A stretch of DNA of 64,000 nucleotides from Patescibacteria group bacterium (GCA_041671365.1 JBAZBP010000002.1:65052-129051); one strand, 5' to 3'; positions 1 through 64,000 are shown, counted from the stretch's first letter. The notes: generated by a model not told the origin, from the letters alone. Numbers and translations: made by a program.

Positions 1-255
1 GACGCGCAAAGGAGCTTCGTAAGTGATATTTTTTTCACGACTTTCCACTTCCGAAAATTTTGGTTCGTCTAAATAATAATCTTCAAAATACAATTCCAAG
101 TCGCGTCCGATAAAATCAGTCACCGGATTGATTTCATCAAAGAGCTCGGCTAAGCCCTCTTTCAAAAACCATTTATAACTATCGGTCTGGATTTCAATTA
201 AATCCGGAATCGGCATAACCTCAACGACTTCAGAAAATGATTTTCGTTTAGACAT
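1..255 (-). CDS. rpoB: DNA-directed RNA polymerase beta subunit, first 85 codons (gene continues off the left edge)
   Basis: Reverse-complement translation from the ATG at 255-253 gives MSKRKSFSEVVEVMPIPDLIEIQTDSYKWFLKEGL...NITYEAPLRV, a typical RpoB N-terminus. It is absent from the ORF track because the window edge truncates it. Confidence 0.85.
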   Translation of the reverse strand, partial: MSKRKSFSEVVEVMPIPDLIEIQTDSYKWFLKEGLAELFDEINPVTDFIGRDLELYFEDYYLDEPKFSEVESREKNITYEAPLRV

Positions 256-426
256 ATGACGTATATTTAAAAATAGAAAAAATTAAAAAAAATTAAAATT
301 CATCTAAACAAAAAAATGCCCATCCCGCCTGGTCTGAGTTGCAAAAACTATTCAATTAATTGTTTTTTTGATAAATCACTTTCTTGAATAAAAAAGTGTT
401 AAGATAGCTCTATAATATTATATTTA

Positions 427-1860
427 TTATTTTTTGTCAATACACATTTTATCCACAATTTGTTCGCGAACAATCTCTCGATCATCCCAGGGTAATTTCC
501 GTCCGTTAGCCATACAAATAAATTGCTCAGCCCCTTTACCGGTTAAAAGTATCAAATCATTATCTTGTGCTAATTCTAGCGCTTTTTTAATAGCTTCACG
601 TCGATCTAAAATCTTGAATAAGTTCTTATTTATCTCTTTTCCGGCCATTTCCGCTCCGGCAGCCACGGCGTTAATTATTTTAGCCGGATCTTCATCGTAA
701 GGATCTTCATTGGTAATAATAACAAAATTTGCTTTCTCGGCCGCGAGACGCCCCAAAATCGGCCGACGAGTCTTATCGCGTCCGCCGCCGGTCGAACCTA
801 AAACGTGAATAATTTTATTATGCGGAATAAGAGAAATAACATCATATAATTTTTCCAGAGCGCGAGGTTCAAAAGAATAATCGACGATAACAGTAAAATT
901 TTGACCGGCGTCAATCTTTTCTAGTTTTCCGGCCAAACCGCGGACTCCTTCCAGACCAAGCTTAATTTTTTCTAAAGATAGATTTTGGTTGATACCGACC
1001 GCCGCCGCCGCCAAAGCATTAACGCCATTAAATTTTCCTAATAATTTTAAATTAATTTTTTGATCGTTAATAGCTAACGTTGTTCCGCTCGCACTCACTT
1101 TCATATTCGAACCCTTAACCAGGGTAAAATCTTTAACTATCGCTTCTCCGTGTAATTTTTTTATAAATAACTCTTGGGAAGCGAGCGGATCGGAAGAATA
1201 AACTATTTTAGCTTCACTCCAAAAATTTAAATAATAATCGACCGAGTCGTCGTCACCGTTAACAATAATAGTTTTGGCTACGCGAGAGAGGTCCAGTTTT
1301 TTTAATTCGCTACCGGGCTTAACTACCTGGCGAGCCTCATTAATATATTTAGTCCGACAATTTTTTAAATGAGCAAATAATTTCCCTTTAGCGGCTTTAT
1401 AATTTTCAAATCCGCCGTGCGCCTCCAAGTGTTCCGGATAAAGACCGGTAAAAACCAGCAGGTCATAATTAATGAAACGATGACGAAATTGTTTTATTCC
1501 CTCGGATGTTGTTTCGATCAGGGCGTAACGACAATTATTTTTCAACATCTGCCGTAATAAACGAGAAATAAAAAAACGCCCGGGCATGGTCATTTTTTTA
1601 TCGTTTAACCATTCGCGATTACCGTCAAAAAAAACGGCCGTCGAAGTAAACCCGGTTTTATAACCGGCTTCATTCAACATTCTGGCAATTAAATAAACCG
1701 TGGAGGTCTTGCCGGCGGTACCGGTAACGCCGATAACAATCATTTTTCGACTGGGAAACCAATAAACCAGAGCGGCGATAAAAGAAAAAATAAAATGATA
1801 AATCGGCTGCAAAAATCGAAAAACCTTCAAAGGAATTAATTTTTTTATTTTTTCCAACAT
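427..1860 (-). CDS. murE: Mur ligase, MurE-like (UDP-MurNAc-tripeptide synthetase)
   Basis: P-loop GVTGTAGKTST, ETTSEG, EHLEAHG, DYSFEP, GSTGGGRDKTRRP and TNEDPYDEDP match the order of MurE motifs. Confidence 0.75.
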   Translation of the reverse strand: MLEKIKKLIPLKVFRFLQPIYHFIFSFIAALVYWFPSRKMIVIGVTGTAGKTSTVYLIARMLNEAGYKTGFTSTAVFFDGNREWLNDKKMTMPGRFFISRLLRQMLKNNCRYALIETTSEGIKQFRHRFINYDLLVFTGLYPEHLEAHGGFENYKAAKGKLFAHLKNCRTKYINEARQVVKPGSELKKLDLSRVAKTIIVNGDDDSVDYYLNFWSEAKIVYSSDPLASQELFIKKLHGEAIVKDFTLVKGSNMKVSASGTTLAINDQKINLKLLGKFNGVNALAAAAVGINQNLSLEKIKLGLEGVRGLAGKLEKIDAGQNFTVIVDYSFEPRALEKLYDVISLIPHNKIIHVLGSTGGGRDKTRRPILGRLAAEKANFVIITNEDPYDEDPAKIINAVAAGAEMAGKEINKNLFKILDRREAIKKALELAQDNDLILLTGKGAEQFICMANGRKLPWDDREIVREQIVDKMCIDKK

Positions 1861-1879
1861 TTAATTATTATAAAAACAA

Positions 1880-4435
1880 TTATTTAGCAAAAAACATTTC
1901 ATCATCATCGTCTAGGGGGTTTGGTTTTTTAGCTGATTCCGATTTCAACTTCGACTTCGGCTCCGATTTCGGTTTCGGTTCCAGCTCCAGTTCCGACTCC
2001 GGTTCTGGTTCTGATTCTGGTTCTGATTCTGGTTCTGATTCTTCAAAATCATTCTCCTCGTCTAAAATCGTTTCAGTTTTCTTAGCTTCTTCATTTTTAA
2101 AAACCAAAACATCGTCATTTTCTTCATCGCCTTCTCCGGCCGACTCTTCTTCGCCTAAATAATTATCCGGTGCAGTCGCTTCCGCCCGATTATGGAGCGG
2201 CAAACCGCTTAGTCCGCCGCCGGTCATAGTTTCATATTGTTCGAGACTAACCATTACTTCGCGCGGCTTAGAGCCATTACTCGGTCCGATAATTCCCGCC
2301 TCTTCCAACATATCCAAAATTTTTGCCGCTCGGCCATAGCCAATTGACAGCCGGCGTTGCAACATCGAAGTCGAGGCTTTACCGGCCTTGATTATAATCA
2401 TCGAGGCCTCGGCAAATAATTCGTCCTCATCACCATGGTTGCCGTCTAAACCAACACCGGCATTGCCGCCGACTTTCTGGCGATCAGTTACGCCTTCTAA
2501 ATAATCCGCCGGACCGCTCTGATCTTTAATATAATTAACCACATCATTAATCTCACTATCGCTTAAATACGCTCCCTGAATTCTTTTCGGTTTAGAAAAT
2601 TCAGCGGACATAAATAACATATCTCCTTGTCCCAATAATTTTTCCGCGCCGGAAGAATCTAAAATTGTTTTAGAGTCAACCAAAGAGGCGACCGAAAAAG
2701 CAATTCTGGTCGGAACATTAGCTTTAATAAGCCCGGTAATAACATTAACGCTCGGCCGCTGAGTCGCTAGAATCAAATGAATACCGATAGCGCGCGACAT
2801 CTGCGCTAAACGAATAATAGCCGCTTCCATGTCCTTACCGGAGGTCATCATGAAATCGGCCAGCTCATCAATAATAAAAACTATATACGGTAATTTCTCC
2901 GGGCTAGCCGCGTTGTATGATTGAATATTTCTTTTACCAGCCTTGCTTAAAACTTCATAACGACGCTCCATCTCGTTTAAGCACCATTTTAAAGCATTGA
3001 TTGTTTTATTGGCATCAGTTATTACCGGAGTTAATAAATGTGGAATTCCGTTATATGTTAAGAGCTCTACTCGTTTAGGATCAACCATGATAAAACGTAA
3101 ATCCGCAGGATTATTTTGATATAACAAACTAACAATAATTGCATTTAAACAAACTGATTTGCCGGAGTTAGTCGCGCCGGCTACTAATAAATGAGGCATT
3201 TTGGTTAAATCATATAACCAGGCCGTTCCGGCCACATCTTTGCCGAGAGCCACATATAAATTATTCTTACGACTTTTAAAAGCACTATCTTCTAATATTT
3301 CCCGCAAACCCACAATCGCTTTAGCCCGATTAGGAACCTCCACACCCACCAGCGACTGTCCGGGAATAGGCGCTTCAATTCTAATCGGATGAGCCGCTAG
3401 CGCTAAACTCAAATCATTATTTAAAGTAGTAATGCGCGATAGCTTTACGCCTTCTGCCGGACGAAAAGTATACTGGGTTACAGTCGGTCCAACCTTGGTT
3501 TCACCCATTTCCACGACAATCCCAAATTTTTCCAATGTTTTTTGGATCTTTAATCCATTGGCCTCAATATCACCGCCATGTGCCTTGCTAAATTTATTAT
3601 TTAAAAGTTCAATCGGCATATCGATCTTTATACTGCGCTTTGGCCAAACAATTTTTTCTTGTACGGCCGATTTATTTTTTTTAAGCGCCGCCGGACTAAT
3701 TACCTCATCATCGATCGTCTCTTCAATTTTTTCTAATTTAGCCGGTATTGTTTTTTCCTGCCAAGCGCTTAAAATTTCTTCTCGCGCTTCATTAATATAC
3801 TTTTGTCCTTTATTTTCTTCTTCGGCCGAATCAAAAAATAAATTATGAAAAAAGAGTCCGAAAGGACGCAATATCTTAGCCAACAAACTTTCCCGACCGA
3901 TAATTCGAGCCAAAGAAGTATTAAAAACTAACACTAAAGCAATAAGTAAAATAGCTCCTAAGACCAAAACTCCGCCCCAAAAACCAAAGATATATAAAAA
4001 TAATTTACTTAAATATAAACCGACATAGCCCCCGCCCTGTCCCGACAAGACCGTAATCTCCCAGTTAAGCGGAGAAATAAAAAAATGAAATAAAGTTTGA
4101 TAGGAGATGAAGAGCAAAAACAAGCCCAGATAATCAGTAAATTTTAAAGGATTTTTTGTTCGACGAATAAGCAGGAGCGCCCAGTACAAAAAAATAAAAG
4201 GCACCAGCCATTTACCGTAACCAAAAATTAAAGTTAGCCATTTAGAGACAAACAGACCGAAGTGGCCGGACAAATTAAAAAGTCCCAACAGGCTAATTAG
4301 TCCTAAAAGCAGAATAATTACGATAATAATGCTCCTTTTCGCTCGCTCATCAAGATTAAACTCCGGTAAAGTTACGAAATCGAACGGATTATTCTTTTTA
4401 TGTCTGGACATAATAATAAAAAATTGAGAAACCAT
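1880..4435 (-). CDS. ftsK: DNA translocase FtsK/SpoIIIE with an acidic repeat tail
   Basis: N-terminal TM helices, Walker A GATNSGKS, IVFIIDELAD, ILATQRPS and a gamma-domain-like LQRRLSIGYGRAAKILDMLEEAGIIGP. The C-terminus is a (SEPE)n repeat. Confidence 0.9.
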   Translation of the reverse strand: MVSQFFIIMSRHKKNNPFDFVTLPEFNLDERAKRSIIIVIILLLGLISLLGLFNLSGHFGLFVSKWLTLIFGYGKWLVPFIFLYWALLLIRRTKNPLKFTDYLGLFLLFISYQTLFHFFISPLNWEITVLSGQGGGYVGLYLSKLFLYIFGFWGGVLVLGAILLIALVLVFNTSLARIIGRESLLAKILRPFGLFFHNLFFDSAEEENKGQKYINEAREEILSAWQEKTIPAKLEKIEETIDDEVISPAALKKNKSAVQEKIVWPKRSIKIDMPIELLNNKFSKAHGGDIEANGLKIQKTLEKFGIVVEMGETKVGPTVTQYTFRPAEGVKLSRITTLNNDLSLALAAHPIRIEAPIPGQSLVGVEVPNRAKAIVGLREILEDSAFKSRKNNLYVALGKDVAGTAWLYDLTKMPHLLVAGATNSGKSVCLNAIIVSLLYQNNPADLRFIMVDPKRVELLTYNGIPHLLTPVITDANKTINALKWCLNEMERRYEVLSKAGKRNIQSYNAASPEKLPYIVFIIDELADFMMTSGKDMEAAIIRLAQMSRAIGIHLILATQRPSVNVITGLIKANVPTRIAFSVASLVDSKTILDSSGAEKLLGQGDMLFMSAEFSKPKRIQGAYLSDSEINDVVNYIKDQSGPADYLEGVTDRQKVGGNAGVGLDGNHGDEDELFAEASMIIIKAGKASTSMLQRRLSIGYGRAAKILDMLEEAGIIGPSNGSKPREVMVSLEQYETMTGGGLSGLPLHNRAEATAPDNYLGEEESAGEGDEENDDVLVFKNEEAKKTETILDEENDFEESEPESEPESEPEPESELELEPKPKSEPKSKLKSESAKKPNPLDDDDEMFFAK
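2007..2042. repeat. Three tandem 12-nt units (ggttctgattct) within the degenerate repeat tract 1945-2045
   Basis: Read directly from the sequence. The tract encodes the ESEPESEPESEP tail of FtsK. Confidence 0.9.
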
Positions 4436-4550
4436 TATTAAAGCGGTTTCCGATGAATATGTTTTATTATATCATAGCCCGGGCAGATTGAAAAAGGTTG
4501 GTGAATAAAAAAGACCCGCCAGTTAAAGAAACTGACGGGGTTTTGAAAGG

Positions 4551-5402
4551 TTATATGTGCACAAAAGTATACACATAAAAAAATTTTACTGGGTCGGTCC
4601 TGTAGCCCCAACCGATAGCTGCGGATAAATCCTTATAAAGATTTGGCGTGTAGTACTGCCCAAACTCAAGATGACTAGTCTTCTTATTAGCGTTGACATA
4701 GTCAACATATAATCGACCAATCCATTTTGATGGGGAGGCATCAATGAACCCAGACCATGTTTTGTCTGAACGCCAATGAATCATGGCTGTAGAACCTAAC
4801 GCGTCAACAGTCATGGCGGCTCCACTAAGATGTTGGTTATAATACCCGGCAAGTTTGAAATCTACGCCAGCCAAGCCCTGTTGTAAACCACCACCATAGG
4901 TTGCCACCAGTTTGCCATTATAATTAACAGCATGCGTACTGGCAAACAATCCATGGCTAGAGACCCTCACTCCAGGATTACTACCCTGTGCAATAGCGAC
5001 CATAGCTCCATATTCGAATTGGCCACCAGCATTGAAAGGATTACCACGATGCAAGAAAGTAATTGGACCAGGATGATAACCGGCTTCGATACGCAATCCG
5101 CCAAAATCATTTCTTAAATAGAAATGCGTGGCAGATCCACCCCTAAAATCGGACATCATTTTACTAACCACGGTCGTTAACGGCGTCACAAATTCGAATT
5201 GTGCCGCTACTCGAGTAACTGATTCATTGGTCCACTGCTTATTATCGGGAGTATAAATTCCCATTTGAGTAAAACCAAAGTAAACCGATTTTATTTCTGG
5301 AACCTCATTATACAGAGTACCAAATATTTTTTCTTGAGCCGCTGTAAATGACACGAACAGAGACACAAATAGGGCCACGAAAATGAAAAGTGATTTTTTC
5401 AT
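4551..5402 (-). CDS. Secreted Gly/aromatic-rich protein, possibly a beta-barrel (porin-like)
   Basis: Signal peptide MKKSLFIFVALFVSLFVSFTAAQ. The mature part has alternating hydrophobic/polar stretches with many G, Y and F. The gene looks GC-richer than its neighbours. Confidence 0.5.
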   Translation of the reverse strand: MKKSLFIFVALFVSLFVSFTAAQEKIFGTLYNEVPEIKSVYFGFTQMGIYTPDNKQWTNESVTRVAAQFEFVTPLTTVVSKMMSDFRGGSATHFYLRNDFGGLRIEAGYHPGPITFLHRGNPFNAGGQFEYGAMVAIAQGSNPGVRVSSHGLFASTHAVNYNGKLVATYGGGLQQGLAGVDFKLAGYYNQHLSGAAMTVDALGSTAMIHWRSDKTWSGFIDASPSKWIGRLYVDYVNANKKTSHLEFGQYYTPNLYKDLSAAIGWGYRTDPVKFFYVYTFVHI

Positions 5403-5563
5403 TATTTTTCCTTATGTTTTAGTTGTGAATGTGCAGATTTTTTAAACTCATCTATTATCAAGTATTAATCAACAACCATTTATTGGTCGTTTGGATTAAT
5501 AGATAAGCATACACTAAATATGATATTTTGTCAAGACCTGAATAAAAGTTAATTTGTTTTACA

Positions 5564-5596
5564 AATAAAAAAACACTCGGATCACCGAGTATTTTT
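5564..5596 (-). terminator. Rho-independent terminator after the CDF gene
   Basis: Hairpin actcgg-atca-ccgagt flanked by A/T runs, with a U-run in the minus sense. Confidence 0.6.
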
Positions 5597-5598
5597 AA

Positions 5599-6639
5599 TT
5601 AATTAATCTCAATATCAATAAAGACCGCTTGCGGTACCTGTGTCCTAATTTTCTTTTCCAGGTCATCAATTTTTTTACCGACCAGGCGCGGCACTCGATC
5701 CATATAATCAACAGAAAATTTTACAAAATTCTCATAGTTTTCTTTTACCTCTTCATATTCATTTTCTAAAAAATGATGCTGCGACACTTCTTTCATTAAA
5801 GACGAGGCATTAAATTCGATATCACATTTAATCAAATACTTATCGACATCAAGTATGGCCGATTTAAAATCTAAAACTTTTTCAACGGTCGGATCCGCAT
5901 TAAGGATGTCGACGATTAATTCCATGGTCTCGACAGGGACAGATTTGGTTATCAGGTAGTTTCTGTTTTTAGCAATTAATAGAATGGCGGCAATACCCAA
6001 AAGCAGACCGATAATAATAGAACCGATGGCATCAAAATAAATTATTCCCGTAAGATAGGTTAAAATAATACTACTGGCGGCGACTAAAACGCCGATGACG
6101 GCCAGTCCGTCTTCATAAACGACTGCGAGGGTCGTCGGATCGGCTTCGGCCATAATTTTTTTAAATCTGGTTTCGGGAAAATGTTTCTTTAAATCTTTAA
6201 CCGCCAACCATAAAGTAAAAGACTCAATAATAAAAGCCGCTAAAAGAATATATAAATTCACTTGGCTAAAATGCATTTCCGGTTCACTGATTAAGGAACT
6301 GACACCGCGATAAATTGTTATGCCGCAACCGATAAAAAAAATACCGCAGGCGGAGATAAGCGCCCAGATGAATCTTTCCTTGCCGTAACCGTAAGGATAA
6401 AATTCATCCGGCTTCTTAACCGATTTTTTAACGCCAATAATTAAAAGAGATTGATTGGCGGTATCGGCTAAGCTATGAACCGTTTCGGAAAACATCGCCC
6501 CGGAACCGGTCAGGACAAAGCCAACTAGTTTAGCAATAAATACTAAAATATTACCGGTAAAAGCGGCGATAACCGGTAAGAGGCCGGAAATTTTTTGAAT
6601 TTTGCTTGATCCTTCCGGTAGAGTTTGAGGAATAATCAT
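5599..6639 (-). CDS. Cation diffusion facilitator (CDF) family metal exporter
   Basis: Six TM segments, the HSLADTANQ signature in TM2, and a C-terminal cytoplasmic domain. Confidence 0.85.
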   Translation of the reverse strand: MIIPQTLPEGSSKIQKISGLLPVIAAFTGNILVFIAKLVGFVLTGSGAMFSETVHSLADTANQSLLIIGVKKSVKKPDEFYPYGYGKERFIWALISACGIFFIGCGITIYRGVSSLISEPEMHFSQVNLYILLAAFIIESFTLWLAVKDLKKHFPETRFKKIMAEADPTTLAVVYEDGLAVIGVLVAASSIILTYLTGIIYFDAIGSIIIGLLLGIAAILLIAKNRNYLITKSVPVETMELIVDILNADPTVEKVLDFKSAILDVDKYLIKCDIEFNASSLMKEVSQHHFLENEYEEVKENYENFVKFSVDYMDRVPRLVGKKIDDLEKKIRTQVPQAVFIDIEIN

Positions 6640-6656
6640 AAATATTTATAAAAAAA

Positions 6657-6782
6657 TCGCCAGTAATCTGTAGAGCGTGCCTAGCGCCTTTTTAAGAACT
6701 AGGAAGCGAAAAGTAAAAATATATTTGAGGAGAGAGAATTCAAATTTATTCTAGACTTTTCCGCTCTACAAGTTACTGGCGA
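6657..6782 (-). promoter_or_regulatory. Structured 5' leader of the CDF gene: 21-bp closing stem, two internal hairpins and a U-tract
   Basis: tcgccagtaatctgtagagcg (6657-6677) pairs with cgctctacaagttactggcga (6762-6782). Internal hairpins are gaaaag/cttttc and cctag/ctagg. In the minus sense the stem is followed by UUUUUUU and then the ATG at 6639. A TATAAT box (minus sense) lies at 6804-6799. Confidence 0.45.
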
Positions 6783-6900
6783 CTTATTAATAGTCTATAT
6801 TATAGTAAAAATATACTAATAATAGAATACCAGAAATTTTTGATTTAGTCAAATTTAATTGTGATAATCAATTTCTAAGAATACAATCTTTAATTATATT

Positions 6901-6936
6901 CTTGGAAAAGGGCAGGTTAGAGAACGACTAACCTGC
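6901..6936 (-). terminator. Probable terminator of the upstream unknown operon
   Basis: Hairpin gcaggttag-agaacga-ctaacctgc followed by CUUUUCC in the minus sense. Confidence 0.5.
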
Positions 6937-6946
6937 GATGAATCTC

Positions 6947-7744
6947 CTATATTTTCAAATATTTGTGGTCTGAGGTTTCCACAAAATATCCCAAAATATT
7001 TAATTTTACAGGGATTATTCTATTACTAATAATTCTTATAAAAAAAATTTCCTCCTCCTCGGAAAACGGAGTTTCTTTCTTTTTTAAAAGAAAAGTCAAT
7101 AACCACACTATTTTTAGAACATATTCATTTTCCCGATGAGAGTTAATGATTCGTTCGGCAATTTTTTTAGCATTATCAGCAACAATGACGTTAATCCCAT
7201 CTGTCTCTATGGCCAATGGAGCCAATAAAACAGACCATTTTCTTATTTCCCTTTTTATTTTTTCCCTCTTTCTTTCCATAACCTCTACGGTTATAAAATA
7301 ATTAATTTCAAGCCTCAACCACGGCATAACCTTATATATAGCTCGGTCGATTGTTGTTTCCCCCTCTATTGAGATCTCTGCTGGTCTCTCAAAAGCGTTA
7401 ATTTTTTCAATTATCTTTTTTATGGTAACTGAATTGGTAATAATGTCCTCATCCGTCATGGACTCCTTTTTTTGAATCACTTCCCATCTTAACTCAGGGA
7501 AAGCTAGAGGCACAATAACACTTAATCCAATCTCTTTTCTGCTCACCTCTCTTCTTCTCTTAAAAAAGAAGAAAAAATAATATTCCTCTACTTCAACCTC
7601 CCAAATAGGAGAATACGAAGAATGCGTACCATAACCATAAGCAGAATAAGAGAAGTAATTTTTAACCAAGACTTTTAAATCTTGAGACGTTGATTTATAC
7701 CAATAACTGTCTTGATTTCCAATTTTTAACTCATACAATTTCAT
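6947..7744 (-). CDS. Hypothetical protein (265 aa)
   Basis: Long ORF with AAGGAG 5 nt before the ATG. I recognised no motif. Confidence 0.6.
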   Translation of the reverse strand: MKLYELKIGNQDSYWYKSTSQDLKVLVKNYFSYSAYGYGTHSSYSPIWEVEVEEYYFFFFFKRRREVSRKEIGLSVIVPLAFPELRWEVIQKKESMTDEDIITNSVTIKKIIEKINAFERPAEISIEGETTIDRAIYKVMPWLRLEINYFITVEVMERKREKIKREIRKWSVLLAPLAIETDGINVIVADNAKKIAERIINSHRENEYVLKIVWLLTFLLKKKETPFSEEEEIFFIRIISNRIIPVKLNILGYFVETSDHKYLKI

Positions 7745-7791
7745 TTTTCTCCTTGCCCGAATACGTCGGGACTGCGGTTTTTTGTTTTTGA

Positions 7792-8640
7792 TTATTTAGT
7801 TACTATTCCATTTAGATACTGCGCCACTTTTTTACGTAGTTGACGCAATTCTTCTGAATGGTTTTTATCCGTTTTAGGCGGATACCAATTAATTTCCCCT
7901 TCGCTAATTCCATACAATAATCTGATTTTTTTAATTATTTTCTTAATCCGATCTAACGTTTTAGCGGACGTCGTGTTATCTTCTAGAGACGCTATTCCCC
8001 CCCTATCCCAGCCGGCGCAGATAGCCAAAAATATTTTCCGCTCATTTTCGTTTAATAAGCGAATAATTTTTTCGGTTCCAGTGCCTGACCCGTCAATGTT
8101 CAAATAAATTTCATTGGTTGGATCATAAGCAAAGAGCTTGCTATCCCTACTATCATCTTCTTCATTTTCTTCGTTGAAGCGACTATTTCTATCGCTATAA
8201 CGAAAAAGTTTGGATGAAATAAAATCTTGTACGGCATATTTTGCGGCTTTTAATACATAACAGTGTCTTGAGTCCTTGCTAGCGCCCTCTGTTTTTTGAG
8301 CAATGTGTGCACTCCTTTCAACAATTCTTAAAAACGCTTCGTCACGAAAATCGACGGTTGTGATACCAAATCTCTCTTGAATCTCTCTCCGATAAAGAGG
8401 CCCCCAGTATCTTCTGGCGATAATATATGACGCCATCTTGGCGCACTCAAGTATTAACGCTAAATTATTTTTAACAAAAGAGTTATCTATTTCAACCTCT
8501 CTTTTGTGATATTCCGGCATTAAATAGCCAGACTTTTTGGCGCGATAGTAGGTCGCGCGTGATACTTTATATTTATTAACAAACTCTTGCTCAGATAAAG
8601 CAAGATCATCATTCGTTAAGTAATATTTTTTTTCTTTCAT
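7792..8640 (-). CDS. HTH protein, possibly sigma-70-like
   Basis: N-terminal HTH (VSRATYYRAKKSGY) and a C-terminal region-4-like segment (ERKIFLAICAGWDRGGIASL...TLDRIKKIIKKIR). Confidence 0.45.
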   Translation of the reverse strand: MKEKKYYLTNDDLALSEQEFVNKYKVSRATYYRAKKSGYLMPEYHKREVEIDNSFVKNNLALILECAKMASYIIARRYWGPLYRREIQERFGITTVDFRDEAFLRIVERSAHIAQKTEGASKDSRHCYVLKAAKYAVQDFISSKLFRYSDRNSRFNEENEEDDSRDSKLFAYDPTNEIYLNIDGSGTGTEKIIRLLNENERKIFLAICAGWDRGGIASLEDNTTSAKTLDRIKKIIKKIRLLYGISEGEINWYPPKTDKNHSEELRQLRKKVAQYLNGIVTK

Positions 8641-8761
8641 TTTTATTTCCTTTTTTTTATTTTAGTTATTATTTCTAAAGTCTTTTTTAAAACTCTAAAA
8701 ATAATAACTAAAATAAATCAGTCAAAAATAAAAATTCATTTTTAGCTATTCAATTTTTAAT

Positions 8762-8819
8762 GTACTCCCCTTTCGTCGTTTCCGACTCATCAGCCGAGAC
8801 GCACATCTCGGGAGGGAGG
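8762..8819 (-). ncRNA. Type III hammerhead self-cleaving ribozyme, copy A
   Basis: Minus sense: CCUCCCUC^CCGAGA-UGUGCG-UCUCGG-CUGAUGA-GUCG-GAAA-CGAC-GAAA-GGGGAG. The catalytic core is complete. Predicted cleavage is between 8812 and 8811. Confidence 0.85.
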
Positions 8820-8940
8820 ACAACGTTTGAACTGACGTCATCCCTCTTGAACCTACTGTTGCGGTGTTCCGCTTTTACTCGGCGAGACAGACAGCTCTGC
8901 CTCAAGGTTTATGCCCGAATCACACCTAATCTCTTCTCAA

Positions 8941-9222
8941 CTACCCGATGGTAGCTAAGAGCCACTTAATAGTGGCGCCTTCTGGCAGGGTTGTTATACC
9001 TTCCGAAAGACGAGGCCCGATATACTGGCCAACCAGAGCTTGATCGTCTTTTTTAAGGACAACAGTCGTTCTGTTTGCCGGTATCTCAACTCCTAAAACA
9101 CTACCAAATACCTTGGCGGTATCGGCGTGTCCGACTGCTGACATAGTATCAACAGCCAGGGTCTTAGCCTGCTCTAAAGAGATTTCTTCAACATGAATAT
9201 CAACCGGAAAGCTGACAAACAT
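8941..9222 (-). CDS. DUF1874-like (STIV B116 / YddF-like) small protein
   Basis: SAVGHADTAKVFGSVLGVEIPANR...DDQALVGQYIGPRLSEG fits my recollection of the DUF1874 core. The family-like N-terminus (LLNALSAN) continues in frame upstream of the ATG. Confidence 0.55.
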   Translation of the reverse strand: MFVSFPVDIHVEEISLEQAKTLAVDTMSAVGHADTAKVFGSVLGVEIPANRTTVVLKKDDQALVGQYIGPRLSEGITTLPEGATIKWLLATIG

Positions 9223-9436
9223 GTTGGCGGATAAAGCATTTAATAAAAACCTAACGCTTCTCCTCTAGAAATTATTATCTCCTCAACTTCCCCGCAGATT
9301 CACTACGGTTTATATGAGTATTTAAATTCCTAGTCTCGCTGATTTTAAAGGATAATCAGCTAACCGCTTCCGACGCAACCTAGAGTCGAAAATATATCCT
9401 GCAGAGTCCGCTGCGTTGCCAGTCAATAATACAAAA

Positions 9437-10057
9437 TTACATTTTTGTTTCGATTATCCAACTCTTATTTTTGAACGAAAGATATATTCTCTTTTGCTCA
9501 AGTTTTTTGCCAATAAATTCAGCTAAAGAATTAAGAGTCTGAATGATTTCCTCTTCTTGGCGATTTTTATCGTAATGCGGTGAAAGAATGCCGGAATATG
9601 ATACAGACGGTTCAATAGTAACTCGGGATCCGTCTTCAGTATTTCTCACCGGATAAACGAGGTTTATAGAATTGACCTTGCCGGTAAGAATCGCGAGGTG
9701 TTTATTAACCCTTCCTTGCATCCACTCCTGGATAAAACCAGTCGCGGACTCAAGAGAAAATTCACCACCATCGGCTTGGTACCCTTTGCGGAGCCCAAAC
9801 GTTACTTCAAAGTCCTTCCGATCCATGTCGGCAAGCGTTCTAAATTGCTCACCTTGGAACTGAAGACTTTGCGTCACTTTTAGCGAGGCTGAGAGAGCGA
9901 TTGTCAAGGTCACTATGCCAATAACTGGTTCTAATAAATTCCAGCCATTCAACAAGAAAATAATAACTCCGACGACTACTCCTATCGCTGCCGCCAAAAA
10001 TGTATTTTTAAATAATTTTGTGACAGCAGAAATCAAACCTTTTCTAATTTTTTTCAT
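9437..10057 (-). CDS. Membrane protein (two N-terminal TM helices plus a soluble domain)
   Basis: Hydrophobic segments AAAIGVVVGVIIFLL and VIGIVTLTIALSASL. It overlaps the upstream ORF by 14 nt, which suggests translational coupling. Confidence 0.6.
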   Translation of the reverse strand: MKKIRKGLISAVTKLFKNTFLAAAIGVVVGVIIFLLNGWNLLEPVIGIVTLTIALSASLKVTQSLQFQGEQFRTLADMDRKDFEVTFGLRKGYQADGGEFSLESATGFIQEWMQGRVNKHLAILTGKVNSINLVYPVRNTEDGSRVTIEPSVSYSGILSPHYDKNRQEEEIIQTLNSLAEFIGKKLEQKRIYLSFKNKSWIIETKM

Positions 10058-10589
10058 TTTCCTCCCCTAAAGACCAATCCAGTAGCATGGATAATTCTTG
10101 AACTTTATTTGTCCCCTTGTAGCCATGCTCGGCGGCTTCAGGGGAATTTTCAACAATTAAATTTAAGAGTCCTGCATCAGCCACTTTTTGCATAGGAAGA
10201 TCCCATGGAGCGAGATGAAAAGCCGGATGTTTTTCGATTGACAATACCACCCATCCCGAAGCATCGAATGGGGTACCTTCTTCTTTTTGCAACTGTAGAA
10301 GGGCAATTTTTTTACCTTGACGTATTAGGCCTGCAAGCAAGGCCATGGTGATAGCAAAACGCTCACCATAAGCGCCGTTCAATTTGCTTTCATAAACTTC
10401 GAAGGATTTTTGAACAGAAATTTTTTCAATCTTTGCTGATTCGCCCCATCCAGATGAATGGGTAATCGTGCCGTCTTCAGCAACCTGGGGAGCATTCACC
10501 CAGGAATAAAATCCGACGCCTTTTTTTGCAATTTCCTCTTTTACAATTGTGAAGAGGGCAGACAGTGTTTCTAATGTTAGATATTTCAT
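10044..10589 (-). CDS. Hypothetical protein (181 aa from the internal ATG)
   Basis: AAGGAGAAAAAATG lies at 10589, so I chose this start over the track start at 10637. Confidence 0.6.
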   Translation of the reverse strand: MKYLTLETLSALFTIVKEEIAKKGVGFYSWVNAPQVAEDGTITHSSGWGESAKIEKISVQKSFEVYESKLNGAYGERFAITMALLAGLIRQGKKIALLQLQKEEGTPFDASGWVVLSIEKHPAFHLAPWDLPMQKVADAGLLNLIVENSPEAAEHGYKGTNKVQELSMLLDWSLGEENEKN

Positions 10590-10663
10590 TTTTTCTCCTT
10601 GCCCGATATTACCTTCGGCGCCGAGGGATTGTTTCATAGATTATTAGTTTTTTTATTTTGAAA

Positions 10664-11458
10664 TTAAAAATACATAAATCCGCCGGGCTCCCATTTTGCC
10701 CGTAGACCTATTTTAAGGGATGGATAATTTTTTTTAACTTCGTTGATCATCCAAATTACCCCCTCAATATTTCTTGGTGGGTCAAAATCGCATCCGGCCA
10801 CGGGTTTATATAGTCGCCAGGTCCAGAATTCATTCTTCCCATCACCGCCCGCTATGATGTCCTTAGCTAATTCCAGCATATCGTCTAACGTGGTGTTGGA
10901 AAAAATCGGCGTTCTTACATCAACTAAAACTCCTGACGATGATAACAAGTCTTGAGTTTCAATAGATTTTTGGTACATCCTCTTCCCCGATCCGTTATTT
11001 AATCCAGTCCGGCTATTCATTAATGCTGCTGGCGCTTTTAAATCAATGGCTGCAGATTCTAATCCCGCGTCAACCATTTTTTTTATGAATTGAGGCGAGG
11101 AACCATTGTGAGCGATTGATAATCTGCCACCAAGCCCTTTTACTTTTTCGGCTATTAATAAACTAGCCTCCGGGTAAATGACTGGATCGCCGCCAGAAAT
11201 GCGGACGGCTTGTCGTTTTTCAACGGCTTCTTCAACTACTTTGAACAGATCTTCAATAGTGGCCGAGATGGAAGAGACGATGGAGCCGTCCGCGTTGCGG
11301 AAATTCCCATCCCTCTTGCAATATGGACAAGAAAAATTGCAGGCGCCAAAGGATATAATCCTAGCATCAACAATTTCTATGCCCATAGCCTTATAAAAAT
11401 ATAAGGGACGAATTTCTTCGCCCACTTTACCTTTATAAGGTAAGCATCTAATTTTCAT
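10664..11458 (-). CDS. Radical SAM enzyme
   Basis: CNFSCPYC (CxxxCxxC) cluster motif and ISGGDPV (GGE-like). AAGGAGAAAAAATG precedes the ATG at 11458. Confidence 0.85.
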   Translation of the reverse strand: MKIRCLPYKGKVGEEIRPLYFYKAMGIEIVDARIISFGACNFSCPYCKRDGNFRNADGSIVSSISATIEDLFKVVEEAVEKRQAVRISGGDPVIYPEASLLIAEKVKGLGGRLSIAHNGSSPQFIKKMVDAGLESAAIDLKAPAALMNSRTGLNNGSGKRMYQKSIETQDLLSSSGVLVDVRTPIFSNTTLDDMLELAKDIIAGGDGKNEFWTWRLYKPVAGCDFDPPRNIEGVIWMINEVKKNYPSLKIGLRAKWEPGGFMYF

Positions 11459-11549
11459 TTTTTCTCCTTCATTTATTGATGTTTGTCGCGACAAAACACC
11501 AATAATAAAAGACCAAATAAAAACTTTTACAATCTATTTAAATTTAAAT

Positions 11550-11608
11550 GTACTTCCCTTTCGTCCTTTCGGACTCATCAGACGGAACATTCATTCCGTG
11601 AGGGGAAG
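11550..11608 (-). ncRNA. Type III hammerhead self-cleaving ribozyme, copy B
   Basis: Minus sense: CUUCCCCUC^ACGGAA-UGAAUG-UUCCGU-CUGAUGA-GUCC-GAAA-GGAC-GAAA-GGGAAG. Predicted cleavage is between 11600 and 11599. Confidence 0.85.
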
Positions 11609-11691
11609 AGCAATGTTGAACAACATTGCTCTAGCGCCTTGAACTTCCGCTGGCGAACGCCAATTCCTCTGCGGAAAAGAAGATTTTTCAT

Positions 11692-12144
11692 CTATCTTTT
11701 GGATTTCTCCAAAAGATCAGATAACTGCTGCGCGACACGCACCTGCGTGTCGCGATGTTCCAATTTCTTGATTGCGGAGAGGAACACCTCCGCAATTTTT
11801 TCGGTCGTATTGGGACCGATATTTTCTAATCCAATTAACACTCCGAAGAGTGTCGAATGGATTAAAAGCTTAGAGTGAGTGCACGATTCGTACTCAATCC
11901 AAGTTTTGTAAGAAATTTTCCCCAGATTAAACTGGTCATACGACCAGTTTTTAATTTCCGAGGAGACCTCATCGGCCTCTCTCTCAATCTCTCCCCCTTT
12001 AACCTCCCCAGTAAACGGGAGGTTGGTTTCGAAGGAAGAAAATTCTCCTTCTCGGCAAGCGCCAAGGGGGCGGAGGAGGGGGAATAAAGAAGAAATTAAC
12101 CCTATCAAAATAGAGTCAATATTTTCTAAAATTACAAAATTCAT
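11692..12144 (-). CDS. Hypothetical protein (150 aa)
   Basis: First ORF after the long leader. It has a weak SD and no recognised motif. Confidence 0.4.
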   Translation of the reverse strand: MNFVILENIDSILIGLISSLFPLLRPLGACREGEFSSFETNLPFTGEVKGGEIEREADEVSSEIKNWSYDQFNLGKISYKTWIEYESCTHSKLLIHSTLFGVLIGLENIGPNTTEKIAEVFLSAIKKLEHRDTQVRVAQQLSDLLEKSKR

Positions 12145-13187
12145 TTCTGACTTTCTGCCCGTATAACGCTACGGAGCCGAGCATTTTTTATTATTTATTT
12201 AAAGAACTCTTCCCTCTCAAACTTAAATTTTTTCCGAGGAAATTTCTGGGCCTAAGCTTGTTCAAGGCTTAGGGCTCAGCCGATCTCCTCGTAAGAAGAC
12301 GGTGGCGTTAGTGCTGTTCCGGGAGCTTGCTCATCCGCCGGTTGGCGGATAACTGGGCCACGCCGTACTAAGATCGTCTCGGCTTTGGAACGGTTTGCGA
12401 CGTTCTTCGGCTCTAACTCACTGTCCGCCTGATTCCGAGTTAATCTCGGAAGCAAACTGTCAAACTCTTGTTAATCTCAGGAGATGAACCCTCTCCGCTT
12501 TATTGCTAAAGCTTATGTGTCCATTTAATCTCCTAAAATTGCCAAGCGGTTTAACTGATTTATTTATTCCCTAAATAATTGGGGCGACTATTCCGTAATC
12601 GTTTCGATTCCGCGAGAAGCGGATAGTTATGAAGGGGAGTTCGTCGGGCGGCGTCTAGGGGAATTTCGGGAAACGGCCTGGGGTAGCGTTTCCAAATAAT
12701 ATTTTTCCAGTCGGCCACTATTTTTATTTAGAGCTGTTCTAGGCTGTGGGCGCTAGATCGGCGACTAAATCTCTCTCCTCTTCAGGACTATCCGCTCCGT
12801 TTTCTAAACCAAAAGGGTACTAAGCGGAAAAATCTTTCTCTTTATAGAATGAGAAAGCTGAACCTGCCTAGTACCCTTTATATAAAAAGATAATAGATAT
12901 GATTATAATGGCTCTCTCCTTCCATTATTTATATTTGAATGTAATGAACTGTCTCTCGCGGAGACTGGATTCCCCTCATCTCTTATTTGTTGGGATAAGA
13001 GGAGTATCTCTCGCCGCGATGGTGATTTTGGTGCCCCATTCTTTATTCCTTATGAATTGGACCTTTCCCTAGGCTCTCTCCTCTTAAGAAACTGCCACTC
13101 TAACTCGCCAGAATATCGGACCGGGCTATATTATTGTTTAAATGAATGAACTATGTTTTGCCTCTTTCTTCCCTTTCTCATTTTCGA
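12145..13187 (-). ncRNA. About 1-kb ORF-free structured leader or large ncRNA of unknown class
   Basis: No ORF of 60 aa or more lies within 12145-13474 on either strand. The region is GC-richer than its flanks, contains many perfect hairpins, and has a promoter pointing into it. Confidence 0.5.
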
Positions 13188-13194
13188 TACCTTA

Positions 13195-13223
13195 AGTTTA
13201 GCATGGATTTAAAAGATTGTCAA
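13195..13223 (-). promoter_or_regulatory. Sigma-70-type promoter for the leader and operon
   Basis: Minus sense: TTGACA (13223-13218), 17-nt spacer, TAAACT (13200-13195). Confidence 0.55.
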
Positions 13224-13318
13224 GACTTAAAAAGACTATTTTTGGCAAATGTTAATAAAATATAGACAGAAATGATTTAAATAAGCATAAATATTTACTA
13301 TTTTTGTCATTTTTAAAG

Positions 13319-13347
13319 TTGACACTATATTAAATATGCGCTATAAT
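13319..13347 (+). promoter_or_regulatory. Consensus sigma-70-type promoter for the TrmB-like gene
   Basis: TTGACA (13319-13324), 17-nt spacer, TATAAT (13342-13347). Confidence 0.65.
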
Positions 13348-13474
13348 AGAACTAGATAGTCACAAGACTATCAGTCGAATTATAAAAACAAATAAAACAA
13401 AATCTATTATTTGTAAAGTTATCCACAAGTTATTAGCTACCCCAGGGCGCTAATAACCGTAGGAACCCAAATAT

Positions 13475-14341
13475 ATGTTTGAAAAGACTCTCCATAACCT
13501 CGGCTTATCTCAGGTTCAGGCGGAAATCCTTGATTCCCTCTTAAATCAAGGAGCGGATAAAGCCAGTAGTATCGCTAAAAAAATAAAACGACCCCGCGGG
13601 GTCGCTTATAAAGGCCTGGATGAACTGATGCGGCTGAGTCTTGTCACTAAAACAGAAGAAACTAAAGGAATTGCGATATTTTCAGCCGAACATCCCTCGC
13701 GCCTCGAAGCTATCGCCGACCAAAAAGCGAAAGATGCGCTTAAATATAAAGAAGAATTTATCAGCACCCTGCCCGATCTGGTGTCCGCTTTTAATCTGGT
13801 CAGCAATAAACCGGGAGTTCGATTTTATGAGGGAGAGGAAGGAGTAAAAAAAGTCTTAGAAGATAACTTGCTTAGCAATCCGGAAAAAAAATTATATACA
13901 TTTTCCGACGTCGCCAGCTATGCAACCTATCTCAGCGATTGGAATACTAACTATTATGCTCCGAAACGAAAAAAGCTCGGCGTTTTTGAACGGGTAATTA
14001 TCCCGAATAACACGCGAGCTTTGGAATATATGAAGGATTATAAATCAAACGAAGTAACCGATATTTTATTCATTGACCATAAATCTTATCCCTTCGCGAC
14101 CGAAATCAATATTTATAACAACAAGGTATCATTTGTTACTTTTTCGCCGGACTTTATGGTCGGCGTAATCATTGATAATAAAGAAATCTTTGAAACGCTA
14201 CTCTCAATTTTTAATTTCTTTTGGACTTTCGGTAAAAATAATCTCGCCGCTTCTCAGCCCGATTGGCTGAAGCAAAAAATAAACCGACCGTTAGCCACCG
14301 ATCGACCGACCGCAATCAAACCAATTCCGTCGGCCGAATAA
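13475..14341 (+). CDS. TrmB-family-like transcriptional regulator
   Basis: N-terminal winged HTH (LGLSQVQAEILDSLLNQGADKASSIAKKIKRPRGVAYKGLDELMRLSLV) followed by a C-terminal domain. Confidence 0.65.
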   Translation: MFEKTLHNLGLSQVQAEILDSLLNQGADKASSIAKKIKRPRGVAYKGLDELMRLSLVTKTEETKGIAIFSAEHPSRLEAIADQKAKDALKYKEEFISTLPDLVSAFNLVSNKPGVRFYEGEEGVKKVLEDNLLSNPEKKLYTFSDVASYATYLSDWNTNYYAPKRKKLGVFERVIIPNNTRALEYMKDYKSNEVTDILFIDHKSYPFATEINIYNNKVSFVTFSPDFMVGVIIDNKEIFETLLSIFNFFWTFGKNNLAASQPDWLKQKINRPLATDRPTAIKPIPSAE

Positions 14342-17300
14342 TATATTTCTGAATAAATCTAATCGCATCTAATAAACTGTTTATTTCTTCACTATCTTGC
14401 CGTAATTCTTCTCGGTTTTTACCAATTTTTTCAAAATATTTGAGCGGCGCCCGATCTAAATTAGCGAAATAATGTTTTAAAATTGGCCTCACTACCTGAT
14501 TGGCATATTTTAATTGCTGCTTATTATCTAAAGTCAAAATCTTGCCGCCAATACTGCCTTCTCCGGCGGCAACCACTTGATCGCTGTCCGTTAGTAGATC
14601 GGCGTCCGTTTTATAAAAATAAGTACTATATGGCTCCTTAAATTTTACCACGCCCTCCTTAGCCTCAAAATCGCCGCGGAAGCCGAAGCTGGCCGAGCCG
14701 ACCTCCGGACAAACAAAATTCAAAGATAGGGAATCTTTTTTAAATTTCTTATCTAGACCAACCTTGCTGTCAATTTTAATTTTACCGAGATGCTCTTGCA
14801 GACGCTGATAATAGGCGGCCGCTGAAGAATTTTTATCTAACTTCGATTTTCTTTCATTAATTTCGTCTCTTAAACCCTTACAGACCGTGTTTAAAAGAAT
14901 TTTGCCTTCAGAATTCGTTTGATCCTTAAAAACATCAAGTCCTTTTTCTCGTCCCAACTTCTCCCAATTACTTATAACGGCACCGAGGATATCATAACGC
15001 GCTTCGTTAAGATGCCCGATTTTAGTGCCATTAGTCGATAAAATCCAAGCTAACTCTTCCAGAGCATAGTTTATATATTTTTCCTGTTCCGCGCCGGAAA
15101 CCGAGTCTTGGACCATAGATAAAAATATCTCTTTAAAATCAGGCCGATCGGCCAAATTGGTGACTACCTCTTTATAATATTCATACTTATCCTTATTTTG
15201 CATCAGGAACTCCGAATAGCCCTGGAGACGAATATTGTCCAAACCGAAAGTATCAATAATTTTTTTGTATTGGAGCGCTTCTCGATTGCCAATCTTAATG
15301 GCTTTCTCCCGCGACTCTTTTTCCTCCTGGCCATAGCGGATCTGGTAATTATTAACCTGAATTTCGTCGCAAACAATAAGATTAATCGGACGTTCTTGAT
15401 TATTCAACCAAAACAAATAACCATAGATATCTATCGGTTTAACAACTTTTCTTTCGCCCCTTAAAACCGCCTCCCAAGACGGAAGATCTTTAGAAATTCC
15501 GACCGGAAAATATAAAGGCGCTTGATCGGGAATATTTTCCGGTTTAACCGGGTCATTTTCAAAATTAGAAAAACCCTTAGGTAGGGCCATTTCTTCCCGG
15601 CCGTAAATTATCTGATCCATCTTTTTTTCTAAAGCTATTTGCAGGGGGAGGATTTGCTGTATTTTTTTTATTGCTCCGCTATAAATTACTTTTTCCTCTT
15701 CCGTCGGCGCATAAAAAATTTTATTATCATTTTCCATTTTATTTAGAAAATCTTGACACTCAATTTCTCCGGACTTATATTTTTGACGATTTTGTTTAAA
15801 ATTTTCTAAAGCTTCCCCTTCCAATTCAACATTATAAGTAACTTCCTCTAAAACAGATTGATAATTTTCAATCATGTTTTTCAGACGTTCGCTGTCATAC
15901 TTTCTATGCTTTTTAGCATCTTCTCTGATAGCAGTTTTCATTTCCAGACTTATATCTTCGGCTTTTTCCAACCAGTCATCTTTAAATATTTCTAGACCTT
16001 CTTCATCGGAATTAATAGCTACTAATAGATCATGCCCAATATTATTATATTTTTCATTTAACTTTTCAGCAATCGTTTTTAATTCTTCTAAATTTGCCAC
16101 CCTCCCCTTGGTTTCTATATCTAAATCCTTTAACAATTCACGAATTACCTTCTCCTTGTCTTTCGAGGAGGCAATTTTTAAATTTTCATTAGCTACCACT
16201 AATAAACGACTAGTGCGTTTTAAGGAAATCTCAATTAATTTTTCCCGGTCAATAGTTTTACCAAAAAAAACATCTCCATAAAGTTCAACCAGGCCATCAG
16301 CACTCTGATTAACCTGGTTGATTAATTCGGCATGTTTTGCAAATAGCTTATTGGAAGCTTCAGGCTGCGATGCTAAAAACTCATTTATTTCTAATATTTT
16401 ATTACCGATATCGCTGTCTGTTTCTAAAGACAAAAATGATAAAAAACGATTATTTTTATCGACCGGTGTCTGCCCGCCTAAAATAAAGTCTTTTACTTTA
16501 TTAACCTCAGAGACATTTTTGGCGGAAATAAAATTAATAAATTGCAATTGCTCTCTGACGCTAAAGTCGCTTAGTTCAACAGCAAACTCTTGTTCGATCT
16601 TATTGCGGAAAGATAGATCGATAAGCGTCTTATAAATATCGCGTTGATTCTTATAATTTTCACTATCAGCTTTATTTTCTATAAAACCTTCTTTTTTTAA
16701 AATATCAGACAACGTCAACCGCTGCCCGTTATTAATATTAAAATAGGAATCTACCTCGCCGTGTCCGTTATAGATAACTCCGATTTCCTGACTGAGCTTG
16801 CTATAACAACTGCTGGCCAAAGTTTTTTTGGCTAAATACCCGTCTTCGACCTTATTATTTTCCAAGAATAAAGGTTGAAGGTCGCCGGTCGCGAATTCTG
16901 GCTTATTATATTTCTCTAATAGCTGCAATCTCTTAGCTCGATTCGGGCTGTCAAGCTCTTCTCCTATTTGCTCAGCTCTAATATTTAAAAAATAATTAGA
17001 AGTATCCTGAGTTTCTTTTTTTAAAATCTTCCTCGCTTCAACCCCAGCTTGGCCAAAACCGACATTACCTGAAATATTAATTAAAATTTTTATAGTCTCG
17101 AGAGCTTTAAGCCGAGCGGAAATATTATTTTTATCCTCCGCTAACTTGCCGAGAGATTCAATTAGCGAGGGAAATAATCCGACACCCATAGTAATTTCTC
17201 TTCTTATTCCCGGATCTATTACTTCCGGATGGCTATTAATCGCAATTAAAAAATCGAGCAAGATACTTCTGTCAACCATATGGATATTCTGAGCCCAGGT

Positions 17301-17837
17301 GGCTATCGCCATTTGCAAATCTAGAGAAATGTTTTTACCTTCTTCTAACCTATCAATCAGCGACTTAGCGAATAAATCACTAATTGTCTTCCCCTTAAAC
17401 TCTTCGCGTTCATCTTTTTTTCCCGTCGTAAAAAAATTAAACAGAACCATGGTAACTTTTAATTTATTATGAGAAGATCCGCTGGCATCAAAATAACCAT
17501 TGAAGATTTCCACCACCTTATCAACCTGCTCTTGACTCCACGCTCTATTAAAATTATAAGTATCCTTAAACGCCTCGTGATTAACGTAAATATTCTGCAA
17601 ATCCTCAATAAATACGTCAGCACGGCGGATATCGCCTTGATCCTTAACATCTATATTATTCCGATAAGCCTTGTCCAAGATTAAGTCAATGTCGGCCTTA
17701 ATTTTTTGTATATCCAAAAATTGCTCATCTTTTTCGAGATTGTTATTTTGATTTGAAGCATTGAAACCAATGTCTTTATTAAACATAATATTGTTTCTGC
17801 CATTGTATATATCAGACGATTCTAAAATATACCACAT
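14316..17837 (-). CDS. Large hypothetical protein (1173 aa)
   Basis: Uninterrupted ORF that looks helical and repeat-like. I recognised no family motif. Confidence 0.7.
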   Translation of the reverse strand: MWYILESSDIYNGRNNIMFNKDIGFNASNQNNNLEKDEQFLDIQKIKADIDLILDKAYRNNIDVKDQGDIRRADVFIEDLQNIYVNHEAFKDTYNFNRAWSQEQVDKVVEIFNGYFDASGSSHNKLKVTMVLFNFFTTGKKDEREEFKGKTISDLFAKSLIDRLEEGKNISLDLQMAIATWAQNIHMVDRSILLDFLIAINSHPEVIDPGIRREITMGVGLFPSLIESLGKLAEDKNNISARLKALETIKILINISGNVGFGQAGVEARKILKKETQDTSNYFLNIRAEQIGEELDSPNRAKRLQLLEKYNKPEFATGDLQPLFLENNKVEDGYLAKKTLASSCYSKLSQEIGVIYNGHGEVDSYFNINNGQRLTLSDILKKEGFIENKADSENYKNQRDIYKTLIDLSFRNKIEQEFAVELSDFSVREQLQFINFISAKNVSEVNKVKDFILGGQTPVDKNNRFLSFLSLETDSDIGNKILEINEFLASQPEASNKLFAKHAELINQVNQSADGLVELYGDVFFGKTIDREKLIEISLKRTSRLLVVANENLKIASSKDKEKVIRELLKDLDIETKGRVANLEELKTIAEKLNEKYNNIGHDLLVAINSDEEGLEIFKDDWLEKAEDISLEMKTAIREDAKKHRKYDSERLKNMIENYQSVLEEVTYNVELEGEALENFKQNRQKYKSGEIECQDFLNKMENDNKIFYAPTEEEKVIYSGAIKKIQQILPLQIALEKKMDQIIYGREEMALPKGFSNFENDPVKPENIPDQAPLYFPVGISKDLPSWEAVLRGERKVVKPIDIYGYLFWLNNQERPINLIVCDEIQVNNYQIRYGQEEKESREKAIKIGNREALQYKKIIDTFGLDNIRLQGYSEFLMQNKDKYEYYKEVVTNLADRPDFKEIFLSMVQDSVSGAEQEKYINYALEELAWILSTNGTKIGHLNEARYDILGAVISNWEKLGREKGLDVFKDQTNSEGKILLNTVCKGLRDEINERKSKLDKNSSAAAYYQRLQEHLGKIKIDSKVGLDKKFKKDSLSLNFVCPEVGSASFGFRGDFEAKEGVVKFKEPYSTYFYKTDADLLTDSDQVVAAGEGSIGGKILTLDNKQQLKYANQVVRPILKHYFANLDRAPLKYFEKIGKNREELRQDSEEINSLLDAIRFIQKYIIRPTELV

Positions 17838-17882
17838 TTTACTAATTTTGTCCAGACCGACGTAAATAATATTGGATATTAT

Positions 17883-18905
17883 TTATAATTTCAAATTAGC
17901 CTTAACTTTTTCCAACAGATCTCTCCCTCGTTCCTCATTATGTCCGGCTTTCAGAAAAAAATAAGTGGCCGTACGAATAGCGGTCCAATTATAATATAAA
18001 TCTATCCGGGTTTGTAAGTCGGCCGTCAATTTTAAACCGGCGGCTTCCAAATAAACTTTTAAAAATAAATCTTTCATTTTCTCCGCCCAGTCCGCCCCCT
18101 CGGCCTTAATAATAATTTTATATTCTAACTGTTGTAAAAAAGCGCCGACATCACGAGCGCGATCGCCTAGACATAAATCAGTAAAATCGATTAGACCTAG
18201 GCGATTTTGCGCCGTCCGAATAACATTTTCCGGATGAGCATCGCCGTGGATTAAAACTTTTTCTCCGCCGGAAGAAAAATATTTTTCCTCATGCTGGATA
18301 AAATAATCATAAATTTTTATAAGATCATTATTATATTTATTATGGTAGCGCACGCCCATTTCTCGAAAAATCATGGCCGTCCCGGGAATCACGGTCTTAA
18401 TTCGAGCGCTCTCGGGGTTAAAATCAGCCTCCGCTAAATTAGTCAGGGCATGCAGACGAGCAAAAAGTTTGGCCGCCGCCGTCACAATTTCCGTAACCGC
18501 CGATAAATCTTTATTTTTAATATAATATAATAAATTTTCACCTCTTAAACCGCGATAAAACGTCCCGCGGAATTCCGCGGAATAAAATAAGGGGTCGGGC
18601 AAATCAATAAAATCGCTCGGAAAACCGGACGCCCATAAATATTTTAAAGCTAAATAAATATTGTCTCGCGATTCGTCGCTATGGGCCGAACAAACGATAG
18701 GGATTTTAACTTCTTCGCCTGACGCTTTTAAAAAATAAGTATTAAATCTGATAACGACATGATAGGTCGTTTCCCAAATCAATTCTTTATAGGGTTTAAT
18801 TTCCACCCGGTTAATCGCGGTAAAAACCGGGTAATGCGGCAATATCTCCCGCTTAAATAAATCAACAACAAAGTTCTCATCAAATAATTGTCGAATTTTG
18901 TTCAT
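17883..18905 (-). CDS. Aminoglycoside-phosphotransferase-fold kinase (possibly a sugar or maltose kinase)
   Basis: HGDAHPENV catalytic loop and IDFTD metal-binding motif. It sits next to glucan metabolism genes. Confidence 0.7.
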   Translation of the reverse strand: MNKIRQLFDENFVVDLFKREILPHYPVFTAINRVEIKPYKELIWETTYHVVIRFNTYFLKASGEEVKIPIVCSAHSDESRDNIYLALKYLWASGFPSDFIDLPDPLFYSAEFRGTFYRGLRGENLLYYIKNKDLSAVTEIVTAAAKLFARLHALTNLAEADFNPESARIKTVIPGTAMIFREMGVRYHNKYNNDLIKIYDYFIQHEEKYFSSGGEKVLIHGDAHPENVIRTAQNRLGLIDFTDLCLGDRARDVGAFLQQLEYKIIIKAEGADWAEKMKDLFLKVYLEAAGLKLTADLQTRIDLYYNWTAIRTATYFFLKAGHNEERGRDLLEKVKANLKL

Positions 18906-18930
18906 ATTTTTCTTAATAGAATATTAAGGC

Positions 18931-20160
18931 TTAGACGGTTTTTTGCCAATGCTTTTTCCAATGCTCCTCCCATATCCGTTTTTTTATTTTTAAATAATAT
19001 TTTTCGGCCGCGAGCTTATATTTTTTCGTTTTAGGATTATAGAGAGAGCGAACGGAGCGAATCAAGTCCTCCAGCCCCCGCTCGACATCATCCGGGCTCC
19101 AGGCATAAGGACCGTAAATTTTAGAAAAATCCCGAGCGCTAGCCCACCAGAACGTACAACTGGCTAAACCGCGAACTAGATGCCAGCAATACCAATAAAA
19201 ATTCTTATCATTTTTAAATTTATCTTCCAAGCTTAAAGCTAAATTCGCTAATTTCCATAAATCCATTTGAATTTTATTGGTTTTATCCGCCCATAAACGA
19301 TAGGGGTAATTATTTTTAACTTCACTCGGAGTCGACTCCCAGGAAGAGGCCATTAAATTTATTTTAACTAATTTATTTTTAGAAACTATCTGCCAGTAAT
19401 CAGAAATAGTCAGAGTTTGCAAACCGGGAAATTTAGCAATCTTCTCTATTTCTCCGGTCGGATCTTCATGGCGCAATCCATAAAGCTCCGCATCGGTCGC
19501 TGTTATATACAAACTAGCCGAATCAAATAATCTGACGTTTGCTTTAGTTAGCGGCGCAATCTTGGTATTTTTTAATTTTTGAATATCAAGCCATAATTTA
19601 TCCGGCGGATAAGCACCGGAAATTTCTCGGTCACGAAAAATAACCCGCAAACCGCTGGCGCTGTCTAAATAAAATTTTCCTCTTTCCGGCCGACGGCCAA
19701 TCCCGCCATTATAAGCTATCTCGTCTAAAATAACCCAGGAATAACCCAGGCGTTTAATAATCTTAGCAACTATCGAGGAATAGGCCATTTCAGGCAAAAA
19801 GAAACCGCTCGGTTTAAAATTCTTGCCAAAATGTTTTTTTAAAATTTTTTCATTTTGCTTGATTTGGCGTATAACTTCCGACTCCGGCAAAAGCGGCAAG
19901 AAACCATGATAAGCGGCCGAAGTGGTGAGCTCCACTCGACCCTTTTTAACTAAAAATTTTAAACGATTAATAAAAGCCTCCTCTTTTTCTTCCGCTAAGC
20001 GTTCTAATAGGCAACCGCTAATATTCCAGGTCGCCCGTAATTCCGGATGCTCTTCCATTAGTCGCAGCAAACGCCAATAACTTTTATCCAACGCCTTCCG
20101 AATATTATAAAATTCGGCATTCGCCGGTTGATAAAAATGTAAAAAATTAAGCCACAACAT
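18931..20160 (-). CDS. Glycoside hydrolase family 57-like alpha-glucan enzyme
   Basis: N-terminal NFLHFYQP (HQP-type GH57 signature) and adjacency to glgA. Confidence 0.6.
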   Translation of the reverse strand: MLWLNFLHFYQPANAEFYNIRKALDKSYWRLLRLMEEHPELRATWNISGCLLERLAEEKEEAFINRLKFLVKKGRVELTTSAAYHGFLPLLPESEVIRQIKQNEKILKKHFGKNFKPSGFFLPEMAYSSIVAKIIKRLGYSWVILDEIAYNGGIGRRPERGKFYLDSASGLRVIFRDREISGAYPPDKLWLDIQKLKNTKIAPLTKANVRLFDSASLYITATDAELYGLRHEDPTGEIEKIAKFPGLQTLTISDYWQIVSKNKLVKINLMASSWESTPSEVKNNYPYRLWADKTNKIQMDLWKLANLALSLEDKFKNDKNFYWYCWHLVRGLASCTFWWASARDFSKIYGPYAWSPDDVERGLEDLIRSVRSLYNPKTKKYKLAAEKYYLKIKKRIWEEHWKKHWQKTV

Positions 20161-20166
20161 AAAAAA

Positions 20167-21639
20167 TTATTTAGATTTTTTTAAAACTTTATAATAAAGT
20201 TCCAAATACTTTTTTGCGGGAATTTCCCAGCCATGAGACTGGGTCATTACTCTTTTAATCAGCCCCGACCAAATCGTTTTATTTTTATAATTTTCCAGAG
20301 CGCGGATAACCGCGTTATACAAAGAAAATTCGTCTTCATTTTTAAAAGTAAAGCCGGTTCCGGTTTTAGACTCGGGGGAAAAATTTTCAACCGTATCGTG
20401 CAGCCCGCCGATTTCCCGAACCACCGGCACGCAGCCGTAATGCATGGCGATTAATTGATTTATCCCGCAAGGCTCATTATTGGACGGCAATAAAAATAGG
20501 TCCGCTCCGGCGTACACCAGCGTTTCATATTTTTGGTTGGCGGCATGCGAAGGAATAACCACTAATTTTTTTGGGTATTTACGGGCAATTTTTTGTAATG
20601 CTTGTAAATATTTTTTATCGCCGGATCCGATAATAATAAATTGCAAATCAATCTTTAAAAGTTGCGGAAAAACTGCGATTAACAGTTCAAATCCTTTTTG
20701 AAAGGTAACCCGCGAAGTTGTACATAAAATCGGAATATTTTTATCCGACGGCAATTTAAAAATCTTCTGCAAATATGTTTTATTAATTCCTTTAAGCTCT
20801 GAATTTTTAAAAGAATAACGCTTATGGAGCGCCCGGTCTTTAGCCGGGTCATAGGTATTATAATCAATGCCGTTAATAATTCCGACTAAACGATCAGCCC
20901 GATTTTTTAAAATACGTTGCAAATCCTGACCGAATTTTTTTGTCATAATTTCTTCCCGATATTTTTCACTAACCGTATTGATAAAGTCCGCCGATAAAAT
21001 CGCCCGCTTGGCAAAATTAATATTTTCCAAGTGCGGATCATCAAGATGAGGAATTCGGCTTCGCCCGTAATCTTTATCTCTAGGGGCGACTTCCCACCAG
21101 TTGTGTCCAAACTGAAAAATTAAATTATGGATAGTAAAAATAGTTTTAGCTTTAGTTAAAGTTTTAGAATAACGAAAATCAGTTTTTAAATAATACGGAA
21201 TGAGCCCGGTTTGCCAATCATGACATTGGATGATATCGGCGGAAAATTTTAAGAGGGATAATAACTTTAACGCCGCCACATTAAAAACCAAAAAACGGGC
21301 GTTTTCCCGAGGCGATCCATAGAGACGATTATGCTGAGAAAAAAATTTTTTATATTCTACAAAATAAACCGGCAAACCGCGCATGGAATAACCGCGCCAA
21401 TAATTGACCCGAATCTTTTCACTGGAATTCAAATGTAAACTGACATTAGAAAAAACCAGGCTCAATTTATTAGCCGATTTATCGATTATGCGGCCGTAAA
21501 GAGGGGTAATAATAATAACATCATGACCCAATCTTTTTAAGGCTTTCGACAAACTGCGGCTGACATCGCCCAAGCCGCCGGTTTTAGAAAACGGCGCAAT
21601 TTCCGAGGCAATCTGCACAATTTTTAATTTTTTGGACAT
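20167..21639 (-). CDS. glgA: Glycogen/starch synthase
   Basis: MSKKLKIVQIASEIAPFSKTGGLGDV (KTGGL motif) and C-terminal PSNNEPCGINQL. I chose the internal ATG as the start. Confidence 0.9.
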   Translation of the reverse strand: MSKKLKIVQIASEIAPFSKTGGLGDVSRSLSKALKRLGHDVIIITPLYGRIIDKSANKLSLVFSNVSLHLNSSEKIRVNYWRGYSMRGLPVYFVEYKKFFSQHNRLYGSPRENARFLVFNVAALKLLSLLKFSADIIQCHDWQTGLIPYYLKTDFRYSKTLTKAKTIFTIHNLIFQFGHNWWEVAPRDKDYGRSRIPHLDDPHLENINFAKRAILSADFINTVSEKYREEIMTKKFGQDLQRILKNRADRLVGIINGIDYNTYDPAKDRALHKRYSFKNSELKGINKTYLQKIFKLPSDKNIPILCTTSRVTFQKGFELLIAVFPQLLKIDLQFIIIGSGDKKYLQALQKIARKYPKKLVVIPSHAANQKYETLVYAGADLFLLPSNNEPCGINQLIAMHYGCVPVVREIGGLHDTVENFSPESKTGTGFTFKNEDEFSLYNAVIRALENYKNKTIWSGLIKRVMTQSHGWEIPAKKYLELYYKVLKKSK

Positions 21640-22115
21640 AAAATCCGAAAATTTACAGCACAAATGGCGACCGCCAGCGCATCAGCGGCGTCATCGGGCC
21701 GAGGCAATTCTCGTAAATTAAGAATAAGTTTAACCATTTTCTGCACCTGGGCTTTAGAGGCTTGACCATAAGCCACCACCGCCTGTTTGACCTGCGAGGG
21801 GGTAACATCAAAAACTGATAATTTATTTTGTTTCAAAGTTAGAAGAACGACCCCGCGAGCCTGGCCGACTATCAACGCGGTTCGGACATTCTTATTAAAA
21901 AATAATTGTTCAATGGCGGCTATATCCGGTTTATATTTTTTAATTATTTTATCCAGTTTTTGATGTAAAATCTCTAAACGAGTAATCAGATCATCTTTAG
22001 CTGCAGTTTGAATGGAACCGTAAGTTAAACAAGTAATTTTAGCTCCTTCAACTTTAATAACACCATAACCAGTGTCGGCAATTCCCGGATCAATACCTAA
22101 AATAATTTTAGTCAT
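21624..22115 (-). CDS. ruvC: Holliday junction resolvase RuvC
   Basis: ILGIDPGIADTGYGVI, AIEQLFF and DAADALAVAIC. Confidence 0.9.
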   Translation of the reverse strand: MTKIILGIDPGIADTGYGVIKVEGAKITCLTYGSIQTAAKDDLITRLEILHQKLDKIIKKYKPDIAAIEQLFFNKNVRTALIVGQARGVVLLTLKQNKLSVFDVTPSQVKQAVVAYGQASKAQVQKMVKLILNLRELPRPDDAADALAVAICAVNFRILCPKN

Positions 22116-22127
22116 ACAAACAACGAC

Positions 22128-22847
22128 TTAAACTAAGTTAGAATAATAATCACTGACGTCTTCATTGTCGTCTAATTCTTCAAAAAATTTATCCATTTTT
22201 TCGTTAAAATCGGGAGACGGTTTTATTTTTTCTTTAGCCACATATTCAATTTCCGCCGCTTCTACTTTTAAACCTTTGCGCTCCAAAAAATTCCGAGTAG
22301 ACTGCAAATCCTTAACATCGGTATAAATTGTGATCCCTTCGGTTTCCTTAGTAAAATCTATAATCCCTAAATCAATTAATTCTAATTCTAATTCTTCATT
22401 GCTCATTTTTTTTGCGGCAATCTCCGTACTGGCTATCCGAATCACCCCCAATTGAGAAAAATTCCAAAGCACCGCGCCAAAAGCTCCCCCATTTTTAGTA
22501 AATAAATGACGCACGGTCGAACCGCTTCGATTTTTATTATCGGTTAGGCATTTAACGACAATCTGAATACCGGACGGCAAAATTCCTTCATAGAATAATT
22601 CTTCGACCTGTTCACCTCCTAGTTCTCCAGTACCCTTTTTAATCGCTCGATCAATATTATCCTTCGGCATACTGACCGAACGAGCCTGATCAATTGCCGC
22701 TCGTAAAGACGGATTAGCATTGGGGTCTCCGCCGCGTCGCGCCGCGATAGTAATAATATTGGATAATTTAGTAAAAACCGCTCCCCGCTTGGCATCCACT
22801 AATTCTTTTTGACGATGGGTAGTAGCCCATTTAGAATGTCCGGACAT
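22128..22847 (-). CDS. yebC: YebC/PmpR family transcriptional regulator
   Basis: MSGHSKWATTHRQK and a full-length YebC pattern. Confidence 0.9.
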   Translation of the reverse strand: MSGHSKWATTHRQKELVDAKRGAVFTKLSNIITIAARRGGDPNANPSLRAAIDQARSVSMPKDNIDRAIKKGTGELGGEQVEELFYEGILPSGIQIVVKCLTDNKNRSGSTVRHLFTKNGGAFGAVLWNFSQLGVIRIASTEIAAKKMSNEELELELIDLGIIDFTKETEGITIYTDVKDLQSTRNFLERKGLKVEAAEIEYVAKEKIKPSPDFNEKMDKFFEELDDNEDVSDYYSNLV

Positions 22848-22959
22848 AATAACTAGATAATTAGACTAAGCTAGTCCATAAACACTACCAGCTTAGCGTA
22901 AATTGAAATAAAAATCAAGATGAATTATAATAGAAATATAAGTAAAATAAAGGAAAATT

Positions 22960-23871
22960 ATGAATACTAAAAATTTACCGAATCTGGATAAAAGCGTTCT
23001 GGCAGCTCTGAATTTTTTTACTGAAAATCCTCCGATCCGACTTAATCTTCAAGCATTTTCTTTTCCCTTGGTTGTCGGGAGTGGCAACGCCTATAATGCC
23101 GGATCAGTTATTTTTGGCAATCACCCGGCTATTATCGCCAATGAAAGTAATTTTAAACAAATTATCAAAAATCATCAATCTTGGATAAAAAATAAAAGCA
23201 TTACTCAGGCTCTAATTATCTCCGCCTCAGGTGAAAAAGATTCAACTTGGGAAACCAGACTGGCGAAAAAATATGGACTAAAAACCACCTTATTAACTTG
23301 TAGCCCTAATTCTAGCGCCGCTCAAATAGCTGATGAAGTCATCGTTTATAAAAAACTACCCGAACCTTATACTTATAATACGTCTACCTATCTCGGAATG
23401 TTCCTCGGGGTAAGCAGTGAAAAAGCTGAGACTATAAAAAAATTCTTAAAAAAAATAAAACTGCCAAATAATTTCAAAAATTACGCCGCTTATTCTTTTC
23501 TTCTACCGGATAAATTTGGGGCGCTGGCGCCGATGTTGGAAATTAAAAAAGACGAACTTTTCGGTCCGCGTCTATCTCTACGAGCTTTCAGTTTCGGTGA
23601 AGCCCGTCACGCCAAATTTATTAATGCTTGGGATAAAGAATTGGTAATTAGCCTTGGTGAAAATAAATATTTTGGTTTTAAAACTAACCGTTGGGAAATA
23701 AAATTGCCCAGTAACGCTGGTATCGGCTTTATCATGGCCTTAACTTATTATATTATCGGAAAAATTCAAGAAACAAAAACTCCTTATTTTAAAAAAAATA
23801 TCACTAAATTCTGTCTTGAGGGTCCTAAGGCTTATGGTCAAAAAAATCCCTTTCCGTTAATTGTTAAATAG
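22960..23871 (+). CDS. Hypothetical protein, weakly SIS-domain-like
   Basis: VVGSGNAYNAG and IISASGEKDST resemble SIS-fold motifs. Confidence 0.45.
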   Translation: MNTKNLPNLDKSVLAALNFFTENPPIRLNLQAFSFPLVVGSGNAYNAGSVIFGNHPAIIANESNFKQIIKNHQSWIKNKSITQALIISASGEKDSTWETRLAKKYGLKTTLLTCSPNSSAAQIADEVIVYKKLPEPYTYNTSTYLGMFLGVSSEKAETIKKFLKKIKLPNNFKNYAAYSFLLPDKFGALAPMLEIKKDELFGPRLSLRAFSFGEARHAKFINAWDKELVISLGENKYFGFKTNRWEIKLPSNAGIGFIMALTYYIIGKIQETKTPYFKKNITKFCLEGPKAYGQKNPFPLIVK

Positions 23872-23883
23872 CCAAAAATAAAA

Positions 23884-23912
23884 AATCATCCGCCTTGGGC
23901 GGATGATTTTTT
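23884..23912. terminator. Bidirectional rho-independent terminator
   Basis: aatcatccgcc-ttg-ggcggatgatt flanked by A- and T-runs. Confidence 0.75.
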
Positions 23913-23934
23913 ATTTTATTACCAACATTTACAT

Positions 23935-24669
23935 CTAATTTTTTATCTGATTCTTAACTCGATCAACCGCCATCTGCAATTTATTAGTATTCGCCAAATA
24001 ATAATGTCGCCGTACTCGTAAATTTCGATCAAATTCGTAAATCAAAGGAATCCCGGTAGGAATGTCCCAACCGGCAATTTCTCGCGGCGTTATCTTATCC
24101 AAATACTTAACAATCGCCCGCAAACTATTGCCGCTAGCGGCGATAATAACTCTTTCGCCTCGTTTAATTTTAGGAATAATTTCTTGCTGCCAAAACGGAG
24201 TAACTCGCGCGACGACGTCTTTAAGGCTTTCCGCTTCAGGCACTTTAATGCCTTTATATTTTAAGTCACCCTGTTGATTATAGAGATTTTGACGATCGAT
24301 TTTGGGCGGACGGACATCATAACTGCGACGCCAAAGTAAAACTTGCTCTTCGCCAAATTTTTTAACCATTTCTCTTTTGTTTAAACCTTGCAGGTTGCCA
24401 TAATGCCTTTCATTCAAGCGCCAATCAGCCTTAACCGGTATTTGCGCTTGCCCCAACTCTCGCAAAGCAATTTTAAGTGTCAAAGAAGCACGTTTCAAAA
24501 ACGAAGTATAGGCTAAATCAAAAACAAAACCATTTTTCTTAAGTTCTTGGCCGGCTTCTTTAGCCTCTTCTTTTCCTCGAGTCGTTAAATTAACATCGGT
24601 CCAGCCGGTGAATAAACCCTTTTTGTTCCAAGCGCTTTCTCCGTGACGCAATAAAACCAATTTATACAT
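23935..24669 (-). CDS. gpmA: 2,3-bisphosphoglycerate-dependent phosphoglycerate mutase
   Basis: LVLLRHGESAWN and ERHYG. Confidence 0.9.
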   Translation of the reverse strand: MYKLVLLRHGESAWNKKGLFTGWTDVNLTTRGKEEAKEAGQELKKNGFVFDLAYTSFLKRASLTLKIALRELGQAQIPVKADWRLNERHYGNLQGLNKREMVKKFGEEQVLLWRRSYDVRPPKIDRQNLYNQQGDLKYKGIKVPEAESLKDVVARVTPFWQQEIIPKIKRGERVIIAASGNSLRAIVKYLDKITPREIAGWDIPTGIPLIYEFDRNLRVRRHYYLANTNKLQMAVDRVKNQIKN

Positions 24670-24964
24670 AAAAATTTAAAAAAATATAAATTATCCTTTA
24701 TTTTTTTCATTATAGCATAAATTGACGATAAAAGTTTAAAAATGATAGTATAAGGTTAAGCTTAATTTTAATCATATCAGTAAATCAATTAAGCAACAAT
24801 TTAAAAAAATTGCCGTCGAGTTAGGATTACTGGCTATTAAGACCATAAATCTCGGCGGCCGGCTGTTTTCCAGCCTGTTCCGGGTTATTTCCGGTTTTTT
24901 TCGTTTACTCTTTAAAAATACTTTTTATAAAATATTAGTAAAAATTTATTACGGAATATTTCGG

Positions 24965-26179
24965 TTGAAAAAAAACGACCTAACCAGTAAAACCATTAAC
25001 GAATTAAATCGTAACCAGTCAGTTTATTTTTTTATTTCTGCTCTAATAATCGGCTTTATTTTTGCCAATCTGACCAATCAAAGCCAGGCTAATTCTTCCG
25101 AAAATAATATTTCTAAAACCGTGATGGCTCATTTAATATCATCCGGATTCGAGATTACTCCCGAAGAAACGCTAATCGAAGAAACAGCTATTCCTAATAA
25201 CGTTTTAAAGGCTAACCAAGAAAAATATTCAGACAATTCAAATGTTTTAAAAAAGGAATTAACTGTCGCCACAGATGAAAACGCCGACCAGAATAGCTTA
25301 CCGATTTTCAGCGATGACAATGATCTTATATTTAAACCGATAATTATCAATAACAAAGACAATGCTTCCCCGGATCAAAATAATCAAAACAATTCTACGC
25401 CTCAACGAACCGTTATTACTAACTATACCGTTCAAAATGGCGATACGATCAGCGCTATCGCCCGTCGCTTTGGCTTAAGCGTTAATACTATTTTGTGGAC
25501 CAATAATCTTACCGACCACAGCCTAATTCAACCGGGAGATAACTTAATAATTCTGCCCTATAGCGGCATTTTATATACTGCTAAGTCCGGCGACACGGTA
25601 GCCGGTTTAGCCAGCCAATATGGAGTGGATATTAATCAAATCTTTAATGCCAATAATTTAACGGCCGGACTAAAAATAGGCCAAAAGATAATCATTCCGG
25701 GAGCAAGGCCAAAATCAACTGTCGTCGCCACCACTCGATCTGCTGTCAACAATAATTATACCGGTTTATCGGCAATCCGCGATTTAATAAAAGCGCCGAC
25801 TGTCAGGGTCAGTGGATCAACTATGACCTGGCCTACCGTGGGTTATAGAATCACTCAATATTTTTCCTGGCGCCATACCGGCGTCGATATCGCCAATAAA
25901 ATAGGAACACCAATCTATGCGGCCGACGACGGTGTTGTCACAATATCTCAAGGCGGTTATAATGGTGGCTATGGCAATACAATTGTCATTGATCATGGCA
26001 GCGGTAAAAAAACTCGCTATGGACATGCTTCAAAATTATTTGTTAAAGTCGGAGATATAGTAAAAAAGGGTGAAAATATCGCCGCTATGGGCTCGACCGG
26101 ACGTTCGACCGGACCACATCTCCATTTTGAAGTTCTGATTAATGGCGTCCGATATAATCCACTGAATTATATTCACTAA
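24965..26179 (+). CDS. LysM-domain M23 metallopeptidase
   Basis: Two LysM repeats (YTVQNGDTISAIARRFG and YTAKSGDTVAGLASQYG). M23 motifs HTGVDI and GSTGRSTGPHLHFE. The coding-like frame extends upstream of the TTG start. Confidence 0.85.
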   Translation: MKKNDLTSKTINELNRNQSVYFFISALIIGFIFANLTNQSQANSSENNISKTVMAHLISSGFEITPEETLIEETAIPNNVLKANQEKYSDNSNVLKKELTVATDENADQNSLPIFSDDNDLIFKPIIINNKDNASPDQNNQNNSTPQRTVITNYTVQNGDTISAIARRFGLSVNTILWTNNLTDHSLIQPGDNLIILPYSGILYTAKSGDTVAGLASQYGVDINQIFNANNLTAGLKIGQKIIIPGARPKSTVVATTRSAVNNNYTGLSAIRDLIKAPTVRVSGSTMTWPTVGYRITQYFSWRHTGVDIANKIGTPIYAADDGVVTISQGGYNGGYGNTIVIDHGSGKKTRYGHASKLFVKVGDIVKKGENIAAMGSTGRSTGPHLHFEVLINGVRYNPLNYIH

Positions 26180-26200
26180 TAATCAATTAGTAATAAAACT

Positions 26201-26455
26201 ATGTTTATTTTTATAGGATTAATAATGATAGTGATTGGCTCTTTCTTAATTATTAAAACCGAGTGGTTTCTAAATAATTTTGGACGGATTGCTTGGTTTG
26301 AAGAAAAATTAGGAACAGAGGGAGGGTCTCGTTTCGGATACAAATTAGTGGGAATTTTATTTTTAATTATTGGAATTATAAACGTAACCGGCAGCGGCAA
26401 TAGTTTTATGGCATGGGTAGTAAGCCCTTTAACACAGTATAGCCAACAAAAATAA
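26201..26455 (+). CDS. Small membrane protein (84 aa)
   Basis: Two hydrophobic helices. Confidence 0.5.
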   Translation: MFIFIGLIMIVIGSFLIIKTEWFLNNFGRIAWFEEKLGTEGGSRFGYKLVGILFLIIGIINVTGSGNSFMAWVVSPLTQYSQQK

Positions 26456-26497
26456 GTTGACTGTCAGAAATAAAATTGATAACCTCAAAAGAATAAC

Positions 26498-26571
26498 GGG
26501 CCCTTAGCTCAGCTGGTTAGAGCGCCTGCTTTGCAAGCAGGAGGTCAAGGGTTCGAATCCCTTAGGGTCCA
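26498..26571 (+). tRNA. tRNA-Ala(UGC)
   Basis: Cloverleaf with a G3:U70 pair, anticodon loop cuUGCaa and T-loop GGTTCGAATCC. Confidence 0.9.
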
Positions 26572-28060
26572 CATTACGAGATTTGGGGCATTCCAAGTCT
26601 CTTTTTGTTTCTAAGATTGGCGATAATTTCGGAGTTTGAAATGTGTAAAAATTAAAAGAGGGCTTTTCCTTAAAAATCGAACTCTGAACTTTGAGTTTAG
26701 TGGCATAATTAGCCTTTTTGTAAAAGTCCGGCAGATCGCACATAAAATCAAAAACTTTATCAAGATTCTTTTTAACGTCAAAACCGTCATCTTTACAGTT
26801 AAGCAGTCTTTCCTGTTTATCGGATAGCATAATTTTCACTTTATCCATTTCTTCCCTGAAATCCTCATCATCTAATAATTCCTTTTTCTTCATCTCAATT
26901 AATTTATCTTTCTCCGCTTTCAGATTTTCCAATTGCGACTTGAGCGAACCAAAATTGCTATGTATTTCATTCTTTCTCTCATCATAAACTTCGATAATCG
27001 CTTTTTTAATGGCCTTAGCCATATAGGGCTGATAACTAATCTTTTTTAAGCCGAGCGAAAAACTATCTTCAACTTCTTTTTTAGTAATTGATTTTAACTG
27101 ACCGCATTTTTTGTTATAGCATTTATAATAAGGGTATTTAATACCCATTTTGCCGGTTGAAAAACAGGCGGTTAGTGGACTGCCGCAATGCGGACAAACC
27201 ACAAAATGCCTTAGAGGAAAACTTTCGTTAACTCGACCTAAAGAAATGCAGTCGCCCTTATCGGCGTTTCTAAATAATTTCTGACACTGCCAAAAAATAC
27301 GCTCATCAATAAATTTTTCATGACTACCGGCGTATTCTTGATTCTTAACTGTCATAATCCCGATATAGAATTTTTCTCGGAGTAATTCATGGAGTGTCTG
27401 CAAAGTTAACTCCCGGCCTTTATGCGTTCTAAACCCTTTATCATTTAACATCTTTCTAACTTGTTCGATTTGATATAAGCCGGTCGCAAACCGCTCAAAA
27501 GCTAATTTAATTAAAGGCATACGCACCTTATCAAAGATGATCACAGCCTTATTTTGATTATCTCGGGCGTTTAAATAGCCAAAGGGGGCTTTAAAACACC
27601 AAACCCCTTGTTTTATCCGTTCGTGCATACAAGAGGCGATTCTTTCGCTCCTAACATCATTATCAAATTGAGCCACCGAGGCGACAATCGTGCCGACTAA
27701 TCGACCACTTGGCGTTTCGTCAACCGTTTCCGTCGTCGATATAAACTTAATTTTAAGTTTATAGAGCAACGCCAGAATGCCGGTATAGTCATTAACATTT
27801 CGAGACAAGCGGTCGATTTTATAAACAATCACACAGTCAAGATTCTTGGCATTTTTAACACAATATTTTAGTAATTCTTTTAAACCCGGCCGTTCAATAG
27901 TTTTTGCCGACACACCGTCATCGTGGAATAGTTCGACAATTTCAATATCATGCTTGCCGGCATATTCCAAACAAGCGTTTTTCTGTTGTTCTAAACTAAC
28001 ACCGGATTGAGCCTGATCTTCAGTCGAAACCCGGTAATAGATAATTCCTTTTTTAGTCAT
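26504..28060 (-). CDS. Large serine recombinase / integrase
   Basis: IIYYRVSTEDQ catalytic-Ser region, VYKIDRLSRN, a recombinase domain, a CPHCG...YYKC zinc ribbon and a coiled coil. The last 22-23 codons run antisense through tRNA-Ala. Confidence 0.9.
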   Translation of the reverse strand: MTKKGIIYYRVSTEDQAQSGVSLEQQKNACLEYAGKHDIEIVELFHDDGVSAKTIERPGLKELLKYCVKNAKNLDCVIVYKIDRLSRNVNDYTGILALLYKLKIKFISTTETVDETPSGRLVGTIVASVAQFDNDVRSERIASCMHERIKQGVWCFKAPFGYLNARDNQNKAVIIFDKVRMPLIKLAFERFATGLYQIEQVRKMLNDKGFRTHKGRELTLQTLHELLREKFYIGIMTVKNQEYAGSHEKFIDERIFWQCQKLFRNADKGDCISLGRVNESFPLRHFVVCPHCGSPLTACFSTGKMGIKYPYYKCYNKKCGQLKSITKKEVEDSFSLGLKKISYQPYMAKAIKKAIIEVYDERKNEIHSNFGSLKSQLENLKAEKDKLIEMKKKELLDDEDFREEMDKVKIMLSDKQERLLNCKDDGFDVKKNLDKVFDFMCDLPDFYKKANYATKLKVQSSIFKEKPSFNFYTFQTPKLSPILETKRDLECPKSRNVDPKGFEPLTSCLQSRRSNQLS

Positions 28061-28250
28061 AAATTTAAAATTAATAAAAAGAGAGCAGTAAACTGTTGGA
28101 CACAATTAAGCAAACACTCAATTGAAACAGCTACTGCTCCCTTTATCTCAAAACGACATCTCGCCGTCATTATGACTTGAGTGAGTATTTGCCATATTAA
28201 TTGTGTCCATAAAAGATATTAGCATAAATTCTCTTTTTTACAAGATTAAG

Positions 28251-28403
28251 CTACATTAAGGTCGGATTAATATGGCGTTTATAATACTCAAAAGCCAAAT
28301 AAGCTAATTGATACAAATCACGGCTAACTTCCATTAATTGAGCGTCGGTATATTCCGAAGATTTCGGGCCGACAAGCTCTTTCATTTTTTCTAGTGTTAA
28401 CAT
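28251..28403 (-). CDS. Small ORF (50 aa), paralogue 1
   Basis: My own translation: MLTLEKMKELVGPKSSEYTDAQLMEVSRDLYQLAYLAFEYYKRHINPTLM. It is below the ORF-track cutoff. Confidence 0.4.
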   Translation of the reverse strand: MLTLEKMKELVGPKSSEYTDAQLMEVSRDLYQLAYLAFEYYKRHINPTLM

Positions 28404-28428
28404 ATATTTTATTGATTATTATTTATAT

Positions 28429-28578
28429 TTATTTAAATAAGTTAGGATTTTGTTGATGGATATCAAAGGCGAGATGAGCAAAGGCATAAATATCGTGCCT
28501 TATTTCTTCAAGCTCTTCATCGGAAAACCGCTTAGCACGACTTCCCAGCAGTTTTCGCAGAGCCTCTAAGCTCATCAT
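28429..28578 (-). CDS. Small ORF (49 aa), paralogue 2
   Basis: My own translation: MMSLEALRKLLGSRAKRFSDEELEEIRHDIYAFAHLAFDIHQQNPNLFK. It shares the pattern L..L.G......D..L.E...D.Y..A.LAF with paralogue 1. Confidence 0.4.
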   Translation of the reverse strand: MMSLEALRKLLGSRAKRFSDEELEEIRHDIYAFAHLAFDIHQQNPNLFK

Positions 28579-28633
28579 TCAATTCCGAAAAATGTCTGCA
28601 GAACATTTTAATTAGTGAATTAAAATGTCTTTG

Positions 28634-29488
28634 TTAAAAGACAATATCATCTATATTCAGTTTTGTATTATTCGTTATTTTTTCTGATTTATTATTTTTA
28701 ATAATTTTATCTAATTCTTCGTTGTTTATTTCGTTTATTTTATAAATAGTTTCTTTTATTTGACCTAAGCGGTCGCTATAGAACTCCCGCTCTTTAATCA
28801 GATCTAAAGAATCGGGGCTAAAGAAGTCTAAGAAATTGTCCACCTCGTCCGGGTAGTCGATTATTTCCGGTTGATTAAGGTTTTTTGAATAGAAAAATTT
28901 TCGTTTCTTAAAATATCTCGGATCAAACATTTCTTTACTTAAATATTTAGAGATATAAATACCGATATTTTTGGCGTTATTAATAGGCCTAAAATTAATA
29001 AAACCATTCTTCCAGTATTTGTCGGCAAACCATCGCTCGTATTCTTTCCGCTTATCGCCAGTTTCAAATTCCGGCAGAGGATAATTAGAAACTAAATGAT
29101 AATGAACTCTTTTTGATTGCGACTGAAATTCGGGAACGGCTAAATATTGAAAATCATTTTGGCTATAACTGATCCGCTTAATAAAGCGGTCAAAATATTT
29201 ATTGGCCGTTTTTAAATCCAATATTTCGTCTTTGAATGTCAGCGTCAAAAAAGTTTTGAGTTGCGGATTAGAATTAATTAGGCGAGTTATTTTCTGCCTG
29301 GCTCGCTTAACATTATCTTCTCTAATTTTAATCTGCTCCGATTCTAAACGAATATGCTTAAATTCTGGGCGATGAATTTTCCGATACTGTGGCCAACCGA
29401 CCCAATATGATTTCTCATAGTCAAATATCTCAATAATATTTCCGGACTTGATGATTTTTTTCTTGACCTCGTAAGGTAAACCATCCAT
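28634..29488 (-). CDS. HUH-superfamily rolling-circle replication initiator (two-Tyr type, phiX gpA-like motif III)
   Basis: Motif I FLTLTF, motif II HYHLV (HUH), motif III YISKYLSK (YxxKY). Confidence 0.75.
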   Translation of the reverse strand: MDGLPYEVKKKIIKSGNIIEIFDYEKSYWVGWPQYRKIHRPEFKHIRLESEQIKIREDNVKRARQKITRLINSNPQLKTFLTLTFKDEILDLKTANKYFDRFIKRISYSQNDFQYLAVPEFQSQSKRVHYHLVSNYPLPEFETGDKRKEYERWFADKYWKNGFINFRPINNAKNIGIYISKYLSKEMFDPRYFKKRKFFYSKNLNQPEIIDYPDEVDNFLDFFSPDSLDLIKEREFYSDRLGQIKETIYKINEINNEELDKIIKNNKSEKITNNTKLNIDDIVF

Positions 29489-29588
29489 ACGCTTTTTATT
29501 ATTGTCTTAGATTAATAACTTGTTTTTTCGACTCGTGTAATATGAGTGAATAATCAAGTTATTTATTAAGTTTTTAAAGTGCTAGCTC

Positions 29589-29702
29589 GGGCGTTAGCAG
29601 AACGCCCTCGCTTTTGTTTCTTTACACCTATTCGGCCATTCCGTTTTTCGGCCCGGCTCCCCCACGGGGGATCCGCCGGGTCCGAAAAAAACGGAAAATG
29701 GC
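29589..29702. other. GC-rich hairpins upstream of rep, putative replication origin
   Basis: gggcgtt-agcag-aacgccc (29589-29607) and a long imperfect palindrome at 29635-29702 (gccattccgtttttcggcccgg...ccgggtccgaaaaaaacggaaaatggc). Confidence 0.4.
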
Positions 29703-29796
29703 GAGAAAAGAGGGCGATATAAACAAAAAACCATAAGCTTAGTGTTTATGGTCTTATGATAACGAATTGAGTTGTAGCAATATATACCCGCTAAAA

Positions 29797-30492
29797 TTAT
29801 TTTGCTTGTCCGGTCAATTTCTTTGAATAATCAAGAAGTCTTTTAACAATTTTAGCAATATCTTGATAGCCGAGAATTTTGTCCGGGTATTTCTCGTTAA
29901 TTATTGAGGCTATTTCCTTATCTTTCTTACCGTTTTGGCGTAATTGATATATTTCCAAGTCTCGACCAACATTAACTCGTGGCGAGGCTTTTAGAGGCTT
30001 AGAATCGGATAATCTGACGACCGCCTGTCTTATTTCATTCCAATTTTTTTGTAGTTCAGTAATCGTGGTTTCCGGATTTATGCGAATGACTGTAAATTTT
30101 TCTTTGGGGTTGTTTGGATTTTCGACATTAAAGGGCAAAAGTTCCTCGGATAATCCAGAATAACCAATAATGTCTAGCTGTTCAACAAAATCTTTTAGTG
30201 AAGTTTGATAAGCCGACGACAAATGATATTTTAATCTCAAATCTGAAACGGCTTTATTATAGTTATTCGTAAACTGATGAATCTCATCTAAACTTTTTAT
30301 TTTTATTGTCGTTTTTATAGATTTAGACAAATCATCATACTCTTCCATCCCATCTCCAGCAACATATAATTTAATTATCGGGACATTTTCTCGAATGTAT
30401 TTTATATCATCCCTAAAATTTTCATTAGTCGCATAAATTATATGGAGATTTTGAAAAAGATTGGAGGACATAAAAATTTTATTTTTTACCAT
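29797..30492 (-). CDS. Hypothetical protein with a C-terminal HTH (231 aa)
   Basis: RDLEIYQLRQNGKKDKEIASIINEKYPDKILGYQDIAKIVKRL resembles a LuxR or sigma region-4 HTH. It overlaps the RloB-like gene by 14 nt. Confidence 0.5.
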   Translation of the reverse strand: MVKNKIFMSSNLFQNLHIIYATNENFRDDIKYIRENVPIIKLYVAGDGMEEYDDLSKSIKTTIKIKSLDEIHQFTNNYNKAVSDLRLKYHLSSAYQTSLKDFVEQLDIIGYSGLSEELLPFNVENPNNPKEKFTVIRINPETTITELQKNWNEIRQAVVRLSDSKPLKASPRVNVGRDLEIYQLRQNGKKDKEIASIINEKYPDKILGYQDIAKIVKRLLDYSKKLTGQAK

Positions 30493-31123
30493 CCCTAATT
30501 AACTTATTAATCTCTTCTACCAAAAAATGAATACTAGTCGACGGATTCCCTTTGGTGCTTAAATTTTTTTGCCAATTAATTTTTTTATAATCAGGCACTA
30601 TACCTTTAGCATTTTTAATCGCTTGATCTTGGAAAGGTAGAAGTATTTGAAAAATTTCTTGATTTTTTTGAAATTTACCTAACTTATTTTTCTTAAAGGC
30701 CTCGATAATTTTCTTTTCAATATCATCACCCCTACAAATTTGACAATTAAGTTTTTCAAAATGAAACAAAATCCAAAGCTCAAAACATTCATTCACGTAA
30801 GCAATCTTAATATTATTATCCATGGCATTTTTAATCGCCGATAAAAGCTTCTGGCTATCATTTTTATAAAAATCATCCACATCAAAAATGCACCAAACTT
30901 GATCGCCATCGTCATCGCAAACTTTTTCTTTCTTCCACTCTACAATTTTTCCTAATAATTCTTGCGGGGTCCAACAAATTTCTTTTCTTGGCATTAATAA
31001 AGGCGTTTCCAAATAATTTTTGAACTCTTGGAAATATTCTATCTCTGCCTTCTCTGTATGCGACCATACAAAAATCTTCGGATGAGCTTCTCGGTGTTTA
31101 GTTTTGCCTCTATACTTTGCCAT
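30479..31123 (-). CDS. RloB-like (AbiLii-like) protein
   Basis: IFVWSHTEKAEIEYF is comparable to the RloB motif vCEGekTEp.YF. It also has an IFDVDDF acidic motif. Confidence 0.65.
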   Translation of the reverse strand: MAKYRGKTKHREAHPKIFVWSHTEKAEIEYFQEFKNYLETPLLMPRKEICWTPQELLGKIVEWKKEKVCDDDGDQVWCIFDVDDFYKNDSQKLLSAIKNAMDNNIKIAYVNECFELWILFHFEKLNCQICRGDDIEKKIIEAFKKNKLGKFQKNQEIFQILLPFQDQAIKNAKGIVPDYKKINWQKNLSTKGNPSTSIHFLVEEINKLIRDGKK

Positions 31124-31124
31124 A

Positions 31125-32423
31125 TTATTTTGAAAATTTTAAGTCTTCAAAATCGGAAATATACGGCAGAGCATTATATCTTCCCTCTAAATATCTTTTA
31201 GCAAAATCCACTCCTTTTCTTTCAGAGATATCTGATAACGAGAACAATTCTGTCGCCCCCTTTTCATTTTTATCCGTAAAATAAATTTGATCTCGGCGGA
31301 GGAAATCATCACTCATAAGAGAAGTATCATGGGTAGCAAAAATTAACTGAGCATTATTTGGATTCTTGTCCTTCGAATTAAAAATTGAAATTAAGTACTG
31401 ACAAAGTATCGGATGGAGACTTGCATCAATTTCATCAATAAATAGAATTTTCCCATTATCCAGTGTATCAATTAACGGAGCGGACAAAGCAAACATATGC
31501 TGAGTACCGTTCGATTCTTCATTAAAAAAATCAAACGGCTCACTCTTTAATTCTTCTTCATTATTGCCAAATTTTTTATGTAAAAACCTAATACTACGTT
31601 CGGCTATTTTGGAATCTTCTTTAAAAAACAACTCCTTAAATTTATCCGGCATACTCTGAACCTGCTTAGCAGAAATCATTTTTTCACTAGCTTCAATATT
31701 CATTACACCGAAATCAGCTTTAACAATAAAATCTTTCATTTTTTTAGCCATACTGGGGTTATTCAAAAATTGACCGAATGAGTAATTCAAAGTATCGCCG
31801 CTATTTGCATCCAGTATTAAATTTGTATTCTTCACAAATTCAACAATTTTTTTGGATATTGGCTGATTATTACTGGAAAGGACTGACAAAAACAAAACTC
31901 GCTCGCCAGTATTATTTTTTAAAGCCGCTGATGCCTCTTGAAAATAATTCTTATTACTTTCAATTTTTTGACCCTCCCTCATAAATAAGGTTTTCTTTCC
32001 CTTTTCTTGCTTTAACCATTCCGTGCATATTTTTTTCTTGTCCATTTCAAATCCATAACTAAAAACTTCTCCATCAAGTAAAAAGGTCATTTCAAAAAAC
32101 GAAGGCTTGTTTTCAGTTTCTGAACTTAGCTTAAAATATTCATTGGGCAAATCAACTGCGACATTACTTCGGAGCAATGACTCTAAAACCATCATACGAA
32201 AAACAAAAAAAGACTTAAGAATATTACTCTTGCCGGAGGCATTCGGACCATAAATAGCCACTGATTTTAACAATGATTTTTTACCACTTTCAAAAACTGC
32301 ATTTGATTTCATTGTTTCATCACTTGTCGCACATAAATCAAGTATAACTTCATCTTTAATTGAACGAAAATTTTTAACTTTGAAAGTTAACAACATATTT
32401 TTATATATTGAATTATTATTCAC
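31125..32423 (-). CDS. AAA-family ATPase (AbiLi/RloA-like, SMC-type ABC ATPase fold)
   Basis: Walker A GPNASGKSN, Walker B LFIDEIDASLHP and QLIFATHD. Confidence 0.85.
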   Translation of the reverse strand: MNNNSIYKNMLLTFKVKNFRSIKDEVILDLCATSDETMKSNAVFESGKKSLLKSVAIYGPNASGKSNILKSFFVFRMMVLESLLRSNVAVDLPNEYFKLSSETENKPSFFEMTFLLDGEVFSYGFEMDKKKICTEWLKQEKGKKTLFMREGQKIESNKNYFQEASAALKNNTGERVLFLSVLSSNNQPISKKIVEFVKNTNLILDANSGDTLNYSFGQFLNNPSMAKKMKDFIVKADFGVMNIEASEKMISAKQVQSMPDKFKELFFKEDSKIAERSIRFLHKKFGNNEEELKSEPFDFFNEESNGTQHMFALSAPLIDTLDNGKILFIDEIDASLHPILCQYLISIFNSKDKNPNNAQLIFATHDTSLMSDDFLRRDQIYFTDKNEKGATELFSLSDISERKGVDFAKRYLEGRYNALPYISDFEDLKFSK

Positions 32424-32564
32424 AATTCAATATTAGCAAACTATTTTCCAAAAGTCAAGACTTTATGACAAATATTGTCAAAATATATATAAAAATGGAA
32501 ATATTTATCTAATTTTACCAATTTTTTGCTTAAATACTGAACATTATGACTATTAAGCCATTTT

Positions 32565-32598
32565 AAATAAAAAAGAGGGTCCTTTAATAGCGACCCTC
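32565..32598 (-). terminator. Terminator after the 329-aa orphan gene
   Basis: gagggtc...gaccctc hairpin followed by a U-run in the minus sense. Confidence 0.6.
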
Positions 32599-32622
32599 AA
32601 AAATACTTTCAATTATTTGAAC

Positions 32623-33612
32623 CTACAACACGGAAACATTTTTGTCCGGTACAAAACTGGCACGGCACTCAGGTTTCTCGTTCCACATTTTAATCACATT
32701 CTTAACAAGATTGCGGAGTTGAGGCAAAGTACCATTCATTCCCAAGACATACATCATTTTAGCTCCGGGGCGAAGTTGAAAACTCATCCAACTCATGGCA
32801 TCCTCAAGCATAACTCGATCATATCCGCACATTTCAGCACAAAGAACTTTAACCGAATCAAATAGTCCAGATGCACCACGATTATTACCTTGGTCCAGAA
32901 CATCTTTCATACCGTTAAAATAAACATCTTCCTGGAATAGCTGGCAAAGCTCGTCTAACCGACCACCGATAATCATGATATCACGATTATTGTCAAAGAA
33001 TGCTTGCATAAATGTTTTACTATCCAAGCAAAGGTTCTCTTGAATACAAGATTGACTACTAAGTTCTTTGAAACCACAATCTGGTTTAAGATAAATAATA
33101 ATGTGTACTGAACGGTCGCATAATTCTCCAAATCTTTCAGACATGTTGTCGTTTTTGGTATCTTTATGCCACGCTTCAACTGTAGCCCAAACTAAAAACT
33201 CGACTTCATCCCAAATAGGATTGGAATAACTTGTTTTGTCTCTGGTTTTCCAAAGTACTGCGTTGCCATAAATATTACCGCCAATTGCACTTCTCTCATG
33301 GTCATTACGTGGCCAATCTACACGATTAATAATTTTGCCTTTACCATTAACGGCAAAAAGATACTCGCCACGTCGCATTATTTGATCTTTGCGATTCCCT
33401 TTCATCTGAAAAATACAGGAACCGTCGCCAAGACCAGAATTTTCGGCCCGGCGATACATTAGATCTCCGTCAGCTTTTTCGACACGAATGGTTAAGTCGT
33501 CGACATTCGAACCACCATCACCGTCGAATGGTTCCATTTTTGACAATAACACATCCGACACAAAAGGATACTGTTTCAGTAATCCTTGATTCTTAGATGA
33601 ATTTGCTTTCAT
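32623..33612 (-). CDS. Hypothetical protein (329 aa), rich in Cys, Trp and Met
   Basis: Long ORF whose composition differs from its neighbours. I recognised no motif. Confidence 0.6.
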   Translation of the reverse strand: MKANSSKNQGLLKQYPFVSDVLLSKMEPFDGDGGSNVDDLTIRVEKADGDLMYRRAENSGLGDGSCIFQMKGNRKDQIMRRGEYLFAVNGKGKIINRVDWPRNDHERSAIGGNIYGNAVLWKTRDKTSYSNPIWDEVEFLVWATVEAWHKDTKNDNMSERFGELCDRSVHIIIYLKPDCGFKELSSQSCIQENLCLDSKTFMQAFFDNNRDIMIIGGRLDELCQLFQEDVYFNGMKDVLDQGNNRGASGLFDSVKVLCAEMCGYDRVMLEDAMSWMSFQLRPGAKMMYVLGMNGTLPQLRNLVKNVIKMWNEKPECRASFVPDKNVSVL

Positions 33613-33734
33613 TTTTTGTTTCTCCTATGTTCTATAGTTTTTAAAGAACCAGCGTTCCGCTAGCCCGCAAGCACCTTGCTCACGTTAAAAACGTTATCAT
33701 ACTTCACTCTTTATGTCAAGATTTAAAAACTCCG

Positions 33735-33776
33735 TCCAATACTTAATTTCCTCAATAATTTCGTCTAAAGAGTTGG
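33735..33776. repeat. Direct repeat, left copy, flanking the TA module
   Basis: tccaatacttaatttcctcaataatttcgtctaaagagttgg compared with tccaaataatttcctcaataattgagtccaaagagatgg at 35231-35269. Confidence 0.7.
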
Positions 33777-33802
33777 AAATCCGTTTTTTAACGACCACTA
33801 AT

Positions 33803-33835
33803 AAAAACAACCTAAACTGCTTTAGGTTGTTTTTA
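33803..33835. terminator. Bidirectional terminator
   Basis: acaacctaaa-ctgc-tttaggttgt flanked by A- and T-runs. Confidence 0.7.
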
Positions 33836-33943
33836 TTTATTTTGATTTGCCTAAGAGATTCGACAGCTCGCCTCGCTGCGCTACGGCGAAGCGGGCCGAA
33901 GGCCTTGATAATAATATGTTACCAAATCTATTTATGTAGATAA

Positions 33944-34297
33944 TCATATATCAAAATGCTTTTTTAAATAATCTTTAATTTTTATTACTACCTCTTTATT
34001 AATTTTTCCTATTACTTTCTCAAATCTCGCATAATCGAAAGACGTTACGCAATATACTTTAGCTAATGAATCAGACATTAAATTATTTTCTTTGCAAGCT
34101 TCCACTAAAATATCATCGGGCATACGATTGTCTTTTTGCGAGGTAAGAGGAATTATAGTAATCAAATTCGTCTTTTTTAATTGTTCATCTGATTGCACGA
34201 CAATTGCCGGTCTTTTACTTTGATATTCGTGCCCAACACTAGGATCAAATTCAACCCAAACAACATCGCCGAAGCTAATCTCGCCTTTCGTCATCAT
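33944..34297 (-). CDS. MazF/PemK-family toxin (endoribonuclease)
   Basis: GDVVWVEFDPSVGHEYQSKRPAIVVQSD and IIPLTSQ. Confidence 0.85.
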   Translation of the reverse strand: MMTKGEISFGDVVWVEFDPSVGHEYQSKRPAIVVQSDEQLKKTNLITIIPLTSQKDNRMPDDILVEACKENNLMSDSLAKVYCVTSFDYARFEKVIGKINKEVVIKIKDYLKKHFDI

Positions 34298-35139
34298 AGA
34301 TTTTCGTAATAATCGTATTCCGTTTTAGAAATAGAGCCTAATTGATTTAATATGTCTTTAGCTCCTGTTATTTTAAAACATCGCAAATCATCAATGCCTC
34401 TTTTGGCATAAGGCGTTTGACGTTCAAAGACAAGGTTATACGGAATGACTTCTTTGTCGCCGGTTAATTGCCAAGGGGCATCGCCATGCGAATATTCTTC
34501 TATCTGAGCAGCAGACATATTAGAAAGAGATCCTATAACATCATCAATAATTTTTGTTTCCTTAGGGCGCAAAGAGTCAATATTATGCCCAATTAAATTA
34601 ATATAGCGTTTTATTTTTAAACCGAAATAATCAGAAATAATAATTTTGAGTTCTTGATTAGACTTCATCGCTTCGATAACCGGTAAATATTGCATGGCTG
34701 CTGGTGCCGGGCCATATTGCAGATGAATATAGTCTAAACCGGAGATTGATTGATTATTGATTTCAAAATTATCAAAATCAATAAAATATAATAATTTATA
34801 CAACACGGTTTCTCCGACGTTTGGTTTACCGGCACATTTTTCTAAAATATACAAAATAACATTTTTTAATTTTTTTGGATCAAAATTATTAACTTTTTTT
34901 TGATTCTTAGTCAATTCAATATTCGGCAACTCATCTTCAATTAAAAAATAATCAGTTTTCAATTTAAATACTTCAGCTATTTTGGCCAACTCTAAAAAAT
35001 CAACGTTTCTATTGCCTTGCTCGATTTGTGATATAGCGACTCTTGATAGGCCGATTTTTTGAGCTAAATCTTCTTGGCTCATGTCATCAAACTCTCTTAA
35101 AGCCTTAATTTTATTGCCCAAAGATTGTTTATTAATCAT
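34294..35139 (-). CDS. XRE-HTH plus DUF4065 (Panacea/SocA-like) antitoxin
   Basis: N-terminal LGNKIKALREFDDMSQEDLAQKIGLSRVAISQIEQG, followed by LYILEKCAGKPNVGETVLYKLLYFIDF. It overlaps the toxin gene by 4 nt. Confidence 0.8.
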   Translation of the reverse strand: MINKQSLGNKIKALREFDDMSQEDLAQKIGLSRVAISQIEQGNRNVDFLELAKIAEVFKLKTDYFLIEDELPNIELTKNQKKVNNFDPKKLKNVILYILEKCAGKPNVGETVLYKLLYFIDFDNFEINNQSISGLDYIHLQYGPAPAAMQYLPVIEAMKSNQELKIIISDYFGLKIKRYINLIGHNIDSLRPKETKIIDDVIGSLSNMSAAQIEEYSHGDAPWQLTGDKEVIPYNLVFERQTPYAKRGIDDLRCFKITGAKDILNQLGSISKTEYDYYENL

Positions 35140-35230
35140 AAGATTGATATAAAATATTAACTATTTATAGTATACTCAATGAAATAAAATCTGTCAATAT
35201 ACTATATTTTGATAGAATAATTGACAATAT

Positions 35231-35269
35231 TCCAAATAATTTCCTCAATAATTGAGTCCAAAGAGATGG
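35231..35269. repeat. Direct repeat, right copy, flanking the TA module
   Basis: See the left copy at 33735-33776. Confidence 0.7.
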
Positions 35270-35379
35270 CCAAAAACATGTCTAGGGAGTAAAATATAAG
35301 TAAACTCGTAGATTTAAAGAGCTAATAATTTGTCTTCTTAACGGCTAAAAATATTAACCGGGGAGAGGAAATAAATATT

Positions 35380-37683
35380 ATGGACAACCAAAATTTTAAT
35401 CAACAAATTCCTGAGAGTCCCCAGTCTATTGTGCCGGAGCCAAAACCAAAAAAAACTAAATTTTTAATCATTTTTAGTATTTTAAGTGTGTTAATTCTTG
35501 TCAGTTTATTTGTTTATTTTTTCCTTCCGAAATCCAGTCAAAATGTTATTAACCAAAAAATTATAAAAAAAACTGATGTTATTAAAAAAAACGTAGAAGA
35601 CGTTTATAAGCCCGCCGCCGCTTTTGACTCTAGATTCGCAACTTATGAAGAAATAACGGTGAATGTCTCTCCTAAAATTCCCGCCTATTCGGTCGATAAA
35701 GACTTGAATAATGTTTTAAATGCGAATGATTTTACTTTCTCCACCGAGGCCAAAAATTTATTAGTAAAAAACTCTTTTGTGGTAAAACCTGCCTATAACA
35801 ATGAATTTTTTTCGCTTTATGAGGCCAACCGTTATAGCTACATACCAAACTTTGTCACCACCGATTCAATCCTGCACAACTATCATTTAATGTTTGACTA
35901 CCTGCTTAAACAATTAGAAGAGCAGAGGCTGGCGGCCGAGCTAAAACTGCTTAACGCCAACATGCTAACCGAATCTTTGAATCAATATAATAGTCTAAAA
36001 GGAACTGAATGGGAAAATGCCGCTAAGAGAAATCTCGGATTCTTTGCCGTCGGCAGCAAACTTTTAGATTCGGCGATAAGTATACCACCCGTAGTCCAGA
36101 ACGAAGTCAATCAGGAGTTGGCTTTAATCGACGCCCATCAAGAAATAGCCGTTTCTCCGGTGATGAATATGGGTAGCGATGCCAATATTGTCGAGGCGTT
36201 AAAAGAAGACTACTCGCAATACATTCCCCGAGGACATTATGATAAGACTGAACAATTGAAAGCTTATTTTAAATCAATGATGTGGTATGGCCGCCTGACT
36301 TTCCGCCTAAAAAATGATGATGAAATAAAATCAAGTATTTTAATTACCCTAGCTTTGAACAAAGAAAATAATCAAACGAGTTGGAACAAAATTTATGAAC
36401 CGATAAATTTCTTCGTCGGCAAGAGTGACGATATTACTTATTATCAATTCAAGGATTTAGTTAATCAAATTTATGGTGCCAACACTACATTACAAACAGC
36501 ACTAAGCGACAAAAACAAATTTTCTGCTTTCGTTGAAGCGACCAAAACGCTAGAACCGCCGCAAATAAACTCTATGCCAATCTTCAACGCAGCCATCCAG
36601 CCAGACCGAACCCAAGAAATAAAAGGATTTCGTTTTATGGGACAACGGTTCACGATTGACTCCGCTATATTTCAACGATTAATCGCCAGAGAAGTTGGTC
36701 CTAAAGAAAAGTCTTGCGCTCAAGCGCCATTTGCTAGCGGAAGAATGCTGCCTGAAGGACTGGATATTCCCGCCGCCCTGGGATCAAAAGAGGCTTTGAA
36801 TATTCTAAAAAATCGAGGAGAAACTCAATATGCTTGCTACTCGGAAAATATGTCAAAAATACAAACATATATCGCCGGCCTGCCGGCTGAAAACTGGACC
36901 CAAAATTTATATTGGGGCTGGCTTTATCAACTTCGTCCCTTGACCGAAGAAAAACCAAACGGTTATCCGGCTTTTATGCAAAGTGCGACTTGGACCAAAA
37001 AAGACCTTAATACTTTTTTGGGCAGCTGGACCGAATTAAAACACGACACTATTCTTTATGCTAAACAAGTTTATGCCGAACTTGGCGGCGGACCTGGTCC
37101 AGAAAAAAAAGATGATCGCGGATATGTGGAACCTAATCCCCTGGTTTATGCGCGTCTCGCCTCACTTCTCAAAATGACCAATGAGGGTTTGGATGTGCGG
37201 GGATTATTGAGTGCAAATCTCAAAGATGATCTTAGTAAAATGGAACAGCTAGCCGCGTCACTTAAAAATATAGCTGAAAAAGAATTAAATAATAAAAATC
37301 TAAATGATGCGGACTATGAACTTATCCGCTCCTATGGCGGACAACTAGAGCATTTCTGGCTAGAGATAAATAACAATGAACCACAATACAAAGAATTAGG
37401 CCAAAGGAATTTCTTAGACCAAAATCCGGCCGCGATTGTCGCCGATGTGGCCACCGATCCCAACGGCCAAGTATTGGAGGAAGGGACGGGAAAAATTTCC
37501 GAAATTTATGTGGTATTCCCGATTGACGGAAAGTTAAAAATCGCTAAAGGCGGGGTATATTCTTACTATGAATTTCTTTGGCCACTATCCGACAGATTAA
37601 CCGATAGCAAATGGCGAGAAATACTAAATTCTGACCAGGCTCCACTTCTACCGGAATGGACCAGCGCCTTTACGGCTAAATAA
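35380..37683 (+). CDS. Membrane-anchored extracytoplasmic protein (possibly DUF3160-like)
   Basis: N-terminal TM anchor. The segment FVTTDSILHNYHLMFDYLLK recalls DUF3160, but I am recalling this with low certainty. Confidence 0.45.
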   Translation: MDNQNFNQQIPESPQSIVPEPKPKKTKFLIIFSILSVLILVSLFVYFFLPKSSQNVINQKIIKKTDVIKKNVEDVYKPAAAFDSRFATYEEITVNVSPKIPAYSVDKDLNNVLNANDFTFSTEAKNLLVKNSFVVKPAYNNEFFSLYEANRYSYIPNFVTTDSILHNYHLMFDYLLKQLEEQRLAAELKLLNANMLTESLNQYNSLKGTEWENAAKRNLGFFAVGSKLLDSAISIPPVVQNEVNQELALIDAHQEIAVSPVMNMGSDANIVEALKEDYSQYIPRGHYDKTEQLKAYFKSMMWYGRLTFRLKNDDEIKSSILITLALNKENNQTSWNKIYEPINFFVGKSDDITYYQFKDLVNQIYGANTTLQTALSDKNKFSAFVEATKTLEPPQINSMPIFNAAIQPDRTQEIKGFRFMGQRFTIDSAIFQRLIAREVGPKEKSCAQAPFASGRMLPEGLDIPAALGSKEALNILKNRGETQYACYSENMSKIQTYIAGLPAENWTQNLYWGWLYQLRPLTEEKPNGYPAFMQSATWTKKDLNTFLGSWTELKHDTILYAKQVYAELGGGPGPEKKDDRGYVEPNPLVYARLASLLKMTNEGLDVRGLLSANLKDDLSKMEQLAASLKNIAEKELNNKNLNDADYELIRSYGGQLEHFWLEINNNEPQYKELGQRNFLDQNPAAIVADVATDPNGQVLEEGTGKISEIYVVFPIDGKLKIAKGGVYSYYEFLWPLSDRLTDSKWREILNSDQAPLLPEWTSAFTAK

Positions 37684-39456
37684 ATGAAAGCTAAAAAAAT
37701 TATTGGAATAATATTGTTTTTTGTCTTCGGCTTGATTGCTATTATTTTAATCGGCCGTTATTATTGGCTCTATTCAGAGAATAATACACCCCGCACCATT
37801 CCAAACAAACAAGATTCAACTTCAAATAATCAACAACTAAACGAGCAAAAATTTTTAGATTTTTCGACCCAAAAAAAGAAACTTCTTGCAGCCGGCGCAG
37901 AAGTTTCTTTAGTGGCGGTCGGCGATATTTCTTACTCACGGAGCGTCGAAAGAACGGTTAAAAAACAAAAGGATATTAATTATCCCTTTCGGGAAATACG
38001 GGACTATCTGAAAAATGCTGATCTAGTTTTCGGTAATTTAGAAACACCAATTACTGCCGGACGAGAAATTGCTACCGGAGAAATGATTTTTCGATCTAAT
38101 CCCGGTACCGAACAAGCCTTGCAAGAGACAGGATTTTCTGTCTTGTCGTTAGCCAATAATCACACTCCCAATTTTGGTGAACCAGGGCTTAAAGATACTT
38201 TTAACTACCTGCGACAAGCCGGCCTAAACTATGTGGGAGCGGGAAAAAATGAACAAGAGGCTAACCAGCCGATTTATCTGGAAAAAAAAGGAATAAAATT
38301 TGCTTGGCTGGCCTATAATGATTCCGACGTAGTTCCCGCTTCGTATGAGGCGGGTGTCGCTCGGACCGGAACGGCTTTTATGCGAACGGAAAAAATGATT
38401 AAAGCGGTAAGAGAAGCTAAACAAAAAGTTGATTTTGTCATTGTCTCTATGCATTCCGGAACCGAATATGTTCAAGGACCGAATAATTCACAAATAAATT
38501 TTGCTCATGCGGCCATCGACGCCGGAGCGGATTTAATTATTGGCCACCATCCCCATGTCGTGCAAACCCTGGAAAAATATCAAGAAAAATACATTTTTTA
38601 TAGTTTAGGAAATTTTATTTTTGACCAAGCGTTTTCACAAGACACTAAAGACGGCTTAATGATTCAGGTATATTTTACAAAAAATGGAATTAGTAAAATT
38701 TCTCTTTTACCGCTAACAAATAAAAACTTCGCTCAGCCGAGCATAGTTACTGGCAGCGAGGCCGAAAAAATCCTACAAAGATTAGCGTTCCCTTGGGCAA
38801 ACCAGGCTATTTACTTTTGGAATAGTAAAAATAATAATTTTGAAAAAACTTATCGGGCGACAATTTATAACCGAACACTACAAAATATAACGGCCACTTC
38901 CCAAAAAGAACTGGCGGATTTAGACCATAATTCGATTCCAGAAACTTATACTTTAGAAAACGGCCAATTAATAATTACGGAAAACGCTAAAACTATTTGG
39001 CAATCACCGCCTGACTGGTGGCTAGATAATTTTATTCTGGCCGATTCTAATAATGACGGGATTATAGATTTAAATTTATCCGCGTGGAGGACTGGAGATT
39101 TCGGCTCGTCAAAACCATTTTGGATCAAAGAAAATGATCTGAGTATAAAAAATCATTTTTTCGTTTTTGATCTTTTGGCCGAAGCAATTAAACCAATTTG
39201 GCAATCTTCAAACCTGGAGGCACCAAATTGCGAATCTGTTCTAGCCGATATTGACGGTGACGCTAAAAACGAATTAATCGTGATTGAGGGAGATTATTCA
39301 CAAACCCCGGAGTGCCGAGGAAATTATATCGCTGTCTGGAAATGGAACGGCTGGGGATTTTCCAATGAATGGCGAAGCGAAAAAGGAAATTTTTCCGACA
39401 TCAAAATCGAAAAAATTGAAGGAAAAAACTATATCACGGCTAATATATCAAATTAA
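37684..39456 (+). CDS. CapA/PgsA-type metallophosphoesterase with a C-terminal FG-GAP/VCBS-like region
   Basis: VAVGDISYSR, GNLETP, LANNHT, SMHSGTEY and GHHPHV, then DSNNDGIIDL and DIDGDAKNE. Confidence 0.8.
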   Translation: MKAKKIIGIILFFVFGLIAIILIGRYYWLYSENNTPRTIPNKQDSTSNNQQLNEQKFLDFSTQKKKLLAAGAEVSLVAVGDISYSRSVERTVKKQKDINYPFREIRDYLKNADLVFGNLETPITAGREIATGEMIFRSNPGTEQALQETGFSVLSLANNHTPNFGEPGLKDTFNYLRQAGLNYVGAGKNEQEANQPIYLEKKGIKFAWLAYNDSDVVPASYEAGVARTGTAFMRTEKMIKAVREAKQKVDFVIVSMHSGTEYVQGPNNSQINFAHAAIDAGADLIIGHHPHVVQTLEKYQEKYIFYSLGNFIFDQAFSQDTKDGLMIQVYFTKNGISKISLLPLTNKNFAQPSIVTGSEAEKILQRLAFPWANQAIYFWNSKNNNFEKTYRATIYNRTLQNITATSQKELADLDHNSIPETYTLENGQLIITENAKTIWQSPPDWWLDNFILADSNNDGIIDLNLSAWRTGDFGSSKPFWIKENDLSIKNHFFVFDLLAEAIKPIWQSSNLEAPNCESVLADIDGDAKNELIVIEGDYSQTPECRGNYIAVWKWNGWGFSNEWRSEKGNFSDIKIEKIEGKNYITANISN

Positions 39457-39467
39457 AATAATCAAAA

Positions 39468-40460
39468 CTATTCAGCCAACTCGATAATTTTATTAATCAA
39501 TTCCTGATAACCCATACCCAAATTCATCATTAATAAAGGAAACATGGAAATATCCGTGAACCCCGGAATCGTATTTATTTCACTAAGATAAATTTTATTC
39601 TTAGCGACAAAAAAATCAACGCGGGCAAACCCCTGACAGCCGGCCAGGCGGTAGGCCTGAGCCGCTATTTTTCTAATTTTACCGACCTGGACCCTGCTAA
39701 TATCAGCGGGTACGATTATCTTCGCTTCACCTAATTTATATTTAGCATCATAATCATAAAAATCTTTAACTAATTTCAATTCTCCCGGACGAGAAATGAT
39801 TAATTTTTGATTACCGACCACCGCCACTTCAATCTCCTGCGGATTAACTATCCCCTCCTCTACTAAAATCTTCCGATCATGTTTTTTAGCTTCATTTATC
39901 GCCGCCGCCAAATCTGAATATTTTTCTACTTTTGTTATACCGATTGAAGAACCGGAATTGGCCGGTTTAACAAAAAGAGGTAACTTAAAAATTTTTTTTA
40001 TTTCACTTTCTCCGGCCTGTAATTCGGCCGGAGTCATAGTTATATAATCTAAAATATTATATTTTACCTGTTTAATTTTAGCCGCGGACATTAAATTTTT
40101 AAAAACCGCTTTATCCATACATAAAGCCGAACTCAAGACTTGTGAACCACAATATTTTATTTTTTGGCTTTCTAAAATAGCCTGTAAAACTCCATCTTCG
40201 CCGTAACGGCCATGAGTCATCAGTAAGGCCACATTAAATAACGTCGAAAAATCTTCAATTCTAATCCTGTCTTTGGCCAACGGCGCAATATAATAGTTAA
40301 TATTTTTAACTTTATAAAATCGACGGTCTTTTTTATGCCAATAAATCAAAATTAATTTATAACGATGATAATCAAAATATTTCACCACATTTTTTGCCGA
40401 CATCACCGAAACTTCGGCCTCCTCACTTAAGCCTCCGAAAAACAAAGCAATTGTTTTCAT
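39468..40460 (-). CDS. ddl: D-alanine--D-alanine ligase
   Basis: ALFFGGLSEEAEVS, HGRYGEDG, KPANSGSS and EINTIPGFT. Confidence 0.9.
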   Translation of the reverse strand: MKTIALFFGGLSEEAEVSVMSAKNVVKYFDYHRYKLILIYWHKKDRRFYKVKNINYYIAPLAKDRIRIEDFSTLFNVALLMTHGRYGEDGVLQAILESQKIKYCGSQVLSSALCMDKAVFKNLMSAAKIKQVKYNILDYITMTPAELQAGESEIKKIFKLPLFVKPANSGSSIGITKVEKYSDLAAAINEAKKHDRKILVEEGIVNPQEIEVAVVGNQKLIISRPGELKLVKDFYDYDAKYKLGEAKIIVPADISRVQVGKIRKIAAQAYRLAGCQGFARVDFFVAKNKIYLSEINTIPGFTDISMFPLLMMNLGMGYQELINKIIELAE

Positions 40461-40542
40461 AATAGTTTAAAATTTATCTTTCACTTATTTTAGTAAAAGC
40501 TCGACATTTTCGCAAATTACCAAAATTATCCACAGGAGGGGA

Positions 40543-40570
40543 TTGACTTTTAAAACCAGAGGTCTAATAT
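40543..40570 (+). promoter_or_regulatory. Candidate promoter inside the ddl-polA intergenic region
   Basis: TTGACT, 16-nt spacer, TAATAT. Confidence 0.4.
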
Positions 40571-40816
40571 GTGAAACATAAAGAGGGGTTGGCGAAAACA
40601 CTAAAAAAGCCAAAAGGCAATAACGCCTAGCAGCGCTACCAGCGCATTTAGTAGTAAACCGCAACTTTATAAATAGCACTTAGTTTCTTGGTAGGCTTAG
40701 TGCTCTGTTCTCACATATTTATGACCCTGGGTTACGCCAGAGGTGTTCCGCCCTAGATTGAGCGGGATAAAATTTCATAAATTTTTTACCATTTTCGTTC
40801 AACGAAGGAGGCCCGA

Positions 40817-40966
40817 ATGATCTATCTTCTTTCATTGTTCGTCGGTTCATTCCAGCTCTTCGTTAATGAAAGCCAATTGCCGGCAGACATTGTTTCTACT
40901 TTCTCTAATGAAAATAAAAAAGAAAGTAAAAACGTGTCTCTTGCCTTTAATTTGGCTATTAATTAA
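40817..40966 (+). CDS. Small ORF (49 aa) with a strong SD
   Basis: GAAGGAGG is followed by cccga and then the ATG. Translation: MIYLLSLFVGSFQLFVNESQLPADIVSTFSNENKKESKNVSLAFNLAIN. Confidence 0.35.
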   Translation: MIYLLSLFVGSFQLFVNESQLPADIVSTFSNENKKESKNVSLAFNLAIN

Positions 40967-41178
40967 CGAGGGGTCCATCGCCTGGGATTTGCAAACTGTT
41001 GCCTCCCTAGGAATAGTCTAGATTTATTAATAAACATAATCATTAATTAATTAATCAATCTTACTTAGGTTCTAGTTCTCAAGCTAGACTAATGCGGTGG
41101 ACCCAAACTTCTTGTTCTTGAAGTAAATCATTGTTCTTTCAATTAAGCTAAAAATAAAAAATAAATCAGATTTACTTC

Positions 41179-41211
41179 AAACGGTTTCCTCTTGGAAACC
41201 GTTTTTATTTT
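41179..41211 (+). terminator. Rho-independent terminator just upstream of polA
   Basis: aaacggtttcc-tctt-ggaaaccgttt followed by ttatttt. Confidence 0.7.
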
Positions 41212-41237
41212 CCCTTTAAAAATGATAAACTAAGTAC

Positions 41238-44033
41238 ATGTCCAAAACTAAACCAAAACTTATAATTATCGACGGAAACGCCTTAATTCACCGCAGTTTC
41301 CACGCTCTACCGCCGACCTTACGGACTAAAGACGGCCAGCTTGTTAATGCGGTATACGGCTTTACTTCTTTTTTGCTTAAAGCGCTCAACGAATTTCACC
41401 CCGAATACGTCGTTTTAACTTTAGACACTAAGGGACCGAATTTTCGCCATGAAGCCTATTCGGATTATAAAGCCACCCGCGTTAAGGCGCCGGACGAATT
41501 ATACGAACAGATTCCGCTCGTTAAAAAAGTAGCCGAAGCTTTTTCTATTCCAATTTTTGAATTAAGCGGCTATGAGGCCGACGATTTAATCGGAACAATT
41601 TGCGCTCAAACAAAAAATGAAAAAAATTTAGAAAAAATTATCATTACCGGTGATCTGGATACGCTGCAGTTAATAAACGATAAAACTAAAGTTTATACGA
41701 TGAGCCGCGGCCTGTCCGATAGTGTTTTATATGGGGATGAGCAAGTTAAAGAACGTTATAATTTACGGCCCGACCAAATTATTGACTATAAAGCTTTGCG
41801 CGGCGACCCGAGCGATAATATTCCCGGAGTAAAAGGTATCGGCGAGAAAACCGCCAGCGATCTCTTGGTAGAATTTAAAACTCTAGGTGGCGTTTACGAA
41901 GCGGTAAAAAAAAATAATGCTCAAATAAAACCGCGAATTTTAGAATTATTAGCAACTAATAAAAACAAGGCTTACCTCAGTCAGCAATTGGCCACGATTG
42001 ATCTAGCGGCCCCGATAAAATTTTCTCTAAGCGACACTAAGTTTTCAACATTTAAATTGGAAGATGTCTTGGATATTTTCAGTAAATTAGAATTTCGATC
42101 CCTATTAATTAAAGTTAAAGACCTAAGAGATCGAATAAATAAAGAACATGACGGAAAAGCTAACTCTGGCGAAATCACGGGGATGAAAAAAAAATCTCCT
42201 CTCTCGACAGAAAAAACCAATTCCGGCGCCGTTAAATTCGCCAGAAATGCTGCTGACTTTAATTATCAATTAATCGATGACTCTAAAAAATTTAGTAATT
42301 TTTTAAAAAAATTAAAAATTCAAAAAGCCTTTGCTCTTGATACTGAAACTTCCGGTCTCGACCCGATCACGGCCGAATTATTAGGAATCAGTTTTTCCTG
42401 GAAAGAGGGCGATGCTTATTTTGTTTTAGCGACTAAAAATCGCCTGGAAGAATTAAAACCGATTCTAATCGATCCTAAAATAAAAAAATACGGCCATAAC
42501 TTAAAATTCGATTGGCGCGTTTTAAAAAGCCAGGGGATTGAATTACAAGGCTTAGAGTTCGACACCATGATTGCTTCTTATCTCTTAAACCCCTCCAGCC
42601 GGCAACATAATTTAGATGGACTTGTTTTTACGGAACTAGGCTTTGAAAAAATAAATAAAACTAATTTAGCCGACACTCAGCCGCAACAGTTAACCCTTGA
42701 TTTTAAAAGCTTGGACCCGGAAAAATTAAGTTTATATTCTTGCGAAGATGCCGACTTCACTAATCGCCTAGTAAAAATCCTCGCCAAAAAATTAAAAACA
42801 GCCGGGCTTGAAGAGTTATTCAATCTTATTGAAATGCCGCTCATTCCGGTTTTAGGAACCATGGAAAATAATGGCATTAAAATAGAGACGAAACCCTTGA
42901 AAGACTTGACTAAAACAGTCGGAACTAGATTAAACAAGTTAGAAAAAGACATTTATAAATTAGCCGAAACTAAATTTAATATTAATTCTACCAAACAATT
43001 AAAAGAAATCCTCTTTGAAAAATTAGCTATTCCCGTCATAAATATTAAAAAAACTAAAACCGGTTTCTCCACGGCCGAGAATGAATTAGAAAAATTAAAA
43101 GAACTTCATCCGATTATTCCGCTTCTGCAAGATTATCGCGAATTAAATAAGCTGCAAACGACTTATTTAAATGCTTTACCAACGATGATTAATCCCTTAA
43201 CCGGCCGCATTCATACCAGTTTTAACCAAACAATTACCGCGACCGGACGTCTCTCTTCAACGGATCCTAATTTGCAGAATATTCCGACCAGAACCGAAGA
43301 GGGCCAAAAAATTCGCACCGCTTTCGTCGCCGAATCCGGCTGCTGTTTAATTAGTTTCGATTATTCCCAAATCGAATTGCGCCTCGCCGCCCATATGTCC
43401 GGCGATAAAAAAATGATTAAAGCTTTCAAGGACCGAGAAGATATTCATACCGCGACAGCGGCGGAAATTAACGGCGTAAAACCGAACGAAGTGACAAAAA
43501 ATATGCGACGCGAGGCCAAAGCAATTAATTTTGGAATTTTATATGGCCAAGGACCGCATGGCCTAAGCCAGGGAGCTGGTATTCCCTACTGGCAAGCGGG
43601 TGAATTTATAAAAAAATATTTTGCCGCTTATCCCCACATTAAAACCATGATGGATAATTCCATTGCCGAGGCCAAGAAAAATGGCTATGCTATTACCTTG
43701 TTTGGCCGTAAACGTCCGCTGCCGGAAATTAATTCCACAATTCCGATGATTCGCAAGAGTGCGGAACGCATGGCTATCAATACGCCGCTCCAAGGAACCG
43801 CCGCCGATTTAATTAAATTGGCTATGGTAAAAATTGAAAAATTTATTTATGGACACGAGCGTGATGTTCGAATGCTTTTACAGGTTCATGACGAGTTGAT
43901 TTTTGAAATTAAAACCGATAAAATTGACACTTACGCTCCAACCATTAAAAAAATAATGGAAGAAGGTTTAGAATTAAGAATACCGATCGTGGTTGATGAA
44001 AACATTGGTAATAACTGGGGGGAACTAAAATAA
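41238..44033 (+). CDS. polA: DNA polymerase I
   Basis: 5'-nuclease N-terminus, a 3'-5' exonuclease region (DTETSGLD), and polymerase motifs DYSQIELR, RRxAKxxNFG and QVHDE. Confidence 0.95.
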   Translation: MSKTKPKLIIIDGNALIHRSFHALPPTLRTKDGQLVNAVYGFTSFLLKALNEFHPEYVVLTLDTKGPNFRHEAYSDYKATRVKAPDELYEQIPLVKKVAEAFSIPIFELSGYEADDLIGTICAQTKNEKNLEKIIITGDLDTLQLINDKTKVYTMSRGLSDSVLYGDEQVKERYNLRPDQIIDYKALRGDPSDNIPGVKGIGEKTASDLLVEFKTLGGVYEAVKKNNAQIKPRILELLATNKNKAYLSQQLATIDLAAPIKFSLSDTKFSTFKLEDVLDIFSKLEFRSLLIKVKDLRDRINKEHDGKANSGEITGMKKKSPLSTEKTNSGAVKFARNAADFNYQLIDDSKKFSNFLKKLKIQKAFALDTETSGLDPITAELLGISFSWKEGDAYFVLATKNRLEELKPILIDPKIKKYGHNLKFDWRVLKSQGIELQGLEFDTMIASYLLNPSSRQHNLDGLVFTELGFEKINKTNLADTQPQQLTLDFKSLDPEKLSLYSCEDADFTNRLVKILAKKLKTAGLEELFNLIEMPLIPVLGTMENNGIKIETKPLKDLTKTVGTRLNKLEKDIYKLAETKFNINSTKQLKEILFEKLAIPVINIKKTKTGFSTAENELEKLKELHPIIPLLQDYRELNKLQTTYLNALPTMINPLTGRIHTSFNQTITATGRLSSTDPNLQNIPTRTEEGQKIRTAFVAESGCCLISFDYSQIELRLAAHMSGDKKMIKAFKDREDIHTATAAEINGVKPNEVTKNMRREAKAINFGILYGQGPHGLSQGAGIPYWQAGEFIKKYFAAYPHIKTMMDNSIAEAKKNGYAITLFGRKRPLPEINSTIPMIRKSAERMAINTPLQGTAADLIKLAMVKIEKFIYGHERDVRMLLQVHDELIFEIKTDKIDTYAPTIKKIMEEGLELRIPIVVDENIGNNWGELK

Positions 44034-44048
44034 ATGCTTAGATAAATT

Positions 44049-45404
44049 ATGACTTGGAAACTTAAATTACAAAAACTAAACAAACAGAAAATTGCCCTCC
44101 TGGGTTTAGGCTTAGATAACCAAGCACTTTTAATTTTACTTAATGCCGCCAAGATAAAGGCGCCCATTACTATTTGCGATGCCCGCCCGAAAAATAAACT
44201 ATCAATTCCTAAATTAAAAAATTTAAAAATCAATTATCAGCTGGAAAAAGAATTTAATAAAAATTTATATAAATTCGATTTACTCTTTCGTTCTCCCGGC
44301 TGGCCGCTAAGCTGTCCCGGCGTTAAAGAAGCTTTAAAAAAGGGCCAAACCAAAATCAACAGTCCTTTAAATTTATTTTTCTCGTTGACCGCGACAAAAA
44401 ATATTATCGGCGTCACCGGCAGCAAGGGCAAGGGCACGACGGCCACTTTAATTTATAAAATTTTAAAAGACGCCGGTCGACGGGTTTTCTTGGGCGGGAA
44501 TATCGGTGTTGCGCCGCTCTCCTTCGTAACAAAAATACAGCCAAGCGATTACGTCATCCTGGAATTATCAAGTTTTCAATTAGAAGATCTAAAATATTCG
44601 CCTCGAATTGCCGTGATTACTAATTTATTTCCGGAACATCTGGCGCCGGCCGATCCGTATAATCCCAATTTTCATCATTCTTATGCTGCTTACTGGCGGG
44701 CAAAACTTAATATTGCCGCTCACCAAGATAATCATTATCTAGTCGTTAATAATCGCTTGAAAACAAAACTGAAAAACAAAGCGACCGATGAAAATCTTCC
44801 GGGAAAAAAAATCTATTTTAAAACTAGCAGTCTGCCGTCTAAACTAATGGGTAGTTATAATCAGGAAAACATTGCGGCAGCCGTAGAGGTAGCGAAACTG
44901 CTAAAAATTAAAACCGCTAAATACAAAAAAGCTATTGCTAATTTTAATAACTTGGAACATCGCTTAGAACTCGCGAGGAGTAAAAACGGCGTTAATTATT
45001 TTGACAATAGTTTTTCGACCACCCCGGAAAGCACTATTCTGGATTTAAAATCTTTTACCGGACCGATTATCTTAATTGCCGGCGGCGCCGATAAAGGCGC
45101 TGATTTCAGGGCGCTCGCCAAAGTCATAAAAAATAAAGTGAAATTTTTAGTTTTACTGACCGGTCAGGCCACACCGCGAATTACCAAAAATTTGCTTTCT
45201 CTAAAATTTACGCCGACAAAAATGATTGAAGTTGATAGCATGGAAAAGGCCGTAATGCTGGCGCACAACCAGGCAAAACCAGGTGACACCGTATTGTTAT
45301 CGACCGCCTGCGCCAGTTTTGGTCTGTTTAAAAATTATAAAGAACGCGGCGAGTTATTTAAAAAATATGTTAGGAAAATCACTAACGATTTAAAACAGAT
45401 ATGA
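44049..45404 (+). CDS. murD: Mur ligase, MurD-like
   Basis: N-terminal Rossmann-like segment, GVTGSKGKGTT P-loop and NSFSTTPEST (comparable to MurD DSKATN). Confidence 0.7.
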   Translation: MTWKLKLQKLNKQKIALLGLGLDNQALLILLNAAKIKAPITICDARPKNKLSIPKLKNLKINYQLEKEFNKNLYKFDLLFRSPGWPLSCPGVKEALKKGQTKINSPLNLFFSLTATKNIIGVTGSKGKGTTATLIYKILKDAGRRVFLGGNIGVAPLSFVTKIQPSDYVILELSSFQLEDLKYSPRIAVITNLFPEHLAPADPYNPNFHHSYAAYWRAKLNIAAHQDNHYLVVNNRLKTKLKNKATDENLPGKKIYFKTSSLPSKLMGSYNQENIAAAVEVAKLLKIKTAKYKKAIANFNNLEHRLELARSKNGVNYFDNSFSTTPESTILDLKSFTGPIILIAGGADKGADFRALAKVIKNKVKFLVLLTGQATPRITKNLLSLKFTPTKMIEVDSMEKAVMLAHNQAKPGDTVLLSTACASFGLFKNYKERGELFKKYVRKITNDLKQI

Positions 45405-46369
45405 TTATTTTCCTTCACGGCGCCGATACTTTTCGTTCTCGACGCTTTCTCCAAGGACTAAAAGATAAATTTACCCGCGAAGTCGACCCGAACTCCGGTA
45501 GTTTAAGCGTGCTGGACGGTCGAACCGTGGCCTTAAAAGATCTGACAGAAAAAATTAACACCGGATCGCTGTTTGTTAAAAAAAGAATGGTAATTATCGA
45601 AAATATTTTTAAAAATAAAAGTGATAAAATTTTTACAGAATTAAGCGATTATTTAAAAAAATTTTCCGGCAGCGAAGACAATATTATTATCTTTCGGGAA
45701 GAGGAAGCGAACACTAAAGATAAACCCTCAAAGGTGTCAGCCAAAAAGTTATCAAATTTCTTAAGCCAGCAACCATATTCCCAAGAATTTTCAGTTCTAA
45801 CCGGCGGCCAATTGCTAGCCTTCGTTAAAAAAGAGATTAATAGTTATAACCGAGAAATTGGACCGACCGCGGCCTCGCTGCTCATTAACTTAACAGACGG
45901 AGATTTATGGTTATTGTCAGGCGCCATAAAAAAATTAGCTTTTCACACCGATCAAAAAATTATCACGATTGAGGACGTTAAGGAAATGGTTGCCGGTTCT
46001 TACGATGAAAATATTTTCGGATTAACAGACGCCTTAAGCGCTAAAAATAAAAAATTAGCCATTACTCTATTAGAAGAACAATATGCCGCCGGGTTAAGCG
46101 ACGAATATCTGATTACTATGCTTACTCGTCAATTTAAAATTTTGTTACAAATCCGCGAAGCACTTAATCAAAAAATGAATATCTCCGATATTCCCGGCTA
46201 TCTCAAGCTTCATCCTTATATTGTTAAGAAGGGTTCTCTTCAGGCCAAAAATTTTACCGCCTTAACCCTAAAAAATTACCTAAATCATTTAATCAATTTA
46301 GATTTTTTAAATAAAACCAGTCCAATAAATATCAAAACCGAACTAACATTGTTTATTTCCGGACTATAA
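45401..46369 (+). CDS. holA: DNA polymerase III delta subunit
   Basis: The length, the MIIFLHGADTF start and the helical C-terminal pattern fit HolA. Confidence 0.7.
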   Translation: MIIFLHGADTFRSRRFLQGLKDKFTREVDPNSGSLSVLDGRTVALKDLTEKINTGSLFVKKRMVIIENIFKNKSDKIFTELSDYLKKFSGSEDNIIIFREEEANTKDKPSKVSAKKLSNFLSQQPYSQEFSVLTGGQLLAFVKKEINSYNREIGPTAASLLINLTDGDLWLLSGAIKKLAFHTDQKIITIEDVKEMVAGSYDENIFGLTDALSAKNKKLAITLLEEQYAAGLSDEYLITMLTRQFKILLQIREALNQKMNISDIPGYLKLHPYIVKKGSLQAKNFTALTLKNYLNHLINLDFLNKTSPINIKTELTLFISGL

Positions 46370-46449
46370 TCTCTTGCCTTTTTATTTATTATTTGTTATA
46401 GTCTGGGCAGAATTTTATTTTTTAATTTATAAAATTTTATCTAAAAATC

Positions 46450-46523
46450 GGGCAATTAGCTCAGTTGGTTAGAGCGCAACACTGATAATGTTGAGGTCGG
46501 TGGTTCGAGTCCACCATTGCCCA
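46450..46523 (+). tRNA. tRNA-Ile(GAU)
   Basis: Cloverleaf with anticodon loop cuGAUaa. Confidence 0.9.
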
Positions 46524-46557
46524 CTTTATTCGTCTGACAATAGATTAATAATATTAT

Positions 46558-46630
46558 AGCGGGGTAGAGCAGTTGGCAGCTCGCTAGGCCCATAACCTAG
46601 AGGTCGTCGGTTCGAATCCGACCCCCGCAA
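46558..46630 (+). tRNA. tRNA-Met(CAU), initiator-like
   Basis: Close to E. coli tRNA-fMet (GCGGGGU.GAGCAG...GGUCGUCGGUUCGAAUCCGACCCCCGCAA). It has a 1:72 mismatch (A:A) and the anticodon loop ccCAUaa, which has C at position 33. Confidence 0.8.
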
Positions 46631-46654
46631 CTAGTTTAACAATAGAATTTTCAT

Positions 46655-46973
46655 GCCTCGGTAGCTCAGTGGTAGAGCAAAGGACTGATTTTCGGTCCGC
46701 TTCATGGAAACATGGAGATGAAAATCGGGTGAATTCGGGGAAGCCTAAGGCCGCTGGTAGCGGCTATGGTAATCCCGAGCCAAGCCTTAATTGGGATAAA
46801 AAATTAAGGAAGGCGTAGAGACTAGCGGGTGAGCCCAACAATAACCCCGCCTAAGAGCGCCCGACTCCGTACTTAAGAGTATTAAGCGGAGATGAGATAG
46901 TCCAATCCTTGGGGAAACTCAAGCCAAAACAAGGAAAATCCTTGTGTCGTCAGTTCGATTCTGACCCGGGGCA
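46655..46973 (+). tRNA. tRNA-Phe(GAA) interrupted by a group I intron (exons 46655-46686 and 46934-46973)
   Basis: The joined exons give GCCUCGGUAGCUCAGUGGUAGAGCAAAGGACU|GAAAAUCCUUGUGUCGUCAGUUCGAUUCUGACCCGGGGCA, which resembles E. coli tRNA-Phe. Confidence 0.85.
46687..46933 (+). ncRNA. Group I intron (IC3-like, 247 nt, no ORF)
   Basis: AAUUCGGGGAAGCCUAAGG...UAUGGUAAUCCCGAGCCAAGCC and GGAAGGCGUAGAGACUAGCGGG...CCUAAG match the Azoarcus/cyanobacterial tRNA intron core. P1 pairs exon GGACU with intron GGUCC, with a U:G at the splice site. The intron ends in G. Confidence 0.85.
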
Positions 46974-47035
46974 CAAAAGTAAAAAACAAAATTAAATCTA
47001 TATTATACAGCCCTAACCGGGTTTAATTTTTATAA

Positions 47036-47110
47036 CGGGGTGTGGCCCAGTTGGTCTAAGGCGTCTGGTTTGGGACCAGAAGATCGAGAGTTCAAATCTC
47101 TCCACCCCGA
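47036..47110 (+). tRNA. tRNA-Pro(UGG)
   Basis: Cloverleaf with anticodon loop uuUGGga. Confidence 0.85.
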
Positions 47111-47149
47111 CAAAAAATAGGATCTTAACGATCCTATTTTTATTAATTT

Positions 47150-48265
47150 TTATTTAACAATTGACGTTGGCGACGGACGACTAGTAATTAAGTTAGTAAT
47201 TCGAGCCATCCCCCAGCCTAACCCAATAAACAAGATGAGGTATAAAATGACCGCCAGCCATTCCCAACCGGCCGGCATAAAACGATAAATAAAATCATAA
47301 CGATACATAAGAGGCCAATGAAGCAAATAAATTTCATAAGAATACACTCCGAACCAATAAAATAATTTAAACTCAATTTTTTTTAGAATAAATACGCCCA
47401 GCAAGGCCAAAACCGCCACAATGCTCATGGCTTGTTCCAGATTGGCGCTAAAGCCGATGCCCGAATGAGTATTCGCATAAACAAAAATCCCCAATAGACC
47501 CGCTAGCGAGAAATAATAAAAAAATGACTGCCAGCCACGCGTTAAATTTTCTAAAAATTTCGGATTCTTAATTTTAGGCATCAACCAGGCAAGAAACACT
47601 CCTAAGGGAAAGGCAACAATATGAACCCGATATAAATGAACGGCATTGACTAACTGCACCGGGTTCCACCAAATCAACAGATAGCCAATCAGATACATAA
47701 TAATTGCCGACAACCAGGGTCTAGTTTTAGAAAAAAGTAGAGGAAACGCCAAATAATAAATTAAAATAAAAGTAAAATACCAAAGCGGAGAATTTATATC
47801 TTGGTATAGATCAGCGCGAGTAAAAATTCCTAAAAATGACCAACCGATATAATTCCAAGAATAATTTATTTTTAAAACCAATAAATCTAAAACTAAGAAA
47901 ACAAGCAACGCTAGCCAGAATGGTATAAATAATTTTATCAATCTCCTCTGATAAAACTGCTTAATCGTCAAATTTTTTTGCAGTTGACTGACGGCCAAAC
48001 CGTAGCCCGACAAAAGTAAAAACAAATCAACGCCCACGCCGGCCAAACTGGACAGCGGCCAGAGAAAACGATGGTCGTTAACCAAGAAATAACCGATATG
48101 CGAAAAAACGATCATTAAAATAGCCAAACCTTTCAACTCGGTCGACAAAGAAGGTGGAATCCCGACAGTGTCTTGGCGTCGCCGAACAAAAATTACTAAA
48201 ACTAAAAAAAAGATAACAGAAAAAATTTCCGTCGCTTGGACGGCGCTACTTATTGATATTATCAT
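47150..48265 (-). CDS. Acyltransferase family 3 membrane protein (OafA-like)
   Basis: About 10 TM helices and the typical GLAILMIVFSH start. Confidence 0.8.
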   Translation of the reverse strand: MIISISSAVQATEIFSVIFFLVLVIFVRRRQDTVGIPPSLSTELKGLAILMIVFSHIGYFLVNDHRFLWPLSSLAGVGVDLFLLLSGYGLAVSQLQKNLTIKQFYQRRLIKLFIPFWLALLVFLVLDLLVLKINYSWNYIGWSFLGIFTRADLYQDINSPLWYFTFILIYYLAFPLLFSKTRPWLSAIIMYLIGYLLIWWNPVQLVNAVHLYRVHIVAFPLGVFLAWLMPKIKNPKFLENLTRGWQSFFYYFSLAGLLGIFVYANTHSGIGFSANLEQAMSIVAVLALLGVFILKKIEFKLFYWFGVYSYEIYLLHWPLMYRYDFIYRFMPAGWEWLAVILYLILFIGLGWGMARITNLITSRPSPTSIVK

Positions 48266-49025
48266 AAATTATATCCGCCCAAATTTTATAACCTGTAGCG
48301 GAAGGATGAAATAAGTCGACGCTGTAATGAGCGCCTGATGTTTTAAATAAAGCGACGGTCGGCGTATATAAATCGATATAAGACACCGAATATTTATTAG
48401 CTAATTGTTTAATAATTTTATTAAATTCTTTGGTCCGAGCATCAAGTAAATAATTATAGGGCGGCAAAACTAAAGTGTCGGCTCCAATAAACGGCAAGTT
48501 GATCACATAAATTTTAGCGCTAGTTTCCTTGGTTAAACGGCTTAAAATCCGGTCATAATTATTTTTAAAATTGTCAGCCGAAATTATCCCATGAATATCG
48601 TTAATACCAATTAAAACAGTAACGATATCCGGGCCATCTTTAATGGCTAACGGCAATAATTTATCCAAAAGATCCTCAGTTTTCGTACCGGGAGTAGCTC
48701 GATCTTTTAAGGTGACCGCCTGATCACTTTTTCCAAATCGCCGGGCTAATAAATAAGGAAAGGAGTCATTATAATTACTTAAACCCACTCCCGCGGTTAA
48801 ACTGTCCCCCAGGGCTACATAGACTATGGGCTCTTTCACTAAATTATTATCAGCGCCGCCGCTTACCATATAAGTTCCCTGCCGATCACTAAATTGCAGA
48901 TTAGCTCCTCCTATTTTACTATAAAAATAGGAATAAGATCGATTTAAATAAACACATAAAAAAACTATAAAAATTATGACCAGGACAATAACTTGTCGTG
49001 GGCGCCTAGCGTGAAATAATGTCAT
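48246..49025 (-). CDS. SGNH/GDSL hydrolase
   Basis: ALGDSLTAG block I, GINDI, and DLFHPS (DxxH). Confidence 0.8.
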   Translation of the reverse strand: MTLFHARRPRQVIVLVIIFIVFLCVYLNRSYSYFYSKIGGANLQFSDRQGTYMVSGGADNNLVKEPIVYVALGDSLTAGVGLSNYNDSFPYLLARRFGKSDQAVTLKDRATPGTKTEDLLDKLLPLAIKDGPDIVTVLIGINDIHGIISADNFKNNYDRILSRLTKETSAKIYVINLPFIGADTLVLPPYNYLLDARTKEFNKIIKQLANKYSVSYIDLYTPTVALFKTSGAHYSVDLFHPSATGYKIWADIIYDNINK

Positions 49026-49135
49026 ACCTTATCAGTATATAACAAAACTAAAAATTTTGCCCGCCGCCTCTTGATTTTTATTTATTATTATGTTAAACTC
49101 CAAGTAATTATTAATTTATATTTAGACAATTTCGT

Positions 49136-49396
49136 ATGCCTAACAAGAAATCAGCCATCAAAGAACTGCGTAAATCTGTAAAAAGAAACGCCGCCAATAA
49201 AAAAGTCTCCGACAAATTTAAAGGCTTGGTTAAGGCTAGCTTAAAACAAATTAAAGCTGGCGATCAAAAAGTCAAACAGGATTTTATTAAAACCGTCAAA
49301 GCGCTAGACAAAGCGGTTAAAAAAGGAATTATCAAAAAAAACACCGCTTCCCGTAAAAAATCTCGACTGATGAAAAAAATTAACGTTTTAAAATAA
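49136..49396 (+). CDS. rpsT: 30S ribosomal protein S20
   Basis: MPNKKSAIKELRKSVKRN. Confidence 0.9.
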   Translation: MPNKKSAIKELRKSVKRNAANKKVSDKFKGLVKASLKQIKAGDQKVKQDFIKTVKALDKAVKKGIIKKNTASRKKSRLMKKINVLK

Positions 49397-49477
49397 AACT
49401 AATTAAGTTTATTTATATTAATGTACTCATCTTGGATGCGGATTGCTTAACCGCTTCTCGGATCGAGCGCCAAAACC

Positions 49478-49825
49478 ATGTTAGACAAAAAAGCTAAAGA
49501 AAGAATTATTAAAAAATTTCGAGTTCATGATACTGATACCGGATCTTCCCAGGTCCAAATCGCTATTTTGACTGAAGAAATTAAAGAATTGACCGAACAT
49601 TTAAAAAGACACAAACACGACTTCTCTTCTCGACGCGGCTTATTAAAAAAGGTCAGTGAAAGACGAAAATTGTTAAAATATTTACAAAAGGAGAGTCCTG
49701 AGGAATTTAAAGATTTAGCAGAAAAATTAAAATTAAGATTGCTCAGAAATTACAGGAAGAAGAAGAGGAAGAAAAGAAAAAGGAAAAAAACTATATTAAT
49801 CCGGAAGAAGAGGGGATCGAAGTAA
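49478..49825 (+). CDS. rpsO: 30S ribosomal protein S15 with a Lys/Arg-rich C-terminal extension
   Basis: DTGSSQVQIAILTEEI and HDFSSRRGLLKKVSERRKLLKYL. Homology ends near KLKLR, and about 28 basic residues follow. Confidence 0.85.
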   Translation: MLDKKAKERIIKKFRVHDTDTGSSQVQIAILTEEIKELTEHLKRHKHDFSSRRGLLKKVSERRKLLKYLQKESPEEFKDLAEKLKLRLLRNYRKKKRKKRKRKKTILIRKKRGSK

Positions 49826-49856
49826 AGGAAGAAGTGGAGGAAGAAAAATAATAATT

Positions 49857-50360
49857 ATGATAAAACACAAAGAACAACGAGTCGGAATTTTAGTCGATGT
49901 TTCCAACATGTATCATTCCGCTAAAAATCTGTATAACAAAAAAACTAATTTTAAAGAGATTTTGATTAAAGCCGTGGCCGGCCGGAAGCTTATCCGGGCC
50001 ACGGCTTATGCTATCCGTACGGAAAACAAAGAAGAATCGCCTTTTGTCGAAGCCCTAGAACAACAAGGCTTTGAAGTTAAAATGAAAGATCTACAAATTT
50101 TTGCCGGCGGGGCAAAAAAAGCGGATTGGGACGTCGGAATTGCCATTGACGCCATTAAACTGGCAAACAAGCTGGATGTAATAGTTATCGTTTCCGGAGA
50201 CGGCGATTATTTGCCTCTGGTATCCTACCTGCAGAACAACAAAGGCTGCCTGGTAGAAATCATGGCTTTCCGCAAAACCTGTTCTTCTAAATTAATCGAG
50301 GAAGCGGACGACTTCACGGATCTGGGCGGTAATAAAAAGTTTTTAATTTATAATAATTAA
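49857..50360 (+). CDS. NYN/LabA-like (DUF88) domain protein
   Basis: VGILVDVSNMY and VIVSGDGDYLPLV. Confidence 0.8.
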   Translation: MIKHKEQRVGILVDVSNMYHSAKNLYNKKTNFKEILIKAVAGRKLIRATAYAIRTENKEESPFVEALEQQGFEVKMKDLQIFAGGAKKADWDVGIAIDAIKLANKLDVIVIVSGDGDYLPLVSYLQNNKGCLVEIMAFRKTCSSKLIEEADDFTDLGGNKKFLIYNN

Positions 50361-50486
50361 TTAATCTCTGGCGGTTACGACCGTTCAGAAATTAAAAATA
50401 AAATTAATAAGGTTCTGACCGCTAAATAGATAGCACTGTATATTAATACAGTTCTGTAATTTAACGGCCCAGGACTCACAAAAATT

Positions 50487-52751
50487 ATGGAAAAAGTATT
50501 TACGAGAGAATGGCTGGGCCGTCCTCTCACTATTAAGACCGGGAAAGTTGCTCTACAGGCCGATGCGGCCGTTTGGGTCCAGTACGGCGAAACCGTGATT
50601 CAAGCGACAGTCGTGCAATCAAAAACTGAACGCGAAGGAATTGATTTCTTTCCGCTGATGGTGGAACTGGATGAAAAATTATATGCCGCGGGAATTATCA
50701 AAGGTTCACGCTGGATTAAACGTGAAGGACGACCGACCGATTCGGCAGTTTTAACCGGCCGCATGATTGATCGCTCTATTCGCCCGCTATTTACTCCCAG
50801 CGATAATCGCGATGTCCAGGTAATTATTACTACGCTGACAGTTGATCAAGAAAATGATCATGACGTTGTAGCTTTAATCGCCGCCTCCGCTGTTTTAGCC
50901 ATTTCTGGCTTAGCCTGGAATGGTCCGATTGGCGGTATCCGCGTTGGTTTAATCGAGGGAAAATTCATCTTTAATCCGACCTACGCCGAACAAGCCAAAA
51001 GCTCCTTAGACCTTATTGTGGCCGGAACAGACAAAAAGGTTATTATGATTGAAGCCGGCGCCAATGAAATACCGGAAGAACTTATGTTACAGGCTATTAT
51101 GTCCGGCCAAAAAGCCATGCAGACAGCCATAGAATTAATTAATGAGTTAAAGAAAGGCGTTACTCCTAAAAAATCAACGGAAATAAGCGTTAAGACAAAA
51201 ACAGCCGAAGAAAAGAAGGCGGCCACGGAAAAAATTGAACTCTTAAAAACCGGTGAAGATTGGTTAAGGGCTAATGTTAAAAAAATATTATTCGATAAAA
51301 TTTATTATACCAAAGGCGAACGTAAAGCGGCGGTAACCGCTATTAAAGACCAATTAGAAGAATATTTAACGACTCTGGATTTAAACAGCGATAAGCGTCG
51401 TTTCATTATAAAAAAATTAGTAGAAAAAATAATTGATGAAGAGGTGACTCTAGCTATTATTGAAAATAAACACCGAGTTGACGGCCGGTCCTTAGACGAA
51501 ATTCGTCCTTTACTGGCCGAAGTGGCTATTCTGCCTCGCGATCACGGTACGGCTCTTTTTTCTCGCGGCGAAACTCAAGTTATGTCAATCGTAACTTTAG
51601 GCGCTCCCGGACTGGAACAATCTCTGGAAGGTTTAGAGGGCCAAAGTAAAAAACGCTACATGCATCATTATAATTTTCCGCCTTATTCGGTCGGCGAAGC
51701 TTCACCGCTACGTGGCACCGGACGACGAGAAATCGGCCATGGCGCTTTAGCGGAAAAAGCTTTACTCCCAATGATTCCGGCTCACGATGAATTTCCTTAC
51801 ACGATTCGTCTGGTTAGTGAAACTTTAGGTTCTAACGGCTCATCCTCCATGGCCTCTACCTGCGCTTCGACTTTAGCTTTAATGGACGCCGGTATTCCGA
51901 TAAAAAAACCAGTAGCCGGCATTGCCATGGGCTTAGCCTCTAACGCCGATATGAGCAAATGGGAAGTTTTAACCGACTTACAGGACCTAGAAGACGGTGA
52001 TGGTGGTATGGATTTTAAAATAACCGGTACTGACACCGGTTTAACCGCTATCCAGCTAGACACCAAAACTACCGGTTTAACCGAGGAAATAATCACTAAA
52101 ACCTTAACTCAGGGAAGAACAGCTCTTAACCAAATCCTAGAAGTTATCAAAAAAACTATTCCCGCTCCACGAGCCGAGCTATCGAAATATGCGCCACGAT
52201 TAATAAGCTTTAGCGTTGATCCGGAGAAGATCGGAGCTATCATCGGGCCGGGAGGAAAAATTATTAATAAAATTATTGCCGAAACCGGAGTTAGTATAGA
52301 CATCGAAGATACCGGTTTAGTAATGATTTGCGGAACTGATGCCGCCATGGTTGATGAAGCGGTTAAACAGGTCAAGCAAATAGTCCATGTTTTTGCCGCC
52401 GGTGAAATAATAAAGGGTAAAGTCGTGCGCTTATTGGATTTCGGAGCTTTTATCGCTCTAAATGCTAGTCAGGACGGTATGGCCCACGTTAGCGAATTGG
52501 CTCCCTACCGGATTGAAAAACCCAGCGACTTCTTAACCATTGGCGATATTGTGACCGTCAAAATCAGAGAAATTGACGATCAAGGACGAATTAACTTAAC
52601 CATGAAAGGACTGGAGGACAACGCCCCTTTGTGGAAAGACGAAAAGGGTAAATCAACCGGAACTTCTTTTGGCGGTAGTGGCGGACGGCCAAGCTTTGGA
52701 AACGGCGGACGCAGCGGCGGACCAAGCCGACCGAGCCGTTTCAGTCGTTAG
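50487..52751 (+). CDS. pnp: Polyribonucleotide nucleotidyltransferase (PNPase)
   Basis: Two RNase PH domains, a KH domain (IGPGGKIINKI), an S1 domain and a Gly/Arg tail. Confidence 0.95.
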   Translation: MEKVFTREWLGRPLTIKTGKVALQADAAVWVQYGETVIQATVVQSKTEREGIDFFPLMVELDEKLYAAGIIKGSRWIKREGRPTDSAVLTGRMIDRSIRPLFTPSDNRDVQVIITTLTVDQENDHDVVALIAASAVLAISGLAWNGPIGGIRVGLIEGKFIFNPTYAEQAKSSLDLIVAGTDKKVIMIEAGANEIPEELMLQAIMSGQKAMQTAIELINELKKGVTPKKSTEISVKTKTAEEKKAATEKIELLKTGEDWLRANVKKILFDKIYYTKGERKAAVTAIKDQLEEYLTTLDLNSDKRRFIIKKLVEKIIDEEVTLAIIENKHRVDGRSLDEIRPLLAEVAILPRDHGTALFSRGETQVMSIVTLGAPGLEQSLEGLEGQSKKRYMHHYNFPPYSVGEASPLRGTGRREIGHGALAEKALLPMIPAHDEFPYTIRLVSETLGSNGSSSMASTCASTLALMDAGIPIKKPVAGIAMGLASNADMSKWEVLTDLQDLEDGDGGMDFKITGTDTGLTAIQLDTKTTGLTEEIITKTLTQGRTALNQILEVIKKTIPAPRAELSKYAPRLISFSVDPEKIGAIIGPGGKIINKIIAETGVSIDIEDTGLVMICGTDAAMVDEAVKQVKQIVHVFAAGEIIKGKVVRLLDFGAFIALNASQDGMAHVSELAPYRIEKPSDFLTIGDIVTVKIREIDDQGRINLTMKGLEDNAPLWKDEKGKSTGTSFGGSGGRPSFGNGGRSGGPSRPSRFSR

Positions 52752-52841
52752 CACCAAAGATCTAATTATATTGACTTTTATTTAATATTAAGCTATTATT
52801 TTCCCAGATAAAATAATAAAATAATACTGAAAACTAAAATT

Positions 52842-53243
52842 ATGTTAGCAATCAAACTGGCTAAAACCGGAAAAACCAACAAGAAAATGTTTCGTTTAAT
52901 CGTGTCTGAAAAATGCCGCGATCCGTACGGAGATGTTTTAGAAATTTTAGGATCATACAATCCTCACTCTAAGGAATTAGCAACCAAAACTGATAGAATT
53001 AAGTATTGGTTATCTAAAGGGGCACAGATGACCGCCACGGTTAATAATTTACTAGTGGAAAAAAAGATAATCGAAGGAAAAAAAGCGACTGCTTCCAAGG
53101 TGGGAAAGAAGAGTGAAAAAAGAGTTGCCCAGGTTAAATCTAAAAATGATAAAAAGGCTGCTCGCGAAACCGCACCAAAACCCGAAGCCCCAGTGGAAAC
53201 CCCGACAGAAATCGCTACCGAAGCTCCAATAGAAAAAGTTTAA
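52842..53243 (+). CDS. rpsP: 30S ribosomal protein S16 with a C-terminal extension
   Basis: MLAIKLAKTGKTNKKMFRLIV and GSYNP. Confidence 0.9.
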   Translation: MLAIKLAKTGKTNKKMFRLIVSEKCRDPYGDVLEILGSYNPHSKELATKTDRIKYWLSKGAQMTATVNNLLVEKKIIEGKKATASKVGKKSEKRVAQVKSKNDKKAARETAPKPEAPVETPTEIATEAPIEKV

Positions 53244-53375
53244 ACCGGAATAATTAACATTGACAAATTAAGATTAAGTATTACAATTAGTAATATAAGG
53301 CTGCTAGATGGCAGTTATTTAATAAAATTTCTTTCTATTTTGACCACTTTTAAATGTTCAAAATCTGAAAGACAA

Positions 53376-53738
53376 ATGAAAATTATGGTAGAACAAGACA
53401 AAGAGTTTCTAGAAATGGTCGTGAAGAGCATCGTTGGTAATCCGAACGATGTCGTAGTAGACCGAACGATTGACGAAAGAGGCGTCCTTTTGACCCTCAA
53501 GACCAATCCGGCGGACATGGGTTATGTTATTGGCCGCAAAGGACAAACCGCGCAGTCAATTCGCACCTTATTAAAAATTATCGGTGCTAAAAATAACTCC
53601 CGCGTTAACCTCAAGATCTATGACCCTGAGGGAGGTAATCACGTTAGAACCGAGAGAAGTGAAAGTCGTGGCGAATCAGCTCATCGGGACAGCCGAGACG
53701 AGATTGATACTTCCGCGATTGATGATTTGAAAATTTAA
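53376..53738 (+). CDS. KH-domain RNA-binding protein (YlqC/UPF0109-like)
   Basis: VIGRKGQTAQSIRTLLK (GxxG KH motif). I chose the start at MKIMVEQ. Confidence 0.8.
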   Translation: MKIMVEQDKEFLEMVVKSIVGNPNDVVVDRTIDERGVLLTLKTNPADMGYVIGRKGQTAQSIRTLLKIIGAKNNSRVNLKIYDPEGGNHVRTERSESRGESAHRDSRDEIDTSAIDDLKI

Positions 53739-53766
53739 ACATCAATATATTATCTAAGCCAAAAAA

Positions 53767-53793
53767 GTCCCGTGTAAAAATGGGACTTTTTTG
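53767..53793 (+). terminator. Rho-independent terminator
   Basis: gtccc...gggac hairpin followed by tttttt. Confidence 0.7.
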
Positions 53794-53971
53794 ATATAAT
53801 AGATATAATCGAAAATTATAGTTATGATTAGAAATTATGTTTTAAGGAGCGAATGTTCTTTTCGTCGAGAAAAAAGGAGCGTTTCGCGACTTTTTTCCAC
53901 AGAAAAGAACTAGCGGGAAAAACATGATTTCGAATCATTACGACTCGAATTTTAATTAACCCATCTCTTAT

Positions 53972-54652
53972 ATGAAATTTCATCTTTTAACCATTTTCCC
54001 CGATATTTTTAACTCTTATATTAATGAGGGTATTTTAAAACGGGCGCAAGCTAAAAAAATTATAAAATTCAGAATTCATAATTTACGCGACTGGACAAAC
54101 GATAAGCATAAAACCGTCGATGATACTCCTTACGGCGGCGGCGCCGGCATGCTCATGAAAATAGAGCCGTTGTATCATGCTCTTCAAGCTATAAAAAAAC
54201 TGGATAAAAAAATTAAGCCGGCGAAAAAAAAGATTATTTTATTATCGGCCTCGGGAAAAAAATGGACTCAAGCGCAAGCGCAAAAATATTCTAAACTGGA
54301 AGAAATTATTTTTATCTGCGGCCGCTATGAGGGAGTGGATGCCAGAATAAAAAAATTTATTGATGAAGAAATATCGGTCGGCGACTATGTCCTGACCGGA
54401 GGAGAGTTGCCGGCCTTAACCATTATTGATTCGATTACTCGCCTCCTACCCGGAGTTCTGGGCAACGCCGCCAGCACGATTGAAGAATCACACTCACAAG
54501 CCGGCCTACTGGAATATCCGCAGTATACTCGTCCGGAAATTTTTTCAGCCGGTGGAAAAAAATATAAAGTTCCGCCAACATTATTATCGGGCAATCATCA
54601 AAAAATTAAAGAGTGGAGAGACGGGCAACTTTCCAGCCTCCTTCCGTCTTAA
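53972..54652 (+). CDS. trmD: tRNA (guanine37-N1)-methyltransferase
   Basis: DDTPYGGGAGM, CGRYEGVD and GDYVLTGGE. Confidence 0.95.
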   Translation: MKFHLLTIFPDIFNSYINEGILKRAQAKKIIKFRIHNLRDWTNDKHKTVDDTPYGGGAGMLMKIEPLYHALQAIKKLDKKIKPAKKKIILLSASGKKWTQAQAQKYSKLEEIIFICGRYEGVDARIKKFIDEEISVGDYVLTGGELPALTIIDSITRLLPGVLGNAASTIEESHSQAGLLEYPQYTRPEIFSAGGKKYKVPPTLLSGNHQKIKEWRDGQLSSLLPS

Positions 54653-55628
54653 CTAGATGGCCGGCCAAAGAAAATCCGGCCGCTTTTTTATGTCCGCCGC
54701 CGCCCCAATTTTGAGCGATTCGAGCCACATTAATTTCTTCACTATTAGTCCGTAAACTGCCTTTGACGCGACCCTCTTCTTCGCGTAAAAATAAAGCGAC
54801 GCGAACACCGCTTAAGGCACTCAAAAAAGAAACAATGTCACCAAACAAATCAACGCTCGGCGTATTTTCTTCCGGCGGCAATAACTCGGCTAATTCGACG
54901 GCCGTCAGAGCCGAAGAAACGAGTCCGGTTTCCTGATTAAATTGCATATTTTCTAAAGCCCGCCCCCAAACTTTAAGAGCCGAAAAACTTTTATTGTTAA
55001 CTGTATAATTTATAATTTTTGGCAGTGAGGCGCCGCGCAATAACATTTCAGAAGAAACAGAAATAGCTTCTCGTGAAGAATTAGCATGAAGAAAATGCCC
55101 GGTATCGGTCATTAATCCGATTAAAATACAATTAGCCAGCGACTTACTGACAGTTAGATTATTAGCTTGCAAAAAATGATAAATAATTTCCGTAGTTGAA
55201 GCCTTATCTGGTAAACGAACCTCTAAATCAGCATAAGTTTCCTGTGGCTGATGATGATCAAATTCGATTAAATATGGCCGCTTTAACACTCGCCCTTCTT
55301 GAGCAGCTTTAATTAAGGTTCTAATTCTAGCTTCCAGGCCGGTACGCGAAATAGAACCGCAATCAAGAATAAAAATCAGATCAAAAGCCAACAGGTCGGC
55401 CGGCTCTTCATCGACAATCAGGCCTTCATTAGGAATAAAATGATACGCCCCGGCCGGTTTCTTGTCGGCGTAAGCATAAGACTCCAAACCTAAGTTAGCG
55501 GCAATCTCTAAAATCGCGCCAATCGAAGCAATGGCATCAGCATCCGGGGAAGTATGACCAATCACCAAAATCCGTTTTGCTCCCTGCATTTTGGCATAAG
55601 CCAGTTGTAATTTTTCCTGTAAATTCAT
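54606..55628 (-). CDS. DHH/DHHA1 phosphoesterase (NrnA-like)
   Basis: GHTSPDADAIAS, FDHH and GGGHKKAAG. Confidence 0.8.
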   Translation of the reverse strand: MNLQEKLQLAYAKMQGAKRILVIGHTSPDADAIASIGAILEIAANLGLESYAYADKKPAGAYHFIPNEGLIVDEEPADLLAFDLIFILDCGSISRTGLEARIRTLIKAAQEGRVLKRPYLIEFDHHQPQETYADLEVRLPDKASTTEIIYHFLQANNLTVSKSLANCILIGLMTDTGHFLHANSSREAISVSSEMLLRGASLPKIINYTVNNKSFSALKVWGRALENMQFNQETGLVSSALTAVELAELLPPEENTPSVDLFGDIVSFLSALSGVRVALFLREEEGRVKGSLRTNSEEINVARIAQNWGGGGHKKAAGFSLAGHLVKTEGGWKVARLSTL

Positions 55629-55664
55629 AACCGCTTATTCTAGAATAAACTTTAAAAAAAGTCC

Positions 55665-55690
55665 AGACTAGCTGGACTCTTTTTCTATTC
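55665..55690 (-). terminator. Terminator after rbfA
   Basis: agtccag-actagc-tggact with a U-run in the minus sense. Confidence 0.65.
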
Positions 55691-55706
55691 ATCTATAAAT
55701 ATAGCC

Positions 55707-56048
55707 TTATTCTTCGTCTTGGCCGTTTATTCCTTGAATTAGTCGTTCAATCTTGCTGGCTTCCTTTTCGGTCGCATCAAACTCCCAAACTAGATGGGGC
55801 AGTTTACGTAATTTTAACCGTGTTCTTAAAACTGGTACCAATAGTCGTGTCGCCGACTTTAATTTTCTTAAAGCTGTTCCCGCCAAATTATCCGGCAAGA
55901 CCGAAATGCCTACCTTGGCTTGTTTTAAATCAGGACTGCACTCCACGTAAGTAACAGTAATCAAAGCATTTTCTAGCGCCACTTCCTGGTTGACGGCTCG
56001 AGCCAGTTCTTCCAGAATTAATTCATTATAACGAGGAATTTTGGACAT
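55707..56048 (-). CDS. rbfA: Ribosome-binding factor A
   Basis: Length, position after infB, and the pattern VTYVECSPDLKQAKV. Confidence 0.85.
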   Translation of the reverse strand: MSKIPRYNELILEELARAVNQEVALENALITVTYVECSPDLKQAKVGISVLPDNLAGTALRKLKSATRLLVPVLRTRLKLRKLPHLVWEFDATEKEASKIERLIQGINGQDEE

Positions 56049-56051
56049 AAA

Positions 56052-58025
56052 CTAAATCTTATCAACTATTCTTTCTTCTTGATAAACTACCAGAATATCA
56101 CCGACTTCAATAATCGGTTTGCCTTCATATTTTAAACCGGCTTCAATATCTTTATCAACCGATTCAACGTCTTGCTTCCCGGCCTGAAGCCGGGTTAATT
56201 TTCCGGAGACGATAAAATCATCACTGCGCTTAACGTCAATTAAACTATTATTCTTAATAACGCCGTCCAGAACTTTACCGCCAACAATCTGGCTGCTGTT
56301 TTCCGTCCGAAAAACCGCTAAAACTTTTAAACGACCGAGCTCGACTCGATTAATTTCCGGTTTAACCAATAATTGCATCTCGTCTTTAACAAATTTTATC
56401 AAATCATAAATAATCGAATAAGTCTTAACGGCCACCTGTCTTTCGCGAACCAAAGTTTCAATCGCCGGAGAAACCCGAACGTTAAATCCGAGAATTTTAG
56501 CACCGGCATCTTCCGCGCGCTTAACATCGCCTTCGGTAATATAACCCAAGCCTTTGCTGATAATTACCACTTTGACTTTTTCATTATTCAATTTTAACAA
56601 GGACTCTTCAATCGCTTCGGCCGAACCTAAAAAATCAGTTTTAATCACTACTTTAACTTGAGGAATTTTATCTTCTTTACTGTCATCTCCCAGTTGCGGA
56701 ATAATATCACCGGCGCTGGAACTGCTTTTAATTTTCTTAGTCTTAACTTTTTCACCTTCACCAACATTTAAAATATCGCCGACCGCCGGAGAAATTTTTA
56801 AACCTAAAATTTTGACCGGCGCCGACGGTCCGGCCTCACTTATTTCTTCACCTTTATAATTTTTTAAAGCTTTAACCTTGCCATAAACTATCTGATTAAA
56901 ACATAGTTGATCGCCGACGCGCAAAGTTCCGTTTTGAACCAAGAGCGTAGCTAAGGGGCCGGCAGTTTTATCAACATTAGATTCAATAACCGTACCGGCG
57001 GCCGTGGCCTGAGGATTAGCCTTCAAGCTCGCTCCCTCGGTTTCGGCCACTAACAATACCATATCCAACAATTCTTCTATCCCCGTTCCCTCTTTCGCGG
57101 AAATCGGCGCACAAATAATTTTTCCGCCCCAATCTTCCGGAGTAATATTTAGTTGCGTCGACAATTCCTGTTTAGTCCGATTAATATCGGCCGTCGGTTT
57201 ATCGATTTTATTCATCGCTACCAAATAAGGGATTTTAGCGGCTTCAATAATTCGATAAGCTTCTACGGTTTGGGGTTTGACGCCATCATCGGCCGCTACA
57301 ACTAGAATAGCAATATCCGCTACCTTCGCACCGCGGCTGCGCATCGCTGTAAAAGCTTCATGCCCGGGAGTATCAATAAAAGTTAAAACCCGACCATGAC
57401 GAATAATTTGATAGGCGCCGATATGTTGAGTAATGCCTCCGGCCTCACCGGCGATAACATTAGTTTTACGAATAGAATCTAATAACCTGGTCTTACCATG
57501 ATCAACATGGCCCATAATTACAATAACCGGCGGACGATCTTGCAAGTCCTCTTGGTTTTCGGAAGCTAAAATTTTCGCCAACTTATCATCTTCACGATTT
57601 TCGTCCACCTGTTCAGTTTCTGCTAATTGAACATCCAAATTAAGATTTTCGCCGACAATCATGGCCGTATCAAAATCAATTTTTTCATTAATAGAAGTAA
57701 AAACCCCATTTTTCATAAGTTCGGCCAGAACCCGATTAATCGGAATACCGGCTAATTCCGCGTAAGCGCGAACCGTAATTACGGCCGGCACGGCGATAGT
57801 TTTTTTCTCTTTCGGTAAAAATTCATCCTGTTTCTTGAGTTCGGTCGCCATTTTTTTCTGTTCCCATTCTCGTCGTAAATACGGCCAATCTTTAATAATC
57901 TTTTTAGCTGTATTATTATCTACTTTTATAGCTTTTTGACCGATCGAAAAACCGAGTTGCGGCAATAAATCGCGTAACTCTTGCGGGGGGATCCTCAGAA
58001 TGCGGGCCAGTTCGGTTAAATTCAT
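56052..58025 (-). CDS. infB: Translation initiation factor IF-2
   Basis: [13 protein letters not shown] and NKID GTPase motifs, plus the C-terminal domains. Confidence 0.95.
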
Positions 58026-58470
58026 AAAAAATTAAATAGATTAATAAAATAAAAAGGCTAAAATAACTTAAAAATTCTTCAGCTATTTTTTAATATTACG
58101 TTATTTTTGGCGTTTAGTCAATCAACAAAATACTAAAAGGTGTCTTTACAAACTCAAACTTAAATGCTAAAGTGTAGAAGTAAATTTATTCATTAATTAA
58201 AATCTGTTTTTAGAAATTATTTAGAAGAGCCAACCACTACTTAGGCTAGTATCAAACAAATTTATTTTATTCCGATTAATTACTTATGTTTTTTCCGATT
58301 TTTAATTTAAAATTAGCTAAAAAAATTAAAATAGCGCCTTTCTGTTTCTAAAATAAATATTATCATTCGCCATCCGCCAACTGGCGGAGGCGGAGACGAG
58401 TGGTTCTGGTTTTTCAAAACTTAATAATCTCTTACACCATCTTTAATCTCTGAAAACAGCCTCCTTTTAT

Positions 58471-59994
58471 ATGGAATACTTAAGTTATGTTCTGTATGTT
58501 GTTTTAGCGGTAGGTGGTTTTTTTATAGGCTATTTTTTCTACAAAAAATCAGCCGGTTCTAAAATTAACAATGCTACCGAAAAAGCCGATAAGCTCCTAA
58601 GCGATGCGCGGATTAAAGAAAAAGATCTAATCCTCAAGGCTCAAGATAAAGCTCTGAAAATTATTGAAGAGTCTAAAAAAGAAGAAACCAGCCGTCGAAC
58701 AGAAATTAACAATTTTCAAAAAAGATTAGAACAACGAGAAACATCTTTTTCCCAAAAACTGTTAGAGCTCCAAGAAAAACAACAAAAACTATACGACAAG
58801 GTTACGGAAGTTCAAGAAATAAAAGAAAAAATAAAAACTATCAAGGAAGAGCAGGAAATAAAACTGGAAAAATTATCTAACCTGACCAAAGAGGAGGCTA
58901 AGGAGATAATTTTAAAAACTATCGAAGAAAAAAATTCCGAAGATTTAATGGTCCGAGTCAATAAATTAGAAAATAATTCTGAGGATACTATTAACGAAAA
59001 GGCTCGAGATCTTTTAGCTCTCGCCATGCAAAGAATGGTTTCCTCTTATACCGTGGAATTGACCACCACGACGGTAGATTTGCCTAACGATGAAATGAAA
59101 GGTAGAATTATCGGCCGGGAGGGGCGAAATATTAAAGCCATCGAACAAATGACCGGCGTCGAAATTATTGTTGATGATACTCCCAGCGCTATTACTGTTT
59201 CCGGTTTCTCTTTAATTCGTCGCCATATCGCCAAGAAAGTTTTAGATTACTTAATAAAAGACGGACGCATTCATCCGACTAAAATCGAAGAGGCGGTCGA
59301 AAATGCCAAAAAAGATATTTCATTGGATATTAAAAAAGCCGGCGAAGAAGCGATGTATGAAGTCGGCGTAACCGGCTTTGATCCTAAATTAGTACAAATT
59401 TTAGGTCGTTTAAAATATCGAACTAGTTACGGCCAGAATGCTTTACGGCACTCTGTTGAAGTTGCTCATTTAGCTGGTATGCTCGCCGAAGAACTAGGAG
59501 CGGATGTGACTCTCGCCAAAAAAGGCGGCTTGCTGCACGACATCGGAAAAGCCGTTGATCATGAAGTTCAAGGTAATCATACGGAAATAGGTCGGGATAT
59601 TGCCAAAAAATTTGGTTTACCGCCGGAGCTTATCGCTCCGATTGAAACTCACCACGAAGATAAACCAGCCACACTCATTTCGGTTATTGTAAAAGTAGCC
59701 GATGCTATCTCTTCTGCTCGTCCGGGCGCTCGCAGCGACAACTACGAGAACTATGTCCATCGCTTAGAAGAACTAGAAAAAATCGCTTTAACTTTCGAAG
59801 GGATTGAAAAAGTTTACGCGATTCAGGCCGGCCGTGAAATACGGGTCTTTGTTCAACCGGAAAAAGTAAATGATTTCCAGGCTTATAATTTGGCTAGGGA
59901 TATTGCAAAAAAGATAGAAAATGAGTTAAAATACCCAGGAGAGATTAAAGTTAATATTATTCGAGAAATGCGGGCCACTGAGTATGCTCGTTAA
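58471..59994 (+). CDS. rny: Ribonuclease Y
   Basis: N-terminal TM helix, coiled coil, KH domain (IGREGRNI) and HD domain (LLHDIGKA). Confidence 0.95.
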   Translation: MEYLSYVLYVVLAVGGFFIGYFFYKKSAGSKINNATEKADKLLSDARIKEKDLILKAQDKALKIIEESKKEETSRRTEINNFQKRLEQRETSFSQKLLELQEKQQKLYDKVTEVQEIKEKIKTIKEEQEIKLEKLSNLTKEEAKEIILKTIEEKNSEDLMVRVNKLENNSEDTINEKARDLLALAMQRMVSSYTVELTTTTVDLPNDEMKGRIIGREGRNIKAIEQMTGVEIIVDDTPSAITVSGFSLIRRHIAKKVLDYLIKDGRIHPTKIEEAVENAKKDISLDIKKAGEEAMYEVGVTGFDPKLVQILGRLKYRTSYGQNALRHSVEVAHLAGMLAEELGADVTLAKKGGLLHDIGKAVDHEVQGNHTEIGRDIAKKFGLPPELIAPIETHHEDKPATLISVIVKVADAISSARPGARSDNYENYVHRLEELEKIALTFEGIEKVYAIQAGREIRVFVQPEKVNDFQAYNLARDIAKKIENELKYPGEIKVNIIREMRATEYAR

Positions 59995-60051
59995 TTAGCA
60001 AAATCAATTATTTAAATAGGCTTGATTAACACAAGCTTAATATATAAATAT

Positions 60052-60339
60052 ATGAACAAAGCGCAACTCATCGACAAGATTCATCACTCTGTCGAAGGTC
60101 TGAACAAAAAGCAGGCCGAAAAAATGTTGGAGGTTTTAACCACCACCATTGTTGAGGAATTAAAAAACGATCGCGAGGTGACGATTGCCGGGTTTGGGAC
60201 ATTTCTTTCCCGCGTCCGTTATTCTCGAGGCGGAGTTAACCCCCAAAAACCAAGCGAAAGAATTACTATCCCGGCTGTCAAAGTCGCCAAATTTAAAACC
60301 GGCTACCACCTTAAACAAGCCCTAAAAGGCAAAAGATAA
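60052..60339 (+). CDS. hup: HU/IHF-family DNA-binding protein
   Basis: MNKAQLIDKI and GFGTF...R.GRNP-like arm. Confidence 0.9.
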   Translation: MNKAQLIDKIHHSVEGLNKKQAEKMLEVLTTTIVEELKNDREVTIAGFGTFLSRVRYSRGGVNPQKPSERITIPAVKVAKFKTGYHLKQALKGKR

Positions 60340-60391
60340 AAGAATAAGCCTCAACAGAAAAACATAATCCCTAACATGGGGCTTATTATTA

Positions 60392-60465
60392 GCGCTCGTA
60401 GCTCAACTGGATAGAGTACTTGGCTTCGGACCAAGGGGTTGCAGGTTCAAATCCTGCCGGGCGCA
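60392..60465 (+). tRNA. tRNA-Arg(UCG)
   Basis: Cloverleaf with anticodon loop cuUCGga. Confidence 0.85.
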
Positions 60466-60470
60466 CGAAA

Positions 60471-60544
60471 GGCTGGGTAGCTCAGCTGGTTAGAGCGTAG
60501 CACTCATAACGCTAAGGTCGCGGGTTCGAGCCCCGCCCCCGCCA
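60471..60544 (+). tRNA. tRNA-Met or Ile2 (CAU)
   Basis: Cloverleaf with anticodon loop cuCAUaa. It has one acceptor mismatch (U4:C69) and an A31:C39 mismatch. Confidence 0.75.
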
Positions 60545-60595
60545 CAATTTACAGTCCTTTAACTATTTGGTACAATTGTTATATAACATAAACAT

Positions 60596-61279
60596 GTGGT
60601 TCGGAAACCAAAAAATCAAATTTTATACGCAAAAGTCAGAATTCTCAGACAGAAGGGTCTTAGTTATGGAAATATTGCTAAACAATGTAACACATCAAAA
60701 AGCAATATCTGCTTATGGTGTAATGATATAAAATTATCTCCATCACAGTATAATAAATTGTTCACTAATAAAATAGAAATTTTAAAATTAGGTTCAAAAC
60801 GATTACATGAAATACGGAAAGCGGAGATCGCTGAAATAAAAGAATCGGCTAAAAAAGAAATAAACAATAAAAAAATCGATGACTTTACTTTTTTTGTAGC
60901 CGGCTCCATGTTATACTGGGCGGAGGGTTGTAAGACTAATGGACTATATCTTGCAAATTCAGATGAACGGATAATATTATTTATGATAAAATGGTTTAAA
61001 AAATTTCTACATATTAATGTTGATAGAATAAAAGCGTATCTGCATATACACGCTCAGGACAATGATTTAATGATAAAAAAATATTGGTCAAAACTAACCG
61101 GCATTCCTTTACAAAATTTCGGCAAAAGTTTCACTAAAGCTCCAGGAACAGGACACCGCAAAAACATTCTCTCGCATGGCATTATTAGAATTCAAATATG
61201 TGGCAAAGGAACAGAAAATCTCAGACATCGTATAATGGCCTGGATAGAACAAATCTACAATATTAATGAAAAACAATAA
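60596..61279 (+). CDS. HTH plus single LAGLIDADG-like domain protein (homing-endonuclease-like)
   Basis: GTG start. SMLYWAEGCKTNG followed by ILFMIKWFKKFLHIN resembles the second LAGLIDADG module of I-DmoI-type enzymes (GLYVAEGDK), as I remember it. Confidence 0.45.
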   Translation: MVRKPKNQILYAKVRILRQKGLSYGNIAKQCNTSKSNICLWCNDIKLSPSQYNKLFTNKIEILKLGSKRLHEIRKAEIAEIKESAKKEINNKKIDDFTFFVAGSMLYWAEGCKTNGLYLANSDERIILFMIKWFKKFLHINVDRIKAYLHIHAQDNDLMIKKYWSKLTGIPLQNFGKSFTKAPGTGHRKNILSHGIIRIQICGKGTENLRHRIMAWIEQIYNINEKQ

Positions 61280-61284
61280 TAAAT

Positions 61285-61357
61285 GCCTCGTTAGCTCAGT
61301 TGGTAGAGCGGCTCGCTCTTAACGAGACGGTCGCAGGTTCGAATCCTGCACGGGGCA
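61285..61357 (+). tRNA. tRNA-Lys(CUU)
   Basis: Cloverleaf with anticodon loop cuCUUaa. Confidence 0.85.
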
Positions 61358-61574
61358 CCTGAAAAGTAAGATTTATCTTTTTAATTAGTCATATATAATG
61401 CCTATACTTCCTGGGCATTTTTCAATACTCGCCGCTTGACAGTATACAGAATATACTGTATAGTTTATTGTTCGTAGTCATTTAAGAAATATATCAGCTT
61501 AAAATAATATATTTGGCTAATATTATATAAAAATGTAAACTAATTATCTAATAATCATAAACCAGAGGTCTAAA

Positions 61575-63353
61575 GTGAAAAAGTTATCCATTGTTATTTT
61601 GTTTTTGTTTTTGGTTTCTTATTCCGCGCTTGAAGCGCAGACAATTTTTGACTCTGTTACGGTCGTGACCGACGAATCAGCTCCCAGTGTCAATCTTATT
61701 AGTAATGATAGCCAGTCGTTAGACGATGTCCATTGCCACGCTATAAAAATAAGCAATGAATCTAGCCACGACGTGATCATTAATGGGGCCACCTTTTCTT
61801 GCAGCAGCCAATATGCGGAAAGTAGATTAGACATGTATGGTGTCTATGTGACCATAGGAACAATACCTATCGGAGAGATCTATTCTTGGTCAATTAATAA
61901 TATTGATGGATATCGCGACTTGGATTTCAGTTTTTATAATCCGACCACTATCCCTCGTCACTCATCAATTATTATTGATCTACGTTCAAATTTATATGGC
62001 TGGGGTCAATTTGTTTTTTCATTACGTGAAGTCATATTTACGGATGCGGAAACCTTCGAAACCGAAGCGGTTAAATATTGGGGGAATAGTGTGATCGGTA
62101 AGGACATTACACTGGCTAACACCGATCATCTAACTCTAAAATCTTGGATCTATCCGAGAAGCTGGAACCAAGAGTATGCCGACACTCTCTATGTTTTACC
62201 GGGTGAATATTTTTATTCCTCCGGATCTTGTGAGACCAATCGCAGTAATTACGTACCGAAAGCTATCACAGCTTTTAAGAGCAACGCGAACATAAGCATT
62301 GGCAGCCAGACCGATCTCCATTTTGGCCAGATTTGGATCGACAATTTACAACAAATTGGACATGTCGATACAGTAACTACTAATTTTGATCAGTCAGTTG
62401 TTTGGACGGCAAACTCCCTCGATAATGGTATTGATATATTTAACCTTAGCTGGGTGTTCGGTTATAATACAATGCCAATAGGAGGAATATCCTATATCAA
62501 CTTTTATACCGAAGCCGTATTTTTAAGTAGCAATCATCCAGTTCCGACTTCCGATTATATCGGTCATAACCGAGTAATAAAATCTATTGATGGAATATTG
62601 GGGGATTTTACTGGAGATGGCGAAGTCCTCGCTAACGACGTTGATGAAATGCAAAGCCTTTATGCTACTTATGGTGGATTTATGGATTTTTATACATACA
62701 CGAACGAAGGTTATAATATAGGGCGCACCTCGATTCTTTTCGACAGTGCGACTCTGTTGGACATCTTGTTGTTGCGTATCTGGATTAACAATCCCATGGA
62801 TCCTTCAGTTAAAGATCTGGGCATTGGCCAGTTAATGTCAACTCGGAGTAAACCAGCGCCAGCAACTTACTCTAAAGTCATGTCTGGTAATACCATTACG
62901 ATAAATACCAGGGCTTTCGCAGTCAGGATATCTGCAATGTTACCATCCGGTAAACTGTGGAGCAATTCCACTCAGGTTAGTGGCAATCAAGCTGTGTTCA
63001 CGGTTCCAGATCAGAGCCTCAAATATAAAATAGAGGCCGTTTCTCTGCCCAATTCTACAACCGGCGTTGAAAATAATTTAAGCACGCCGATTGAATTCAA
63101 TCTATCTCAAAACTATCCTAACCCCTTCAACCCTTCAACAACTATCAGCTATTCTCTACCGACCAGCTCTTTCGTGAATTTAAAAATTTACGATATTCTC
63201 GGTAAGGAAGTGGCTACTCTAGTAAACGAGGAAAAAATAGAAGGAAATTATTCCATCAATTTCGATGGAAGTAAATTGGCTAGCGGCACTTATCTTTGCC
63301 GTCTAGTATCGGGCGCATTTAGTCAGACCCAGAAAATGATTCTGATGAAATAA
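61575..63353 (+). CDS. Secreted protein with a dockerin-like segment and a T9SS (Por) C-terminal sorting domain
   Basis: Signal peptide, DFTGDGEVLANDVDEM, and the C-terminus NYPNPFNPSTTISYSLP...GTYLCRL. Confidence 0.75.
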   Translation: MKKLSIVILFLFLVSYSALEAQTIFDSVTVVTDESAPSVNLISNDSQSLDDVHCHAIKISNESSHDVIINGATFSCSSQYAESRLDMYGVYVTIGTIPIGEIYSWSINNIDGYRDLDFSFYNPTTIPRHSSIIIDLRSNLYGWGQFVFSLREVIFTDAETFETEAVKYWGNSVIGKDITLANTDHLTLKSWIYPRSWNQEYADTLYVLPGEYFYSSGSCETNRSNYVPKAITAFKSNANISIGSQTDLHFGQIWIDNLQQIGHVDTVTTNFDQSVVWTANSLDNGIDIFNLSWVFGYNTMPIGGISYINFYTEAVFLSSNHPVPTSDYIGHNRVIKSIDGILGDFTGDGEVLANDVDEMQSLYATYGGFMDFYTYTNEGYNIGRTSILFDSATLLDILLLRIWINNPMDPSVKDLGIGQLMSTRSKPAPATYSKVMSGNTITINTRAFAVRISAMLPSGKLWSNSTQVSGNQAVFTVPDQSLKYKIEAVSLPNSTTGVENNLSTPIEFNLSQNYPNPFNPSTTISYSLPTSSFVNLKIYDILGKEVATLVNEEKIEGNYSINFDGSKLASGTYLCRLVSGAFSQTQKMILMK

Positions 63354-63395
63354 GCGCTCTTCATTCTTTGTAAAGAGAAATATTCTGCAAAGAAA

Positions 63396-63425
63396 ACCCA
63401 TTACTGCGTAGTAATGGGTTTTTTA
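63396..63425 (+). terminator. Rho-independent terminator
   Basis: acccattac-tgcg-tagtaatgggt followed by tttttt. Confidence 0.8.
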
Positions 63426-63521
63426 TTGCTTTAATGGTTTTACCTTTCTTACTATTTGGCCAAATCAATAATTTCCGCTATAATAATGAAGTAAAAAAAT
63501 ATTAAATATTAAAAATAAATA

Positions 63522-64000
63522 TGCTTAACCTAATAATTTTCGGCTCACCCGGAGCCGGCAAAGGAACTCAAGCCGTCTTAATCGCCAAAAAATATAATCT
63601 TAATCATTTATCCAGCGGGGAGATATTACGCCGAGAATTAAATAATATTGAATTCGGAAAAAAGATTAAAAGATATCAAAATGCCGGAAAATTAGTACCT
63701 AATAATTTGGTTATCAAAATGGTAGAGGAAGAAGTAACAAAAAAAATATCGGGTGGCGGTTTTGTTTTTGATGGTTACCCTCGAAACCTAAAGCAAGCCA
63801 AAGCCTTGGATAAACTATTTCAAGATAAAAATTTATCAATCAACTTAGTAATAAATCTTAAACTGAGCGAGCGCGAAGCGGTTCAACGAATTATGCTTAG
63901 ATCTAAAACTTCGGGAAGATCCGATGATAATTTAAAAACGATTGAAAATCGTTTTACCGTTTATCATGCCCAAACCACTCCTCTTCTAAAATATTATCAC
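63522..64000 (+). CDS. adk: Adenylate kinase (3' end off the window)
   Basis: MLNLIIFGSPGAGKGTQA and VFDGYPR. Confidence 0.9.

Follow-up and report, generated by a model that had tools for sequence, protein, structure and literature searches.

Introduction

Hammerhead ribozymes that flank blocks of genes have a precedent in bacteria. Clustered hammerheads in this position, beside single genes or short runs of genes in bacteria and prophages, were described in 2011 (Perreault et al., PLoS Comput Biol, PMC3088659) and cleave ~2-kb polycistronic transcripts both in vitro and in E. coli (PMC3088659), and the standing proposal for bacterial hammerheads is the processing of polycistronic RNA (PMC6765202). 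Pairs of direct hammerhead repeats also bound a segment in retrozymes and viroid-like circular RNAs (PMC4918200, PMC7229834). A further described element, the DUF1874 RNA motif, comprises several stems and a conserved internal loop and is located in the 5' UTRs of DUF1874 genes (Weinberg et al. 2017, NAR, PMC5737381); it recurs in consecutive intergenic regions (RNA-ORF-RNA-ORF), with no integrase at the start of the array (PMC5737381).

Here we describe two hammerheads, copies A and B, in a 64,000-nt stretch of an uncultured Patescibacteria chromosome (hereafter the window; coordinates count from its first letter, and all RNA elements and array genes given by coordinate lie on its minus strand). 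As with the clustered hammerheads of PMC3088659, the copies are a few kilobases apart, intergenic and on the strand of the genes, the flanked genes vary, and cutting of a polycistronic RNA is proposed. One gene flanked in PMC3088659 is the anti-defence gene ardA; its counterpart here is a DUF1874 gene, from the family of the AcrIII-1 and Crn2 ring nucleases. Unlike that group, the present array lies in a Patescibacteria chromosome between housekeeping genes, with no adjoining integrase or phage genes, and all of its hammerheads are type III, each with a flush 5' hairpin that presents GUUCAA in its loop and with a second GUUCAA upstream. Ribozymes flanking genes are already known in other bacteria; this hairpin module, termed HP0, is not described in PMC3088659. 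The likeness to retrozymes and viroid-like RNAs lies in the two direct repeats and in the 5'-OH and 2',3'-cyclic phosphate ends that the bounded segment would carry. That segment, in contrast, is a 2.8-kb piece of a bacterial chromosome made up of ordinary protein genes, and A and B, 63% identical, are old paralogues rather than LTR-like copies.

Results

Copy B (11550-11608) reads CUUCCCCUC^ACGGAA-UGAAUG-UUCCGU-CUGAUGA-GUCC-GAAA-GGAC-GAAA-GGGAAG, and copy A (8762-8819) reads CCUCCCUC^CCGAGA-UGUGCG-UCUCGG-CUGAUGA-GUCG-GAAA-CGAC-GAAA-GGGGAG. With C17 at 11600 in B and at 8812 in A, the predicted cuts fall at 11600|11599 and 8812|8811 and would release an RNA of 2,788 nt (11599 to 8812). A first-pass annotation had reported these sequences, coordinates, cut sites and product length, along with a full conserved core in both copies, and all of this held on re-reading. 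The core (C3-A9, G12-A14, A15.1-U16.1 and C as H17) is read as CUGAUGA ... GAAA with U16.1-C17, and the pairs that flank it are standard: 1.1-2.1 is C-G in A and A-U in B, 10.1-11.1 is G-C and 15.1-16.1 is A-U. Stems I and II each end in a loop, with stem III open, as in the type III topology. The minimum free energy (MFE) structures of the 58-59-nt RNAs are the hammerhead three-way junction (-22.5 and -20.6 kcal/mol; z = -2.5 and -2.8), which RNAalifold gives independently. Both copies have a short, imperfect stem III; in A a G-U pair precedes a C-A mismatch (or a bulged G).

Searched with at most one mismatch over both strands of the window (128 kb), the pattern CTGATGAG-N3-GAAA-N3-CGAAA matched only A and B, and 100 dinucleotide-preserving shuffles of the window gave 0.00 matches to the core pattern. 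The Rfam type III model (RF00008, Hammerhead_3), by which the first-pass annotation had proposed to check the copies, recovered B weakly (39.2 bits, E = 5.7e-5 for the whole window) and did not recover A (a local 18-bit match, E = 2.8); both scores lie below the gathering score of 48.5. We attribute these sub-threshold scores to the make-up of the Rfam seed and not to the absence of any defining nucleotide. The copies have the core of RF00008, its open stem III and its G10.1-C11.1 together with a GUC/GAC stem II; they differ from it in that stem I has 6 bp and a UGYGUR loop, stem II 4 bp and a GAAA loop, and stem III 4-5 bp, and the HP0 module is missing from the Rfam model. A family-specific covariance model (R1) built from relatives scores A at 102.6 bits over 8763-8857 and B at 77.6 bits over 11551-11649, and finds nothing else in the window.

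The family alignment, made with the family model, holds 22 copies, most of them from Patescibacteria. In it 96.9% of cells are paired and compensatory changes are seen at 18 of the 23 pairs, a level reached by none of 500 shuffles, while slid controls reach 35-51% pairing. Because the search pattern used to gather the copies dictated the first three pairs of stems II and III, these are uninformative for covariation; stem I lies outside that pattern, and all six of its pairs are compensatory in a plain, structure-blind MAFFT alignment. All 22 copies keep the core unchanged, the cleavage-site nucleotide varying within H only (C, or A in locus L021). One copy, in L028, was found by the covariance model and not by the pattern, and sits 3' of another DUF1874 gene. 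Every copy is intergenic and on the strand of both flanking ORFs, with its start at -9 to about +275 nt relative to the stop codon upstream. Clustering is recurrent, with two copies 2.8 kb apart in the window, three within 3.5 kb in L014, and pairs in L008 (35.7 and 29.2 bits against RF00008), L013, L018, L021 and L026. Since A is 90.5% identical to the L014 copy at 3169 and B 81% identical to that at 5649, each being closer to its counterpart than to the other, A and B are each conserved separately between genomes. These comparisons indicate that A and B are type III hammerheads maintained by selection and not chance matches, as the first-pass annotation had argued from the two copies alone.

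All Patescibacteria copies carry the HP0 module. HP0-B (11607-11632) is a 10-bp hairpin, AGAGCAAUGU-(UGUUCA)-ACAUUGCUCU, flush with the 5' arm of stem III and with GUUCAA in its loop; HP0-A (8817-8844), GGGAUGACGU-(CAGUUCAA)-ACGUUGUCCU, adjoins copy A. Upstream of each lies a single-stranded GUUCAAG (11638-11644 for B, 8846-8852 for A) that forms a conserved column block in the family alignment. The HP0 helix covaries at eight of eight pairs across the family while the GUUCAA loop is kept. The 5' flank homology of 70-90 nt claimed earlier is borne out over about 45 nt, which hold the GUUCAAG and the GUUCAA-loop hairpin, and not over the remaining length; AGCGGAA, listed as part of that flank, belongs to two unrelated upstream modules. 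The 3' tail noted as common to both copies, by contrast, recurs family-wide (ACAUUAAAAA..AAUAG). It is the A/U-rich UACAUUAAAAAUUGAAUAGCUA at 8740-8761 for A, with its B counterpart at 11530-11549, and it is also found without a hammerhead in L021 and L027.

Three further structured RNAs, all unannotated, are predicted from the comparative alignments, one in the leader of the array and two around the DUF1874 gene. The leader hairpin AGH (12216-12298), upstream of the first hammerhead, has a covarying stem and an invariant loop, CUUGAACAA, in which UUGAAC is the complement of the GUUCAA loops beside the hammerheads. A single match of 88-102 bits occurs in each of the seven hammerhead-bearing loci (7/7) that have upstream coverage, and there is none elsewhere. 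Simple end-capping by HP0 would account neither for the invariance of the GUUCAA loops nor for the complementary loop in the leader. Motif L (9255-9422) is a multi-stem leader RNA of ~168 nt that ends at the ribosome-binding site of the DUF1874 gene; six copies were found, and among its 42 pairs 23 are compensatory (five sequences). Motif X (8848-8942), a three-stem RNA directly 3' of the DUF1874 stop codon, abuts the GUUCAAG of copy A; it has eight matches of 91-106 bits and is 97% paired, against 36-49% for slid controls. Neither L nor X has a match in Rfam 15. In L005 the order L-109aa-X-L-DUF1874-X fits the description of the DUF1874 motif (PMC5737381), a likeness of description, position and arrangement only; hammerheads are present in our array and unreported in that arrangement.

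As the first-pass annotation stated, the 2,788-nt interval carries exactly four genes. The first between the hammerheads (10664-11458) encodes a 264-aa radical SAM (rSAM) protein (PF04055, E = 2.5e-14), whose best named match is NrdG2-like and below the curated cut-off, with a weak match to pVip. The second (10044-10589) encodes a 181-aa protein with no match in Pfam, NCBIfam or PADLOC; its 25 homologues are all metagenomic, one of them named as Patescibacteria, and its AF2 model (pLDDT 84) has no fold match in the PDB. A predicted 206-aa membrane protein (9437-10057) follows, its gene adjoining the 181-aa gene also in L002, L005 and L021. The last gene (8941-9222) encodes a 93-aa DUF1874/STIV_B116-like protein (PF08960, E = 3.9e-11) with a PADLOC match to Csx16 and PDB matches to 2j6b, 2x4i, 6scf and 2j85; the DUF1874/STIV_B116 family includes the AcrIII-1 and Crn2 ring nucleases. 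The array is chromosomal and lies between a divergent gene for a TrmB-family regulator and housekeeping genes (CDF transporter, FtsK); neighbours in the window encode TrmB, APH, GH57, CDF transporter, FtsK and Mur ligase. Neither the window nor six syntenic loci have an integrase next to the array, and neither a phage collection nor the IMG/VR viral contigs, the latter searched with two family patterns, gave a match. The window locus thus lacks the prophage or integrase context that is typical of the clustered-hammerhead group, though not strictly defining for it. Nor does it have the IntI and attC hairpins of an integron; its junction elements hold a ribozyme core and are not simple imperfect hairpins.

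The notion of these four genes as a cassette does not survive comparison with close relatives, among which the rSAM, 181-aa and 206-aa genes stand in three other arrangements. L002 and L005 carry the three genes without a hammerhead and with the DUF1874 gene upstream (only its 3' end and motif X are on the L002 contig), so they can do without processing. L021 has a decayed hammerhead upstream and a live one directly after a 207-aa gene. In L008 two hammerheads flank an unrelated 112-aa gene, and in L022 L-DUF1874-X alone lies between two. To judge from gene order, the four-gene block is not a conserved or functional unit. The two copies belong to a hammerhead family with an extra conserved 5' hairpin, and they sit at a hot spot of gene shuffling that is crowded with further RNA structures not described before.

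Discussion

We favor, at a probability of roughly 0.6, the reading that A and B are functional type III hammerheads by which the long polycistronic RNA of a variable cassette array would be cut co-transcriptionally. RNA polymerase would start near 13195, where a sigma-70-like promoter candidate, TTGACA-17-TG-TAAACT (13195-13223; a consensus match only), could drive the long transcript, and would read through the whole array with no intrinsic terminator; no terminator-like site was found in the minus-strand intergenic gaps from 12144 to 8640. At each junction HP0, the 5' hairpin, would fold first, then stem I, the CUGAUGA core and stem II; the GAAA-GGGAAG strand would next close the 4-5-bp stem III, upon which the RNA would cut itself after C17. 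The upstream fragment would end in HP0 and CCCUC with a 2',3'-cyclic phosphate, its 3' end capped by the hairpin, and the downstream fragment would begin with a 5'-OH and retain the ribozyme body (~50 nt), which would form a structured cap at its 5' end. Cutting would therefore divide the long transcript into segments with possibly different stability and translation, one of which in the window would be the 2,788-nt rSAM-181-206-DUF1874 RNA. The sequences themselves show the motif, how it covaries, where it sits and that it recurs; catalysis in vivo, the single long transcript and end protection by HP0 are what we infer from them. The gene after copy A may not need processing, as a promoter-like sequence (TTGACT-16-TATTTT) lies between the two at 8725-8698. 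A comparable use of a hammerhead has been engineered: in the ribozyme insulator RiboJ, a hammerhead set between transcription units removes upstream RNA and gives the downstream gene a defined, structured 5'-OH end. The accessory hairpin of RiboJ is 3' of the ribozyme, whereas the elements described here are natural and theirs is 5', on the upstream product.

The same repeats might instead act at least partly as DNA. Hammerheads, L and X would then border mobile cassettes and serve as portable homology or recombination sites that shuffle them, as in an integron-like array without an integrase, and RNA cleavage would be needed only because the cassettes are promoterless; such a role is compatible with transcript cutting. 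Synteny does break at the hammerheads: homology to L026 begins at 8832, within HP0-A, homology to L022 stops at 11534 and 8755, just 3' of each hammerhead, and homology to L021 begins at 11563, within copy B, L021 retaining a 3' remnant alone. However, BLAST alignments are partly expected to end at the sole conserved intergenic sequence. Different genes occupy this chromosomal locus (large protein, TrmB, array) across at least seven genomes, the L-DUF1874-X module is placed after the 206-aa gene in the window and before the rSAM gene in L005 and probably L002, and an attC-like role has been proposed for the DUF1874 motif (PMC5737381). Against this, the array has no adjoining integrase and its divergent gene encodes a TrmB-type regulator; the invariance of 13 unpaired core nucleotides fits RNA catalysis and not a DNA hairpin site, and the frequent G-U pairs in the helices imply a strand-specific structure. 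On balance we regard a DNA-level role as unlikely.

Cleavage could also be switched, by an alternative pairing or by an RNA partner. HP0 might extend over the 5' arm of stem III: at the base of HP0-A an alternative pairing, GAGGGA with UCCCUC, would sequester that arm, and in a 139-nt context the MFE structure of copy A adopts it and abolishes stem III. This alternative is limited, however, to HP0 of the GAGGGAUG type and is absent from the GAGCA type, which includes copy B. Otherwise the leader loop might kiss the GUUCAA loop or the single-stranded GUUCAAG beside each hammerhead, coupling array-wide processing to the state of the leader RNA, a scheme in keeping with a GUUCAA loop kept on a covarying stem and with a covarying, complementary-loop leader hairpin confined to hammerhead-bearing loci. 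Yet a complementarity of 6-7 A/U-rich nucleotides is weak, a flipped palindrome would yield a complementary loop of no function, and phylogeny confounds the co-occurrence, the TrmB of L005 being only 31% identical. Regulation of the ribozymes is, in our judgment, improbable, and we would back it with little conviction.

Circular mRNA, raised as speculation in the first-pass annotation, gains no support here and is highly improbable. The 2,788-nt fragment would be ligated by RtcB or by a hybrid hammerhead that combines the A 5' arm with the B body. Its 5'-OH and 2',3'-cyclic phosphate ends are by definition chemically suited to this, and the A arm (CCUCCCUC) forms five contiguous pairs with the 3' arm of B (A-GGGAAG). 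Neighboring arms are likewise compatible in L013, L014 and L021 as well as in the window, but they are non-complementary in L008 (CAGGG/UUUCCUC) and L018 (GGGAAA/UCGGUC), so that the self-ligating hybrid ribozyme, unlike that of retrozymes, is not conserved in relatives. The shifted position of the DUF1874 gene, last here and before the rSAM gene in L005 and probably L002, resembles a circular permutation but is explained by L-DUF1874-X moving as a unit. A search for circular or spliced products of clustered bacterial hammerheads came up empty (PMC3088659), and there is no RtcB among the scanned window proteins, which is weak evidence since the window is part of a genome. Barely plausible is that the motifs are relics of a spreading element that has lost cleavage: copies do decay, as 3' remnants in L021 and in the window (about 12218-12198) attest, and stem III of A and B is imperfect, but the core is intact in all 22 copies, every helix holds compensatory changes and both window copies are kept as orthologues in another genome.

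Beyond the cutting of a long transcript, the elements may together form an RNA-defined cassette system of Patescibacteria, in which a structured leader, borders of L, X and hammerheads, loop-gated cutting and integrase-free shuffling act jointly; that all of these hold at once is decidedly unlikely. If they did, a promoter-proximal structured leader of ~750 nt would be followed by promoterless accessory-gene cassettes, each bordered by motif L on its 5' side and on its 3' side by motif X, with the GUUCAA hairpin and hammerhead. The UUGAAC loop of the leader would pair with GUUCAA at every junction and so coordinate or gate cutting, and the repeated junction elements would double as recombination substrate for shuffling cassettes without an integrase. 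Motif L, placed before a homologue of cyclic-oligoadenylate ring nucleases, could then represent a new riboswitch or another class of ribozyme.

Two type III hammerhead ribozymes and their family

On the minus strand, copy B (11608-11550, cleavage-site nucleotide C17 at 11600) reads CUUCCCCUC^ACGGAA-UGAAUG-UUCCGU-CUGAUGA-GUCC-GAAA-GGAC-GAAA-GGGAAG and copy A (8819-8762, C17 at 8812) reads CCUCCCUC^CCGAGA-UGUGCG-UCUCGG-CUGAUGA-GUCG-GAAA-CGAC-GAAA-GGGGAG, exactly as the first-pass annotation had them. The hammerhead junction is the minimum-free-energy structure of each 58-59-nt RNA, and across both window strands the core pattern occurs at these two sites only (0 of 100 dinucleotide-preserving shuffles). 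A check against the Rfam type III model, proposed with the original identification, proved weak for copy B (39.2 bits, E = 5.7e-5 for the window, gathering score 48.5) and negative for copy A, which gives an 18-bit local match only; these matches appear only in E-value mode, and a scan at the gathering threshold reports no hammerhead in the window. The low scores reflect the seed of the Rfam model.

Further copies were collected with an exact-pattern scan that used the core and stem II, with stem I outside the search pattern, and by protein-guided retrieval of related loci. The scan matched Patescibacteria and Saccharibacteria MAGs and metagenomes; four further copies lie on non-Patescibacteria-type contigs, two Gammaproteobacteria MAGs among them. 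All six stem I pairs covary in a plain MAFFT alignment of 21 copies. A covariance model built from 15 copies (R1) gives 102.6 bits for copy A and 77.6 bits for copy B, finds no other match in the window, and recovers an independent copy on the related locus L028 that the pattern had missed. In the 22-sequence model alignment 96.9% of cells are paired and both partners vary in 18 of 23 pairs, a level of pairing and covariation equalled by none of 500 shuffles; slid controls pair 35-51%. Variation of the cleavage-site base is confined to H. Judged by family covariation and model scores, the members are bona fide type III hammerheads, and the initial identification of copies A and B was correct. 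Copy A is 90.5% identical to the copy at position 3169 of the related locus L014 versus 63% to copy B, which is itself 81% identical to the L014 copy at 5649. Because identities between genomes exceed that between A and B, the two are old paralogues, each maintained across genomes.

A conserved hairpin module precedes each hammerhead

Every copy carries a hairpin of about 7-11 bp, here termed HP0, placed 0-1 nt before the 5' arm of stem III. RNAalifold predicts HP0 unguided, and eight of eight modelled pairs covary. In the Patescibacteria copies the HP0 loop, (C)AGUUCAA(A), stays constant while the stem varies, and the hairpin is preceded at 0-8 nt by a second GUUCAAR. The homologous 5' flank described in the first-pass annotation thus stands in part: the hairpin presenting GUUCAA and the separate GUUCAAG are family features, since both are kept across the Patescibacteria copies. 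The AGCGGAA also assigned to that flank is not one, being part of another structured RNA (motif X, below) near copy A and of an unrelated flank conserved with L014@5606 near copy B. An A/U-rich tail (ACAUUAAAAA..AAUAG) recurs in the family, at times without a hammerhead.

Two readings of the GUUCAA element were rejected. A tRNA-like T-arm is contradicted by a G left unpaired to the C61 equivalent and by loops of 7-10 nt; pairing of GUUCAA with the 3' tail (UUGAAU) works for copy A and the related locus L021 only, and not for copy B or most others. Separately, 3' remnants of hammerheads that lack the core occur in the window at 12198-12218 (-), as GAGAGGGAAGAGUUCUUUAAA beginning at the 3' end of the leader hairpin element described below, and in L021 at 2154-2200, as GAAGGGGAAGUACGUUAAAAAUUGAAUAG about 20 nt past that element. 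Such core-less remnants indicate that hammerhead copies decay or recombine.

A chromosomal array with variable gene content

The window derives from a Patescibacteria (CPR) metagenomic contig. The locus is chromosomal, with Mur ligase, FtsK, RuvC, YebC and glycogen synthase genes around the hammerheads, and is recognisable in at least seven genomes that differ in its gene content. The gene of a large uncharacterised protein comes first, then a TrmB-type regulator gene in divergent orientation; a long leader that is non-coding follows, and from there a same-strand array runs toward a CDF transporter and FtsK. The region and two family patterns had no match in a phage genome collection or in IMG/VR viral contigs, and a prophage reading was dropped for that reason.

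As first described, the interval 11599-8812 measures 2,788 nt and contains four genes, namely a radical SAM gene (11458-10664), a 181-aa ORF (10589-10044), a 206-aa membrane protein gene (10057-9437) and a DUF1874/STIV_B116-like gene (9222-8941), all on the minus strand. The radical SAM protein has generic family matches only (NrdG2-, MoaA- and viperin-like), none of which comes near its curated cut-off. The 181-aa protein yields a good AF2 model (pLDDT 84), for which Foldseek against the PDB returns nothing at E <= 0.001. The radical SAM 5' UTR contains a perfect palindrome, TGTCGCGACA (11484-11493, -), which may serve as an operator or form an RNA hairpin; the related loci L002 and L005 conserve it, and L021 has a degenerate version. 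In the window's DUF1874 gene, the upstream ATG of its relatives is replaced by AGG (9222, alignment A8), and through this loss the protein has 93 aa versus 103 aa and starts about 35 nt after an RBS-like GGAGAAG. Homologues of the DUF1874 gene (58-60% identity) also occur on L029, L030 and L031, which comprise a contig that resembles a phage, with many small ORFs, and one that resembles a plasmid (Rep3, ParA, ParB), with no motif L, motif X or hammerhead there.

The idea that the four genes form a unit is not borne out, as the hammerheads of relatives flank other genes or are absent. L002 and L005 hold the radical SAM, 181-aa and 206-aa genes with no hammerhead, and with the DUF1874 gene upstream of the radical SAM gene. 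L021 has only a hammerhead 3' remnant before the radical SAM gene, an intact copy immediately after the 207-aa gene, and a further hammerhead after two unrelated genes, one weakly DHH-like. Three hammerheads in L022 set apart a lone DUF1874 module and a 573+131-aa block, with a MoxR gene after the third; two in L026 surround a homologue of the window's 282-aa gene plus three other genes. A 112-aa gene lies between two hammerheads in L008, and L023 carries a hammerhead pair just upstream of ftsK. All copies are intergenic, share the orientation of their neighbours and lie nearer the upstream stop codon. Synteny breaks at or beside the elements: against L026 at 8832, within the HP0 of copy A; against L022 at 11534 and 8755, each just past a hammerhead; and against L021 at 11563, within copy B. 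The 150-aa ORF upstream of copy B shows no homology to the 131-aa ORF upstream of the orthologous L022 copy.

Among hammerhead-flanked proteins, L022 6500-8221 matches Csx3 weakly (E = 0.009) and L021 5049-5927 matches DHH (26.6 bits, just under cut-off); with DUF1874, these weak matches offer very tentative hints of a nucleotide-signal-degrading theme among the cassettes. Elsewhere in the window, three tRNA genes surround a group I intron (46677-46924, 76.9 bits; region 46450-47110, +) that lies inside none of the called tRNAs. A likely integrated element (26498-35139) adjoins a tRNA gene (26498-26571) and encodes a large serine recombinase (26504-28105), a Rep ORF2/G2P-like protein, an RloB and AAA_21 (AbiEii/OLD-like) pair and a SocA/Panacea antitoxin-HTH protein.

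Further structured RNAs accompany the hammerheads

Motif L (9422-9255, minus) is a multi-stem leader of about 168 nt ending at the ribosome-binding site of the DUF1874 gene. Compensatory changes affect 23 of its 42 predicted pairs in five sequences; five of six copies precede DUF1874 genes and one, in L005, an unrelated 109-aa gene. Motif L is a candidate riboswitch or cis-regulator. Motif X (8942-8848, minus), immediately after the DUF1874 stop codon, is a three-stem RNA with P1 AUYCGG/CCGRAU, P2 with a GCUG loop, and P3 GCGG-NNCA-CCGC. Its eight copies in six loci score 91-106 bits and are 97% paired versus 36-49% with slid partners; the next element is sometimes motif L directly and sometimes a hammerhead. 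Judged on description only, motifs L and X agree with the 'DUF1874 motif' that Weinberg et al. (2017; PMC5737381) found in consecutive intergenic regions and for which an attC-like role was raised, and motif L, by the same comparison, is possibly that motif. Motif X is followed in L002 (320-600), L005 (4480-4750) and L028 (7366-7530) by a further conserved, apparently structured non-coding stretch of about 170-300 nt ('region Y', containing UUCCCAAAAAUCUAUGGGAG...GUAUCCAGGG...ACACUGGAGCC), which is absent from the window.

The leader (about 12960-12190, minus) is an ORF-poor stretch of about 750 nt between the TrmB gene and the array. Its identity to L022 and L026 is 85%, above that of adjacent coding DNA. 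It contains indels of lengths not divisible by three and hairpins that covary, and GGAGAGAG-type repeats stand at four positions (about 13075, 12925, 12785 and 12490); the stretch is a candidate large non-coding RNA. At its 3' end stands the leader hairpin (12298-12216, minus), whose stem covaries and whose invariant loop, CUUGAACAA, complements the hammerhead-associated GUUCAA exactly. A covariance model of this hairpin (R3) finds it once per locus, at 88-102 bits, in seven of seven hammerhead-bearing loci with upstream coverage, and in none of the loci without hammerheads. The hairpin may act as a kissing-loop partner of GUUCAA, or it may instead be a flipped HP0-type palindrome without function. 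Motif L, motif X, the leader and its hairpin have no match in Rfam 15, also with the cut-off relaxed to E <= 10 for a 601-nt stretch, and no other known ribozyme (twister, pistol, hatchet, HDV) or known RNA was found in the flanks and relatives at E <= 10.

Discussion

The simplest model, to which we assign a probability of roughly 0.6, is that the ribozymes cut a long polycistronic RNA during its synthesis. Transcription would start at a promoter-like site (13223-13195, minus strand), below which the minus-strand intergenic gaps contain no terminator-like site down to 8640. With a type III ribozyme, the upstream product would retain nothing of the element but HP0 plus CCCUC>p, a hairpin-capped 3' end, and the downstream product would begin with a 5'-OH and retain the folded ribozyme body. 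The segments would then differ in stability or translation. Perreault et al. (2011; PMC3088659) proposed the same role for clustered bacterial hammerheads, and found native polycistronic fragments of about 2 kb to be cleaved in vitro and in E. coli; the genes flanked were not constant, one being the anti-restriction gene ardA. Clustered hammerheads flanking variable gene blocks are thus of a known kind. A 2019 review (PMC6765202) still lists the polycistronic-processing role as unproven and the function of genomic hammerheads in bacteria as open.

Several other readings bear on the same observations. The synteny breakpoints at the elements would suit junctions of cassettes at the DNA level, a role that can coexist with RNA cleavage; however, no integrase lies beside the array, and the invariance of the unpaired core points to RNA catalysis as the function under selection. 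Cleavage is possibly regulated, given that copy A has an alternative pairing in which stem III is sequestered and that a complementary leader loop exists, but the sequestering pairing is missing from the subtype of copy B. An RNA-defined cassette system with leader-junction kissing seems improbable. Circularisation of the interval would draw on a hybrid ribozyme that the arms of A and B could form, yet neighbouring hammerhead arms in L008 and L018 are unable to do so, the apparent circular permutation of gene order can be accounted for by the motif L-DUF1874-motif X module moving as a block, and a search for circles by Perreault et al. (2011; PMC3088659) found none. That the copies are relic repeats is unlikely given intact cores and compensatory changes across all 22.

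No paper in the literature searched joins hammerheads with Patescibacteria (CPR). The new elements are the host lineage, to which hammerheads are here extended, their non-prophage, variable-array context, the conserved GUUCAA hairpin module they carry, and several undescribed structured RNAs accompanying them.

Non-prophage and rich in ribozymes, the locus offers a compact test case for bacterial hammerhead function, in which orthologous copies can be traced between genomes and gain, loss and decay fall at identifiable gene junctions. Its conserved accessory hairpin, with a candidate RNA partner, is unexplained by simple self-cleavage. Pistol, hatchet and twister-sister were discovered next to known ribozymes. 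By this parallel, the unannotated structured RNAs beside the DUF1874 gene, a ring-nuclease-family member, are natural candidates for new regulatory or catalytic RNA classes; the locus holds at least three.

Follow-up and report, generated by a model that had tools for sequence, protein, structure and literature searches.

At positions 46655-46973 of the 64-kb stretch of DNA analyzed here (the window; features lie on its plus strand unless stated otherwise), the anticodon loop of a tRNA-Phe gene is interrupted by an insert. The locus raises the question of what this insert is, how an intact tRNA could be obtained from such a gene, and whether the arrangement is new. A preliminary description had proposed an IC3-type group I intron and had regarded both the host tRNA and the site of insertion as unusual. 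Here, we delimit the intron, compare it with its relatives at other loci and with its empty site, assign its helices and its subgroup, and weigh the ways in which it might be removed and might have spread.

A group I intron splits the tRNA-Phe gene

The sequence at 46687-46933 is a real group I intron, located between U33 and G34 of tRNA-Phe(GAA). The 5' exon (46655-46686; GCCTCGGTAGCTCAGTGGTAGAGCAAAGGACT) comprises tRNA positions 1-33 and ends with C32 and U33, and the 3' exon (46934-46973; GAAAATCCTTGTGTCGTCAGTTCGATTCTGACCCGGGGCA) runs from G34, A35, and A36 to A73, with CCA not being encoded. The intron is 247 nt long and ends with a G at position 46933; its extent was derived from the Rfam match, from mapping of U(-1) together with a terminal G, and from alignments to empty sites. 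The Rfam covariance model RF00028 (Intron_gpI) matches positions 46677-46924 (plus strand) with 76.9 bits (E = 8.5e-18), compared with a gathering score of 50, and this match spans model positions 1-253 of 253. When the exons are joined (72 nt), they form a canonical cloverleaf with a GAA anticodon that matches uninterrupted tRNA-Phe genes. ARAGORN calls the joined sequence tRNA-Phe(GAA), counting 73 bases, which is one more than the sum of exon 1 and exon 2, and in its intron mode recovers the split gene with the same 247-nt intron. The ORF list has no entry of more than 49 aa overlapping the intron. The preliminary description had placed an ORF-less group I intron after U33, and its exon coordinates, insert length, and terminal G all agree with these results.

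Several insertion registers would give an identical mature tRNA-Phe sequence. Of the eight anticodon-loop positions tested, loop position 2 (33/34) is the only one that combines U(-1) with a terminal G, and the same position is likewise the sole one with this combination in 24 other tRNA-Phe loci among the matches listed. Other splice registers, which would alter the identity of the tRNA, were rejected; the one at loop position 5, for example, would give a GAU (Ile) anticodon and lacks a terminal G.

The split gene is missed by ARAGORN with default settings and by the Rfam tRNA model, neither of which makes a call between 46632 and 47035. For annotation, this means that standard tRNA finders overlook the gene, that the genome would then seem to lack tRNA-Phe, and that completeness estimates would drop. 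As had been noted before, the window appears to hold no further tRNA-Phe: ARAGORN and the Rfam tRNA model call no second gene in the 64 kb, and the split gene is plausibly the only tRNA-Phe gene of the organism.

Empty sites and gene neighborhood

Intron-less alleles were sought by scanning metagenome contigs for 35 exact bases across the U33-G34 junction, which yielded at least 120 contigs. In 33 of these, the uninterrupted tRNA-Phe matches the joined exons at 72 of 72 positions, and among the matches listed, 62 of 120 contigs share the gene order Ile-Met-Phe-Pro. Alignments of syntenic intron-less contigs to the window break at 46688 and resume at 46934, so the boundaries of the intron are fixed independently of its own features. 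In some relatives, the tRNA-Phe locus carries the intron; in many others, it does not and represents a natural empty site. The presence of both alleles at a syntenic locus provides material for the study of intron gain and loss.

The tRNA cluster to which the gene belongs (46450-47141) comprises tRNA-Ile(GAT) at 46450-46524, tRNA-Met(CAT) at 46558-46631, the split tRNA-Phe, and tRNA-Pro(TGG) at 47036-47111. Promoter-like sites are found at 46343-46402, just upstream of the cluster, at a frequency not above chance expectation. Directly 3' of tRNA-Pro, a 12-bp hairpin is followed by a T run (47113-47141). Terminator-like sites near the cluster number three versus 1.3 expected, which is not above chance; the hairpin at 47113-47141 is nevertheless likely to be an intrinsic terminator of the Ile-Met-Phe-Pro cluster. 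The four tRNAs would make up a single transcription unit.

Homologous introns and covariation

Relatives of the intron were collected with a motif scan (AGAGACTA-N(25-45)-AGCGYCC-N(14-44)-ATGAKATAGTCC) over one genome per bacterial or archaeal species, which gave at least 120 loci, and their host tRNAs were mapped with ARAGORN in combination with the U(-1)/terminal-G rule. Three main classes emerge among the matches listed: the host is tRNA-Phe(GAA), interrupted at loop position 2, in 24 of 120; it is tRNA-Asn(GTT), at loop position 4, in 29 of 120, and tRNA-Gln(CTG), at loop position 3 and having C at position -1, in 15 of 120. The hosts of the tRNA-Phe introns are mostly labeled Patescibacteria (Saccharibacteria, Yanofskybacteria, Taylorbacteria, Harrisonbacteria, Sungiibacteriota, Paceibacterota, and Parcubacteria). 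The chromosome with the split gene is itself most likely Patescibacteria/CPR-like; the Rfam search shows no rRNA in the window. The closest relative among the matches listed, L111 (OW818634.1; 895,742 bp, a metagenome assembly), carries an intron that is 88% identical to that of the window, and its flanking polA, murD-like, and holA genes are syntenic with those of the window.

For the analysis of covariation, the window intron, 17 of the genome loci, and a published Doudnabacteria intron (n = 19) were aligned with plain MAFFT. The window intron aligns over its full length with the other 18 and shares their helices. Over 69 base pairs, 96.1% of the cells are paired, versus 81.0% after shuffling of columns and 34-49% with the partners slid by one to three columns, and none of 500 shuffles reaches the observed pairing score. 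Both sides change in 40 of the 69 pairs, with compensatory changes in P1, P10, P2, P3, P6a, P7.1, P8, and P9. The P3-P9 core, including the P3/P7 pseudoknot, is supported by this covariation. The changes in P1 and P10 follow two variants of the tRNA-Phe anticodon arm, in which GGACU|GAAAAU is paired with the guide AUUUUCGGUCC and GCCCU|GAAGAG with the guide CUCUUYGGGGC; the intron has thus co-evolved with its host tRNA.

Several features of individual loci were recorded along the way. In five of the Phe 33/34 introns (L023, L033, L062, L078, and L091), reading of the alignment suggests that two hairpins replace P7.1; in one example, AGAGACTA is followed by UAUCCCGAAAGGGAGUA and then by a second stem. 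One intron (L088) has a large insertion and is 439 nt long. In a Parcubacteria MAG, a tRNA-Phe intron locus adjoins a sequence (L078:4332-4641, minus strand of the locus) that ARAGORN calls tRNA-Thr(GGT), with a 215-nt insert at approximately 36/37; this insert may belong with the tRNA-Thr insertions that Nakagawa et al. (2026; PMC13011429) mention as "divergent group I introns". Three loci with a Patescibacteria-like tRNA-Phe intron (L044, L011, and L057) are titled "uncultured Gammaproteobacteria" or "Bdellovibrionales", and one of them (L044) is syntenic to the window; these titles are probably binning or labeling errors in public MAGs.

The tRNA-Gln(CTG) introns (e.g., the core at L007:3193-3279, and L029, L039, L040, L043, L046, and L051) come mostly from MAGs of Gammaproteobacteria and Woeseiaceae. 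For 15 of them, the sole consistent mapping places the intron after C34, with C at position -1 and a terminal G ("Gln.3Cg"), and five further Gln loci have U at position -1 but C as the last intron base. No P1 was obvious by eye for the tRNA-Gln introns. The C(-1) class, in the portion of Williams (2020; 10.1101/2020.01.27.920355) used here, comprises Leu.3Cg only.

Secondary structure of the intron

All helices from P1 to P10 can be placed on the intron and the exon ends. P1 is formed by exon GGACU (46682-46686) and intron GGUCC (46694-46698), and the wobble pair U46686:G46694 marks the 5' splice site. Two of its pairs change on both sides, and the U:G pair at the splice site occurs in 19/19 introns, in keeping with the P1 of the preliminary description. 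P10 is read from the complementarity between AUUUUC (46688-46693) and GAAAAU at the start of the 3' exon (46934-46939). Of the five P10 pairs tested, the one with loop position 37 covaries, being C-G in 12 introns and U-A in seven. AUUUUC lies directly 5' of the P1 strand GGUCC and is complementary to the start of the 3' exon, so that one continuous guide (46688-46698) faces both exon ends and forms both P1 and P10.

P2 (46701-46706/46711-46716) is a hairpin with a GAAA loop (46707-46710), and all six of its pairs change on both sides. P3 (46725-46731/46858-46864; 3' strand CGCCCGA) is 100% paired in the alignment, with two covarying pairs. P4 (46735-46740/46773-46778) encloses P5 and P5a (46750-46755/46759-46764). 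The strands of P5, CCUAAG (46744-46749) and UAUGG (46765-46769), read as a canonical 11-nt tetraloop-receptor motif, which, by analogy with Azoarcus, would dock a tetraloop. P6 (46779-46781/46812-46814) is continued by P6a (46785-46792/46802-46809), in which eight of eight pairs covary.

P7, the guanosine-binding helix of group I introns, consists of GACUA (46820-46824) and UAGUC (46898-46902); it makes a pseudoknot with P3 and is invariant in 19/19 introns. Between P7 and the 3' strand of P3 (P3'), there is an extra hairpin, P7.1 (46825-46829/46846-46850), which is 100% paired, with covariation in four of five pairs, and whose 16-nt loop (UGAGCCCAACAAUAAC) contains the conserved motif GAGCCCAACAAUAA. 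The P8 hairpin (46865-46891; stem 46865-46869/46887-46891) likewise shows covariation in four of five pairs. P9 (46908-46913/46918-46923), a hairpin with a GAAA loop (46914-46917), is found in seven of the 19 aligned introns, and four of its pairs covary. An unconstrained minimum-free-energy fold recovers P2, P3, P4, P5, P5a, P6, P6a, P7.1, and P8, with a z-score of -3.47 relative to dinucleotide shuffles.

The three core strings quoted in the preliminary description are located at 46732-46750, 46765-46786, and 46808-46829. It had also quoted a second CCUAAG as a core element, which did not hold up: this string (46849-46854) is found between P7.1 and P3', and the closest relatives do not conserve it. 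The same string was considered as a P8 receptor and rejected, as it precedes P3' instead of being part of P8, as the receptor is in Azoarcus, and is not conserved.

A further complementarity was observed between the 3' tail of the intron plus G34 (ACAAG|G, 46929-46934) and CCUUGU (46940-46945) in the 3' exon, the latter including four of the five bases of the 3' strand of the anticodon stem. Such a helix would imitate part of the anticodon stem as long as the stem's 5' strand sits in P1. It was not retained as a robust feature, the mean longest helix in 25 tRNA-Phe introns being 4.88 bp versus 3.93 bp in shuffled sequences; in the closest relative, L111, this helix is only 4 bp long.

Subgroup assignment

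The Azoarcus intron has GAAA loops in L2 and L9 and an 11-nt receptor motif in P5. Reading the window intron for Azoarcus-type contacts, in which a GAAA L9 has its receptor in P5 and a GAAA L2 has its receptor in P8, shows that GAAA L2, GAAA L9, and the CCUAAG/UAUGG motif of P5 are present and that P8 lacks a receptor motif. Moreover, the core strings AAUUCGGGGAAGCCUAAG, UAUGGUAAUCCCGAGCCAAGC, and GAAGGCGUAGAGACUAG closely resemble the Azoarcus sequence in the Williams alignment, and in a rough neighbor-joining tree, the clade of introns with P7.1 adjoins the IC3 clade. These likenesses speak for a classical IC3 tRNA intron, i.e., for the same subgroup as the introns in Azoarcus tRNA-Ile and cyanobacterial tRNA-Leu. 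Classical IC3 introns (Azoarcus tRNA-Ile CAU, Anabaena/Nostoc tRNA-Leu UAA, and cyanobacterial tRNA-fMet) also reside in the anticodon loop, at 33/34 in the case of fMet, and the strings of their P3-P4-P6-P7 core are similar to those of the window intron.

Other features separate the window intron from this subgroup. The covariation-supported P7.1 (46825-46850) sits between P7 and P3', where some relatives appear to have two hairpins, whereas in the Williams alignment, the P7.1 columns are empty for all classical IC3 rows. Classical IC3 introns have a P8 receptor, whereas P8 of the window intron is without the CCUAAG/UAUGG motif, and their P9 extensions are larger. J8/7 is AUGAGAU in the window intron versus AAGGGAU or AAGGCAU in the IC3 rows. 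Over 175 shared columns, the identity of the window intron to five IC3 representatives is 47-53%, versus 59-67% for the nearest four tRNA introns of the P7.1 type and 55% for a fifth, Mga42.Leu.1Ug, and in the neighbor-joining tree, rough as it is, the window intron groups with the P7.1-type introns, separate from the IC3 clade. As for the literature, Nakagawa et al. (2026; PMC13011429) placed nearly all Patescibacteria tRNA introns in IA and not a single one in IC.

We therefore consider it unlikely, judging from these sequence features, that the window intron is of the classical IC3 type, and of the "IC3-type" label in the preliminary description, the resemblance of several core strings to Azoarcus stands, while the presence of P7.1, the identity values, and the IA assignment in the literature go against the label as such. 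By the same features, the intron is assigned to a P7.1-type family that is common both in viral contigs and in the tRNAs of Patescibacteria (Asn 35/36, Phe 33/34, and others). In the scheme of Michel and Westhof from 1990, additional helices located between P7 and P3' (P7.1/P7.2) are reportedly a trait of subgroup IA; there is one such helix in the window intron and, by alignment reading, apparently two in the five Phe 33/34 relatives mentioned previously.

Probable splicing of the tRNA-Phe precursor

Taken as a group I intron of the P7.1-type family at position 33/34 of tRNA-Phe(GAA), the intron is probably spliced by the standard two-step pathway. The pre-tRNA, which is probably part of an Ile-Met-Phe-Pro transcript, would fold into a P1-P9 ribozyme core, in which the guide AUUUUC-GGUCC (46688-46698) would form P1 and P10 by pairing continuously with GGACU|GAAAAU at the two exon ends. 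Free guanosine would then attack after U46686, held in the U:G wobble. In step two, the terminal G46933 would occupy the guanosine site in P7 while P10 aligns the 3' exon, and ligation of the exons would restore the anticodon loop CU-GAA-AA. By analogy with relatives that self-splice, the window intron would be expected to do so as well. With no other tRNA-Phe in the window and a single tRNA-Phe gene in each Patescibacteria row examined in the tRNA-count table of Nakagawa et al. (2026; PMC13011429), splicing may be essential for the supply of tRNA-Phe.

It could be argued that the intron is a decaying, splicing-dead element in a tRNA-Phe pseudogene and that a functional tRNA-Phe is encoded elsewhere. 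The sequence in view is 64 kb of the genome, and intron-less alleles of exactly the same tRNA are widespread in related organisms, both of which leave room for this idea. Decay is, however, hard to reconcile with a locus in which all core helices are intact, with compensatory changes across 19 species, and in which a 6-bp P10 persists along with the U:G wobble and the terminal G. The 72/72 identity of the exons to intron-less, functional-looking genes argues for purifying selection. In addition, the Patescibacteria rows examined in that tRNA-count table show one tRNA-Phe gene each, including the row for the genome with the tRNA-Phe intron. We regard a dead intron as very improbable.

Somewhat less remote is the idea that the intron is real but depends on a protein helper, such as a maturase or an RNA chaperone, or is removed in vivo by other means than its own ribozyme activity; proteins are required in vivo by some group I introns, the peripheral elements of the window intron are small, and many of its relatives have no P9. 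Yet the intron has no ORF, its guide sequence and the whole of its catalytic core are conserved among the 19 aligned introns, and a tRNA-Asn 35/36 relative that shares the P7.1 loop motif self-splices in vitro with GTP alone. We give these routes a low probability and favor two-step splicing by the intron itself.

Viral relatives and possible mobility

A motif scan of IMG/VR viral contigs for a core made up of AGAGACUA, P7.1, AGCGYCC, and AUGAKAUAGUCC returned at least 120 contigs (L122-L241; e.g., L170:8700-8781, L155, and L225). Of 124 viral-contig matches listed, 117 lie outside tRNA gene calls, and seven that were inspected lie in non-tRNA sequence. The viral-contig introns have a P7.1 like that of the window, often with an AAUAA-containing 3' side, and some have an identical loop, GUGAGUCCCAACAAUAA. 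Conservation of this loop suggests that it may be engaged in a tertiary contact. A blastn search (distant mode) with the window intron against 50,697 GenBank phage records gave no match, and the link to viruses hence comes solely from the IMG/VR motif scan.

These relatives bring up the idea that the P7.1-type family may still be mobile and, with no homing endonuclease involved, pass between viral genomes and tRNA genes in bacteria with small genomes; such movement may take place by, e.g., reverse splicing or through recombination involving spliced copies. If true, it would explain why some syntenic relatives have an interrupted tRNA-Phe locus and many others an empty one. Alternatively, the intron might be kept as an RNA-level control of the sole supply of tRNA-Phe in a reduced genome, and Nakagawa et al. 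(2026; PMC13011429) have speculated on RNA-level control by Patescibacteria tRNA introns in general. Both ideas are speculative, and we hold out only a slight chance that one or the other applies here.

Comparison with published introns

The preliminary description had considered a tRNA-Phe host with an insertion at 33/34 to be unusual, a view that the literature and the motif scan do not sustain. Position 33/34 is the usual insertion site in tRNA-fMet (Nakagawa et al. 2026; PMC13011429), a site that also defines the class fMet.2Ug of Williams (2020; 10.1101/2020.01.27.920355). Phe 33/34 introns have been published as well: the seed alignment of Williams holds Mba55.Phe.2Ug, a tRNA-Phe intron at 33/34, and Table 1 of Nakagawa et al. 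(mSystems) lists a Phe(GAA) 33/34 intron in Doudnabacteria GCA_016699995.1. Together with the 24 of 120 matches listed, this shows that interrupted tRNA-Phe genes of this class are already published and are common in Patescibacteria-like small-genome bacteria. The window intron is a member of this published class, Phe.2Ug or Phe(GAA) 33/34, and nothing in this locus alters existing knowledge.

The intron shares with Mba55.Phe.2Ug and the Doudnabacteria Phe intron the host tRNA, the site, U(-1), the terminal G, the order of the helices, and the lack of an ORF, and the P7.1 loop motif GAG(U)CCCAACAAUAA is common to the window and the published Phe 33/34 introns. The window intron and the Mba55.Phe.2Ug seed come from different species and are 65% identical over shared columns; they cluster together. 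Within the class, the clade of the window intron has the GGACU|GAAAAU anticodon arm and has kept P9, whereas many other members have GCCCU|GAAGAG and no P9.

Precise, GTP-dependent self-splicing in vitro has been reported for introns in tRNA-Asn (35/36) and tRNA-Asp (35/36) (Nakagawa et al. 2026; PMC13011429). Experimental evidence for splicing thus covers these 35/36 relatives, in addition to the classical introns. The self-splicing tRNA-Asn(GUU) 35/36 intron of GCA_016700035.1 has a P7.1 loop (GUGAGCCCAACAAUAA) identical to that of the window intron and the same P3' and J8/7 strings (AGCGCCC and AUGAGAUAGUCC), with 65% identity over shared columns. It differs from the window intron in its host tRNA and insertion site and, hence, in its guide sequence.
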